A stretch of 61,764 nt of DNA, counting the filler, from Dugesia japonica (lineage: Eukaryota), in assembly GCA_001938525.1 (NCBI GenBank). It is 6 parts of 6 records of this genome, joined end to end, with 100 filler letters (N's around TTAATTAATTAA, not from the genome) between each part and the next. Parts side by side here need not be neighbours in the genome. Positions count along the whole stretch, not along the records: positions 10,012 to 22,563 come from MQRL01583170.1; 5 more parts are not named here. One strand, 5' to 3'. The position numbers were made by a program, and so were the translations under genes. Numbering within the stretch: the first letter of the stretch is position 1; the number at the start of each line of letters is the position of its first letter. This document shows, piece after piece, positions 1 through 61,764 of the stretch. The notes beneath the pieces are model-generated. The model had not been told where the DNA came from. It searched no databases and saw only the letters and a program-made list of their open reading frames with translations.

Positions 1-104
1 GAAAATAGTGATTATTTAAACAGTCAATTTTGTTTAAATAATACAAAATATATTATTCTTAAATAAATCATTAAAATCAATGTCAAGTCTTTTTACTGGC
101 AACC

Positions 105-700
105 ATGCCGAAATTAATGCGCTAACAAGAGCGAAACGCAAAGAAAGGGAAAAGATCTTTTCAAATTTTCCTAAAAAACGCAAGAAATGGTTATTCCGTA
201 ACTAAACTTTTTCGACGGTCTCAATCAATATGCGGAAGAATGGATGCACACAACAAAAGATTTTGCGACATTCAATCAAACGGAATTTACTTTCGCGTTA
301 GATATGCTGTTAAGAGGTGATGCGAAACAGTTGGAAGAATATACGTGATCAAATGATTCCATTACGAATGAGGAAGTCGTAAAATGGTTTATAGAAACCT
401 TTAAGAAGACACAATCTATTTAGGATAAAGTAAAGGAATTATCTTTAATAAAACAGAGAACTTGCGAGAAATACAGAAATTTTGAAATTCGAGTTAAGAA
501 AATGGTTACAGAGGTATTTCAAAAGAAATTAACAATATAAGAAATTGCAAGAGCATTTATTCTGCAAGGATTACAGAGTAAAAACTATGCGAATACTTTG
601 ATCTTGTCTGATAAAAGAAGAGAACTTGCAACAAATTTAGAAAAATTGGTTCCGCATCGGGAAGCGCATGTCATGAAACCAATAAATTTATTAGTAAACT
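105..700 (+). pseudogene. Ty3/Gypsy LTR retrotransposon gag-like region, degenerate
   Basis: Broken frame FFDGLNQYAEEWMHTTKDFATFNQTEFTFALDMLLRGDAKQ...IKQRTCEKYRNFEIRVKKM...AFILQGLQSK resembles retrotransposon gag; lies directly upstream of RT. Confidence 0.6.
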
Positions 701-2110
701 ACGATACCATAATTAATGACCAGAAGGGAAGGCACAATTGAATGAAGTAACTGAAAAATTTTCACTTTCCGTACACTTTTGGATACCTTAAACGGATAAA
801 CTATTTTTTCATCAATAGATTCAGGACAAGCTTATTATCAAGTTGTGTTAGACGAAGATTCATAAATGAAAACAGTCTTCAGTACAAAAATTGGACAATT
901 CTGCTTTAATCGGTTGCCGTTTGGTTTATGTACAGCACGGGGAACTTTTCAGAGTTTAATGGATTTGATTTTTAATGAAATGCTGTATAAAAATGTAATT
1001 GTTTTTTGGATGACATTTTTGTTTATTGAAGAAATGTTGATAAACAAAGATTAGAAAAAAAATTAGAATTAATTAAAGCATCAAAATTAAAAGTTAATTC
1101 AGAACTGATTAATTGCATTTTTGGGCACTTAATTAGTCAAAAAGGAATTCAAATTCACGGTGATAAAATTAAACAAATTATAGAAGTTGTTAAGATCCTT
1201 TCTGGTAATAACTAATTATTATCGTCGATTTATCAAAGATTATTCAATTTTTACTGAGCCGCTGTAAGCAATGATATGAGGAAATGAAAAGATGATTGAA
1301 TGGTCCAAAGATGCAGAAAGTAGCTTCCAGACTTTAAAGTATGAATAATGGCATTTCCTGATCCATCAAAAGAAATGAACTTTAGACACTGATGTAAGTT
1401 TTGGAGCTATTGGTGCTGTTCTAAGCCAAAAAGATTATAAAAGCGATGAAAAAGTCATAGGTTTTGCTTCGAGAATTTTAAATTCTTGCGAGAAAGGTTA
1501 TTGTATAACCAGAAAAGAACGTGCAGTTATTCATGAATTTGTTATTTGCCTTATTTAATTGGGAAAAATTAAAAATAAGGACTGACCATAAAGCTTTGAC
1601 TTATATGAAAAAAACAAATAAACCAATCAGTCCACAGTTTCAGACTTGGTTTTCTAATAGTTCTGGATTTAATATGAACGGATGACAGTAATGCTGACGG
1701 CTTGTCTAGAATTAATGAAACTCTGTTCAATCATTGTTTAACTAAACATCATGATGCTAAAGGGAATAAATCTAAAGGTCGACTTATAATCAGTTTAAGT
1801 GAAAATGTATTTCTTGACAAAAATAGTGAAAAGTTGCAAAAACAATGTGGAATACTAAGGTCAATATCACGATGGCTACACGGCTTGGATAATGATGTAA
1901 CTACTGAAGTGAAGTCAAGCAAATATTTCATAAGGATAAATAAATTTAAATTATTTGGGAATATTATAACAAAGAGAAGAAATTAATCGTTATACCAGAA
2001 AATTACTTGCACGAAGAACTATGCCATTTGGGAAGCAAGAAGTTAGTAGAATATATTAGAGAAATATACCTCTTGCCTGATATGAGTAGAAAAATCGAAC
2101 AGTCAGAAAT
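700..2110 (+). mobile_element. Ty3/Gypsy pol remnant (RT, RNase H, integrase zinc-binding start), many stops/frameshifts
   Basis: RT motifs AYYQV, KTVFST..GQFCFNRLPFGLCTARGTFQSLMD, shifted (F)LDDIFVY; RNase H LDTDVSFGAIGAVLSQ...VIGFASR...IRTDHKAL; integrase LHEELCHLGSKK. Confidence 0.92.
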
Positions 2111-2506
2111 ATGTTAGTCATTTCAACGAATAGTGATAAGAACACTTTTACTTTGTATAAATACATTCCAAAGATTNNNNNNNNNNNNNNNNNNNNNNNN
2201 NNNNNNNNNNNNNNNNNNNNNNNNNNNNNNNNNNNNNNNNNNNNNNNNNNNNNNNNNNNNNNNNNNNNNNNNNNNNNNNNNNNNNNNNNNNNNNNNNNGT
2301 AGAATTTTTTTCTGGTTTAGAATATTATATTTCGAAAATTTAAGAGTAGAAATTTTTTGATTGTTTTTTAAATTTCCTAGCTATTTTTAAGGTTTAAAAT
2401 TTTTCGGATTTTTAATTTATTTTTTGAAATTTTTAATGATTTTGAAGCTTTTAATTTAACTAAAAAAATTTTTTTTTCAAAAGTCAAATATACCCTGAGA
2501 TTTAAT

Positions 2507-2531
2507 ACGTGCCTTTGGCCCGTCATCTTGT
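2507..2531 (+). mobile_element. Possible Helitron 3' end (short GC hairpin + CTAG-like terminus)
   Basis: ACGtGCC-TTT-GGCcCGT hairpin followed by CATCTTG|T (one mismatch to CTAG). Confidence 0.35.
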
Positions 2532-3863
2532 CTTTATCTAATTAGGAAAGTTTTATTTACTGGAAATCATTACATTACAAATCATTACACAAACTGTTAG
2601 ATATACTAACTTCATTTATAGTATATATTTAATGATAACTAAATTAAACTAGTACTATTAACGTTTATTGTTAATTTTATTATTATATAAATTTATATTT
2701 ATTTTTCAAAAAAATCAAAAAAAATATTTTTATCAATTTATCAAATTTTATTTTATAAAAATATATTAGTTTAAATAATTAGAAATTATTTATATTAATA
2801 AATGCTAATTTCTTTGTTTTATTGTTTAAATTTAACATTCTTTTATTTTTTATATTTATTTGTAACATAGATACACTATTTAATTAGCAAACGATTATTG
2901 ATGACATTTTGATTCTGAAGTTTACTTTTAATTATAAGACTGAAATATAATTTTGTTAAACGTGTTAGTCTTTACAACACTAATTAAAAAGAAAAAAANN
3001 NNNNNNNNNNNNNNNNNNNNNNNNNNNNNNNNNNNNNNNNNNNNNNNNAACATTGATAATTTTTAAGATTAGCTTATAATTTTACAGAATTTTATTTTTT
3101 CCTTATATATTTGAAATAATATTTTATCGTGTAAATTATAGGGAAAACAACTTTATATTACGATTAAAATAATAGTTTGGTGTCATATTTGTGATAAAAA
3201 GTAACAGTCAAGTTAGCATTATTATCATGCTTATCCATACTCATATTATATTTCATTACTTACTATCGCTACCCCTTACCATTATGTCATATCATCGTTA
3301 ATCCTAATCATTAATTATGTATTGGTTGTCTTTATTTGTAATTGTCATCAAAACTATTATTCTTCTAATTATTACGATTTTTATGTTTATCATTATGGTT
3401 ATAGTCATTATTAAAGTTTTTAAAAGTTATTACTGGTGACTAATTATTCTAAAGAGGCCTGACTTTCACTATTCTATTACTTTTATTCTTACCCCTTGAT
3501 TGATATCAATAATCATTATCGTTATTTATATTGTCTTTAACAAATCAGAAGTCACTAATTAAGGATTTTTAATACTCTTCATTTTACAAGTGAGATGTAT
3601 CTTTATTTTACCATCAAAAATCATTATTATAAATCATTAAGAACTGTAGTAATGAAACATTAACTAAACAGTACTATAATGGTTTATTAATTACAATTTT
3701 TTATCAATCCTTTTAATTATTACTCATTACTAACAAATTGCTTATTTAAATTTTACTAATCATTAATCATTTAATGTTAAGCAGAAAAAGTTAATTATCG
3801 AAAATTATATTAAAATTTATCAATTACAGTACAAATTTTCTAATTTACATAATCTAAATAAAA

Positions 3864-3890
3864 ACTAGTGTGATCTGCAAATCGATCAAG
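3864..3890 (-). mobile_element. Possible Helitron 3' end
   Basis: Minus strand TGATC-gatttgca-GATCA hairpin then CACTAG|T. Confidence 0.3.
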
Positions 3891-6800
3891 ACTACGGAGC
3901 AAGCACACTACGCAATTGAAAATAACCATAACAATCCGATTAAAATCTATCTAAGCCTGATCAAACAGCATCACTGACATCTATTTCTCTTATTCACACA
4001 CTCGCAAAATTATAATTCACTCTAATTCATTTGCATACTTACATAGTGTATCATAGATTTCATAATTATACACACTTTCATTGATTTTTTAATTTCATTA
4101 TTTCTGGGACCCTCCTATCTCATTCACAGATTTCTGAGTCAGAAACCGTTGCAGTAATTTTATTTTTATAAATCACATTTTGATCATGAGTATTAATATA
4201 AAAATGAATTATTTAATGCGATTTTCTGATTAATTTTTTCTGAGAATTGCAACGGTATTTATACCAGTTTTTTTTTAAATTAAGTCTGAATACTCTTAAT
4301 GTTATAATAAATTTTATTTACATAATTTATTTAATTTAATAAATTAATTGTTTATTTTTATTTTCTTCTAAATTAATTTATTAATTAGGTTACCATTTCT
4401 CGTCTCTAAATTAAAAGTTAATTTAATTTAGGCATTTCTTTCAACAAATAATTCGTTTTATTTATTTTTTCTATCTGTAATTATTAATTAATACGATTTC
4501 TTTGTTTTTCTTAATAAATTATTTGTTCCTATTATTATTTGCCGTTTTCTTTGTCTTATGAGTAGTTAAAATATTAATTCAAATATTTTTATTCACAAAT
4601 ATTTTTATTTTGAAAATTAAAAATGAAATGTTAATAGCGAATGATGGTTCACTTTGAAATTTTTTGAAAATTTTAAATGAGATTTCTATAACAGATAATT
4701 ATTTTCTTTAAATTTTTGAATTATTTTAAATAAAGATTAAAACTAAAATTTTAAATTTATTAGAAAATGATTTCCAATTGAAGCATGGTTTTTAATTTGT
4801 TTAAATAAGCAAATAATGATGTTATAGTTTTGTTTATGAATAAATTTTGCTATGGAATCGAGTTTTGATATTAATGATCCAATGAGTACTTCAAACTCAC
4901 CTAACGAGGTTCTCTACCCCAACATTACTATGGAGAAAGAAAAAAAATTTTAAAATGTTTGAGAAATGTGCTACTTTTCAAATTTTTTAATACTTGTGTA
5001 TATTTTTAGTTCAATAAAATAATTTTTTTTGTCTTAAATTAGAAGTTCGTTTTTATTAGAGTAAATATGACAATTATTAATAATAGTTAATAATATTAAC
5101 TAATGGTTAACATCCTATGTAAAAAAATGTAACATAATCTTATTTTCTCGATTTTTTCTAGCGTTTCACAAATAAGGTGAAGCGTATTAAATTAAGTAGA
5201 AATTTACTATATTAATGGAAATTTTACTAAAATAAGGGAAATTATACTAAATGAAGGGTAAACTTACTAAAATAAGGGACAGTTTACTGACTGTCTGAAG
5301 TAAAACAATATATAGTAAAACAATACTTATTTCATTACAAGAGGCTATTTCACTGTCCACGCAATAATTATTAGTTTCAAGTCGTGCTTTCACCACCTGC
5401 AAACGTTTTAAAACCTTACTGTCAACAGCTAAAGCTCGGTGACATTTAGTCATTTCGAAATGCAAGCTATTCATTTTGAAAGCAAAAAAATTAAATCAAA
5501 TAATAATATTCTTTGTTATATGTAATATACCGGGTTAAGTCAAAGGTTATTTACATTTTTATTTAATTATTTAAATAGAAAAGAATTCGCGAAACCAAAT
5601 AATAGTCATTTCTTAAAGTTAAATGTACTGAACCGGTTGACTTGTGTAGCTACAACTTGCCACCCGTAGAATTGAGAAAAAAACCCATATTTCATTACAT
5701 GTAACTATTTGGACCAAAAATTTGCATTTCCATCAGGAGGATTTCTCTATACAAAACCGAAGCTGTACAAATGACGAACAATGGTGCTTTGTAAANGAAA
5801 TCCTCCGACAGTTTGTGTGGCTGGAAGATAGCTGCTGCGTTACCATGACACACAAGCAATAGTTAAAATATTCGAATTAATTATCATTTTATGGTTGTTT
5901 TATAAGTCAAGCGTTTATTATTATCGAATCTTGATAATCCAACAGTCGAGATTAGTCTCCATCAGTTATTAATTATACAATCTTTTATTAATTTTTTCAT
6001 TTTAAATGCTTTTAAATAATATTTTATCAATTTAGTAAACAAATATCTAGCTTATTATTATTCAAATATGTGGATTAATTTATTTTTTCATTGAAATTGT
6101 TTATTATAAAAATGACAAGTTAATCTATTTATGCTTTGAGAAAACGTTTTTGATATTATTTATGAAATGTTGTTTCGTACTTGTTCTCTACATGATTCAT
6201 ATGATATTATGATTAATAGGAAATGTTAAGATAAACCTTAAATTAATAAATTTATTGGGATGAAAATAATTGTTAAAATATTTAATTTAAAGCAATTCTG
6301 GGCAAACGTTTTCAAGCCCCGGCCCACCTAAGTAAACTTTTTTTCGTGACACAATTTATTTATTCGCAATTGAAAGCAGTACCAAAAACATTTATTTAAA
6401 TTCCTTTTGAAAAAATTTGAAAAAACATACGAATTGACAGAAAGCATAAAAATAAATTCTTATTATTCTTTATGTAAGATTGTAAAACAATGTGATTATG
6501 GCGTTGGAGTTGAAACAATTTTTCATAATTTTAAAAATGTTTTTTCGCGCCACACAATTTTACAAAAATAATCACAATATCGACAATATTTTCTAGATTA
6601 TTAACTCCAACACAATCAGAAATAATCCAAAAAAAATTTTCAAAAACCAATATTTAATTTGATTTATATTACCGTTTTTCCCAGACAATAATGGACATGT
6701 AAAGTTTCTGTTAATTATCGAGATTTTCAAAGGTCNNNNNNNNNNNNNNNNNNNNNNNNNNNNNNNNNNNNNNNNNNNNNNNNNNNNNNNNNNNNNNNNN

Positions 6801-6967
6801 NNNNNNNNNNNNNNNNNNNNNNNNNNNNNNNNNNNNNNNNNNNNNNNNNNNNNNNNNNNNNNNNNNNNNNNNNNNNNNNNNNNNNNNNNNNNNNNNNNNN
6901 NNNNNNNNNNNNNNNNNNNNNNNNNNNNNNNNNNNNNNNNNNNNNNNNNNNNNNNNNNNNNNNNNNN

Positions 6968-8402
6968 AAAGTGAACAAAAATTGATCAGATGATAATTTA
7001 GGAAATATAAAATTTGACTGTAAAACAAAAAAAGGAGCTTATATGTTATGCTGAAGGAATGTTTTTTCATATAATGAGATTTCAACTTTTTTTGTGGTGA
7101 AGTATAAAATGCTCATCATTCAAAGATAGGTTTGTGATATTTTAGCCAAAAAACAATATTGGCTTGAACACGAAGATGGTGAAATTCTTAAACATCGAAC
7201 TGTAAAACATTCAGAACTTTAGTCTGCTCTTTACATATGGTTCTTTCAGAAAATGGAACAAAATGCTGGGATAAATCAACAAATTTTAATTGCTAAAGCC
7301 AAAAAATTTGCATTGCAGCTGAACAACAAAATTAAACTTGCCATTATTCGCCAGTCAGTTTATCGAAACAACTACGTTGGTATAAATTAAACATATCCCT
7401 TTATACCGCCACACCTGCTAACATCAGAAAAAGAAATTTTTAATGTTACGGTATAAAGGGTTTTTTTTTACTGTATTTTACAATTTAAAAAACACAGATA
7501 AAAATTACTACCATTGTTTATTGGTAAATCTAAAAATCCACGAATTTTTAAAAATTTAAATTTAGATGATTTAGACATTTTTTTTATCAATCCAACATAA
7601 ATGCATGGATGACAAGAAATTTTCGTTAATTGGTTAATTAAACTTAACAAAACGTTTGTGAAGAAGAATAGAAATATAATTTTGATGCTCGATAACTGCA
7701 CCTCCAAATTTTAGTCAATTTATCTAATATCAAAATGATATTTTTACCTTCTAACACAACCAGTCTTACTCAACCTTTAGATGCTGGGATTATTAAAAAC
7801 TTTAAAGATAACTATTGATAGAAACGGCTCATGTTTTTAGAGAAAAGAAACATGGAAAAGATATTTAGATCAATAACGATACAAGACGCTATAATGTTGT
7901 CAAGGCTTGCGTTAGATCAAATTAAAATTACTACNATTACCANTTGTTTTNAAACAATTTTAAAAATTCTACAACAAGAATANATGTGGAATGAAACTAA
8001 ATAAGATGAACAAACAATTGAAGACNAACTAAATGATATNATTTATGATCTTCAAACGCATTTTGATGAAGAAACATATAGTTCCAAATCTGCTAATGAT
8101 ACAAAATCTATACAAAAAGATGATATTTATTAAATTATGTACAATTTAAAAAAAGACTCAGCGGAGTTTTTCCCTGGTTAATTACAAGAATAATTTTTCC
8201 TAGAAAATAAGTTGATGAAGTCCAGCTCGACCCGCAAAGAAAATATTATCGGGTATTTATTCAAAGAAACATTTTGATATTAATTTTGTGTTCTGATTTA
8301 TTAATAAATTTAATGTTTTTTCCAATAAATTGTAAAATGGTTACCACCTCCCAAAAAGTGACCACTTTCTCAAAAAGTTGTCACTTTTGATAGGTTCCAC
8401 TG
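6968..8402 (+). mobile_element. pogo/Tigger-family DNA transposon, degenerate transposase with 3' TIR
   Basis: CENP-B-type HTH (SALYIWFFQK...ILIAKAKKFA), DDE_1 motifs [46 protein letters not shown]; end ...CACTTTTGATAGGTTCCACTG|TA (TIR CAGTGGAACC..., TA target). Confidence 0.92.
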
Positions 8403-8799
8403 TATATTATTTTTTTAAATAGAAACCTGTGAAAATATATTCTATTATAAAGTATTGTTTTTATTTCACTTTTAAAATAAATTTTAATATAATAAAACAT
8501 ATAACAAACTATTTCAATTAAATTGAAAACATATTACAGGTATGAATTATTTCTTAAAATAATCATTACAACACCTAAAAAAAAATCTAACAGATCTTAT
8601 TTAAATCAATTTATATGATTATTATTAGGTGCTTTGGAAAGTAATGACAGTCTAGAATTTCAAGAATATCTATGAAGAATATTTATTTCCAATCGATTTT
8701 TTAGGTTAATATAATTAAAAACCGTGTTTTCTAGATATTGTAACTGTTTTAAACGGAAATTAGATTACTTTTTAGTTATAAGTGGACGAAATAGTTACA

Positions 8800-9120
8800 A
8801 TGGACCGAATCGCTTTTCGTACCGCGATACTTTACGAATTTAAACTCGGTCACAATGCAACCAAATGACCTTCTGCTGCTGATGATGTTTCAAAACAAAA
8901 TGTCCAAGGCAAAGTGTGTCAGAGATAGCAGCAAAGATGGATGTTTCGCAATAGCCTTTAAATATTTGAAACTGATCTATAAATTGGTCCCGCATGATCT
9001 TACAAAAATACACACGAAAAGAAGACTAGAGGTAGCTACATCTCCTCTTAAAAATAATTCCACTGACCACGTCTTGGATAGCATCACACTAGTGATGAAA
9101 AGGAGATAATTTATCATAGG
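8800..9120 (+). mobile_element. mariner (Mos1/SETMAR-like) transposase remnant
   Basis: MDRIAFRTAILYEFKLGHNATK (HTH) and LVPHDLT...RRLEVA (WVPHEL motif), internally deleted. Confidence 0.8.
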
Positions 9121-9911
9121 AAAAACCACTGATGAATATCAATTTTCGATGTTCATTTCTGAATTATATTTTTATAATAATTTAAAAGTAATTAATTGAA
9201 AGAAACACCATTTTCGCAGTCATTTAAAAGGATAATTATTATCATTATGTAAGAAATTATATAATTAGAAATTTAATGAATTTTACTTGAAAATAATAAA
9301 TGAAATTTATTGCCTACCTCCAGAAATTTAATGTATGTCAAATCATAAAAATCTAATTAAAATCTTTCAGCAAAACCCATGTAAATTCCAAATAATTCTC
9401 TCTGGAGAAAATTTTCATTTAATGCATTATAAATAATATCATTTTGTAAATTTTTTATTAAATTATTATTATATTAATATCACTTAAGTTTCTTTCTACG
9501 ATTTATGACAAACTAATTGAATTATCTAATAAAAATTATTCTATAAATTTCTCTATTTGATTTGATTTGATATTTTCTTGAAATATTTCTAATGCATTTC
9601 TTAAATTTTTAAAAATTAACTTCTTTTAATGGATAAAATAATGATAATTATCGAGAATTTATTATCANNNNNNNNNNNNNNNNNNNNNNNNNNNNNNNNN
9701 NNNNNNNNNNNNNNNNNNNNNNNCAAAGTTAATTGGATATTTTATTTGCTTGGTATTTTAACTTTGACATTGAAAGTAAAGGCTGTGTGTTAATTATAAT
9801 TGTATTTGTGTGCAGCATTTTCTATTTCATTTTTGCAGGAGTTAGTTGGATTTGAAAAGTTTGTAAATTAAATGAGAATGTATTTTTTATAATATAAAGT
9901 AACGAAAAAAA

Positions 9912-10011
9912 NNNNNNNNNNNNNNNNNNNNNNNNNNNNNNNNNNNNNNNNNNNNTTAATTAATTAANNNNNNNNNNNNNNNNNNNNNNNNNNNNNNNNN
10001 NNNNNNNNNNN
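9912..10011. other. Artificial contig linker N44-TTAATTAATTAA-N44
   Basis: Exact 100-nt spacer; the 12-mer has stops in all six frames; recurs five times. Confidence 0.95.
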
Positions 10012-10450
10012 CTAGTTGGGGTGTCCAGAAAATCATATAAAAGGACCCCCAGTTTCAAATGAAATAATCACCAAATTTTCACTTTACTAAGTCGTGGAAC
10101 CACACATAAAATTTCTTTACTAGAACTTGTACGACGAGATTTGTTACAGAAGAATCGATTGCGAAGTTATAAACTCCATTGGTAAGGTCCAAAAACAATA
10201 TTAACTTTGGTCATCAACCTAATTTTAGAACTAAAGAACAAAAAAGGAAAACCGAATTTCAAACGCTATTGAGTTAAACCAGTATTGACAGATCGTACTC
10301 TCCGTAAAACATTCAAGCTCGTTGCAGAAACCTCCTCATCGACTATTCTTAGTTGCTGATTCAATCAATAGACTTATATTGGAAAGTAATTATTTTAGTT
10401 TAAATTGCATGTAAATGTTAATGCTCATCTTATGAAAAATGTTTGTCATG

Positions 10451-12060
10451 AAAATAATTAAATCATATTTTTAGTCAACTTGCATTTTATTAAACAATTG
10501 TTTTTTTACTCTTAGTTAAAATGTATGAATAACTAGCCAAAAGCTTAATTAATGAATTATAAAAAATGTCCAGTCTATATTTTATTTAACATAGTTTATA
10601 TTATATAATTGGGATACTCTTAGTTAAACTACAGACACAACTACCCAAATTAATAGATAATTTATATATTTCTTATACGGGTTGCATTTTTCTAACCGGA
10701 AATCTTATGAAATAAATTTTGAGGTTTTTAAATAAAGAATCGAACCAAAACATTCACTGGGTAATTAGGCCAATATACAGTTTGGGATGAATACAAATCT
10801 TACTAAATGATGTTGATGTTTTTTAATTACAGCATCTATTCCAAAAAAGTCTAGCCAAACCGTCGAGCGATGAATATGAAAAAAAATATGTGCCATCAAA
10901 TTCGACATTGATATCTTACTGACCCTAAACTGTCTAAAATAATGCTGATGGGTCGACTTAAAGTATGTGTCACAGTAANCTGAAAAAGAAGAATATTAAA
11001 TTTCCCCTTGAGTAGCATACCCGACTTTACCCAATTCAACCACTAAGATTGAGTCCCCTAATTGTATCATGGTGTAACGAATTGGAATAAATAATGGTTA
11101 AGATTCTACGTCGGGTAGTTATTCATCAACACTCCACTGAATATGACTGAAATGTCCACGTAATTCTGTTTCACAAAAAGAAATTGATACTAAAAAATCC
11201 GTTATGCCACGGCTGTAGTAAATTGATTTTAGGCTGTTACNNNNNNNNNNNNNNNNNNNNNNNNNNNNNNNNNNNNNNNNNNNNNNNNNNAAATAATTAA
11301 ATCATATTTTTAGTCAACTTGCATTTTATTAAACAATTTTTTTTTACTCTTAGTTAAGATGTATTAATGAATTATGAAAAATGTCCAGTCTATATTTTAT
11401 TTAACATAATTTATATTATATAATTTGGATACTCTTAGTTAAACTACAGACACCACTACCCAAATTAATAGATAATGAAAATTTTTTTATATATTTCTTA
11501 TATGGGTTGCATATTTTTTTTTTAACCGGAAATCTTATGAAATAAGTTTTGAGGTTTTTAAAATAAGAATCTAACCAAAACATTCAATGAGTAATTAGGC
11601 AAATATACAGTTTGGGATGAATATAAATCTTATTAAGTGATGTTGATGTTTTTTTTACAGCATCTACCCCAAAAAGTCTCGCCAAACCATCGAGCGATAA
11701 TAAAAAAAATATATGTGCCATCACATTCGTCATTGATATCTTACTGAACCTAAACTGTCAAACATAATGCTGATGGGTCGACTTAAAGTATGTGCACGGT
11801 AATCTGAAAAAGAAAAATATTAAATTTCCCTTGAGTATCATATTTGACTTTACCCAATTCAACCACTAAGATCTAGTTCCCTAATTGTATCATGGTGTAA
11901 CGAATTGGAATAAATAATGGTTAAGATTCTTAGTCGGGTAATTATTCATCAACACTCCACTGAATATGACTGAAATGTCCACGTAATTTTGTTTCACAAA
12001 AAGAAATTGATACAAAAAATCCGTTATGCCACGGCTGTAGTAAATTGATTTTAGGCTGTG
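10451..12060 (+). repeat. ~790-bp direct duplication (10451-11240 and 11291-12060)
   Basis: Near-identical colinear text (AAATAATTAAATCATATTTTTAGTCAAC...GATTTTAGGCTGT) either side of a 50-N gap, with scattered substitutions/indels. Confidence 0.93.
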
Positions 12061-13252
12061 ACTTATAATTGGCGATGCAATTATTAATCATAGATAATTA
12101 TCCGTGAGTACGTTTGCTCAGCGAAAACAAGAAATTCTAAACCATAACTAGTCGATATTCTATAATACTAAAACTTACAACAATTCCACTGTCAATTCGT
12201 AAGCTCGCATTAAGGGAACCAAATATTAACTCGTGAAAATAATAAGCAATTGATTCAACAATAAATGAACTAACACACATTAATTATATTAAATGGTATA
12301 CAGTTAGGCATCATAACAAAATATATCCAACAAGCAGCAGCATGAATCTATGATAGTTAAAATGTCCAACATCAGTGAATGAATTCAGTATAATCATTAT
12401 ATGATCCAAATTCGTACATCATATTCCTGAAGACGTGAATAAATAATTTAGTCAATAATCAATACCAACATACCTGAAGATAGTTTCCTGATATAAAATA
12501 TTCAGCGAAAAGCAAAACCGATGAATCCTCGAGTAGTAAAATATTCTCATAAACCAGGAGAGTTATTGTATTACCCAATTTCATAAATGACATATTTCTA
12601 AGAAATATTACTAAAATCATCTATGTATTAAATAATGTCAACATACCCGTGTGTAGAGTGGAATGCGGTGAGAATTGACTCGACACACACACTCGGAATT
12701 CCAATTAGAAAATATTGTTGTGCATGCATGATTATGACCTTGGGGCAACCAAGGGCAACTCAGGTTTTGCGGAAAGTTCAATGTATAAAAAGGAGATAAG
12801 TTGGGATAAATACATAAGATGGAACTTACTTAAAATTAATAAATCTTTTGTAAAACAATTAGGTACTATTCATAATGCGACGGGATTCTACCGGTTATTA
12901 AAAATTTAAAACTCATTTTTTATAATTAACTTATTAATAATACTAATAATAATAGTGATGGCGGTAATAAATGGTAATAATAATAATAATCATGATAATG
13001 AATAATACTATTAATGATAATAACAATATCAATGCTAACCAATAGTTCTAATCGTAATAATAATGATAATAATAATAAGGATAATAAATAATAATGATCA
13101 TAACAATCATAACAATAAATAACGACAAGGTTAACGATACTAATAATATTCGAATCAAATGATAACTCGTCTTCAGATTTCTAGGGCGTCCTCCCCTTCT
13201 AAACAATTACGTAATTTACTTGAAAAATTGCAGTAACGATTTTTTTTCAGCG

Positions 13253-13441
13253 ATGACTGCCAGATTACGAAACATGCTGAGGTGGATTAGAAAACAGGGT
13301 CAATCTGGCAGAGCTAAACAATTAGTGGCGCACTACGTGACCAAAGGGGCCGTGGAGCACTACGATGAAACGGACCTACAGTGTTTCGTCGAGATGTTTC
13401 CGCTCGTTCCGCACATTTTCACCCTTGAATGTCTCATTTAG
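13253..13441 (+). CDS. Cassette copy 1 ORF-A, orphan 62-aa protein
   Basis: MTARLRNMLRWIRKQ...RAKQLVAHYVTKG.VEH.DETDLQCFVEMF aligns with 18470-18652; acceptor tttttttcag just before ATG. Confidence 0.7.
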   Translation: MTARLRNMLRWIRKQGQSGRAKQLVAHYVTKGAVEHYDETDLQCFVEMFPLVPHIFTLECLI

Positions 13442-13564
13442 TTCTGTGTACTATTAAATAAAATAAATTTACCGTTAGATTAAATGGAGTTAATGATTGT
13501 TAGCACCGTCTTTATTACATTATATCGTTGAGTAATAATATTTATCTTTTATAGGCTTTAAGGA

Positions 13565-13927
13565 ATGGAATTTGTATGGGACGTAACTCTGGACTAACCA
13601 CTTTTAAGAAATTTAGAAATCCCTACAATCAAGACGCGGGAGTTTTAGTGGATCGCTCCAACGTGTCGTCCGAGCAGGCCGAATATGATCGTCATTGGGA
13701 CGAAACAGAGAGGGCCGCTTACTATCATTGGCGTGGTCCGAGGAGGGACAGGCTAAGTTAATCACCCACATATGATTCTGCATCCACCCCGCGTATCGAA
13801 CGGGTTTGGTCCGAAAATCCTACGATAGTTGGTCTTACTACGACCCATTTACCCCCGTATCCGCAGCTCTCGTCATTCATTCAAAATAGTTTGTGGAACG
13901 AGCGAAATGCTCTTAATTATCGAAATG
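13565..13927 (+). pseudogene. Cassette copy 1 ORF-B (frameshift/stops)
   Basis: MEFVWD..., FKKFRNPYNQDAGVLVDRSNV, SSFIQNSLWNER match MESMWE, FRRYHNPHNRDAGILVDRSNL, QAFIANMLWGVR of 18787-19137. Confidence 0.7.
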
Positions 13928-14111
13928 ANNNNNNNNNNNNNNNNNNNNNNNNNNNNNNNNNNNNNNNNNNNNNNNNNNNNNNNNNTTTTATTGATTTGAA
14001 ATTCATGTTGTTGTTCAATTAATTCATTATAATAATTCTTGGTGTCTTTAATAAAATCTTTCGCCTGAATCATGAATAAAAATTAATCATACTTTATTTT
14101 TTTTTCACATA

Positions 14112-14480
14112 GTGCATTCATCACTCAATCGTCCACCCGCTCCAACTAAGAAAATCCGGGAGGGTAGTGAGGACATAGAAATGTCCTGGAACTTATACCG
14201 GTTAGCGAAGCGGCGTTGGGAGGCCGATGTAGCAACCGCGGCCGCCAAAGTGAAAAGATATAAAGACAAATGTGCTAACATTCGACAAGAGATGAAATTG
14301 GTCCAAGAACAAGAACGGGTATGGAAAGCCCAAGTAGAATCCTTCGCGGAAATCATCCAGTCCAGCCATGACCGGGAAAATAAACTGGTGAAAGACATTG
14401 TCAATCTTAAGGATAAAATGTATCTTGAGCCTCTTATGATTGATAAGGGCACACAGACCAAAAACGTTTCACGACCATGA
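14112..14480 (+). CDS. Cassette copy 1 ORF-C, predicted coiled-coil protein
   Basis: HSSLN...WNLYRLAKRRWEADV...HDRENKLV.DI..LK...PLMIDKG aligns with 19272-19582. Confidence 0.72.
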   Translation: MHSSLNRPPAPTKKIREGSEDIEMSWNLYRLAKRRWEADVATAAAKVKRYKDKCANIRQEMKLVQEQERVWKAQVESFAEIIQSSHDRENKLVKDIVNLKDKMYLEPLMIDKGTQTKNVSRP

Positions 14481-14715
14481 TCTGATCTTTATGTATAAAT
14501 ATAAATATCACTCTTTGCTCCTTGATTGATTTGAGGTTTCAGTCTGTTGATAATTTTATAATTGTTGAAAAGTCTACTTATTAATTTGAGTTTTAAGACG
14601 GTTGTTAATCTTAGAATTGTTGGAGAAATTCTACTTTAAAGTAAATNNNNNNNNNNNNNNNNNNNNNNNNNNNNNNNNNNNNNNNNNNNNNNNNNNNNNN
14701 NNNNNNNNNNNNNNN

Positions 14716-15047
14716 GCCATCTCCTCATCGAGCGTCATTTAAAAAGAAAAGCAGATAAGGCCTTGTTAAAACATCTCGATCAACGTGACTGATTAATCAA
14801 GAAGCTTGATCTTGTCATAAAGAAGCATACAGACCTCGCAAATCAAACAAAAGCGTTAGAGACAGAAAATAAACTTCTCCTCCAACGCAAAATAGAGTTC
14901 CTCAAGCAATACATCTCCGACTTGTCGCGTCAACTGGGAAATCCCAATATATCTCAGTGGGATGACGATGACGATATCGCGGCCTTTAACCTGATCGTCA
15001 CGTCCCCTGATCAATGGCTAGATCCAGAAGCCTTGAATTTATTATAA
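14716..15047 (+). pseudogene. Cassette copy 1 ORF-D (start in gap, one internal stop)
   Basis: LLIERHLKRKADKA...QRKIEFLKQYISDLSRQLGNP...QWLDPEAL aligns with 19702-20100; AATAAA at 15061. Confidence 0.72.
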
Positions 15048-15293
15048 CTATGTATTGTCAAATAAACACTTTCATTAGAAGAATCAAGACTGGTAATTAT
15101 CGTAAAATAATCATAGGGAAATATATAGAACCCGAACAAAAGGTTTATGGGTGTGCACCTTCCATCAAGGGTAAGGTCAACCGCCATAAACTGAAAACCT
15201 ACCATAGGGACGGTAGGGTTAAATTCTTGAAAGGGTTCCCCTGAGGACTGTTTTTCCCCAGTCATCTTTTTTCCAACTCAGGTGGAGCCCCAA

Positions 15294-15295
<2 letters not shown>

Positions 15296-15340
<45 letters not shown>

Positions 15341-15390
15341 NNNNNNNNNNNNNNNNNNNNNNNNNNNNNNNNNNNNNNNNNNNNNNNNNN

Positions 15391-15449
<59 letters not shown>
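15296..15449. repeat. (TTA)n microsatellite between two element termini
   Basis: Pure TTA repeat with internal N gap. Confidence 0.97.
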
Positions 15450-15450
<1 letters not shown>

Positions 15451-15702
15451 GTTGGGGTCATGGGAGATATGGCTCAAAAATGATATTACGCACAACCCAC
15501 AACTGGGATTTAATATACTCGTCCTTGAGTATGTTGATGGCAGCCCCGGTGACTCTTACCCGACGTTAAGAGTGCATGAGCGCACTATCTGCATGTTATT
15601 TGGGCTCGTTTACCGTGGCGATAGAAGCCAATTTTTTCGATAAAATGAAATTAATATTAAATGATATTTTATAAATACTGTACATCATCATTACAAATAG
15701 GG

Positions 15703-16093
15703 TCAATCGTCATCAAAACATAAATTAATAAATGTTCGGCGGGCTTTCTTTGGAGGTGAAATACCCAATGAGGGGGATGGAGAGTCCAATTGTAATTGCC
15801 ACAAGCCCTCATTTTCGTTTCGAAGCCATTTGACCCACGCTTCTAACTTCCAAATCTTCATTCCCTGAGACTCTCCGGGTATATTCAATATTTTGTTTTC
15901 TTAAGGCTGAAACCTCTACCACTAACATCGCTATCTTTTCCTGTATAGATTTACTGGTTTGTGACCAATTTGTTGTTGTGGCAAGCTGACTGTCCGTGTT
16001 GGTGGAAAACTGAACTGCAGCTCCGAATGTTCGACTAGGACGACTGTCGAAAAGCTGTCGGTTCCGGGGCAGTTCTGGAGTGTTTTTATTCAT
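15703..16093 (-). pseudogene. Orphan coiled-coil ORF (one frameshift) reading toward the TGTTGGGG terminus at 15450
   Basis: ORFs 15809-16093 and 15703-15888 overlap as a frameshifted pair; acceptor ctttag|ATG; C-terminal basic PPKKARR. Confidence 0.5.
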
Positions 16094-16137
16094 CTAAAGT
16101 ATTTCTGAATTTTAATTAATTTATTATCACAATATAA

Positions 16138-16140
<3 letters not shown>

Positions 16141-16172
<32 letters not shown>

Positions 16173-16213
16173 TATAATAATAATCATCATAATAATAATC
16201 ATAATAATAATAA
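16141..16213. repeat. (AAT)n microsatellite followed by TGTTGGGG terminus at 16214
   Basis: Direct reading. Confidence 0.9.
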
Positions 16214-18469
16214 TGTTGGGGCGAAACACCCAGAAGAATGGAAATCAATGGGTTATGAATAACCCAATATCAAAATAGAAATTACGAGAAGCAACATGGT
16301 AAGATAAACAAGTATGGAAAATCCAGACAATAAAATTGAGCGAAAAATGGAAAACTCGGAAGATCAAATTAACTGTGATTAATTATGCTAATTGCAAAAT
16401 TAATAAAATTATTAAAGAAAATAAGTAACAAAAGAAATAAATACAAAAAAAATAAATCATTTAAACGAAAAATTAATTAAAATTGAGACAAAATCTGTTT
16501 TATGCAAATAACTCTGGTCAGGAAAGTCGGAAGAAATCCAGGTGAGACAATATGAAAAGAAAACCACAAGAGGATGAAACTTGCTAGGAAGAAAAAACTT
16601 ACCACCATCCAGAGGGTTACTGCAGGGTTTCCTATATCGAACCAATCAGATATCTAAAAATAAAATAAAACAAAGACACAATTATCATGTGCCAGTCTAA
16701 AAATAACTTCTGATCAGAACTCCAGAATTCTCGGAAGATTTGCACCAGATCCAATAGATCAAATAATTTAAATTAAAAATAACCAGCCAACAGGAATACT
16801 GTCGGGATGCAACTAAAGGCAAATATAAGCCGCAACAAACTTAGGTGAAAAAACAATAATAAAGAACTTTTAATAACAACTGAGCTTAGAAGCTATACTC
16901 TCGATTTGAAAAATTATTTAGCGAATATTACTGGTCTAAAATTATTATAAAGTTGGTAAATAAGATTCATTGTAGAATTACAGGAAGCCGANGAGAAAAT
17001 TACAATCAGGAAGGGAGAATTATTCACAAGTCAGATACTCTCAAAATTATCCGAGAATTTGCCAGTCATTGAAAAAACCTTTGCAGAAAGCCTTCAGTTA
17101 ATAACAAAAAATAAAATATTATTTTGATTGGGTAAAAGTGGTATATTTGATAAACTATGTATATTATTTATTCTAATAAAATTAGTTCCTGTTTCAAAAT
17201 CGTAAACTCTTGATTTTCTAATTTAGAAATATTGAATGATGAATAAATTATAAATCACTTGGTAAGAAACTAAATTCAAAATTCCTTGAAACCATTGATC
17301 CTTGTCGTTGAATAAAATAAATAATAGGATATGCGCGAGTATAGTAAATCAAAAAAAATCTTGTATATTTCGGGATTAATCAGAAAACAATAACCGGATT
17401 ATAGAATTTGAATAAGTTTAATCTCCTTCAATAATTTTATGATCTATGTCTAGTTGTATAATCAGATAATCAATAAGGAAAATAAATTCCAACTATTTAT
17501 TGAGAAAATTAATAAATTATAACTCCCTCCCCTTGACTTGAACTATAAATAGCCATAGAGAGCTCAGTGATAAAATAATTTCCAAAATATCAGTAACGCT
17601 CGCTGTTCAGCTAAAATCCACTTGATCATTATTGGCAGCAAAATTCCGTGACCAAACTCTGAAGGAGTGAGATATACCAAACTGGTTATGCACGATACAA
17701 AATAACCAAACTGGTTTATCTAAATTATGAAAACCCGATAGGACGACCAGGTTTGACGAATTCAGAGTCATACTATTAGCAGGTGTGTATATAATATGTC
17801 GATTTACTCATAGTAGTTATTTGATGCCGTCTACTTAAATCGGAATCCCTGATATTACACATCTACACTATATTAAATTAATAAACACACTTACCAACAC
17901 CAATAAAATCAGTATAATTAAACCACATCACTAGTCAACTACAACAAACGTAAATTCAAACTTAGTATAAAAAGGAAATTTTTTGCTGTTGTACTTTTAC
18001 TATCATTATTCTATTATTATTGATCTTGTATTAGTTATGCTAAATCAGTGTTACGGGGATTCAGAGCATTAGTAATGATGAAAGCATTTGAGCGGAATGG
18101 GGATCAACCTATTGAAGCAATCAAGGATTTAAGAAAAAAATTAATTGACTATTTATTATTCAGGATCGGCATTGTTGATACTACCCGAACTAACACCACC
18201 GGTATGGTCATGTTTTCGGTTGTCACAAGGTGTATCTTTAATAATGATTAAAATGATTTTACATTACTACATGCAATGNTGGTGACACTAATTATTACTT
18301 TTTATCCTCCTTACCAAGCTGTTATGGCCTTAATTCATAACCTCCCGTTGTGATTATAGTTTTCATGTTACAATCTTTAGCGATAATAACGGTCCGGGGA
18401 AATTATTTAATCAGGGAAAATGAGGCGAGTGGTAAAGACTGCAGTTAATTTTTTTTCTTCCTTTAGCTC

Positions 18470-18652
18470 ATGCCAACAGAATTGTATAGGGCCCTGCGAT
18501 GGATAAGGAAGCAACGTCAAATTAGCAGGTCGAAACAATTAATAGCTCATTTGCTGACCAGAGGAGAGATCGAGCACCCCGATAAAACCGACCTTCAATG
18601 CTTTGAGGAGATGTTTTCGTTGGAATTAGGGGTCGACTTAGATGAAAAATGA
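18470..18652 (+). CDS. Cassette copy 2 ORF-A, orphan 60-aa protein
   Basis: LRWIRKQ..SR.KQL.AH..T.G..EH.D.TDLQCF.EMF shared with copy 1; acceptor cttcctttag. Confidence 0.7.
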   Translation: MPTELYRALRWIRKQRQISRSKQLIAHLLTRGEIEHPDKTDLQCFEEMFSLELGVDLDEK

Positions 18653-18786
18653 TATTTTATTGACTACCCGACGATAAAACAATATCTATGAAAAAACTTG
18701 GTGTTTTGTTTTAATTAATTAGATGAGTGATTTTTGATGTTTTAATGCTGTGTTTGAATTTTCTTATTTTCTTTTGTTTCTTAGAA

Positions 18787-19137
18787 ATGGAGTCAATGTG
18801 GGAGAGGACAGTAGACAGGTGTACCCGCCGAATCATTTTCCGGCGATACCACAATCCACACAATCGCGATGCGGGGATTTTAGTAGACCGATCCAACCTA
18901 CCTCCCGTAGAAGCGGCTGTTGCTCTTATTCAAAGCTTGGTGGAGCGTCTGACCTTCCGCCAGTGGAATAGGCCGGAGCGTAACCACGCCACTCCATTCC
19001 GTTACCAACCTCCAGCTCCCACACCCATAGTTCAGGCTTTCATTGCCAATATGCTCTGGGGAGTTAGGGAGCCTTCCAGGGTAGTGAATGCGGAAAATAC
19101 GGCTCCTGTGATTGAAAATGATAATAACTCCCCATAA
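18787..19137 (+). CDS. Cassette copy 2 ORF-B, orphan ~116-aa protein
   Basis: Intact frame from MESMWERT; acceptor ttgtttcttag 2 nt before ATG; homolog at 13565. Confidence 0.7.
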   Translation: MESMWERTVDRCTRRIIFRRYHNPHNRDAGILVDRSNLPPVEAAVALIQSLVERLTFRQWNRPERNHATPFRYQPPAPTPIVQAFIANMLWGVREPSRVVNAENTAPVIENDNNSP

Positions 19138-19271
19138 GTTCTGTCTTTTACTTGAAAATATAAATAGGTGTCTTTTTATTATGATTTGTATTATAGTTGC
19201 TTGCGTGGGTTTAGATAAATTGTTGTCATTGTTGACTTTTGTAATCTTCATAATTAATACAATTATTTCAG

Positions 19272-19582
19272 TACACTCCTCTCTGAACAAATCACATGGT
19301 ACCTGTATAGATTAGCCAAACATCTTTTGGTAAGCCGATGTCACTAATGCAGAGGCGAAGATTAAGCGTTACAAAAGGAAATGTTTATCTTTCAAAACAG
19401 AAGCTGAGGCCTCTCATCAACAAGAGAGGCCACGGAAAGACCAATTAGAATCCCTGTTCGAGATTATCCGGTCCTGCCATGACCGAGAAAATAAACTGGT
19501 CAACGACATACTAAAGCTAAAGAAGATGATGCCTTTAGCTCCTCTCATGGTTGACAAAGGTGTGCAGGCCCCTCTTTCCTAG
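19272..19582 (+). pseudogene. Cassette copy 2 ORF-C (frameshifts/stop)
   Basis: HSSLNK, WYLYRLAK, ADVTNAEAKIKRYK, HDRENKLVNDILKLK, PLMVDKG; AATAAA at 19602. Confidence 0.72.
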
Positions 19583-19701
19583 TTGTTGTCATAACATGCT
19601 TAATAAAAAAAAAATTTTTTTTCCGTCTTTTCAATTAATCCGAAATTAATTACATTACTCTCTATAAATTACGAATAGCCATCGATTAATTCTTTTCTTA
19701 A

Positions 19702-20100
19702 GTGCTAATGATAAAATTTCCCAATAATTTACGTCGTTGTCATCGTATCATGAAACGACTCTTGATAGAACGACATCTAAAAAAGAAGGCTGACCAAGCC
19801 ATCCTCAAGCATTTGGCCCAAAAAGATAAGTTAATAAAGCGATTAGCCCTAGTCGTAAAGAAGCAGAGCAGACTTGGCGATTCAAACTAAGGCTTTAGAA
19901 GCAGAGACGAAACAACTTTGCAAAGGAAGATCGAATTCCTTAAACAATACATCGCCGATCTCTCCCGCCAAATAGGCAATCCAGCTTGGATTCAGTGGGA
20001 CGAAAACGACGATATCGCTGATTTTAACCTTTTGGTCACCGATCCGGCCCAGTGGTTAGACCCAGGGGCGCTGGATTTGTTAAAAATAATTTTTTTTTAA
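19702..20100 (+). pseudogene. Cassette copy 2 ORF-D (one internal TAG)
   Basis: ORFs 19702-19890 and 19918-20100 are one frame; homolog at 14716; AATAAA at 20101. Confidence 0.72.
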
Positions 20101-21488
20101 AATAAAATATATATAATTAACACCGTATTTTCTCTCTTTTACTGATAATACTAAGGAAAATAATGAACCTAAATACAAAGGTTTATGTGTGTTTACCTCC
20201 CATTAAGAGAGAGGTCAAGCGCCATGAACCGAATACCTGTCTAGGGGCGGGAGATTAAATTCTTGAATGGATTCCCCTGAGGGCTGTTTTTCCTCGGCCA
20301 CCGTTTCCTTATCATCCAACTNNNNNNNNNNNNNNNNNNNNNNNNNNNNNNNNNNNNNNNNNNNNNNNNNNNNNNNNNNNNNNNNNNNNNNNNNNNNNNN
20401 NNNNNNNNNNNNNNNNNNNNNNNNNNNNNNNNNNNNNNNNNNNNNNNNNNNNNNNNNNNNNNNNNNNNNNNNNATGGTCATGATAATATTAACAATAATG
20501 AGTAGAAATATGAATAGTGATGTTAATAGTGTTAATAATAATAGTATTAGTGTGAATTAGTAATAATATACATTGATTCTTCTTGATGGATGATATAATA
20601 TTTAAGGAGTCAAAGCATGGTTCGTAAAGTTTGTTAATGACTAGGATATTCAGGAATAAGAAACGAAAAAAACTTATTTATAACATTAATATATAATATA
20701 ATAGTCAATAGATAATAATAATAATTACGAAAACGATATTAAATCTCGATAAAGTATTTTAAAGTTAAAATATTAGAAAAATCAAAAATAACTAAATAAA
20801 CAAGGTTATTTTTCAATACATTTAATTTTTAAATATGCATAAGATTGACTAATACTAATATACCTCTTGACTGCTATGCTTGAACTGGAACAATAAATAT
20901 TGACTTGGGGATGACGAAAAATCGATAGAATTGTAATTGAATAGGATTAGGAATTTGAAACTGTATTGTTTGCTTTTCCGAATTGTTTATTCTTGGAAGA
21001 TACGAGGGATTGAGAATTTGTATTCTTGTTATGACTGAAACGAACTTAGAGCAACGATATAAATGATTTGGTGTTGGTATTGTCCAAGAGAATTTTCGAA
21101 ATAATGAAGTTTCTCGATTAAATTTGCTACTGGATGGAAATGGTATTTATACTGCGAAGTCGATGATTGATTTTGATTCTTGGCAGGTTAATTTCTTGGA
21201 TTTGCGAAATGAATGGACTACTTTCTTATGGCTAAATTGATACATGTGTCACACGCTTCTTTTTCGAAATATAGAAATAATTGATAAAATTATTCAGAAG
21301 ACTGGAAAAAACGCAATAATAATCGCATCTTATTTACTGAATCTATGAACCCCCGACAACAATCTCTCTCTCATGCTCAGTTAAAATTCAACACTTTGAT
21401 TTTACTCTAATGAAAACAATTATAATTTAAAATACTTAATCAACATCCATTTATATTTATTTCGATTTTTACTGCTTCATCACAGCAG

Positions 21489-21807
21489 TTAGACATCCAG
21501 ATCTACTGTTTGCTCCATTGTTTTGGCTGATTCTCCTGACGTCCGGTAATTCGACCACAATGTTCTCAGGGTGTGGAACATTGTGGCCTCACGGTCGGCA
21601 TATATCTTAATAACATCGGCCATAAGACGGTTGGCTTGCTGGAGAGCCAACTCCTTCTCCTTCAGCTGTGTGAACTTTGACGATGACCTATTCAGTTGTC
21701 TTTTTAAATTCAGAATCTCGTTGCGCAAATCGCGCTCTTGTCCTTCCACCTTCGCTTCGCTGCTACTACATCTCTTTTCAGTATTTTTTTGTCATTCGAT
21801 TTGTTCA
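21489..21807 (-). pseudogene. Orphan coiled-coil ORF
   Basis: EAKVEGQERDLRNEILNLKRQLNR...LKEKELALQQANRLM heptad-like pattern; GC-richer than flanks; upstream tttag acceptor. Confidence 0.45.
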
Positions 21808-22379
21808 CTAAAATTTAGACATAATTTAATTGTAATAGATTTTTCTAAAACAAGTGAATAAAATTAATTAAAAGAAATAACAATTGTAGTTTAAAGTACC
21901 TTACAAAGGAATAAAATTGTTTGCTATCTAAAGTAATTAAAATTCACTCAACATTTGTACTTTAACACAAGCAAAATAGTAACTAAATAAGATCGTTGAA
22001 ACCCTTACTTATTAATTTAATTATTAATAAATTAAACCTATAGAAATTAATGACTTTTTTAAATTACGTATTACAGTGGTTTTTATATTCAAAATCAGAA
22101 ATATCTCAATGAAGATATCGCAGTAGTGGTTGAAAAAATTTGAAATAAGCGATAGAGATAAAATTGCGAAATTATATCATAAAATTGTCATGTTAAATAT
22201 CTATGAATTAAAAATCTCTGACGATAAATATACACGTTTATATTTATATTTATAATCTCAACAATAAAAAATACTATTTCTTAATTAAATACAGCCATCC
22301 AACATATCATAGTACTAGAATTAAATGCTAGATTAAAGGGATTCGACTCTAGCTTGAGTGTATCAATTGTATGGTATTA

Positions 22380-22563
22380 ACTGTTAATATGTAGCTTCGG
22401 TGTATCATATTAAAGACCAGTTTGAACATTAATTTTTGGATCAATTGATCAAATCATCAATGCTTCACACACCACTCTATCCCAATAAACTTTAAAGTTT
22501 TTGCACAAAATTTGAAAATTATTTATACTGATAACTGATTTGCAATTAATGTTATGTTCAGCA
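22380..22563 (-). mobile_element. Penelope-like element GIY-YIG C-terminal fragment
   Basis: AEHNINCKSVISINNFQILCK...DRVVCEALMI*SIDPKINVQ fits H..C...NF.IL...R...EAL.I...P.LN.Q. Confidence 0.7.
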
Positions 22564-22663
22564 NNNNNNNNNNNNNNNNNNNNNNNNNNNNNNNNNNNNN
22601 NNNNNNNTTAATTAATTAANNNNNNNNNNNNNNNNNNNNNNNNNNNNNNNNNNNNNNNNNNNN
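22564..22663. other. Artificial contig linker
   Basis: N44-TTAATTAATTAA-N44. Confidence 0.95.
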
Positions 22664-23380
22664 AAACAACAAACTATTTTTACTAATTGCAAATATAATT
22701 ATTAGATAAATAGCTTTTTGCTTTATTAGTCCCAATTGATGAGCAGCTAGTACTGGCGGCTCAACACGTACACGTCTAACCAATAATTTGTCATCTAGTA
22801 ATACATATTTAGGTTCATTGGCTGCAGATTCCAAAAAAATCTTAGAAGATGATCGTTTTACTCGAATATGGACATTAATACCTATAATAAGGTATTTCGG
22901 TTGATCCATGAAATTGAGTTGCAATAAACCCCATAGAGACAATTGTTTGGATGTTTTAATAGACTTTTTTTCTATCTCCTTCTGATCCACATCCCATTGC
23001 TGCAAGATAGATATTCTTACTATCACCATTATTATTTTTTATAGTTTCAATTAATGCTTTGTAAAGATAAGATCCATTATCACCTTCAATTTTGAAATTA
23101 TTAAACGAAAGAATTACATCCTTAAAAAGTGTATGCAACATATAGCTACTAAGAATAGCTATGTGAATTTCTACGTTTTCTATGAGTTGGTATTGTTTTT
23201 TGTTGATTTAATAGCAAATTAGTTATTTCAGATAGTATTTGATTTGTCATAATTTGCGCTAATATGTTTGCTACTTTTGTAATCATAATGATTACTCCAA
23301 TAGGTAACGATGACACTACATTTCCAGGTTCAACTAATGCATTGGATTTTAATGTTGGTAGAATTTTCCATCATCAGCTA
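22664..23380 (-). pseudogene. Polinton/Maverick major capsid protein (PY) remnant
   Basis: LHTLFKDVILSFNNFKIEG.N.SY.YKALIET, L.G.LQLNFMDQPKYL..G, LLVRRVRVEPPVLAAHQLGL...AIY; paralogous to 51.7-52.7 kb. Confidence 0.85.
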
Positions 23381-23939
23381 GCATATTTTGATCTGTTTTC
23401 ATACTAAATGAACCAACACATTTATGAAAAGGGAAAGCTACCTATTGTTTGCAACCAATTAGTTCCATACTATTTTTCAAGAAAGTAAGTTAATTCTCTA
23501 CTAGTACTACTCGACTAATACTATACATTGAAATAAATATCAGGATTCATCACTTAGTTTCTAAAATGTAAAGTTAGATGTTTTTTTGAATCTTTTAGAA
23601 ACTTGATTAATTTTCTGTTATTATCACGTATATTAGTTTCTATATTATTTATACATAAGGTATCAATTGGTAAATACATTGGAATCCCCCAAACATACCC
23701 CATAAATTTAAAAAGCATTAAAAACAATTTACAAGTTTTATCCGATCAAAATTCATAAATCAATAAATTCACGATAACCTATAGCACAGTTGTTNNNNNN
23801 NNNNNNNNNNNNNNGGGGTGATCTGATGTGCTAACATCTACTTACTCATACATCCGAATGCTTGTGTATACTTTCATTTTTATGAAAATACTGAGGAATT
23901 ATCTTATATTTCATTCGTTGCGTTTTCTAGTCTGTGTAA

Positions 23940-24458
23940 TTGGCATTTGAGACCTTAAATGGAAGCTTCACTCATTGCAATATTTGATAAGTCAGAGACT
24001 CGTGAATTTGCAGGAATATAGTTTGGTCCTTAGTTTAATAATTCTATTTGTCTGTCAATAAATGCATATTTTGTTAGATTTTTAATCATCAAAATGTGAA
24101 TTTATTTTTATTTTGATTTTATTCTCTGTTTTAGTTTTTTTCAGAAAGTAGTTCTCTCAACGTTTTTGGTTTGTTGAGATCATTAATATCTTTAAATTTT
24201 CTAAATGCTTTTACATCATCTTTATTTAGAGAAATCGGATGGTGGGTTATTTTTTATCAGATAATTACGTTCACTATATATTCTTTTACGAAGATAAGTC
24301 ATCCATTGAAAACTTTGACTTTTAGATAGTTCTTCAGATGGATAACATTGAAAAATATTTTTGAGTTTGTTTTTAGATCTCAAAACCAATAGTATTAATT
24401 TTCTTCTTTTACACTCACTTATGAATTTGATATGATTTTGAATCGTGTAAATTTTCAT
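23940..24458 (-). mobile_element. Penelope-like element N-terminal ORF region
   Basis: NHIKFISECKRRKLI..LR and MIKNLTKYAFIDRQIELLN*GPNYIP (cf. NLS...L...E..LL.KGLNF.P). Confidence 0.65.
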
Positions 24459-24529
24459 CGCATTAAATAAATCAAAAAAATGTCCACGGTTGATGACTCA
24501 GTCATAAGAGTTTAATAATTACAATTATA

Positions 24530-24963
24530 CTAATCATACAAAATATAATGAAAAATCGAGACTGAAACAAAATCCAAGAGTTTTTTTAAAACACAAGAAC
24601 CTTTGGGTGTTCAATTACAAAAACCAAGATAGAACATTTGTGGTCCCAAAAGCATTTGTGATGGTTAAAATATATGCAATAACAAAAATGTCACTTAAAA
24701 AAACCACTTTATGTAAGAATACATATATAGAAGAAACATGCAAAATCATACGCACAAAAAATAAGGAACATTTTAAACAGAAGGAAAATGAAGTCATCAA
24801 ACACTTTCAACACAAACATAATATTTTACTAGAAAAACATCATATTACATGGAAAACATTAGGAACAGGTTACATTTCTACACTTCACATAAAAACACAT
24901 AAAGAAATATTGATGAAAGATGATAAACCTATAATCAAAGTGGTTTATAATTATAGTAATTAA
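24530..24963 (+). mobile_element. Penelope-like element GIY-YIG endonuclease remnant
   Basis: C.NTYIEETCKIIRT.NKEH....VIKH...H...L.......E.ILMK.DKP.I = degenerate YIGET.R...R..EH. Confidence 0.75.
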
Positions 24964-25497
24964 AATAAATTTCAATAAATTAAATTTATTAAAAAATAAA
25001 ATAATAAAAAAATTATTAATATAAAAAAATGTTAAAATTTTTAAAATTCCTAAATTTTATAAAATTTTAAAAAATTAATATAATTTAAATGTATTTTTTT
25101 AAATTATAAAATCTAAACATTTATATAAAAAATTAATAAAACATTAAATAAAAAAAATTCTAAAAATAATTTAAATAATAAAAAAATATAATATTTAATA
25201 ATTAAAAAATTTTATATATTTTCATTTTTAATTGAATAAAATGAATATATTTTATGATAATTATAATTCAATAAACTTTTACAAATTGAAAAAAATTTGA
25301 AAATTTAAAAATGAAATACCAATATTTAATCATTATGCATTTAAAATATATCAATTTAATTATAATTTTAGGTTTAATGTAAAATAAAATTTAAATTTTA
25401 ATATAATTTAATTTGATTAAAATAACCGAATAAAATTTTAATAGACTAAACAGTTTTATAACAATTTTCTAATATCGATTAAATCAACCAAAAAGTC

Positions 25498-25535
25498 ATA
25501 TTCCTGAAGAAGACAAAAGTCGAAAATTTGAATAT
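25498..25535 (+). ncRNA. Minimal type I hammerhead ribozyme (Penelope pLTR type)
   Basis: ATATTC-CTGAAGA-A-GAC(AAAA)GTC-GAAA-AT-TT-GAATAT: 6-bp stem I, CUGANGA and GAAA boxes, 3-bp stem II, palindromic AATT stem III; ~540 bp downstream of same-strand GIY-YIG. Confidence 0.75.
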
Positions 25536-25985
25536 CTATAAAACAACAATTTAATTTGATCGAAGCTATTACTTTGTTTTGATGAAGTCTCAAATACGAT
25601 CAATGGTTAACTTCTATAATTATTCTCGCAATAATTGTAATTTTAAAATTTCATTGAAGATTCGCAAAAAATGAAATTAGATGATTTTTGTTGATAAAGT
25701 TTCCTGGAAATCATCGATTCATTTGAAAAAGTCATAAACTCAACTAACAAATTTTTCTTTTTCAAATAATAAGGAAATTATATTCATTTTTTCTTTGATT
25801 AGATGGAAATTGTTTTCTATATTACGTTTTATTTATTCTGCAATTTTTATTTTTATTTTCTAAAATGGTTAACTTATTAATACAAAGGTATAAAAGGAAT
25901 CAAAAAGATATTAAAATATAAATAGCAACTTTTATGCTCTGTTTTTGTAAAGATTTAGATCGGAACTTGCCAATAATAGTACTTG

Positions 25986-26327
25986 TGGACACTCCATAAA
26001 GTATGTCAGACTATTTTTTAAAATTTTTACAAATATCTGACCCCCCTTGAACGTATGTAACACTCTTGTACTAAAAAATTATTTTAAAAATTATCTACTC
26101 ATTAAAATTAAATCTAAAACTATATATGCTAGTGTCATATTCTGTCAGAATATGTTCATCACAACAGAAATTTAAACATCACTGTCAATTTCAGGTTTTA
26201 TATGTATAGTTAATTTACATGTGTGACGTCACAAATTATCTTTGCCATCCTTCTCCCATGTTACAAACTGTCACACTTTCTTAGACCCTTCTCTCCTCTG
26301 AGCGTGGCATACTTACTTGACTAATTC
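25986..26327. mobile_element. Non-autonomous DNA transposon (MITE) with degenerate TIRs
   Basis: Left CCATAAAGTATGTCAGAC vs right GCGTGGCATACTTACTTGA are imperfect inverted ends. Confidence 0.45.
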
Positions 26328-28363
26328 TTCTTCGTCTTTTCATCCTACTTTTACTTACATTCAACATGCCGGAGCAAGAGGTTCGCAAAAGTCTTGTGCA
26401 GCAAATTATCATTAGATTTTTGACAAAGAAATATGTATTTCGTTTTAGGATGAACGTCTTTTTCTATTAATTAACATATTCGCTTGTTGTTCTGAGGGTC
26501 ATTTATGCTTGATGTTATTTTTTTTATTTCGATAATAATAATTCCTTCTAGTAAANGATTTATTCATTGATTTATATAAATTATTATCTTCGATCTTGGT
26601 GTCACTTACTCGCTTTTTGTTCTTGTATTTTATATATTTAATTTTACTTTTTCCGTTCTTAATTTTTCAACTATATAGTCCTGTTTTTACCTCTCGTCTT
26701 TATCACTGTTATCCATTAAACTCTTGCTTTTCTATTTCAATTATTAAATGCATTTTACCGCAACAATAATATAGTATAATCTTAAAAATATTAAATAACT
26801 TCTGTAACTCAATAATTTATTTAGATTTTATTTTTTGTTTCTTGACATCATATATTTCATTGCATTAAATTTAATCAACTCTTGTTTCACGTGATAAATA
26901 CCGTTTATCAAAGCACTACTTTTTTTTATAATATTGCACTATTGTTTATCTTTTTTATGTCATCTCTAAAATTCTATTATATTACTTGAAATAAACTTTA
27001 TGGAAAATTGACATTGAAATTTTAATTTTATAATAATAAAATGATTAAAATGAAGCTGAAAGTACTTAAAGTTTAGCTTCATAAAACCAGACACTTTACT
27101 AAAAATATAAACAAAAATCTAGGAAACTTCATTAAATTATTTTTAATATTGATTAAGTATAACAACACTTCATTTTATTTAATTTCACAAATTGTTATTA
27201 ATGACAGATCAATGAATATAAATTGTACTTGAACTTATATTTAGTACTCATCAGTAATTAGTATATGTTACTAATGGATGATGCATATATCTAGATTGTA
27301 TCTAATATTTTTATTAATATGAAAAAAGATCAACAAGTGTCATTTAAAATAGTTGCCATAACGTTTTGAAACAAATAATCAAAAGTAAAAAATTATTCAT
27401 TGGTAATTTATAAATATTCTTACTGAAGTAATACATCCCAAGTAGTATTTCCTTATAAAAACAACCATTGTATAGGTGTGTTTGTGTTTTTGGGTGTTTG
27501 ACGATGGATTTGACCAGGCCTTCGGAAACCGTCTAGAGTTGCCAAAGGTAACTATGGGCTAAAATGGGCTTGAGGATACCAGATTTGTAAGCACATGACC
27601 GTAGGGTGATGAGTTATTGCACATTTGATTTTGAAAGGTTCTGGTGTTTTATGTGGTGGCTGGATTTTCTTGGTATTTGTGTAGGTGTGTGTATGTATTG
27701 GTATTTGTTTTGGGTTGATGTTTTGGATTATTGATTTATTTTTTGAGAGTTTATTGTTAAGGGTTTGTAGATAGATNAAAATAATTTGTTAGGTTGTGCT
27801 TTATTTTTTTTAAGGTAGAGGGAAAATGGGGAATTTGAAAAATTGGGATTTTTATTTTCCCGGGGTGTGTGTGAATTATTAAAAATAGAGGTTTGAAAAG
27901 ATAGGGGGGGGATTTTTTTAAAGTTTTTGGTTCGTGCAGTCTAGAGATGAACAGTTCATGCAGCCTTAGTTCTCAAATGTGTTTGTGTGTTGCATGCATG
28001 CAGTTTTTATGTTGCAAAAATGAGTTTCAAGTATATTTTTAATGGGTTTAAGAGATTAAAAGTTATTTTACATGTGATTTTTGGATGATTGTGTTTTGAA
28101 TCTGTGTTGCAATTATTAATATTTTTACATTTATTTTATTTACTACTTATAAAATGAAAAATATTTACAATACTAAACATTTATTGTTACAAAATTTTAA
28201 TTATTCTTCTTCATCTTCAATTTTTTGTTCCTCTAGATTGTTTTTCATTGGTTCCAGGAATATTTCTGATCAATCTTGTACCGATAATATTTTATACACA
28301 CACAATCACAAGTATATAAATAGAAAGTTTAAATTATATTTCATTTTTGTATGATTTAAAAAA

Positions 28364-29105
28364 ATGACAGACTTGAAGAAAACCTCGTTCCAGCAATATG
28401 AAATGTTGAATGAAATTGGGTCATAAAACAAAGACATTGAAGATTCTCACAAGGAAATTTTCAAAGAAAAAATTGAAGGAATCATGAGCAAAAGTTGTAT
28501 ACTGAATTATCCAGACAATCTATCCAGATGTGTAGCAAATAAAGCAGAAATATTAAAGATGCATTATAATCTGGATCTAGTTATGTCACCGTTGACAAAG
28601 ATCTCAAACAATGAGATATTATTGTATCGGTACAAGTTAAAGAAGTTGCAAGATGAGCTATGTGCATTATTAGAAATTCAATTCCTTGACAGTTTAGTTG
28701 TCATGATAAAAGATGATTGTAAAAATAAGCTCAGTTACAATCTAAAAGAACTGGAAAATATGAGATTTTTAAGTAAGAATCTCGTAAAGTTCTTCAATCT
28801 AAACCCACTTATAACAGTATTCAAACTTTAAAAAGAAGAGAAAAAAATAATTAAAAACATATTGAACTTGGACTGCAGATATCAAAGTCCAGAAGTAATT
28901 GATATCACAAAAGCAAACATCAAAATGAAAGCTCTATCTTTGGGGCAACAGCGCCAATGTAAGATAGAAAGTAATAAAAATAATGGCAATTATTCTTTAT
29001 TTATTTAAAAATTAATTATTTTAGTTTAGATCCGATCTGTCAAGAGAAAAGCTCGAGGATTCATTAAGTTTAATGGTTACAAAAACATTTATTTATGTTT
29101 TTTGA
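28364..29105 (+). pseudogene. Orphan helical protein gene remnant with one short intron
   Basis: MTDLKKTSF... frameshift into the 115-aa ORF 28484-28831, continues past a stop; gtaag...tttag intron ~28959-29023; AATAAA after. Confidence 0.35.
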
Positions 29106-30439
29106 TGTTATTGTTTATGTAATTATGTTATAAAATAAATATTATTCAAGAAAATCATTTAATTTCCTTATTATTTTAATAATATTCTTTTAAAAAAAGA
29201 ATAATATAGCTGTGCTAGAACACCAATTGTGAAACGAGAAAAATAATTTAAAATAGTTAGTCTTAACAAAAATGTAAAGAAATATAAAATATAACGAAAA
29301 AAGAAATCAGAATTTATAATATAAAGTTACCAAAGGAAAATATATGTAAATGAAAATAAATGAGAATAAAACAAGTGCTGGACCAGCAAATTGAATACCA
29401 TTATTATTATTAGCATTATTATTAGCATAATTATTAGCATAATTATTATATTATTATTATACATATTATGAAATGATTATATGGATTCCGAGAAACGAAA
29501 ATTTTTGGAGGAGAGGACTCTAATTTTGAAGCAGGAAATAATTTTGTAGATAAATGAATAAGTAATAATAAGATAAATAAGTAATGAAATAAATAATAAA
29601 AGTAAGCAACATTTCTATAATAACATATTAGAGGACCTCTACGGTCATTTTATTTAATATAGTAATCATAATTACCTTTAATTTGCATTAATTAATGCAA
29701 TAAACAAGTGGTCTAGTAACTGAGATTATACAATTTTCAAAATGCTGAATCACACGAAATTCAACAAAAACCAAGATAGCTAACAAAGAAAGTTAGCATG
29801 ACAATGAGTGGTAAAATTTAAATTGAATGAAAATGTTTGGAAAAAAAGCAACTTAAATATAAATTGCAATTATTGCAAGAATAATTGTTGGACGTAACCA
29901 TTAATCGTTTTTTAGAATTCATTTAAAATAAAATTTCGATCAAATTTGATTTTTTTGGTTTTTGATAACAATTCTATATTTCGACTTTTATCATTTATTA
30001 TATTACCAAATCTAAATGCATGGTAATAGAACATTAAATTTTGTTTATATTGTATGCTCATTGCATGTTCATGACATGTATGAAGCATATACACAACATG
30101 TATATATTATGATAATAATAACAACAATGAGAATAACATTAAAAAAATTTTCTTTTTAAAAAAATAAATAAAACATCACATTTGGTCCTAAAGAGGACCG
30201 GTTTAATCATTCTCAATTGTTTTTTTAATACAAATATATACATTTTTCTTTCTTTTGTTTCTTTCTGAAATAGAAATAATTAAATATCATTAANATAAAA
30301 TAAATAAAAACATGTATAGCTGATGTTTATTAGGCTGGATCGAATGACTTTTTTTACGAGAAACCGCATTATTTTATTTTATATTGTTCCTAAGGTACAC
30401 TTTCATTTCCCCCTAACAAATACCTCTTATTATTTTCTT

Positions 30440-31030
30440 CGATTTTACTAGTGATCCTAAATGGAAATACGGATACCTATTGGTTCTCATTGTAACAGTC
30501 AANGTATGGCTGTTTAGAAATACTTGTGTTTTTTAGTGTTATACCTTTAGCTTTCATACTTTTCTTTTCGCTATGCATGCTATGGCACTTCGGTCTCAGG
30601 AACACCAATTCTCGATACCTATTCTCATTGTTCTCATTTTTAAACTTTCCGATGAATGAATTANNNNNNNNNNNNNNNNNNNNNNNNNNNNNNNNNNNNN
30701 NNNNNNNNNNNNNNNNNNNNNAATGATAAAAAGATTTCTAATTTATCCCAGTTATCCCAAGCAAAAAGCTGTCAGAATCGCCAGCTACAATATGTATTTT
30801 ACAGGTTTCTTCTTTGCTGTACTTCTCGAACTTGATGTACTGTAGTTGGTACATCCATAATTTTCTCAAGTCAAGTACACATTATCCAATGTAACTTAGG
30901 CGATCTAAACATACTGACTCCTTATTCATTAAAGTCGCTATTAGTTCCGCGTCAGGCTTGATGGATTTTCGAAAGCCGGGGTTTAGATGCATATGTTATC
31001 AGCTTTTTGTTTATGTTACGTAATTGTAAA
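30440..31030 (-). pseudogene. Polinton protein-primed DNA polymerase B, C-terminal remnant
   Basis: LDRLSYIG*CVLDLRKLWMY, IVAGDSDSF (DTDS motif), GKFKNE...ELVFLRPKCHS...KAKG. Confidence 0.88.
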
Positions 31031-31069
31031 AATATTCTTAGAAAATACTTCATTTCATTTGAATTTTCT

Positions 31070-31500
31070 TCTTGATTAACTATTTGTGATGATAATATCC
31101 AACTTGGTCTTTCGTACCCATGCCATTTTACATAGTATTGTTTATTCTTTCCGGTTTCTTTTGATTTGATGATGTTTTCTATTCTATATATCTCTGGTGG
31201 CGTAATGACTTGTAATTCTTGTTCATAGAATTTCCTTTGCACAATATTATCTTAATAATCTTTAATAACATACATGGCTGGATTTTGTTTCGTGATGATC
31301 TTTGTTATTTGAAACACTTCACAACTTCAATTACTATTAAATTTCTTGATAATTGATGAAGCTTATATTTTTGAGATTTTAACATGATCACCAGCTTTAT
31401 ATTTTGGTTTTTGTTTTGCTTTTNNNNNNNNNNNNNNNNNNNNNNNNNNNNNNNNNNNNNNNNNNNNNNNNNNAACTTACGTCAATCGGTCTTGTTCCAT
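31070..31500 (-). pseudogene. Polinton integrase C-terminus with chromodomain
   Basis: PKYKAGDHVKISK, FQITK...P.MYVIKD..., KFYEQELQ, YRIENIIK...QYYVKWHGY...SWI. Confidence 0.88.
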
Positions 31501-31689
31501 TTTATCTGTTAAAAGTAATACATCTATTTTCATACAATTCATTATATAATCTTTCATGTCTTTACAATTTAAATCATTCCAATTTATTAGAGCTTGATTA
31601 TATTCTTCTTGGGATATATTCGTTTGTTTTATTTTATTGAAAAATTATCATGAAATAGTAANTTAGTTTCTTGCATAATTTTATCACTT

Positions 31690-31900
31690 TTATGGAATCC
31701 CTCTTCAGGTGATATATAATCATATGAAAATATTCCTTTTAATGGTTTGAGATTATATTTATTTTTAATTTACACATTCTTCTGGTTTTACATTTTTACC
31801 TTAATCTTGTAATGAATTTGCTAATAATCTTAAAGAATCTAAAATACTAATACAACCTATTTGAAGTGAAATATATACTTCTTCATTTTTACATTAAAAA
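31690..31900 (-). pseudogene. Polinton pPolB N-terminal (exonuclease-side) fragment
   Basis: YISLQIGCISILDSLRLLANSL and KGIFSYDY (cf. FLDS...SL, KG.FPYDY). Confidence 0.7.
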
Positions 31901-32066
31901 AGTGAGGAGTTAAAATCAAACTTGAAGAAATTGAAAAAGAAGATTCTGAAAGTGAAAAATCTGAAACTGAAAAGGAAGAATCTAATTTTGATTCTGATTC
32001 AGATGAAAGTGATCTTGAAGTTTTAATTAATAAAAAACTTCAAAATAGTTTTGAAAGAATGGAAAC

Positions 32067-32166
32067 NNNNNNNNNNNNNNNNNNNNNNNNNNNNNNNNNN
32101 NNNNNNNNNNTTAATTAATTAANNNNNNNNNNNNNNNNNNNNNNNNNNNNNNNNNNNNNNNNNNNN
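32067..32166. other. Artificial contig linker
   Basis: N44-TTAATTAATTAA-N44. Confidence 0.95.
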
Positions 32167-32472
32167 TTAGAAAATAATTATTTTTAAAATGAAATGTTCA
32201 GATATATTTCAAAATAAACGATGAAAGTAAGAGTATTTTTTATCAAAATATTGTTTTAAAAAAAAATGATATTAATTTCGTCATTTTAATCTGATTTTTG
32301 TCAAATTTATAACATGAATTCATGTAAAAATATCAGGTTTCATTACGTTTTCTAAAGGTTTCAGTGTATCGTTTACAGTGCTTTTGTTTTAAACAATNAA
32401 ATTAAAGTTTTTCAATTTTTACTGATTCAATCTTGAAAAAAATAAAAAATAGTATTGAGTGAATCTTCTTAC

Positions 32473-34126
32473 TTTAGACCATTCACTATATATCCATTTC
32501 GGACAAGAGGATTCTTCGCATTTACGTAGTGTGATCGGCTTGGTTAAATTAGCACATCTATTGTTATCATTCCACCAAACAATAGTATTATTAATATTTC
32601 TATAGCCACATTTGAAGGATCTTTGTTGAATTCCTTCGCCACAAGAAACTGAGCACTAGAAAATATTTTGAAAATTTTATATTTCAAAATTGTTTAGATT
32701 ACTTTATTCCAAGGTAGTTTTATCCAAAACGATTCGATAAAACAAAGCTTCAATAAACATGGGATAACAATGTTTTCTGGTTTTGAGAGATTATACTTCA
32801 AACAGTAGCCGTCATCAACCGAATAAGTAATGGATCTTTGATTGGTTTTTTTCATACACACATAGCTCTGAATTTTGAAGCCCGAACCACAAGTTGTGGA
32901 ACACTGTTCCATAAAATTGATAAAAATCAAAATAAGCATATTTAAATTGCTTACTTTTCCTGTTTTATTTCGTATCCAGTGAAAACAACCATCAAGAGAA
33001 CATGGCCTTTCATCGACTGGTTTAACTGAATGAATGTCACAAAATGCATCTGATATTTGTTCATGTTCTTTCAAAAAATTCTCATCAACATATTTATCAG
33101 ATTGTTTGATCTCTTCAGATCTGAAACAATAAACGAAACGTTTCTGTTGTTCGTTCTCACAAATTTGAGAACATTTCGACCAAGGTGAAGTTACCCATCT
33201 CGTTAAATTGTGACAATTCCTATAAGATAAGCAAGTTTCTTTATTATCTGGATAACCCAAATAATTTAAACAAATTTCATTTTGCCATGTTCTTCCTTGA
33301 CTATCTTTACATATATATGGTCGATAACGAAAACTTGTACCACATTCGATTGGGCACTAAATTGAAAGTTATTTTGAATTTTACTTGTTTATAATTATTT
33401 ATNNNNNNNNNNNNNNNNNNNNNNNNNNNNNNNNNNNNNNNNNNNNNNNNNNTTGTTTATAATTATTTATATATATATATATATAATTATATTTATAATT
33501 ATATATATAATTATAATTATAATCTTTAAAATAAAACTATAAAACAACTTGTTCCCAATCTCCATAAGACCATAGCAATGGATTACATTGACCCATGCAG
33601 TTGTGGTCTTCATACTGTTGTCCTATTAATTCTGCAGAATAACATTGACTGTCATCAACAGCTTCCCACTGATGAAAAATTTCATCGGTGGCCATGTTTT
33701 TCTCACATAAGTACCAAATTTTGATTTTTCCATTACCACATCGTACAGGACAAGAATTAGTTATTGTATTGTTAATGTAATGTTCACTAGGCCTTTGCCA
33801 TCTATATCCACACAGAGAACTGCATTTTATGATTTTCGGTTTTGGCTTAGATGATTGAAGACAATAAAAATCCAAAACACGATAGTTTTCAAGCTTCCGA
33901 AAACATGCTGGATTATTTTCAATAAAACCTATAAAACTGGAATATTAAAATACTTCAAATACATTATGTAATTTTAAAGCATTCAAAGTTATAAAATATT
34001 AATTTAATCGTCTTATTTTTCAGAATAAATTCATTTAAACTACATTTTACTTATTTAATTCACCAAAATCTAAAGATAATTCATTTTATTTTATTTGATT
34101 ACCCAAAAATGATGATGATGGTGATG

Positions 34127-34181
<55 letters not shown>

Positions 34182-34231
34182 NNNNNNNNNNNNNNNNNNN
34201 NNNNNNNNNNNNNNNNNNNNNNNNNNNNNNN

Positions 34232-34297
<66 letters not shown>

Positions 34298-35035
34298 TAA
34301 TTAATTATGATAATAATAGTCATAATATTAATGATAAAATTAATAATAATATAAATAATAACTTTAAAAACTGACCGTTACACTTATCTTTACATGGATC
34401 TGCTATAAACTCTAAATATTTCCAAATAAAAACAGTTTTGTCTACATAATAACGGTAACTTATAGTCGGAAGATTCAATGTTGTACCGATATTTTCCACT
34501 TTTATCTAAATCATTAATTTAGAACGAATTTTAAAATGAATTCCTCTTACAACAACAGAAATGGCTACATTAATTTTACCTTTAATTTCAATTGTTTCCT
34601 CTTTTCTGTTAGCACCACTGTAATGCAACTGCCCACCAGCTAGAGGTTCAATTGTTTCAGATCGACGAATAACAGTTCTCCTATTAACAATAAGCACTAA
34701 TATAATAAAATAAATCAATATTTTGTTCATTTGATGAAATAAATGTTTACATAATTCAAAGTCATCAAATACGTCTTTAGTATAAGGAGTAATTCTTTGA
34801 GAATTTTTTTTTATTAGTAAATTATGAACATTCTTCGGAATCGTAAATGCTTTTATCATGCGTACTAAAAATGAAAATATAATTAAATGAACCTTTGGAT
34901 TTTTTGTTTACCTTTATCAATTTTAGATCCATCAAAAAATCCTTTTTTCTCAATACACAAATCATTGTGACCTCCACACACGTTACAATTATCGTAAACC
35001 TTTGTCGATCCGACGACTTTATCACAACCAGTTTT
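32473..35035 (-). CDS. ADAMTS metalloprotease (ADAMTS9/20/GON-1-like), internal 8 exons: Cys-rich end, spacer, tandem TSP1 repeats
   Basis: Exons 35035-34912, 34864-34751, 34696-34551, 34505-34376, 33928-33549, 33356-32955, 32903-32703, 32655-32473 join in frame at GT-AG sites; GCDKVVGS...DNCNVCGG, LHYSG...EETI, W...W..CS..CG.G repeats. Confidence 0.93.
34109..34360. repeat. (AAT)n microsatellite in ADAMTS intron
   Basis: Direct reading. Confidence 0.95.
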
Positions 35036-35599
35036 CTGTGGTAATTATATTATTAAGGTGATTATTAAGAAATAATTATTTTCTTTATTTATGTTGTAAT
35101 TTTGTTTTAACAAGAAGTAGTTGTGTATCACAATTTGAAATATATAGCTAATTTTAATATTTAGTAAATAAGCTTCAAAATGTTTGACGATAAGGAACAC
35201 ATTCGCCATATTATTATTTTTACTTTGCTTTAAAATGCAATTCAATTTAAACACAAAAAATATATGCACCTTATGAAATGGATGCTGTGACCAATTGCAC
35301 TTGTCAGAAGTGGTTTTCAAAACTTAGAGCTAGTGATTTTTCCTTTAACTCATTAGCATCCAACGTCCTCTTTTGAGGACACACTTTATAATTTTTCTAG
35401 TACTCTACCTAAATGTTATTTCATTCTAATTTTAGAATAAGAATAATAAACAATAATATGCCTACACTTGGCATGTATCACTTTTATCAGACGTATTTTA
35501 GTGTTTGTGTTATTCGCTTTTAAACTTCTGTAAATATTTTTGCATAATTATTCTTAAGAAATTAAATTGGGCGTTACCGTGTCAATGACCAAGAATTCA

Positions 35600-36312
35600 G
35601 TAGAATTGATAATTGCAAAGACGTCATTTCAGCGGCTAGAAATGACTTAAATTTCCTTAAATCAGTTGTAAAAAATGATGAAATATAGTGCTTTCAATAT
35701 AACCCAAAAACTAAAAAGACAAAGAACGTACTCCAAGCCAAGAAAATGAGAAAAGTTCAATTAAAAATCAAAACAATGTTCATCGTTTTTTTCGATAGTA
35801 AGGATATTATCCACAAAGAATTTGCACCACTTAGATAAACAAACACGGCCAAATATTATTTAGAAAATGTAAAACGTTTAAAGACCATAATTCATTGTAT
35901 TCGTTCAGAATATTGTGATGGGACAGTTGGTGTTTGCTGCAAAATAATGCACCAAGTCACAAATCAATCATTGTTTCTCGATATTTAGCAAAACATAATG
36001 TCTATGTGCTAAATCATCCACCGTATTTTCTTGACTTAGCACTTTACGATTTCTCCTTATACCAAAAACTTAAAATAAAATTAAAAAGTTATTATTTTCA
36101 CGATGTTACAATCATATAAACAGCTTAGAAGCTCGTTTTGTAAGAAATGTCGCGATATAAGCTGAAATAGGCACTTCAGTATTTGTTAAATCAGTGTAAC
36201 ATATGCATTGAAGTTGGAGGGAATTATTTTGAATAAATAAAACAATAAAAGCTTTATATTTTGCTTTCTTTTGATTTTACAGACTCAGTCTTAAAACATA
36301 ATTGTCATACTG
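35600..36312 (+). mobile_element. mariner DD34D transposase remnant with 3' end
   Basis: FLKSVV..DE..CFQYNP, KTMFIVFFDSK.IIHKEF, LLQNNAPSH, HPPYFLDLALYDF.LY.KLK, GGNYFE*. Confidence 0.92.
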
Positions 36313-36339
36313 TGCAAATAAGCCTAATAATTCAAAAAC

Positions 36340-36660
36340 AACTATGCAGAATAACGCTAAAGATAAAAGAAATTCTATAAATAAGTTAGGCATATATCGT
36401 ACTTCATTTGCAAAACTGGGATACATACTTCGTTATGATATTTTAGCGCCATTTAAATTAATGAGCGCATTTCTGCTTGTTATTTACACTTGAAACAGAA
36501 CGAGGAATATCCATTTTGAGAAAGATTAATAACAGGTGATAAAAAATGGATTGTTTACAGGAAAGGTATAATATATTATGAGCTTCTGTTTCACAACAAA
36601 CCCAATAACGCTCATGAGTATTGTCGTCAGCTAGACGATTTGAAAACAGACGTGACATAA
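36340..36660 (+). mobile_element. Second mariner remnant, internally deleted
   Basis: KLGYILRYDILAP, RISAC.LHLKQN..YPF, RLITGDKKWIVY, KGIIYYELL, YCRQLDDLK. Confidence 0.8.
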
Positions 36661-37251
36661 GACTGGAATCATGAAACTGTCTAATCATTAGAGACAGATT
36701 ATCAAATATATATTGTGGAATAAATTTATTTGTGTGCTTTATTAGATTTATTTTAAAAATCTTCCAAAAAACCGAACTAACTTTCTGATCAAATTAATAA
36801 AATTTCTGAAGTATGTGATCGTAAACACGGAACTAATATGAAAAACAATCATATAATAATTGTTAGAAGTATTACTGCTAAATATATTGAATTCATAAGT
36901 CGTTTTTTTCAAATTCAAAAATATATAAAACACATCCCAAAAAATTCATATTAGACTGCTTAATATTTTTTTTATAAAATCAATCAAACCCTTGATTTGT
37001 CAAATATTCAAATGAGTTAAACTTACATTTTAAACATTTTAATTAAAAATAAAATTTAATTTTATTAACTTGTTAATTGAAATATTATTAGCAACTATTT
37101 TATAAAAATTAAAAAAAATTGCATTACATTTTTATTCATTTTAATTAACATTTGCCTTTTTTATCAATGGTTCTTTTCAATGATTTTAACTAGTTGAACA
37201 TTTTATTAAAATTTTTTTATATTTTCTCAATAGAATTCATTGAAATAGCAG

Positions 37252-37430
37252 GTTCGATCAAATTAAATTGTTGTTTAATAGATTTTCGACTATTGTCTTC
37301 TTCAGGAATATCTTCAGGAATATAAAACAACAATTTAATTTGATAGAAGATATTATATTAATGAAATCTCAAATGCAACAAATAGTTAAGTTCAGCAATT
37401 ATTCTCGTAATAATTATAATTGATTAACTC
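37252..37430. mobile_element. Penelope pLTR-like fragments in inverted arrangement, with truncated hammerhead (minus strand 37281-37311)
   Basis: Homologous to 25498-25640; minus strand ATATTC-CTGAAGA-AGACAATAGTC-GAAA lacks 3' stem I; forward copy resumes at ~37322. Confidence 0.65.
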
Positions 37431-37752
37431 TATAATTCAAAATTCATGACAAAAAACCATTGCAACATTAAAGCGGAAAACAATAGATAAATTTAAGTGA
37501 AACAGAATTTAAAATGTCTATTAGATCTCTTGGTCTCGATACTAGAATTATTATTTTGTAAATTTTTAGTAATCAACAGGATTACAATGACTTTTACTCA
37601 TCTATACTCAATCGATCCATTTGAAAATAAATAAATTTTTATGTGTGTTATGTATGGATCTAATTTTCTAAAAAAATTAATGTAAAACAAAGATTTTACT
37701 AGATGGGCAAGTAAAAGCATGTCAGCAGTATAATTATATTATTAATTTAATT

Positions 37753-38100
37753 CAGTGTTTCCCAAAGTGAGTAATACCGCCCCCTGGGTGACGCTGGGAT
37801 ATTAGCCTAGGGACAGTTTAGGGTGCCGAATACAAATAAGGAAGCGATCAAAGTATAAATAAGTAGAGAAGATTTAAAACAAATTAGTACATATTTTATT
37901 TTTTTAAATATAATTTTGTAGATTAGAAGTTTATAATTTCATTTATAATGTAAGGATATAAAGAATAACCGCTAAAAACTATATTTTAAGACGTAGGTAC
38001 AAATATAGATGTGTATATCCTTTTTTTCATTTAAAAAAGGGGGTGAAGAGTAATCTTTTTAAAAAGGGGGCGGTAGGCCAAATAAGTTTGGGAACCATTG
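37753..38100. mobile_element. hAT (Charlie/Buster-type) MITE
   Basis: TIRs CAGTGTTTCCCAAA / TTTGGGAACCATTG; 8-bp TSD ATTTAATT/ATTTAATG. Confidence 0.85.
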
Positions 38101-38689
38101 ATTTAATGTACGAAAAATTTATGATTTAAAGTTTTTGTTATTATTTATAGGCATAATAAAGAAATGAAATATGTATTTAAAACAGAAATTAGTCATTTCA
38201 TTTTTAAAGTTTACAATTCTGAAAGTAAACAGATTTTCTAAAAATATACGAAAGTTTTTTTTAAAGTCTCTTGAAAAATGAATCCACAAAAATAACAATC
38301 AATATTTAAGTCTACATTTTCAACATAACAAAAATTCTAATTATTAATCTTTTTGGAATTTCAATTTAAAATCCATTCATTTTAACTTTTATTTAAACAG
38401 TCATTTGTACTTTAGATAAAAATGTTTTAATAATTACTTTAAGTTAAATTCATTTTAAAATATTTACTTGAACTAAATAATAATAAACTTTTAATTTTCA
38501 TAATAATTTTTAACAAAACTGCTTAATAATTTTTATACTGTTAGCATTAGTTATTTTCAAATATTGAAATTTTAATTCAAATAACAAAAATTCGAAAAGT
38601 CCTAGCATCTATCTATTTATCTATTTCTCTATATATCTATCAATCAATCTATCTATTAGTCTATCCGTCAATCAATCTTTCTATTAATC

Positions 38690-40795
<2,106 letters not shown>

Positions 40796-40964
40796 TATTA
40801 GTCTATCTATCTATTTACAGGGTACGGCACTAGAATCTAGACAAAATATTTTATTTGACAAAGTGGTTTAATTACGCTAATATACACTAAAATAGATAGA
40901 ATTATGTAATTATAATTTAAAAAATTAAATAGCAAGGCATGGTAATAAAATAGTGATACATAAT

Positions 40965-41064
40965 NNNNNNNNNNNNNNNNNNNNNNNNNNNNNNNNNNNN
41001 NNNNNNNNTTAATTAATTAANNNNNNNNNNNNNNNNNNNNNNNNNNNNNNNNNNNNNNNNNNNN
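40965..41064. other. Artificial contig linker
   Basis: N44-TTAATTAATTAA-N44. Confidence 0.95.
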
Positions 41065-42444
41065 AATCAAGAACAATAGATACCAAAATGATATGAAAAT
41101 TGTCAAATAATAAAATCGAAATAGATAAACAATAATGAAAGAAAAGGAAAAATATTAAATTTGTCATTCACCATTCGAGAAAAAAATATCTGAATCCTTC
41201 ATTAAAAGATTATCGTCTTCATCGTTTTTTTGAGAAGATAGTTTTCTGTACATGTTTCCTTCATCAAGGTTATTTGACTGCTCTTTTAATACCTGAAATT
41301 AAATAAATTACGTCTAGTTACTTCTGTATACAGAATTCAGTTCAATTTTATTACATAGGATTAGGTTGTAACAAAAATATGGCCGTTTTAATACAATGAA
41401 GAATAAACAATCTTAAATTAGTATTAATAATTACAATTATGCGTGATTTGATACTGAAACCTGCACATATGCCATTAGATGCTCTGTGTTGCTACTGTAG
41501 TGACTTGACAAGTTGTCAAAAATAATTCGAAGCTCCAAATATTTGCAGATTATTTGAAGTCATAAAAACTGAATTGGAAGACCAGTGAAATTCTTAATCG
41601 ATATTCTAAGAGGTTTTGCTAAAGCTAACCTACTTCAAAGAAATGGAGAAATTATTGAAAAGCACAAATTTTCTCAAATGAGTATTCACAGGCTTTTCGG
41701 TAGTTTGATAAAGTAAGTAGAAATGATTTATCTATAAACTTTTCATTGACAACTCACCGTTACTTGTAACAGTGAGCTTCTTTCTAGGAACCTAACATTC
41801 CTATGGTACGTTTTGAAATACTCTATTTAAATATTCAAAGAATAATAATGGTTTGAAAGTGAATAAGCTCCCAAAGGTACATATAAAGGTGATTTACATC
41901 TTTAAAAGGTGATACAATACGTTTGGTGGGTATATAAAAGAGATGATATATTTTAAGTTGTTGGATCATAATAATACAGTCAATTGTCTGTTTTAATGCT
42001 TTTACGACAACCAAGATGCCAAATCCTACCACCTTTCTTTATGAAAATACAAACCGTTTATAGTGAAGATGACCACGGAGATTTTGCCACATACACCATA
42101 CTCACAGTGAGATATTTAAAGCGTTTAAACATTTTATTATTTTGGTCATTTATTAAAAATACCCCGGGGTTTTTTTAATACCTGCTTTTATTTTGAAATA
42201 TTATTTTAAAAAACCGGGTTTTTGGTATCGCCAACACATTCTTAATACCAGCAAAAAATTATTTAAAAATAGTACCGTACAACATTACTATTATTGGTGA
42301 AATTTATCTACTCGGAACATTTACTTTAACTATTATTTTAAATTAAGTCTAATAATAAAATTCTTTTAAAATTTAAAATTTCATCGAGGAAGGTGATCTT
42401 TTCAGTGATTAACTTCATGACTTTTACGCTAATAAAAATATTAA

Positions 42445-42992
42445 TTGATCATGATATTGATCCTAATATTGATCCTGATATTGATCATGATATAGATCCT
42501 AATATTGATCATGATATTGATCATGATATNNNNNNNNNNNNNNNNNNNNNNNNNNNNNNNNNNNNNNNNNNNNNNNNNNNNNNNNNNNNNNNNNNNNNNN
42601 NNNNNNNNNNNNNNNNNNNNNNNNNNNNNNNNNNNNNNNNNNNNNNNNNNNNNNNNNNNNNNNNNNNNNNNNNNNNNNNNNNNNNNNNNNNNNNNNNNNN
42701 NNNNNNNNNNNNNNNNNNNNNNNNNNNTGATATTGATCATGATATAGATCCTAATATTGATCATGATATTGATCATGATATTGATCCCGATATTGATCTT
42801 GATATTGATCTTGATATTGATCATGATATTGATCATGATATAGATCCTAATATTGATCATGATATTGATCATGATATTGATCCTAATATTGATCCCGATA
42901 TTGATCATGATATTGAGCCTGATATTGATACTGATTTTAATCCTGATATTGATCATGATATTGATCCCCATATTGATCCTGACATTGATCGT
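42445..42992. repeat. 12-bp minisatellite GATATTGATC(A/C)T
   Basis: Tandem units with variants GATATTGATCAT, GATATAGATCCT, AATATTGATCAT. Confidence 0.95.
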
Positions 42993-43524
42993 AAATGACA
43001 ATTTACCAATTTTATCAGTCTTAAAATTGTGAATATTATGATAATTCATAAATAATTCTATTTAATTTGACAATTTTTTAACCGATTTGAGAGTAGCATC
43101 TTTATTTTATTAAATTTTTTATTTTTAATTCTAATTTTTTTTCGATACGATTTATAAATAATTTTCAAGATATGCAAAAACGAACGTTGTTGAACATATT
43201 TAAACTGCTTCATTNNNNNNNNNNNNNNNNNNNNNNNNNNNNNNNNNNNNNNNNNNNNNNNNNNNNNNNNNNNNNNNNNNNNNNNNNNNNNNNNNNNNNN
43301 NNNNNNNNNNNNNNNNNNNNNNNNNNNNNNNNNNNNNNNNNNNNNNNNNNAATTTTAAAAACGTTAGAAAATTACAATAACAATGACGAGGAAATACAAA
43401 CACATATCAAACAATATCATACAACAAAGTATTCACATTAATCCATCAACCAACAATCAAACAACCAAAAACAAAATATCCAACTTTTATCATTGTGATC
43501 AATTATAATGCATTTAACAATTTA

Positions 43525-43800
43525 ATGAGACTGAAATCTATAGAAAGAAAAGTGATACTGGCTTGTATGTTACCCCAAATAGTTTTTGTGATGCTACTTA
43601 TATAAGAAACATGATAAAGGATTTAGTATCTCGTACTTGGTCGCTGTCCTCAACTTATTTAAAATCCATGAAAATTATTGAATATTTATTAAAGTTACTT
43701 CAAGCAAATGGATATAATAAACAATTTTTAAATTCATTGACTTCGCAGACAGTTGACAAAATATTGGTTGGTAATAATATTGATTTCGATAAAAAATACT
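43525..43800 (+). mobile_element. Penelope-like RT thumb region
   Basis: TEIYRKKSDTGLY...S....YIRNMIKDLVSR...LSS...LL.LLQANGY..F. Confidence 0.8.
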
Positions 43801-43805
43801 GAAAC

Positions 43806-45600
43806 TGTGTTGAATGATCCGGAACCTGATGCGATGCATCAATGACTCAAATATTTTCTGTTACATCTGTCGGTAGTATGTCTTCAAAGATTACAGGATG
43901 AGCATTACACTAGCATAGATATAGAACATATTTCAAAATGAAATTAGGTTACCAGGATAAGCCTTTTGCTCCTCATATTGTATGCAGAGAATGTTCTTAA
44001 AATTTGTCTATGTTTTCAGCAAGTAAGATAATTAACTTACTGTTTAGTACACCGATGGCTTGGAGGGAGCAAAAAAATCATTATGACGATTCCTATTTTT
44101 ACTAAACCAGGGTGTCCGGTTTTAACAAGTGGTCAGCAAAGCATATAAATATCCAGATTTGCTATTAACAATAAAACAGACACCATATAATAAGAATGAT
44201 GGTACAATGGTTCTTTACGAAAACAGTGATAAATCTGACGTAACTAGTGATTCTTTAAGATATTATGATAACAACGAAGAATGAAAAAATGATAATTTCA
44301 ATCAAATCAGGCAACATCAATTGGATGCCTTAGTTCATGGACTACGGTTATCAAAGAAAGATGCTATTAAAGCTGGTTCAATGCTAAAGGGTTTCGGTGT
44401 TCTTGTCCTTGAAACCAGATTGTACTGGTATAAAGGAAGAGATAAGCGGTATGTTGAGTTTTTTCAAAAAAGTGAACTGTGTGGATTTGTGTGCTGTTGC
44501 GATATTGCCGGTTTGCTAAATAAACTTAACATAATATCTCATGTCATCACGAACTGGTAACTATTTATTTATGGCAGCGCCACTAGTGTAAAGGCTGTTC
44601 TCTTACACAAGGATAACGAATTTAATGCCATTCCGATTACGTATTCCTTGGAGGCAGAGAAAACATTTGACATCATTAAATATCTTATGAATATTTTACG
44701 ATGACTTTTGATAGAATACTGGCAAAGATCTAAAGTTAATTGGCATATTNNNNNNNNNNNNNNNNNGTTACACCAAATACTGCTGCTTCCTTTGCTTATG
44801 TATAGTAGGATACGTGATCAGCACTATATAATTAATGAATGGCCGAGTTGTGTGAACCGCTTACCTGGGCAAATCAATATCAAACATGAATCCCTTATTG
44901 ACGTATAGAACATCTTATTGTCTGCTCTTCATATAAAGCTAGGCCTTTTCAAGAACTTCATCAAAGTTTTAAAACCTGAAAGCCAACTAATGCTAACAAT
45001 AAAAGAATATTTCCCAAAGTTGTCATCGGCAAAAATTAAAGAAGGAATTTTGGTGGGCAAGCAATGTTAGATACGGTCAACGACATTTTGGGTTTGTATT
45101 CATGTTACCATATCTAAATAAAGTTATATTTATTTTACCAGGTAAAAAAGTTCCCTGGAATACCAGAATACTGTTGCTGAATTAATGGATGCATTCAAAA
45201 AAATTGGTGCTAACATGTCGCTAAAAATAGACTTCTTGAAGGGCCACCGGAGATTTTTCCTAAGGATTTGGGGAATATTAGTGACGAACATGGTGAAAGA
45301 TTTTACCAGACGGTAAGTACCATAGAAAAGCGATAGCAGGACCGTGCTGATGAGCGTATGATGGCGGATTTTTGCCGGCTGCTCAAAATTTGATAGTACT
45401 TCAAATAAAAAATAATGACTTAGTTTTGGTATCGTAGTTACGTGTCGGCTTAAATGTATAGGTGCTGCATAGGTGCTTTTTATGTAAATTTCCTGTTTTA
45501 TAAAAAGTGAATTTTCTCCAATTCAGAAGATAAGACGTGAATCAGAAAAACCAAGATTATATTTGATATCAGCTCAAACAAAATATATATATATATATAT
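43806..45600 (+). mobile_element. CMC-superfamily (probably Chapaev3-like) DNA transposon, degenerate transposase
   Basis: FCYIC, KLGYQDKPFAPHIVC..C, PMAWREQKNH.DD.YF, KAVLLH, LHIKLGL.K.FIK, SDEHGERF.Q, MMADFC; family name from recall, not a search. Confidence 0.75.
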
Positions 45601-46006
45601 ATATATGGTAGAAAATTTTATCTCGGAAAAACTTTAAAGTTAAAAAATTATTTCATCTTCCAACTATAGTTTTTGGAAACTATAGTTTTTTTTAGTTTCA
45701 TCTTCCAACTTTCCATGACAAAAATAATATTCCTATCGATGATGTTTTCTTTTTTTCTTTTGAGCGTAGCTAAATTTGTTAATGAAAATCTTAAATTTCT
45801 AAAAAATAGTTAAGTAACCTCCAAGGGTACTGTCCACCCAGACTATTTGAAAATGTATTAACAATCACAAGAACAAAAAATGCGGGTTTATTTAGAAACA
45901 AATTTATATTTTAATTAATTGATAAATAGATAAATAATCAATTACAAGTTATTAATTAATAATTTAATTAATTAATTAATGATAATATGAATTAATTACA
46001 GTTAAA

Positions 46007-46495
46007 TTAATTCTTAGCGTGACAAAAAACATGAAAATTTACCTCATCAAAATAAATTGCGTTGAAAAGTCCGTCTTCATTGTCGTAGATATTCTCAATG
46101 GATGCTGTGTAAGGAAGCGTTTGTTCCATTATTCTGTTTTGACATTCCATAATTTTCTGTATTTTCAATTCTTGTCTCTCTGTGTCAATGTTGCTCAATT
46201 TCTGGGATAATATTGCGATTTCTGACAAAAATTCCATTTCTTTAATTCTTGAATTCAATGAAAACTCTTTTGCCTAGAAAAAGAGAAAACATTTTTCATA
46301 CAAAATTTCATTAAGAATTCTTTTACCTCTGCGTCTTTACATTGACACCGCCTTTCTAATTCCTGAATTTGAGACAACAACGCTCGTTCTCTATATAAAT
46401 AATTATTATTTTCAATCTGAAGACCTGAAACTTCTTTCTCTAAAGTTTCTATTCTCGATTCCAATCTGGATCGATGTTTCTCTGATTCAATTAGC
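46007..46495 (-). pseudogene. Orphan coiled-coil ORF (one frameshift)
   Basis: ttttacag acceptor then LIESEKHRSRLESRIETLEKEVSGLQIEN...; ORFs 46255-46464 and 46007-46258 abut as a frameshift pair. Confidence 0.5.
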
Positions 46496-47089
46496 TGTAA
46501 AATATTAAAATTAATTAATAAAAATTTATTAATTTAAAATAAATTTGTATAAAAAATGTAGGGAATTTCTTAGATAGATACCGACAACATTTTGTTAAAC
46601 ACAACACAAGGAGACAAGTCTTTCGATAAAGATTTCACTAATGCATTTTTATACAACTAATGATTAAAATAAAGTTGGGCAGCTTGCAGCCTTAGTTGGC
46701 CTAAATTACGACCGAGTTCATATGTTCTCCCAATTGAATACATCAATTCTACAACCATAAATAAGGAAATGAGTATAATATGCCACCCAAATGATCAGAC
46801 ATTGCTTTTATGTATCGCTTGCATTCTCTGATAATAATTATATTGTGTAGCGCATCAAATTGTGTTTGATTTAATCAGTTCTTGAAGGCAGTAATTTCAG
46901 GTGGAGTTTTGCGATACTCTGGAAAAAATCTGTCAAGAATCTACCACCAAATGATAAATGCTAATCATCATAATTGATAAATGCTTTTCTACGGGACAGA
47001 GGAAAGTCGGAATGGACACAAATATTTCCATAGATCGAATGCTCATTGAATGCAACCAACAACTGGAAGTCCAACAGAGATAGAAGAAC

Positions 47090-47270
47090 AACTAATGAGA
47101 CATTTCAATGTGGGAAATACGTGTTAGTAAAAGAGGAAATGCGACAGAAAAGTTAAGGGAGATATGAAGGAATATACGGAGTGATGAAAAAAGTTAATAC
47201 AGACGACATATCTTAGGAAATTAAAATGAGAAAGATACCGAAAGAAATTTGATAAAAATTGTAAAATTAC
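47090..47270 (+). mobile_element. Gypsy integrase C-terminal (GPY/F) fragment
   Basis: FQCGKYVLVKEE....GRYEGIYGVMKKV. Confidence 0.5.
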
Positions 47271-47519
47271 TCAACAAAGGAATTTCATTTATAATTTTTT
47301 TTACTTTTAATAATTAATTAAATTTTGAAGGATTAATTATTATTTTACAAATTAATTTTAAATAATTTTTCGTATTAATTGTTGACATTAATTTCAATTA
47401 AAAGATAACGAAGATTTATTTTTTTTTGAATAATTACTATTTGTTATTCTTTCAGATTTAAATAAATATTTATGAATCAAGTTATCAAGCCAAGTGTCAA
47501 CGAGAGTTTCCGCTAACAT

Positions 47520-48703
47520 ATAATTGATTATCTAATAATTATTGAATATTATTGATTATCGAATAATTATCGAAAATTATTGATTATTTATTAATTATTG
47601 AATATTATTGATTATTTAATAATTATTTAATATTATTGATTATTTAATAATTATTGAATATTATTAATTATTTAATAATTATTGAATATTATTGATTATT
47701 TAATAATTATTGAATATTGTTGATTATCTAATAACTTTTGAATATTATTGTTTATCTAATAATTATTGAATATTATTGATTATCTAATAATTATTGAATA
47801 TTATTGATTATCGAATAATTATTGAATTTAATAATTATTGAATATTATTGATTATTTAATAATTATTGAATATTATTGATTATTTAATAATTATTGAATA
47901 TNNNNNNNNNNNNNNNNNNNNNNNNNNNNNNNNNNNNNNNNNNNNNNNNNNNNNNNNNNNNNNNNNNNNNNNNNNNNNNNNNNNNNNNNNNNNNNNNNNN
48001 NNNNNNNNNNNNNNNNNNNNNNNNNNNNNNNNNNNNNNNNNNNNNNNNNNNNNNNNNNAATAATTATTGAATATTATTGATTATTTAATAATTATTGAAT
48101 ATTATTGATTATCNAATAATTATTGAATATTATTGATTATNTAATAATTATTGATTATCTTATAATTATTGAATCTAATAATTATTGAATCTAATAATTN
48201 NNNNNNNNNNNNNNNNNNNNNNNNNNNNNNNNNNNNNNNNNNNNNNNNNNNNNNNNNNNNNNNNNNNNNNNNNNNNNNNNNNNNNNNNNNNNNNNNNNNN
48301 NNNNNNNNNNNNNNNNNNNNNNNNNNNNNNNNNNNNNNNNNNNNNNNNNNNNNNNNNNNNNNNNNNNNNNNNNNNNNNNNNNNNNNNNNNNNNNNNNNNN
48401 NNNNNNNNNNNNNNNNNNNNNNNNNNNNNNNNNNNNNNNNNATAATTATTGAATCTAATAATTATTGAATCTAATAATTATTGAATATTATTGATTATTT
48501 AATAATTATTGAATATTATTGATTATCTTATAATTATTGAATATTATTGATTATCTTATAATTATTGATTATCTTATAATTATTGAATTTTATTGATTAT
48601 CTTATAATTATTGAATATTATTGATTATCTTATAATTATTGAATATCTTATAATTATTGAATATTATTGATTATCTAATAATTATTGAATTTAATAATTA
48701 TTG
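47520..48703. repeat. AT-rich satellite, 28-bp unit AATAATTATTGAATATTATTGATTATTT with 16-bp variants
   Basis: Direct reading, two internal gaps. Confidence 0.95.
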
Positions 48704-49254
48704 TTCTCGTGAAATTTTATGTTTTTGTTGAAAGTGTTTGAAGATTTCAAACAAAAAACAAACATAAAATTTCACCAGAACAACATAATCACTTAACATG
48801 GAACACGCTAGGAACAAGCTACATTTTCACACTTCCCAGGAAAAAACATTAAGAATTACTAATTAAAGAAGATAATCCTAACATCAATGTAATAATGAAA
48901 TAATTAAAATTATAAAAAATAACTAATATAAATCTTGTAAAAATAAATTAATTCAAATAAAATTACTATTGTAAAAATAAATCTAGAATAAATCAAAAAA
49001 TCAATAGAATTATTATCAAAAACTTAAATTTCTTTTGATATAAGCTTTTATTTGAAAAATTCTGAAAAACGATCAATTATTCTATCTGATAATTATTGAT
49101 AATAATTTAATGAATATTGATCTTAATATAAAAGAATTATTACTGAATGTCTGGTAATTTTATAAATAGTAATTAATTGATCATTTCATAAAATATTGTT
49201 GTTAAATTGATTCTTTTGAGCATTTTTTGTATTGATAATTGTAAATGTTGGTTA

Positions 49255-49971
49255 CTTATTAATAATAGTGAAAACTCGTGTTTCTACCTTGTAAAGAAAG
49301 ATTTGTAATTATTTCCATTAAAATTGAAAAGCCGATTAATTTCAACACTAAAATGATCAATAATAAATAATTATTACTTGCCTGAGCCTCGGTGTCTTGG
49401 AGAGCCATCAAAATGGTTGAATCATGCATATATTGATCCAATGTAGATGAAGACTCTGACGGATTGCTAATAAACATAGAAACTGGTCGCTTTTCTGGTG
49501 TACTTTCTGCTTTCTTACTTCGTACTAGAGATCGTCGAAGAAATTGTGGAATACCCAATTTTGATATGTTTGAAATAAATTTCTAGTAATTAGTTATTTT
49601 GACAACGCAAAATTTATGTAATCAACCACCTGCGTTTTCTGATTGAAGCTGTGCTTGCGAGACAATCCATTCTCGTCATATAAAGAACATTCATCGATTT
49701 CTTCAAAGTTATGATTTGTATTAACATTCATTTCTGAGCGCGACTGAATCAATAATAAACGAACAAGTTGATGATAAATTGAAAAATTTGTAGATCAATA
49801 AATTGATAATATTGGTAGAAATCAATATCAACAAATTATAACAAATAATACTCTTATCAAATAAAAATCAATTTTTATCGATCAGCAATTACTAGTGACT
49901 CTCACTGTAATTTTTAATGATACAATCTGTTCGTGTGCATTAGCGTGAGATTGTTCTACACAAATATGCAT
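49255..49971 (-). CDS. Putative orphan 4-exon host gene (~137 aa)
   Basis: Exons 49971-49906, 49743-49630, 49582-49382, 49287-49255 join in phase 0 without stops; third intron GC-AG (CAG|GCAAGT). Confidence 0.5.
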
Positions 49972-51387
49972 GCATCCGGCAGTAGCAAGGTAATAAATAA
50001 TAATACTCGATCACACTATTGTTGATGTTGGTTGATGTTCAGCATTTACACAAGCTTTGTTTTGAAAGATGATTTATAAATAGATAAATATCGATTTTGT
50101 GTTTATAAATGAAATATTAATTTATTTATCAACAGTATTGCAGCTTTAAATTATTTTATAGGAAAACAGGTCAAATTATTTATTTGTTTCATAATAATAC
50201 AATAAATAATTAGCTGATTGGTAGATTATAATTTTTAGGGAAGAAACTTCTAATAATGATGATATGAAAAATATTATGGAAAATCGTTTTTTGGAAAAAT
50301 TGAAATCTTGCCACCCAATTCAAGCAATTAATTTACTAGATACTTTTGATTTTAGATTAAGTTAATTTATTATCAATTATTACNNNNNNNNNNNNNNNNN
50401 NNNNNNNNNNNNNNNNNNNNNNNNNNNNNNNNNNNNNNNNNNNNNNNNNNNNNNNNNNNNNNNNNNNNNNNNNNNNNNNNNNNNNNNNNNNNNNNNNNNN
50501 NNNNNNNNNNNNNNNNNNNNNNNNNNNNNNNNNNNNNNNNNNNNNNNNNNNNNNNNNNNNNNNNNNNNNNNNNNNNNNNNNNNNNNNNNNNNNNNNNNNN
50601 NNAAGTAATAAATTTACCATTATTGCTAATGTCTTCAGCTTCATTATCGAATGACCGTCAAAATGAAACTATAAATGATAATCCAAAGTAGACTGAGATT
50701 GATTGTTTATGTAATAATGAGTGAATTGCAGTGAAATGTAATTGGTGTGTTGCAGACATTTTCTCTGTTAAATTCATCCATATTGTTGAGAAAACGAAAT
50801 TATATATTAAATTCTAACTGCTGTTGTTATGACAACGAATATTGCAGACAAGTTTCATAGGTAATGTATGCCGATGGGTAATATTTGATAGAACTGGTTC
50901 AGTAAAACAGGCAAATAGAAACAAATCATTTAAAATTTCATGAAAACAAATAAATTTTATGAAAGTTTTACAGAAAATAAGAGGATACACCCTCGATATT
51001 TGTAAAACATTGAAATATTAACATTTTCTTGCTAATTTATCAACAGTAATTTGATAAATTTGATTAACTGAATCAATTATTTGTTTTTCATCAGACAAAC
51101 ACAATTGATTTCTAATTGGAATATTGGTTGATTCTACCGTTTTGATTGAGCATTTCATGGAAATGTTATCAATAATTATTTATCGATTATTGATTAATTG
51201 TAATAACTATTTGTAGATTCTGTTGTAAAGAAAACGAATGGGGAAAAGACGGAACAATCATATAAGAAACATTCGCATAAGACACAACTTGTAAGTAAGT
51301 AACAAAAAAACTAGCAAAAAGAAGCGGAAAGAAACTGGGAATGATGAATGGATAATGGACTGGTATCGATGTGTTATTGAAATAAAA

Positions 51388-51650
51388 ATGAAACTAGAAA
51401 GAAGTATTCAATTTTTTACAGCATTGATTAAATCATCAAAATCTTCGAGAAAGAAAATTTTGCAATCATTTCCACCATATGCTAACGATGATTTTCTTGA
51501 GATTATTATTAATATTGTTCATGATAACGCAGTTTTGAACGAAGCCAAAACAAAAGCATAGAAAAAACAGAAAAGAACATTATTTCCGCTTTTAAATACT
51601 ATAAATAGGAAATTGATGAGACAAGTAATGGATAATCAAAGAGAAGGCTT
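51388..51650 (+). pseudogene. Polinton small conserved basic protein upstream of capsid gene
   Basis: ALIKSSKSSRKKILQ...DDFLEIIINIV..N..L......KK.KR.L...L resembles a recurrent Maverick ORF; position before MCP. Confidence 0.6.
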
Positions 51651-51699
51651 AATTTACTTCAAATAATCAATGGGTGGATTAAGATCATTACCTAAATTT

Positions 51700-52740
51700 G
51701 ACCTGAAATTTGCATATGATTGTTATAATGGGGATCTGAAACAGAATATTTGGATTTGAACGATACTTTATTGTATATTCGAGAAAAGATAGTTGATAAG
51801 CAGGGTAATGCATTGGCTGACACTCCTGATGCAGTTTTTAGTAACTATATGCTGCATACTCTTTTAAAGATGTAATTCTTTAGTTTAATAATTTCAAAAT
51901 TGAAGCATTGATTGAAACTGTAATGGCGATAGTAAAACTATTTGTCTATCACCAATGGGCTATAGATCAGAAGCAGATAGAAAAAAGTCTATTAAAATAT
52001 CTAAACAATACTGTATCTATTCTGTTCATTACAACTCAATTTCATGGATCAACCGAAATATCTTATTTCAGGTATAAATGTTCACTTTTGATTGGAAAGA
52101 GCATCTCATAAATTGTGTTTCAAATCTGTAGCCAACGAACTTATTTATGTATTACTAGATGTAAAATTTATGGTTAGACGTATACTAGTTAAACTCTAAG
52201 TATTAGCTTCTCATCAATTGGGACTAAAAAGGCAAAATTCTATTTATCAAATAAGAGCCAAAGTAATTGTTGCATTTGCAATCAACTAAGATATTTTGTC
52301 ATTTTATAAGGAACAAATTTTTGAGATTGACGTTTACCTAATTTTATTCTAGTAGAATTTCAAAATGGTGATCAACATAATGGTAGTTATGAAAGCTCTA
52401 ATTCAACCTTTTAGCATCTTAATGTTCTTCATGTTTTCCTCACAAAAAACACTGATTATCGAGGAATTTATACCCAAAATTTTGAAAACGATAATTATAC
52501 CGCAACATATATGCAATCTATAATACGAAGTATAGGATATTTGGATAAGAATATAAATTGTGGAATAACATGTGATAATTTTGAGAACAATTATCCCTTC
52601 TATACATTTGTTTTTACTCCAGACTTTGAAATTAATCACAGTAAATTACCTCAACAAGGAAATTTGATATTGGATATCAAGTTTGCTAAATTTCTAACAT
52701 TCCCAGCATATGTTATAATTTGAAAAGAAAATTCAGATTA
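51700..52740 (+). pseudogene. Polinton/Maverick major capsid protein remnant, second copy
   Basis: YMLHTL, QLNFMDQPKYL, VRR.LV...LASHQLGL, RLPNFILV, NCGITCDNFENNYPFYTFVFTPD, GNLILDIKFAK. Confidence 0.88.
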
Positions 52741-52835
52741 AAGATAACAGTATTAGTGCAAACAATATGTTGTATAATTGGTACATATTATGAAGTAAGT
52801 ACTATAATTATATTAATTATTTTTATTTTCATAGT

Positions 52836-53090
52836 TCTATTCAGATTGATCTGATTGCATCAAAGTGGTTTAGATCACCGTGGCTAGGTGTCAATGCGTT
52901 AGATAAACTTCCAAGTGATATTCCAGTAAATAAAGCCTAGATTGTCAATACTCATCTATCGAATTTAGGCGGATAACATTTGATAGCTGTTTACAATAAA
53001 CCTGCTCAAATACTGGTATTTGATCCATTTGCATTTCATTATCAATCAATTTTGGTGTCACATTTATCACAATTATCAAAACCTTGAATG
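52836..53090 (+). pseudogene. Polinton adenain-like cysteine protease remnant
   Basis: WLGVNALDKLP...IVNTHLSNLGG*HLIAVY...VFDPF (cf. GVF..D.LP, IVNTD....GEHWVA, FDSFG); follows MCP. Confidence 0.82.
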
Positions 53091-53113
53091 AAAATACTGT
53101 TAATTCAAAACAG

Positions 53114-53213
53114 NNNNNNNNNNNNNNNNNNNNNNNNNNNNNNNNNNNNNNNNNNNNTTAATTAATTAANNNNNNNNNNNNNNNNNNNNNNNNNNNNNNN
53201 NNNNNNNNNNNNN
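53114..53213. other. Artificial contig linker
   Basis: N44-TTAATTAATTAA-N44. Confidence 0.95.
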
Positions 53214-53339
53214 TTTTGCATGGTGGCATCTTATTACACGGTTAATATGCAAACCATATACTCATAAACCCTATACAATCATGAAAAATATTTTGTTCTC
53301 AGAAATATTCTCAACCAATATGTTTTCTAATAAAACTTT

Positions 53340-53472
53340 CAACACTAATGATACTTTTTATTAAAAATTGCAACACTAATGAGACTTTTTATTAAAAATT
53401 GCAACACTAATGAGACTTTTTATTAAAAATTGCAACACTAATGATACTTTTTATTAAAAATGGCAACACTAA
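53340..53472. repeat. 31-bp minisatellite CAACACTAATGA(T/G)ACTTTTTATTAAAAATTG, ~4.3 copies
   Basis: Direct reading. Confidence 0.92.
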
Positions 53473-54821
53473 TTTGCTCGTTTTATAGAAAATTATCTAG
53501 AGAGAGTAACGCAAATTTCTGTGGTTGCTAGGTATTATCCCCCAGACAGAAAAGATATTTGAAAGAGAATCAATTACAATGGAGAGAGTAAAACGAGAGA
53601 TCAAAATAAATAATATTAAAACATCGAAAAAGCCTTGCAACCCAACAAAAATTTTTTTACCGGTCGTCTATTTTTTTAAGGTCATCTTTTTTATTTTTCT
53701 AGGTCATCCAATGTCATTAGTAACACTTCCAGATAGAGAATTAAAAAGTAACATAGGAATGTGTAATGAACTTGTATCGTAAAATGCTTCCTTCCTGTTG
53801 AAAAATAGGCACCGCATGATATCGCACCGTAATTTACATCTTTGGACGCATAATTACACAACGGACTAATTGGTGTATGGAAAGATTTCTAGTGACGTAA
53901 TCCTAAAAAGTTATTAAACAAAGAAATCTTTAAAAGTGGGTAAAAGGCGCAATTTTGAATTTTTGAAAATTGTTTCTCGTACAATTTGGTAAAGGATTAA
54001 ATCTATCTATACATTGTTTAAAATATAAGTATGTGAAAATCTATACTTTACAACTAAATTACATAAGAAAGAACAAAGAACTTTTAAAAAATATTTTTAA
54101 AATGAGTTTTTGGCACCGTTTCTTTATCAACATGTTTCAAACTTGATATAATTAAAATGGTAATGAGATGATAAATACGTCTGTCATGTTTTCAAAAACG
54201 TTTGATAAATATTTATCGAGTTATTGGATATTTAAACTTTAAACATGAATAAAAAATGAATAAATTAACTACTGACAAATTGTAAATAGATTAAATTTAT
54301 TTTAAAAAGATTATATTAAATTTTAAAAATGTTAATATGTTGCATTCGTGGTGCATATGTCATATTTAATAAAAATGAACACACATACAAATAGTTTGTT
54401 ATATTTTCATAGACTTTTAAGTAATTTTTTTAAAGAAAATTTCACCGACTTCTATGTAATTTTTAAATTTTTTATAGACTTTTATGTAATTTTCAAAAAC
54501 TTTTCCCATTGGTTTACATAGGAATTTCAAAATTTTTGGTGACTTCTATGTAATTTGTAAAGTATTTCAACGACTTCTAAGTAATTTTTATAAAATATCA
54601 CTGATTTCTATTTAACTTTTAAAATTTTTTGGGACTTCTATGCAATTAATTTATTAAAAATTGCAATGACTACTATGTATTTTGCAAATATTTTAACGAC
54701 ATCGAATTAATACCGTTGAAATATCTATGTAAGATAACACACAAAAAACAATTATGGTAAAAAATTATTTAAATCACTGACATGTCTTTTATTACACATT
54801 TAAAAATTCAATCAATATGTC

Positions 54822-55040
54822 TTAATCAGTTATTTCTTTATCATTTATTTCCTCATTGGACTGTGAATCAGTCATTTCCTTAGCAATCATATCCTTATTT
54901 GTATTTGTGTCAAGCATTACTTCTTCAGAAATATCATCATTTGGAGGCATATCGGTTATTTCTTTATCAATAATGACATCATTTGGTTGTGCATCAATAA
55001 TTTTCTCAATAATAATATCATCATTTGGTTAAATATCTGC
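54822..55040 (-). pseudogene. 42-bp coding repeat encoding acidic 14-aa units
   Basis: PNDDIIIEKIIDAQ/PNDVIIDKEITDMP/PNDDISEEVMLDTN/TNKDMIAKEMTDSQ/SNEEINDKEITD. Confidence 0.5.
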
Positions 55041-55412
55041 TCTGATGTTGTATCTATTTCATCTATCTCTACATTAATTTCTTGAAAATCATCTACTATT
55101 TAAGAATTATTTAGATTAATATTAGTTATTATTATTATATTGATCCGATGAAGTTATATGTTCAATCATATCGTCTATAATATTATACAAATCCCTTACT
55201 AATCAATTGTTAAGTTTATATTAGTCCTTTGTTTATCTTACACTTTTATTGCTTAACACGTATTTATGTTGTACACATGTATTAATATGTATAAAATTTT
55301 AATATTTCCCCGGGAGCATTTAATATTAATATTTTAAATAGATGAGTATATTTGNNNNNNNNNNNNNNNNNNNNNNNNNNNNNNNNNNNNNNNNNNNNNN
55401 NNNNNNNNNNNN

Positions 55413-56590
55413 GTATAGGGTTTATTGTATCTTTTAACTAGTTCAATTGATGTATTTATATGTATTTAATGTTATTAGGTTTATTGTGAGTGTATTGTAT
55501 GAAATTATTAGGTTTATTGTATGTATTATATGACTATATAGAGTTAATTTATGTATTATATGACTATAGGGTATATTGTGTGTATTTAAATGATTTTATT
55601 TGGTTAAATATATGTATTATATGACATTATTGGATGTAATTTATAACATTATTTCATGTATTATGCGTATTATATGACATTATTTTGTATATTGTGGGTA
55701 TTATAGTGTATATTGTATGTATTATGCGAGTATATAGAGTATATTATGTATGCATTATATAATTTTATAAGGTTTATTGTGTATATTATATGACATTATT
55801 GGGCATATTGTATGTATTATATGATATTATTTCGTGTATTTCATGTAATATATGAATATAGGGCATATTGTATGTATTTAAGTGACAATATTGGGTTCAT
55901 TGTATGTATTATATGAATATATAGAATATATTGTATGTATTTATGTGACATTAATGGGTTAATTATATGTATCATAGAACATTATTAGGTGTAATTTATG
56001 ACATTATTTAGTATATTGTTTGTATAATATGGTGTATTGTGTGTATTATATCATTATATTGTGTTAATTCTGTGTTATATATGACTTTGTAGATCTTAAT
56101 GTATGTATTATAAAAACATATTGGGTTTAATGTATGAATCCAGTGACTATATGTGGTTTATTGTGTATAAGACCCAACTAGTTTAATGAGCAATAAGCTC
56201 TATTGAGTTTTTTGTTAGACTCTATTGACATTATGTTTTTTTTGTAAAAGTTAGCCATACATCTATGTTATGTTTAAAAATATTACAGATATTTATGCTA
56301 TGTTTGACAATTTAACATAGACGTCTATGCAATTTATGTAAACCTTTATTGACTTCTATGCAATATTTGCGTTATTTTCCCAATGTATTACATAGGATTT
56401 TGTAAATGTTTAGTGACATATATGTTATGTTATGAAAATATTACATAGACATTTATGTTAAGTTTGAAAATATTACATAGACATTTATGTTAAGTTTATA
56501 AATATTACATAGACATTTATGTTAAGTTTGAACATATTACATAGATATACATGCAGTTAATTGAAACATTACATAGACATCTTTACAATT
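55413..56590. repeat. Degenerate ~30-32-bp tandem arrays
   Basis: e.g. TATTGTATGTATTATATGACATTATTGGG variants; ACATAGACATTTATGTTAAGTTTGAAAATATT repeated at ~56440-56580. Confidence 0.8.
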
Positions 56591-56631
56591 TCGAAACATT
56601 TGATCAATAAATTCCTATAAATCATACAAAA

Positions 56632-57013
56632 CATAATAATAACCAAGGAAAACAATACAAAACCATATAATAAACATGTAAATCCCTAAAGAAACCATAC
56701 AATAACCATATATTTACCTTATAAAAACCATATAATAACTCTAGAATTACCTTATAAATAATATGATAATCATATAGTTACCATATAAAACCATGTAATT
56801 AACATATAAAAACATGCAATCATATAAAACCATACAATAACTTTGTTAACTTGTAAAAGTATGACTCATGCTCTTTGTTCTAGTTACACTAGTGTTTCAA
56901 TGTCTTTGTTTAACTAGCATGGCAGATATTATAATAATATAGATCAAAGTGGTATGGTTTTGAAATGTTTTATATTTATTTATTTTGTTTTAATGAATCA
57001 ATTAAAATAATAG

Positions 57014-57055
<42 letters not shown>

Positions 57056-57640
57056 CCAAAAATTACTTGAAAAGCATAATTATGATTGCTAATATTAATT
57101 ACAAAGGGAAAATTTCCAAAGAGATTATAAGTAAAATGAAATTTCCAATTGGAAAACCTTTACAATTTGTTGAAAAAAGTGAAAAATATACTTAAGTATT
57201 CTTTAAATAGTGTAAATAGTTGATGAGTCATACCTGAACAACACAAGTGCAACTCAAACAAAGACATTGAAACACGAGTGCAACTAGAACAAAGAGCATG
57301 AGTCATACTTTTACAAGTTAACAAAGACATTATAGGTTTGCAAGTAGGTATACAAAAGGACGAATATTAATCAAACGTAAGGTTTTTATAAATTTTTGTA
57401 GAGTTTTATATGATAATTATATGGTTTTACATGTTATTATAATGTTTCTAGAAATTATAAAGTTATTGTATTGTTTTATATGTTAATTACATGGTTTTAN
57501 ATGGTAACTATATAATTATTATAGCATTTAGAAGGGAATTCTAGAGTTATTATATGGTAAAATGTATGGTTATTGTATGGTTTCTTTAGGGATTGACATG
57601 ATTATTATATGGTTTTGTATTGTTTTCCTTGGTTATTATG
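56632..57640. repeat. Long inverted repeat (arms ~56632-56920 and ~57250-57640)
   Basis: TTAACTTGTAAAAGTATGACTCATGCTCTTTGTTCTAGTT and TAACCAAGGAAAACAATACAAAACCATAT have reverse complements in the right arm. Confidence 0.88.
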
Positions 57641-59056
57641 AAGTCTACAAGGGTACTGTGAGTTTTTGAAGTCTAAATATATATATATATATATATACTT
57701 AGTACAGACTTAATATTTTGCAAGGGATGAGGCAATCTCTTCATTTTGCATGGAATAGTGCAGTTTAAATACATATGCTCAGAGTAGTCCAAATATATAT
57801 GATCAGAGCAATCTAAATATATATGCTCAAAGGTATTTAATTAAAGGTATTTAAAGAATAAGACATTAACTTTTTTTATAAGTTAATTAGTTTAAATAAA
57901 CTATTAATTATTTTCATGGATTGTTTCAGTAACAGTTTTGTTTTCCTTCAATACCATTACATTACCTCATCCGCCATACAACATTTTAACAGAAAGAATA
58001 CATTAAGGTCAGATAGCACACGATTGAATCCGTTCATAAATGAACTTAGCAATCAGCTTGCGTAGTTCTTACTAATCTAAGCTCGATTTATAGTATGTGC
58101 TTCTCTGGCAGCAGTGCTTTCGAATATGCTTACACCCGGTCATATTTTGTAGTGAAAAGTTCCTAGCTAATGTTTTTCAGACAATTATCACTAATGATAT
58201 GCTTTTTAATAGCAAATTAACTCGCTAATATGTTTTCTAATAGCAAGTTACCTCGCTAATATGTTTTTTTGAAAAAATTTCACTACTAATATGTTTATAG
58301 AAAAATGTCACTATTATTATGTTTTTTATAGAAAAATATCACTAGTAATATGTTTTTTAATTGCAAATTACCCCACTTATATGTTTTATATGTCAAATTA
58401 TATCGCAAATAAGTTTTAAATGGCAACTTATCTCATTAATATGTTTTGTATGGAGAAATGTCACTACTAATATGTTTATATGAATGTATAGGACTATAAG
58501 TATATTATCTACATAGTTACCATGTATTGTTTACATAGCAACGGTGTAATTTATGGTTTACGAAGGTATTATTTACATAGCAGCCATGAAAAACTTTCAT
58601 AGCAACTGCGTAATTTAAGGTTTATGTCGGTATTATTTACATAGGTTAATGAGTGTATAGGGTTTATGATTGTATAAGTTTTATGAATATGAAATATTTT
58701 CAAATATATATATACATCTTAAATTTTATGTATAAATACCTTATAAGCCTATATAAAAAACGTATAAGCAAATATTTTTATGAATGCATATGGTTTTTAA
58801 GTATAAAGTGTTTATGAATGCATAGGGCTTATGTGTGTATAGTGTTTATAAGTGTATTGAGTATATGGATGTATAGAGGTTTATGAATGTATACAGTTTA
58901 TAAGTGTATAAATTACAAATAAATAACATGTATAAACAAATTAATAAATACCTTTGTTTGAATTTTTGTTCTTGATCAGGCTGGATCGAATGAGCGGTTT
59001 TATGGAAAAATATCTAATACTATAGTTTTTATATGTGATACTGTTATTTTTTCTAC

Positions 59057-59515
59057 TCACACCATCTTATCGACCGTGTTTAGCAGTGCTACTTTGTTTG
59101 ACTGAATGCTGTATAATTGATGATTTTTGGCCGTTATTCTAAATGGTTCTACCGAGACCGATTTGTTCTCATTATAACAATCAAGGTAAGACTGATAAAA
59201 AATTTCTGTTTTCTTCAATGTTATGCATTTTGCTTTCATGCTGTTCTTTTCTCAGAGCAGGCTATAGCATTTCGGCTTTAAAAATACTCATTCCTAGTAC
59301 TTCTTCCTTTTAATCTTATCTTTGAATTTCCCTATAACTGAATTCATGCTGTTACTATAAAGGGCATGATTTTTATCATAATTCAAAGTATCAAGTAGCT
59401 GATCTCTCATCATACTTGCTGTGATTGTTTCTAATTTAATGTTTTCTTTATCTAAATAGAAACTATCTTTATCACTGATTCCAATATTAATTTTACAATT
59501 ATATTCCTTTTAAGG
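59057..59515 (-). pseudogene. Polinton pPolB C-terminal remnant, second copy
   Basis: SDKDSF, LLDTLNY..NH.LYS, VIGKFKD, FLKPKCYS, MKAK.ITLK, RITAKNHQLYSI..NKVAL; paralogous to 30.4-30.7 kb. Confidence 0.88.
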
Positions 59516-59527
59516 AACAAATCTATG

Positions 59528-60268
59528 TCAATTCTTTAATCCATCACTTTCCCATATTAATCTTGTTAATCCAGTAGAATCTATTTTCCAATGTTGTGAT
59601 ATATAAATTACTTCTTGTGATAGACAATTTCCATTACTGTTTCTCAATGTTGGTAGCCTTGATTCCCGAATGACGTATGAAATTTTGATAAGTTTGTAAT
59701 GATAGGTGCTGTCAGCCCTTCTTTCTTTAAATTTCTTTGACTTTGTATTGTTTTTCGTTGTCCTAAGTTCATTACGCCATACTTCCAATGTGGGTCGGTC
59801 ATATTGGATTGCATAAAATTGTTGTGCTTGATCTGTTTCTACTAACACTTCTAATTTCCAATAATGTTTTTCCAGTTTCACTTGTACTGAATGACTCTTA
59901 CTTGGTATTGCTGGTGTAATCATAAATCCAAAAGGAAATTTATTATTACTAGCACTTCTCGTGACTCTTTCCAATCCTCTTTTCGATATTGTCAATATTC
60001 TATTATGCGAATACTCGATATACATTCTATGTTCTGTAATAATATCTTCATAGTTCAAAAATTTGTCTCCGTTTACAAACTTTAATGTAACTAAGAATAT
60101 TATAACATATATCCATTTACTCATCATTTTCAGTGATCGGCTTGCTGAATTAATTGTTCTTGTAATTCTCCGTAAATTGTTTTCTTTCCATTCATTCATC
60201 GTCGTCATTCTAACTCCCGTATTTACCGAAAACATTGCGATTAAGACTATTAAACATAAGACAAACAT
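59528..60268 (-). CDS. Secreted/envelope-like ORF (246 aa) of probable retroelement origin
   Basis: Two signal-peptide-like hydrophobic segments (MFVLCLIVLIAMFSVNTG; WIYVIIFLVTLKFVNG) and furin-like RVTR|S. Confidence 0.45.
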   Translation of the reverse strand: MFVLCLIVLIAMFSVNTGVRMTTMNEWKENNLRRITRTINSASRSLKMMSKWIYVIIFLVTLKFVNGDKFLNYEDIITEHRMYIEYSHNRILTISKRGLERVTRSASNNKFPFGFMITPAIPSKSHSVQVKLEKHYWKLEVLVETDQAQQFYAIQYDRPTLEVWRNELRTTKNNTKSKKFKERRADSTYHYKLIKISYVIRESRLPTLRNSNGNCLSQEVIYISQHWKIDSTGLTRLIWESDGLKN

Positions 60269-61764
60269 AGTCGTTGTTGTGAAGTATCTAATCCCAGTTG
60301 TTCTGTTACATCGTCATTTTTGTTTTTCGCCAGTTTCTTGAGCATAATTTGAGACAATCTCTTTGCGTTCATTTCCTTGTTCATCTTTTGCTGAAGATTT
60401 TAGTAATGCAGAATTTTTTTCTTCTTCTCGTTTCGTTGATATCCTTTAAAATTTCAGTTTATCTTCTGATTTTGTCCATTTTTGTTGAGACTTTGTCTTG
60501 TGATGTGTCTCTTGCTTGCCAACTCTTCTGTGAGTCCAAGCATTTCTGATTTCTTCTAAGCTTTTGAGATCTTCTTCAAGGAAAGGTTTACAATTTTCAA
60601 TTTCTTCCATTAATACTAAAATTACTTCATCACATTGTACAATTCCTTCCTTAATATTTTTTTTGTTCGTCAGAAGAATCTTTTCCTGTCGAGTCTATTG
60701 TTTCAGGTTGTTGTTGTTTCTTTTCTTCAGCCAATTTCTTGATCTTTATTTCAAATTTTTCTCTTGCTTGATTTGGTTTTCCTTGCCTTTGATTTTCTAA
60801 ATTTTCTTCCATACTTCATCTTTTATTTTCTTCATCTCTAGTGAATCTTATTCGTTAAAATGTGGAGCTCTTCCAGAGTCTTCGCAGTATTCCAGCAACC
60901 CACTTTTGGTTCCCGCCGTAAAATCCTTATCGCTGTCTTCTTCACTTTGTGATATATTATTCCTATACTTTCTTTCTTTTCTTTCTTTTTCTTGTAAAAC
61001 CATACGATTACTTATTTTATCAATTTTCCCTATAGCATTTTGTAGCGGTCCTTCGTTATTTTCATTTTTCCTAGATTTGTTAAGCGTGCTTTGACTTTTA
61101 CCCTTCACAGTTTCTTTTTCTCGTTTGTCTTGCTCTTTGAAGCGGGCTCCCAAATGTTCTTTGATATTCTGATCTTTTAATTTATCGAACGTCTGATTAT
61201 CTTCTTGCTCTAATTTTGCCTCTTGCATTTCTTGTTTATAATCTGGATAAACTTTTATTTGTTTCTTTGTTTTCCGTTTTAACTCATGCCATTTTTCTAT
61301 ATTTTCTAATGATTTTAATAATTCTTTTTGATCGCGCATTTCTTGATTTTTGAGATGATCCTTCTACATCTGTTTTAGTTGCAGTTTTATTTCTTCTGTA
61401 ATTCTAAGATCAATGTTACTTTCTTTAAATTTATCATACAAATGCCATTCATTTTGCAGNNNNNNNNNNNNNNNNNNNNNNNNNNNNNNNNNNNNNATTG
61501 GCCATTCTTTAAAGTCTTGTGCTAATTGTAGCGATCTTTCTTGGTTTTGACAGTTTTGATTTCCCATTCGGCTTCTGTTCCCTTTTTCTCTCCTCCTAGG
61601 TAAATCGACATCCTTGGAGATTCTTCTTTGAATTTGCCAACTCTCTGATGATACTTTATCTTCTTCTGTAACTTCTTTATTTTCTATTTTATGAATTTTG
61701 TTTTTGATTTCTTCATCCGCCTTCAATTTTATTTGTAACATAGCTTTATGAAATTCGTCTACTG
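60269..61764 (-). pseudogene. Long Lys/Glu-rich coiled-coil reading frame with stops, upstream of the env-like ORF
   Basis: ORFs 61364-61741 and 60848-61339 share a frame and K/E/Q-rich text continues to 60269. Confidence 0.55.

What the first reader, a model, noticed from the sequence alone, without database searches (positions are those of the whole stretch)
13200..20321. Duplicated four-gene orphan cassette (A-B-C-D) under purifying selection: candidate new gene-carrying mobile element
Seen: two colinear, same-strand copies (13253-15295; 18470-20321) of four small ORFs and a shared terminal segment. In a 21-codon block of ORF-D (QRKIEFLKQYI[S/A]DLSRQ[L/I]GNP), 19 residues are identical and 12 of those codons differ synonymously, so the proteins were conserved while the DNA diverged. 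Stops and frameshifts differ between copies, as expected for dead insertions of two subfamilies. I recognise no transposase, RT, integrase or capsid motif. Inference: an accessory-gene module inside a very long LTR or terminal region of a giant Gypsy-type element (planarian Burro-like), a Ginger-type TGT...ACA element, or an undescribed virus-like element.
Basis: partly seen in the sequence, partly recalled or inferred. Interest (0 to 1): 0.88.

Follow-up and report, generated by a model that had tools for sequence, protein, structure and literature searches.

The report
Duplicated four-ORF orphan cassette with RNA tail
Two old, partly decayed copies of a 2-kb unit lie 5 kb apart; each unit has four small unknown protein genes and a conserved folded RNA tail, selection clearly kept the proteins, but nothing here shows that the unit is a mobile element.

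Summary
Two colinear + strand copies (about 13223-15286 and 18434-20321) share four protein blocks (37-78% amino-acid identity). They also share a non-coding tail of about 130 nt. Silent sites are saturated (pS 0.69 or more) and pN is 0.17-0.41, so the proteins were under purifying selection.

New here:
- Four of seven candidate ORF starts sit 2-5 nt after a polypyrimidine-AG acceptor (P about 3e-5). This is the layout of cistrons in a spliced-leader operon, not of internal exons.
- The tail is about 77% identical although silent sites are random. It shows no codon periodicity. It folds into three + strand hairpins kept by compensatory and wobble changes.

No mobile-element hallmark was found in the 12.5-kb piece: no TIR, no LTR-sized repeat, and no RT, integrase, transposase or capsid domain. 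No relative was found in any protein, structure, RNA-family, viral or metagenome search.

Both copies carry a few stops or frameshifts, so an intact source probably exists elsewhere.

Most likely this is an ancient tandem duplicate of a lineage-specific operon-like locus. The rival is an RT-less retroposon-like cassette that uses a LINE-type 3' tail. Copy number in the source genome would decide between them and could not be tested here.

The parts
13223..13252 (+). Copy 1: short conserved segment upstream of ORF A, a T-run ending in AG 2 nt before the ATG
   Evidence: Local alignment of the two upstream regions finds only this stretch of about 25 nt; read directly.
13253..13441 (+). Copy 1 ORF A, open, 62 aa
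   Evidence: omega about 0.10; no Pfam family.
13576..13928 (+). Copy 1 ORF B, broken (one in-frame stop); 3' end lost in the assembly gap 13929-13985
   Evidence: the copy 2 B protein aligns through to the edge of the gap.
14181..14480 (+). Copy 1 ORF C, open, 99 aa from the ATG, predicted coiled coil
   Evidence: only weak sub-threshold coiled-coil Pfam matches (ADIP, BRE1); omega about 0.16.
14716..15047 (+). Copy 1 ORF D, broken (one in-frame stop); 5' end lost in the assembly gap 14647-14715
   Evidence: AlphaFold2 gives one long helix over residues 2-47 and a low-confidence C-terminus.
15136..15272 (+). Copy 1 non-coding tail: three + strand hairpins and an invariant 13-nt single-stranded stretch
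   Evidence: it begins 95 nt after the stop of D in both copies.
15287..15461 (.). GCCCCAAC-(ATT)n-GTTGGGG microsatellite directly after the tail of copy 1, interrupted by the gap 15341-15390; it may belong to the cassette or to a neighbouring inverted-repeat unit
   Evidence: (I15).
18434..18469 (+). Copy 2: conserved upstream segment, polypyrimidine tract and AG 3 nt before the ATG of A
18470..18652 (+). Copy 2 ORF A, open, 60 aa
18787..19137 (+). Copy 2 ORF B, open, 116 aa; ATG 2 nt after a strong acceptor-like site
   Evidence: no homologue; AlphaFold2 confidence is low.
19271..19582 (+). Copy 2 ORF C, broken near its 5' end (one frameshift, one in-frame stop, start codon out of frame)
19708..20100 (+). 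Copy 2 ORF D, broken (two frameshifts that cancel out); ATG 5 nt after a strong acceptor-like site
20174..20321 (+). Copy 2 tail, the same three hairpins; cut off by the assembly gap 20322-20473

Best explanation
This is an ancient tandem duplicate of a lineage-specific, operon-like host locus.

What each unit holds (shown):
- About 2 kb with four short same-strand cistrons: A about 60 aa, B about 116 aa, C about 100 aa and D about 115-130 aa.
- C is a predicted coiled coil. D is a long leucine-rich helix followed by a conserved acidic and aromatic C-terminal motif.
- A structured RNA element of about 130 nt starts 95 nt after the last stop.

How it probably works (inferred):
- The + strand is transcribed as one precursor.
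- Each cistron is released by spliced-leader trans-splicing at the polypyrimidine-AG site a few bases before its ATG, and by 3' end formation at the A/T-rich hexamers after each stop.
- The small helical proteins act together, perhaps as a coiled-coil complex.
- The three-hairpin tail acts in cis on the RNA (3' end, stability or localisation), or it is a small RNA gene that was duplicated along with the cassette.

History (inferred): the two copies separated so long ago that only constrained sequence still aligns. Both have since picked up a few inactivating changes. At least one intact relative is therefore expected elsewhere, for example in a birth-and-death tandem family.
For: - The copies are adjacent, in the same orientation, 5.0-5.2 kb apart and colinear.
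- Similarity is confined to the coding blocks and the tail. The spacers do not align, as expected once pS is saturated.
- Omega is 0.1-0.3.
- Four of seven candidate ORF starts have a polypyrimidine-AG 2-5 nt before the ATG, against about 3% of all ATGs in the piece; binomial P is about 3e-5.
- Every block ends at a stop within about a dozen codons of the end of conservation.
- The ORF blocks are 42-55% GC and the spacers 20-30%.
- The tail has no mod-3 mismatch pattern. Hairpin 1 has z = -2.9 and -6.4. The compensatory and G-U changes work only on the + strand.
- No transposon or virus hallmark was found: TIR scores are at the level of shuffled sequence, there is no LTR-size repeat, and there are no Pfam enzyme or capsid domains.
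Against: - Both copies are broken (two and about four breaks). For just two host paralogues kept by selection for so long, that is an odd coincidence. It fits dead copies of a multi-copy family better.
- A non-coding tail conserved above silent sites, lying past AATAAA hexamers and followed by a microsatellite, is the classic look of a LINE or SINE 3' end.
- The duplicated unit has sharp ends, and the GC-rich ORFs flanking the two copies are unrelated.
- Operons made only of orphan genes are unusual.
- No spliced-leader or transcript data are available, and the organism is unknown.
- The ATGs were chosen after inspection.
Confidence: 0.42

Rival explanations
1. These are two dead insertions of a non-autonomous, RT-less retroposon-like cassette. 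The four cistrons are its cargo or structural genes. The three-hairpin tail plus a terminal (ATT)n is the handle that a partner LINE's reverse transcriptase recognises. That would make it comparable to ORF1-only non-LTR elements and to SINEs that share the 3' tail of a LINE.
For: - The tail is conserved at about 77% while silent sites are random. It is structured on the + strand and followed 15-20 nt later by (ATT)n in copy 1. In copy 2 an assembly gap sits at the matching place.
- Stringent-type LINEs recognise just such a 3' stem-loop plus terminal repeat (PMC1636434, PMC4176376).
- Both copies are decayed yet differ by selected divergence, the usual picture for copies of old subfamilies.
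- The unit has sharp borders and unrelated flanks.
- Coiled-coil proteins are typical of LINE ORF1 (own knowledge).
Against: - No RT or endonuclease is present in the piece, and there is no ORF1-family Pfam match.
- No partner element is known, and no third tail exists in the piece.
- A target-site duplication cannot be tested, because the 3' end of copy 2 is in a gap.
- The (ATT)n may belong to a neighbouring inverted-repeat unit at 15287-16222.
- Two anciently diverged subfamilies landing 3 kb apart, in the same orientation and both with the same complete 5' end, is improbable unless there is a strong insertion preference.
- The AT-rich spacers with acceptor sites are retained, so the RNA copied would have to be the unprocessed precursor.
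Confidence: 0.3
2. A to D are four exons of one cis-spliced gene for a coiled-coil protein of about 400 aa, and the pair are ordinary tandem paralogues. This is a rival only to the four-cistron part of the main reading.
For: - The exon/intron-like alternation in GC content.
- An acceptor-like AG before each block.
- In copy 1 a GT directly after the conserved end of A would join in frame to the acceptor of B (reading).
Against: - No shared GT donor exists at the conserved ends of A or C in both copies.
- An in-frame ATG lies near the start of every block that can be seen, four of them 2-5 nt after the AG.
- Protein conservation runs on to just before each stop.
- I did not build or search a joined A-D protein. 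Each block was searched on its own by reference.
Confidence: 0.2
3. The cassette is an accessory module inside a much larger element that runs beyond this piece: a giant Gypsy or Burro-like LTR element, a Ginger-type DNA transposon, or an integrated virus.
For: Giant retroelements do carry accessory ORFs, including coiled-coil ones (PMC6431247, PMC5408684). The ORFs here are orphans.
Against: - There are no LTR-size repeats, no TIRs, and no gag, pol, integrase, transposase or capsid remnants anywhere in 12.5 kb.
- The two copies are not LTRs of one element, because their divergence was shaped by selection.
- Sequence beside the two copies is unrelated, so the shared unit is only about 2 kb.
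- Burro encodes one very large polyprotein (PMC6431247), not small cistrons.
- There were no hits in IMG/VR or BFVD.
Confidence: 0.07
4. The pair is an assembly artefact, with two haplotypes or a collapsed repeat placed in tandem.
For: The piece is a gapped draft with single N calls. A different direct repeat of 89% identity at 10452-12062 is split only by a gap.
Against: The copies are about 70% identical in DNA with saturated silent sites, and they are separated by 3 kb of unrelated sequence. That is far beyond allelic divergence.
Confidence: 0.01

Closest known systems
Spliced-leader trans-spliced operons (nematodes, flatworms, tunicates and others)
   Same: Same-strand short cistrons 125-170 nt apart. 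Each ATG lies a few bases after a polypyrimidine-AG acceptor. A/T-rich poly(A)-signal-like hexamers follow each stop. SL trans-splicing in a flatworm is described in PMC5832876.
   Different: No spliced-leader or transcript evidence is available, and the organism is unknown. All four genes are orphans. The unit is duplicated and decayed, and it carries a conserved structured tail.
3' tails of stringent-type LINEs and their SINE partners (eel UnaL2, zebrafish LINEs); ORF1-only non-LTR elements such as Drosophila HeT-A and mammalian HAL1 (the latter two from my own knowledge)
   Same: A conserved 3' stem-loop element followed by a simple repeat, better conserved than the coding part. Coiled-coil-rich ORFs without a reverse transcriptase (PMC1636434, PMC4176376).
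   Different: No similarity to any LINE ORF1 or ORF2 family. There are four cistrons instead of one. No partner LINE, target-site duplication, 5' truncation or copy-number evidence. Ownership of the (ATT)n is uncertain.
Giant retroelements with accessory ORFs (planarian Burro/GYPSM1, rotifer Terminons and LTR elements)
   Same: These mobile elements can carry extra ORFs of unknown function, some of them coiled-coil (PMC6431247, PMC5408684).
   Different: They are defined by LTRs or telomeric repeats and by gag/pol or RT. None of these is present in this piece, and the shared unit here is only about 2 kb.
Lineage-specific tandem gene families evolving by birth and death
   Same: Adjacent same-strand paralogues, deep divergence under purifying selection, and some members that are pseudogenes.
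   Different: Only two members are visible here, and the conserved non-coding structured tail is unusual for such families.

Membership tests
LTR retrotransposon (Gypsy / Burro-like) | Paired long terminal repeats bounding the element | tested here: not met
   The only long direct repeats in the piece are the cassette pair itself and an unrelated 0.8-kb repeat at 10452-12062. The cassette pair diverged under selection, not neutrally.
LTR retrotransposon (Gypsy / Burro-like) | gag and pol domains (protease, RT, RNase H, integrase) | tested here: not met
   No such Pfam match in the ORFs or in any stop-free segment of 38 aa or more in 10012-22563. An element reaching beyond the piece cannot be excluded.
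Ginger-type or other cut-and-paste DNA transposon | Terminal inverted repeats at the borders of the unit | tested here: not met
   The best alignments of the 5' end against the reverse-complemented 3' end score 16 and 19. Shuffled sequence gives a median of 15 and a 95th percentile of 19-20. The 3' border of copy 2 is in a gap.
Ginger-type or other cut-and-paste DNA transposon | DDE transposase or integrase | tested here: not met
Non-LTR retrotransposon or LINE-dependent retroposon | Reverse transcriptase and endonuclease ORF, or a partner LINE with the same tail | tested here: not met
   No RT or endonuclease in the piece. A partner elsewhere in the genome cannot be tested with these tools.
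Non-LTR retrotransposon or LINE-dependent retroposon | Conserved structured 3' tail ending in a simple repeat or poly(A) | tested here: inconclusive
   Three conserved + strand hairpins are present in both copies. (ATT)n follows copy 1. The end of copy 2 is in a gap, and the (ATT)n may belong to the inverted-repeat unit at 15287-16222.
Non-LTR retrotransposon or LINE-dependent retroposon | Many dispersed copies with target-site duplications and variable 5' truncation | not testable with these tools
   The source genome is not in any searchable collection. The two copies share the same 5' end.
Spliced-leader operon | Same-strand cistrons with short spacers and a 3' splice acceptor just upstream of each start codon | tested here: met
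   The spacers are about 125-170 nt. Four of seven candidate starts have a polypyrimidine-AG 2-5 nt before the ATG, against about 3% background; P is about 3e-5.
Spliced-leader operon | Spliced-leader sequence on the mature mRNAs, and an organism that trans-splices | not testable with these tools
   No transcript data are available and the organism is unknown. No SL RNA or snRNA family was found in the piece.
Endogenous viral element | Recognisable viral hallmark protein (capsid, polymerase, glycoprotein) or relatives in virus collections | tested here: not met
   Pfam found none. IMG/VR gave none, apart from one chance 22-residue match lying between stop codons. BFVD Foldseek gave nothing below E = 6.

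The most novel reading that the evidence does not exclude
The cassette is a new kind of gene-carrying, non-autonomous retroelement. It would be a four-cistron unit with no reverse transcriptase, expressed like a host spliced-leader operon and copied in trans through a LINE-type three-hairpin 3' tail. Its small coiled-coil proteins would be kept by selection across anciently diverged subfamilies.
Probability: 0.25. Interest if true: 0.75.

Novelty: new variant of a known kind. Interest (0 to 1): 0.42.

Why it matters
If the unit proves to be dispersed and mobile, it would be a rare case of a retroposon-like element that carries several selected protein genes but no polymerase. It would also show a mobile unit using host operon processing.

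If it is a host locus, it adds a lineage-specific four-gene operon with an unusually conserved structured RNA beside it. That is of local interest for the biology of the species.

Either way, the four proteins and the tail have no known relatives. Their function can only be approached by expression and distribution data.

Tried and rejected
- **Protein and structure searches, all empty or spurious.**
  - Pfam on all cassette ORFs and on 50 other stop-free segments gave only sub-threshold coiled-coil noise.
  - An HMM profile of D against 1.84 billion representative proteins gave one hit at E 3e-4. It lies in a threonine- and serine-rich 2917-aa repeat protein and is judged spurious.
  - Word-indexed searches with C, B and the minus-strand ORF 21492-21791 found nothing.
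  - Exact-protein look-ups were not on record.
  - PDB sequence searches gave only a designed repeat protein with no passing stretch.
  - AlphaFold2 of D and B had low confidence, and Foldseek against BFVD and PDB found nothing.
- **Collection scans.**
  - IMG/VR, JGI metagenome and GTDB scans used D, C, A and a tail motif.
  - The two metagenome loci share only the 22-nt pattern.
  - The one viral locus matches 22 residues lying between stop codons.
- **RNA families.** Rfam found nothing at gathering threshold for the piece, or at E up to 1 for the tail. No tRNA was found.
- **More copies or internal paralogy.**
  - No third copy of any block or of the tail exists in the piece.
  - A, B, C and D are not related to each other.
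  - The minus-strand ORFs downstream of each copy are unrelated to each other and to C.
- **The tail as a coding exon.** Rejected: stops occur in most frames and the mismatches show no periodicity.
- **Gene conversion as the cause of tail conservation.** Rejected: silent sites in D, only 95 nt upstream, are saturated.
- **An alternative genetic code as the cause of the in-frame stops.** Rejected: all three stop codons also end the ORFs.

Full report
**Scope.** Only 10012-22563 is real sequence. It has 33% G+C, ten N runs and no ORF longer than 136 aa. The organism is not known. Nothing in the piece matched any named family that could place it.

**Gaps first.**
- Gap 13929-13985: the flanks are unrelated to each other and to the matching region of copy 2. 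The B frame of copy 1 runs into the gap while still aligning with the copy 2 protein, so the 3' end of B is hidden.
- Gap 14647-14715: the first letters after it are already inside the conserved D block, and the sequence before it matches nothing in copy 2. The 5' end of D in copy 1, including its start, is hidden.
- Continuity or frame across these two gaps cannot be shown, and I assumed none.
- Gap 15341-15390 lies inside a pure (ATT)n run.
- The gap 20322-20473 cuts the end of the copy 2 tail.

- Self-comparison at DNA and protein level finds two colinear + strand copies and no third.
- Block A is 61% identical in protein, B 37%, C 57% and D 61-78%. A tail of about 130 nt is about 77% identical in DNA.
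- The offset between the copies falls from 5217 to 5036 nt along the unit.
- The distance from the stop of D to the tail is 95 nt in both copies.
- Per block, pS is 0.69-1.09 (saturated) and pN is 0.17-0.41. Omega is about 0.10 for A, 0.16 for C and 0.30 for B. The excess of third-position changes is seen only in the stated frames.
- The four proteins were therefore kept by selection over a very long time.
- The spacers between the blocks do not align.

**State of the copies (counts only).**
- Copy 1: A and C are open. B and D each have one in-frame stop. The gaps remove one end of B and one end of D.
- Copy 2: A and B are open. C has one frameshift and one in-frame stop near its start. D has two frameshifts that cancel out.
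- Six breaks in about 2.4 kb, three of them stops, are too many to blame on draft errors alone. Some of the frameshifts could still be errors.
- The few breaks, against a very deep selected divergence, mean that both copies went out of use recently compared with their split.

**Four cistrons rather than four exons.**
- Every block that can be seen has an in-frame ATG near the start of conservation. Every block also has a stop within about a dozen codons of its end.
- For four of seven candidate starts the ATG lies 2-5 nt after a polypyrimidine tract ending in AG. Only about 3% of all ATGs in the piece have this, so the binomial P is about 3e-5. The starts were chosen after inspection.
- No GT donor is shared by the two copies at the conserved ends of A or C.
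- The spacers are 125-170 nt and carry AATAAA-like hexamers after the stops.
- This is the anatomy of a spliced-leader operon. The exon model is not excluded; I give it about 0.2.
Each was searched separately by reference.

**The proteins.**
- No Pfam family passes threshold. C gives only weak coiled-coil matches.
- AlphaFold2 makes the sequenced part of D one helix of 46 residues followed by a low-confidence C-terminus. That C-terminus holds the best-conserved motif.
- The B model has low confidence.
- Foldseek, PDB sequence searches, the 1.84-billion-protein profile search, three word-indexed searches, and the viral, metagenome and prokaryote genome scans gave nothing, or only chance hits that I checked and dismissed.
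- A, B, C and D are not related to each other.

**The tail.**
- It is about 77% identical although neutral sites are randomised. Its mismatches show no codon periodicity, and most frames on either strand contain stops. It is a constrained non-coding element.
- Both copies fold into the same three hairpins on the + strand. Hairpin 1 (53 nt) has z = -2.9 and -6.4 against shuffles.
- The differences between the copies include two-sided compensatory changes and several G-U exchanges. These keep the pairs only on the + strand, and the minus strand of copy 2 folds no better than shuffles.
- A 13-nt single-stranded stretch between hairpins 2 and 3 is invariant.
- Rfam has no match, and a covariance model of the tail finds no further copy in the piece.
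- Two sequences are few, so the structure is well indicated but not proven.

**Mobile-element hallmarks.**
- There are no terminal inverted repeats; scores are at the level of shuffled sequence.
- There is no LTR-sized repeat around either copy.
- No RT, endonuclease, integrase, transposase, gag or capsid domain occurs in any stop-free segment of 38 aa or more in the whole piece.
- The two copies cannot be the LTRs of one element, because LTRs diverge neutrally.
- The one feature that does look like a mobile element is the 3' end: structured tail, short linker, then GCCCCAAC-(ATT)n. This recalls stringent-type LINE and SINE tails (PMC1636434, PMC4176376).
- That microsatellite is also one arm of an inverted-repeat unit at 15287-16222 (I15), so it may not belong to the cassette. 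In copy 2 the matching place is a gap.

**Weighing the two main readings.**
- Adjacency, the same orientation and the same complete 5' end favour an old tandem duplication.
- Two broken copies with selected divergence, sharp unit borders with unrelated flanks, and the tail favour a multi-copy family with an intact source elsewhere.
- A tandem birth-and-death family of a host operon-like locus fits both sets of facts. It is my best reading (0.42).
- An RT-less retroposon-like cassette that uses a LINE-type tail is the main rival (0.30).
- A module of a giant LTR or DNA element or of an integrated virus is unlikely (0.07).
- An assembly artefact is excluded for practical purposes.
- The deciding fact is the copy number and distribution in the source genome, which these tools cannot reach.

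**Comparison with known systems.**
- The unit works like a spliced-leader operon. It passes the one defining feature of that kind that could be tested.
- It resembles LINE-dependent elements only at its 3' end. It fails the enzyme test.
- Giant elements with accessory ORFs (Burro, Terminons; PMC6431247, PMC5408684) are analogies only.
- I rate it a new variant of a known kind, with orphan components, and of moderate interest.

- While working, my private reasoning located some of the breaks by coordinate. The raw ORF and segment tables show segment bounds from which the stops can be read.
- I also recalled one spliced-leader sequence from memory in my reasoning.
- No repaired, joined or consensus sequence was built.

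Noticed in passing
10452-11240 and 11291-12062: A direct repeat of about 0.8 kb at 89% identity, with the two copies separated only by an assembly gap. It holds a 14-nt motif four times. It could be a satellite or minisatellite unit, or two haplotypes joined in tandem.
   Followed up: partly
15287-16222: A unit bounded by inverted ends, GCCCCAAC(ATT)n on the left and (AAT)nGTTGGGGC on the right (54-nt arms, 93% complementary). GTTGGGG also occurs at 15454. It encloses a minus-strand 94-aa ORF (15812-16093) with no homologue or Pfam match. It may be a foldback or MITE-like insertion, and it may own the (ATT)n next to the tail of copy 1.
   Followed up: partly
21492-21791, minus strand: A 100-aa stop-free, coiled-coil-like segment at 46% G+C. 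It has only sub-threshold Pfam matches and no homologue, and it is unrelated to ORF C or to the ORF at 15812-16093.
   Followed up: yes
12918-13150 and 20474-20750: Degenerate AAT-rich minisatellites lie just outside the pair, upstream of copy 1 and downstream of copy 2. A purer (AAT)n sits at 16137-16214.
   Followed up: no
15136-15272 and 20174-20308: The tail's layout is hairpin, hairpin, invariant U-rich single strand, hairpin. It recalls Sm-class small RNAs such as snRNAs or spliced-leader RNAs, but Rfam finds no such family at E up to 1.
   Followed up: partly
whole piece: G+C contrasts sharply: 42-55% in the ORF blocks and a few other islands (15487-16086, 21487-21786), against 10-30% elsewhere.
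   Followed up: no

Follow-up and report, generated by a model that had tools for sequence, protein, structure and literature searches.

Octamer-tipped ends of abundant repeats on AAT tracts in Dugesia japonica: probable LTR ends of giant Gypsy elements with a row of tiny conserved genes

The octamer TGTTGGGG/CCCCAACA closes three repeats that lie flush against AAT microsatellite tracts in a stretch of 61,764 nucleotides of Dugesia japonica DNA, filler included, which was analysed as a whole and is referred to here as the window. The three tract-abutting octamers are the ends of very abundant repeats and are not chance occurrences. The feature is real, and the ends are probably LTR ends of giant Gypsy elements that nest in AAT tracts and carry an unusual row of tiny conserved genes. 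In the specific form towards which we lean slightly, the octamers mark where an integrase attaches to the multi-kilobase LTRs of giant, Burro-like Gypsy elements; this integrase would enter (AAT)n with a predicted 4-bp duplication, TTAT/ATAA. The claim of AAT targeting rests on one cluster.

The window is AT-rich and consists of six scaffolds of ~9-12 kb each, joined by 100-base linkers. Features on either side of a linker are therefore not neighbours, and the octamer at 4917 lies on a different scaffold from the cluster near 15 kb, which is located on scaffold 10012-22563. Because a 50-N gap interrupts the central tract of this cluster, the adjacency of the elements termed X and Y rests on scaffolding, each junction having been sequenced separately. 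The features are collected in Table 1. We also note that 10452-11240 and 11291-12062 are 89%-identical tandem copies on either side of a 50-N gap; the assembly has likely placed two haplotypes one after the other.

Table 1. Features of the octamer cluster and of the assembly, in coordinates of the window
Feature	Position	Strand	Remarks
Fourth octamer, candidate end	4917-4924	-	Different scaffold, without tract
Candidate left end of X	10014-10021	+	7/8 octamer match at scaffold start
Degenerate (AAT)n tract, likely internal to X	12935-13150	+	Immediately precedes the small genes of X
ORF a, copy A	13253-13441	+	62 aa; shares 53% identity with its counterpart in copy B
ORF b, copy A	13576-13761	+	Decayed
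ORF c, copy A	14181-14480	+	99 aa, coiled-coil-like, no family
ORF d, copy A	14721-15047	+	Start inside N gap; one stop within the frame
Conserved subterminal module of X	15140-15287	+	Three hairpins predicted; the repeat is at its most abundant here
Right end CCCCAACA of X	15288-15295	+ (octamer -)	Directly followed by (TTA)n; outward register TTA
Perfect ATT arrays	15295-15340 and 15391-15450		Halves of (TTA)n tract 15296-15449, with 50-N gap 15341-15390 between
TGTTGGGG end of Y	15450-15457	+	Octamer match; abuts ATT array
Subterminal module of Y	15458-15635	-	Copy number very high; like X and B, has a 6-bp stem ahead of TTAAAT
ORF of Y	15809-16093	-	94 aa; ATG directly after acceptor-like AG; reads toward the 15450 end
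AAT array, 89%	16137-16214		Abuts the Z end
Left end TGTTGGGG of Z	16214-16221	+	Outward register TTA; interior A-rich
Candidate complete unit of 4.1 kb, consisting of Z and copy B	16214-20321	+	No N run inside
Copy B	18460-20321	+	~70% DNA identity to copy A, 5 kb away
ORFs of copy B	a 18470-18652, b 18787-19137, c to 19582, d to 20100	+	c and d broken
Stem and TTAAAT sites	15196-15222, 20234-20258, 15514-15531		One in each of the three end modules
Degenerate tract of AAT polarity, right of gap	20474-20560		Likely second half of the tract at 16137
Coiled-coil frame, possibly upstream gene of Y	21489-21791	-	100 aa
Identical linkers	9912-10011, 22564-22663, 32067-32166, 40965-41064, 53114-53213		44 N, 12-base all-frame-stop word, 44 N

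Across the window the octamer was counted four times, whereas 100 shuffles contained it 0.59 times on average and 3 times at most, and its three flush contacts with (TTA)n or (AAT)n at 15295, 15450 and 16214, reported in a preliminary description of this DNA, are confirmed. A match of 11/12 to an AAT phase follows only 698/116,502 positions. The probability that at least three of four octamers stand flush with a tract is 9e-7, a value valid only for independent sites, and the three junctions are not independent because all fall within 930 bp in one cluster. Three of the ten outer borders of the five tracts compared carry the octamer and seven do not; it is absent from the borders of tracts 34127-34295, 29400-29460 and 12935-13118. 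The fourth case of the preliminary description stands as an octamer but not as a tract junction, since its flank agrees with a tract at 5/6 bases only. The candidate end at 10014 shows no similarity to the Z end (p 0.19).

The abundance of the repeats was read as summed contig depth in three DNA runs over 12100-20320, which is not a copy number; the two highest-depth bins leave out the tracts. This depth reaches 219k-390k at 15125-15399 (subterminal module of X) and 143k-317k at 15400-15674 (subterminal module of Y), and amounts to 5k-79k across ORFs a, c and d of copy A and to 2k-7k for the first 560 bases of Z. Every bin of 16214-20321 is multi-copy, at a depth of 73 or more. Contigs identical to the locus have a depth of only 8-24; as a rough figure from the three runs, the repeats lie ~10^2-10^4 times above them, an order of magnitude that points to hundreds to thousands of copies. 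The consensus of loose ends in two runs enters ATT-like sequence ~45 nt before the octamer (agreement 0.78-0.85); some copies may therefore end differently, which counts against a universal octamer. None of the runs listed as containing this sequence is recorded as RNA, and the RNA reads (389 placed, 94% partial, mostly at end modules) are uninformative on this locus.

Inward of the octamer the ends have little in common. They are identical for the 8-9 terminal bases only, in 6/6 pairwise comparisons, and the first 40 bases hold 13-22 identical positions in each of the six pairs. The earlier observation that each end is backed by a different internal sequence is thus borne out, and the proposal of several diverged families with a common octamer gains support. 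As the ends are alike for only 8-9 nt, they appear to be LTR tips rather than terminal inverted repeats (TIRs). The flanks at all ends consist of A and T only. A hairpin closing on the octamer was rejected as a general feature, being significant in 1/6 ends. The start of the ends, TGTTG, satisfies the pattern TGTNR, which is common to the 5' ends of Gypsy and Ginger (passages of PMC2836005), in line with the TG...CA signature pointed out earlier.

On the preferred reading the octamers would be integrase attachment sites at the tips of multi-kilobase LTRs, which the integrase would insert into (AAT)n in either orientation, cutting the double-stranded tract in one register. The LTRs would carry internal AAT tracts that act as landing pads for relatives; since the elements appear to carry such tracts, the pile-up looks like relatives nesting and not like a neutral host tract. 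X (+) and Y (-) would then face each other over one tract, and slippage may have lengthened the tracts after insertion. The 4.1-kb unit 16214-20321 is likely a solo LTR. It would have been inserted into a tract inside Y, this order of nesting being the one suggested by the layout: the (AAT)n tract 16137-16213 is likely internal to Y and the target of the Z-B insertion, judging from the flanking ORFs, and both flanks of the unit have AAT polarity. The right terminus of the unit is ambiguous, at or inside the 152-N gap 20322-20473; a reading in which B closes with a compensated terminus was withdrawn, as its last bases may equal an internal stretch of X. Neither reverse transcriptase (RT), integrase, primer-binding site nor polypurine tract was found by any end in the 12.5-kb scaffold (Pfam over the frames scanned). 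Paired direct LTRs around gag-pol were not found there either; solo LTRs and outer ends are expected to be without all of these.

The four small ORFs of X all read toward its end at 15295. Comparison of copies A and B over 263 codons yields a pS of 0.79 and a pN of 0.26 (Fisher p 3e-35), a difference from which the small ORFs are taken to be real genes; by this codon comparison they are under purifying selection. An acceptor-like AG stands 0-70 nt ahead of the ATG at 7/8 starts examined, ORF d of B being unclear, and the genes may be expressed via splicing to these sites. Complex retroviruses, to which this arrangement can be likened, carry accessory genes in the LTR region. The products have no recognizable family. 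Pfam gave nothing but sub-threshold coiled-coil matches for the small ORFs, a search of ORF c among 1.84 billion proteins returned one chance-looking repeat protein, and ORF d gave no match by sequence or fold. Structural matches to the predicted model of ORF a (three helices, pLDDT 66) neither exceed Z 4.4 nor reach E 0.001, and they lend no support to a CARD-like identity. The subterminal module of X folds more stably than expected (z -2.5, 0/200 shuffles as stable), and a subterminal motif has 0 matches in genome contigs and in viral contigs.

A bolder version, which we hold to be rather unlikely, is that of an undescribed virus-like lineage, whose multi-kilobase ends bear operon-like rows of tiny, family-less, splice-led genes together with their own AAT landing pad. 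Its integrase would home on the pad in a fixed register, and its families would nest within themselves and seed the AAT microsatellites that fragment the genome.

The outward flanks read TTA (three) or ATA (one) and show no other register. Among duplication lengths of 1-10, only 1, 4, 7 and 10 reconcile these registers, and 5 or 6 fail; this is weak evidence for compatibility with a single 4-bp target duplication, TTAT/ATAA, as agreement has a chance level of 1 in 9 (1 in 27 if 4917 is counted). Gypsy elements have target duplications of 4-6 bp. A target duplication on a single copy was not observed, the gap at 20322 hiding the second end, nor was an empty site observed directly. An unlikely alternative dispenses with targeting: the elements themselves would end in AAT...ATT, as inverted tips that are copied with the rest of the element, and the octamer would be just the inner border of the tip. 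The outward TTA at 3/4 junctions is what inverted tips would give, and the apparent internal AAT tracts of the elements would suit this model as well. Burro-1 reportedly terminates in AAT/ATT microsatellites, which also speaks for it. Against it stand the 15450 end, with 60 perfect bases of opposite polarity, and the site at 4917, which has no tract.

Y is possibly a distant relative of X, placed tail to tail with the same type of end in opposite orientation. The end of Y is weakly collinear with those of X and B (p ~0.002 in three scoring schemes), while the other three ends give p 0.09-0.86 in the same test. Among 1,221 frames, the ORF c profile ranks 21489-21791 as the best non-self frame (E 1.2) and the ORF d profile ranks the Y ORF second (E 4.6), neither being significant, and a held-out HMM and CM, each trained on X and B only, do not recover Y. 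X, B and Y have a 6-bp stem of differing sequence before TTAAAT, 64-77 nt from the end (background 31/269), possibly a conserved RNA or DNA signal. By eye, contig variants seem to retain the stem before TTAAAT. No tRNA was found at the locus; Rfam gave 6 hits up to a limit of E 5, none of them meaningful or a hammerhead.

The weak collinearity of X and Y could also reflect decayed inverted ends, as would be expected if the octamers closed a large linear DNA element, or an endogenous virus with a DNA genome, that carried numerous small genes and was integrated by an AAT-targeting, Ginger-like DDE enzyme. We consider this decidedly unlikely. Many small, separately started genes suit the layout of a DNA virus, the lack of a nearby RT is in keeping with it, and the endogenous nimaviruses of sesarmids provide a precedent, having a Ginger2-like DDE integrase, an (AT)n target, a 46-bp TIR and a length of 265-285 kb (passages of PMC10871703). 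In that documented case an element with several genes is inserted into a microsatellite by a DDE integrase, which makes it a precedent for the preferred reading too; in contrast, the present ends show (AAT)n, 8-bp tips, an apparent unit of 4 kb and no visible integrase. An apparent complete unit of just 4.1 kb, the lack of any TIR of 40 bp or more, and the lack of viral homologues of the small ORFs by sequence or fold weigh against a DNA element.

The Ginger identity raised in the preliminary description fails for lack of a TIR and because of the target. Ginger1 and Ginger2/TDD, as described in passages of PMC2836005, have TIRs of 40-270 bp, CCGG/CCGT or RTATAY targets and a transposase. They resemble the present ends in TGTNR, and their 4-bp duplication matches the predicted one. 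For Ginger1, a 40-270 bp TIR is at odds with the 13-22/40 identical bases and CCGG/CCGT with the A/T flanks; for Ginger2/TDD, no TIR of ~50-180 bp is present and the implied core is TTAT, not the TATA of RTATAY. The frames scanned contain no integrase-like transposase, which non-autonomous copies would lack.

That the genes run toward the octamer in X as well as in Y, and that the stem precedes TTAAAT 64-77 nt from the end in X, B and Y, could be explained if the octamers were the 3' ends of non-LTR or Penelope-like retroelements. The tract would then be a tail or nicked target, and the hairpins an RNA signal for the reverse transcriptase. To this we give little credence. Both tract polarities occur among the junctions, which argues against a templated tail, and the polarities at X and Y differ; Z reads inward and is continuous with B; RT and endonuclease are absent within 2 kb of the X end; and the Rfam hits include no hammerhead. 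Dong inserts in TAA repeats. An R4/Dong-type non-LTR element was rejected, as only small non-RT ORFs are present and both TTA and ATA registers occur, with no tail of fixed polarity. Penelope-like elements are marked by an RT/GIY-YIG ORF, a pLTR and, in many cases, a hammerhead. They favour microsatellites and form inverted pairs (passages of PMC8557442); no RT near the ends and no hammerhead were found here, though many such elements are without a hammerhead according to the same passages. Microsatellite-targeting non-LTR and Penelope-like elements resemble the present case in simple-repeat insertion and inverted neighbours (passages of PMC4640811 and PMC8557442), and are unlike it in target-primed reverse transcription, an RT near the 3' end and, as described there, no fixed TG...CA tips.

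Viral contigs contain the junction motif at 3 loci, and metagenome contigs at a further 47. None of these 50 loci is homologous to the window beyond the bare repeat, the 16 ORFs neighbouring 9 of them include no RT or integrase, and the end model has 0 matches in 40 of the 50. In metagenome contigs at L005:2506-2528, L044:4398-4420, L015 and L020, the octamer-tract string ends short repeats with a common upstream and different downstream sequence, like retroposon tails, with no similarity to the window; the strings with variable downstream flanks in L005 and L044, although in unrelated contigs, count in favour of 3' ends of retroelements.

A short-read scaffolding artefact via collapsed microsatellites is very improbable: the 50-N placeholder inside the tract, the many gaps and joined scaffolds, the tandem duplication across another 50-N gap and the lack of any contig bridging the central tract in the three DNA runs could account for X facing Y but not for the junctions, each of which is contiguous sequence, and Y, the 16137 tract and Z are joined gap-free, with difference-free contigs covering parts of 17905-18307 and 20039-20301 in the three runs.

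Several other features were noted in the window. A decayed Gypsy-like pol remnant lies at 1-2176 (+); its RNase H-like motifs were judged by eye. At 59528-61762 (-), long broken frames combine a charged stretch of coiled coil with a hydrophobic stretch resembling an envelope protein, with no Pfam match above cut-off; they could be a fragment of a giant-retroelement polyprotein. Exons of an ADAMTS-like gene with TSP1 and spacer domains occupy 32452-34709 (-), 50-62% identical to the only homologue found, P0001, and the AAT tract 34127-34295, without octamer, is intronic in this gene. A chromo domain at the Pfam cut-off at 30952-31251 (-), a frame of capsid-like appearance at 52415-52723 (+) and a 75% repeat pair (22699-23155 and 51835-52254) are possible Polinton remnants. 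Dense minisatellites of 12, 28 and 31-32 bp are found at 42444-42990, 47518-48703 and 53324-58910.

The preferred reading, that of Burro-like giant Gypsy LTRs, has its closest known counterpart in Burro itself. Burro elements are giant and Gypsy-like, with thousands of copies, accessory ORFs and tandem repeats, and decayed Burro fragments occur in Dugesia japonica (section 7 of PMC6431247). Burro/GYPSM1 of dugesiid planarians, as described, resembles the present repeats in its thousands of copies, multi-kilobase terminal regions, accessory ORFs, tandem repeats and AT-rich host and, reportedly, in AAT/ATT at the ends; gag-pol is not seen here, and the likeness is one drawn from descriptions. 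The account of Burro in section 7 of PMC6431247 mentions neither terminal octamers, target choice nor tiny acceptor-led genes near the ends. The termini are likewise not described in passages of PMC8532177, PMC11410931, PMC10175614, PMC13238120, PMC13309565 and PMC9341512. We found no published description of them; Grohme 2018 (Burro) may cover them, and if AAT flanks have already been described for Burro, the addition made here is that of mechanism and anatomy.

Non-LTR elements, among which strict sequence targeting is common, are an established case of microsatellites used as landing pads (passages of PMC4640811), and such use has been discussed for plant elements (passages of PMC12477314). 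The tiny conserved genes with no known family form a second lead. To our knowledge, strict sequence targeting has rarely been shown for retroviral-type integrases in animals. If giant Gypsy elements do insert into AAT repeats in a fixed register, with relatives that carry such tracts themselves, this would explain nested repeat islands and microsatellite-linked assembly breaks, and would point to an integrase with natural simple-repeat specificity.
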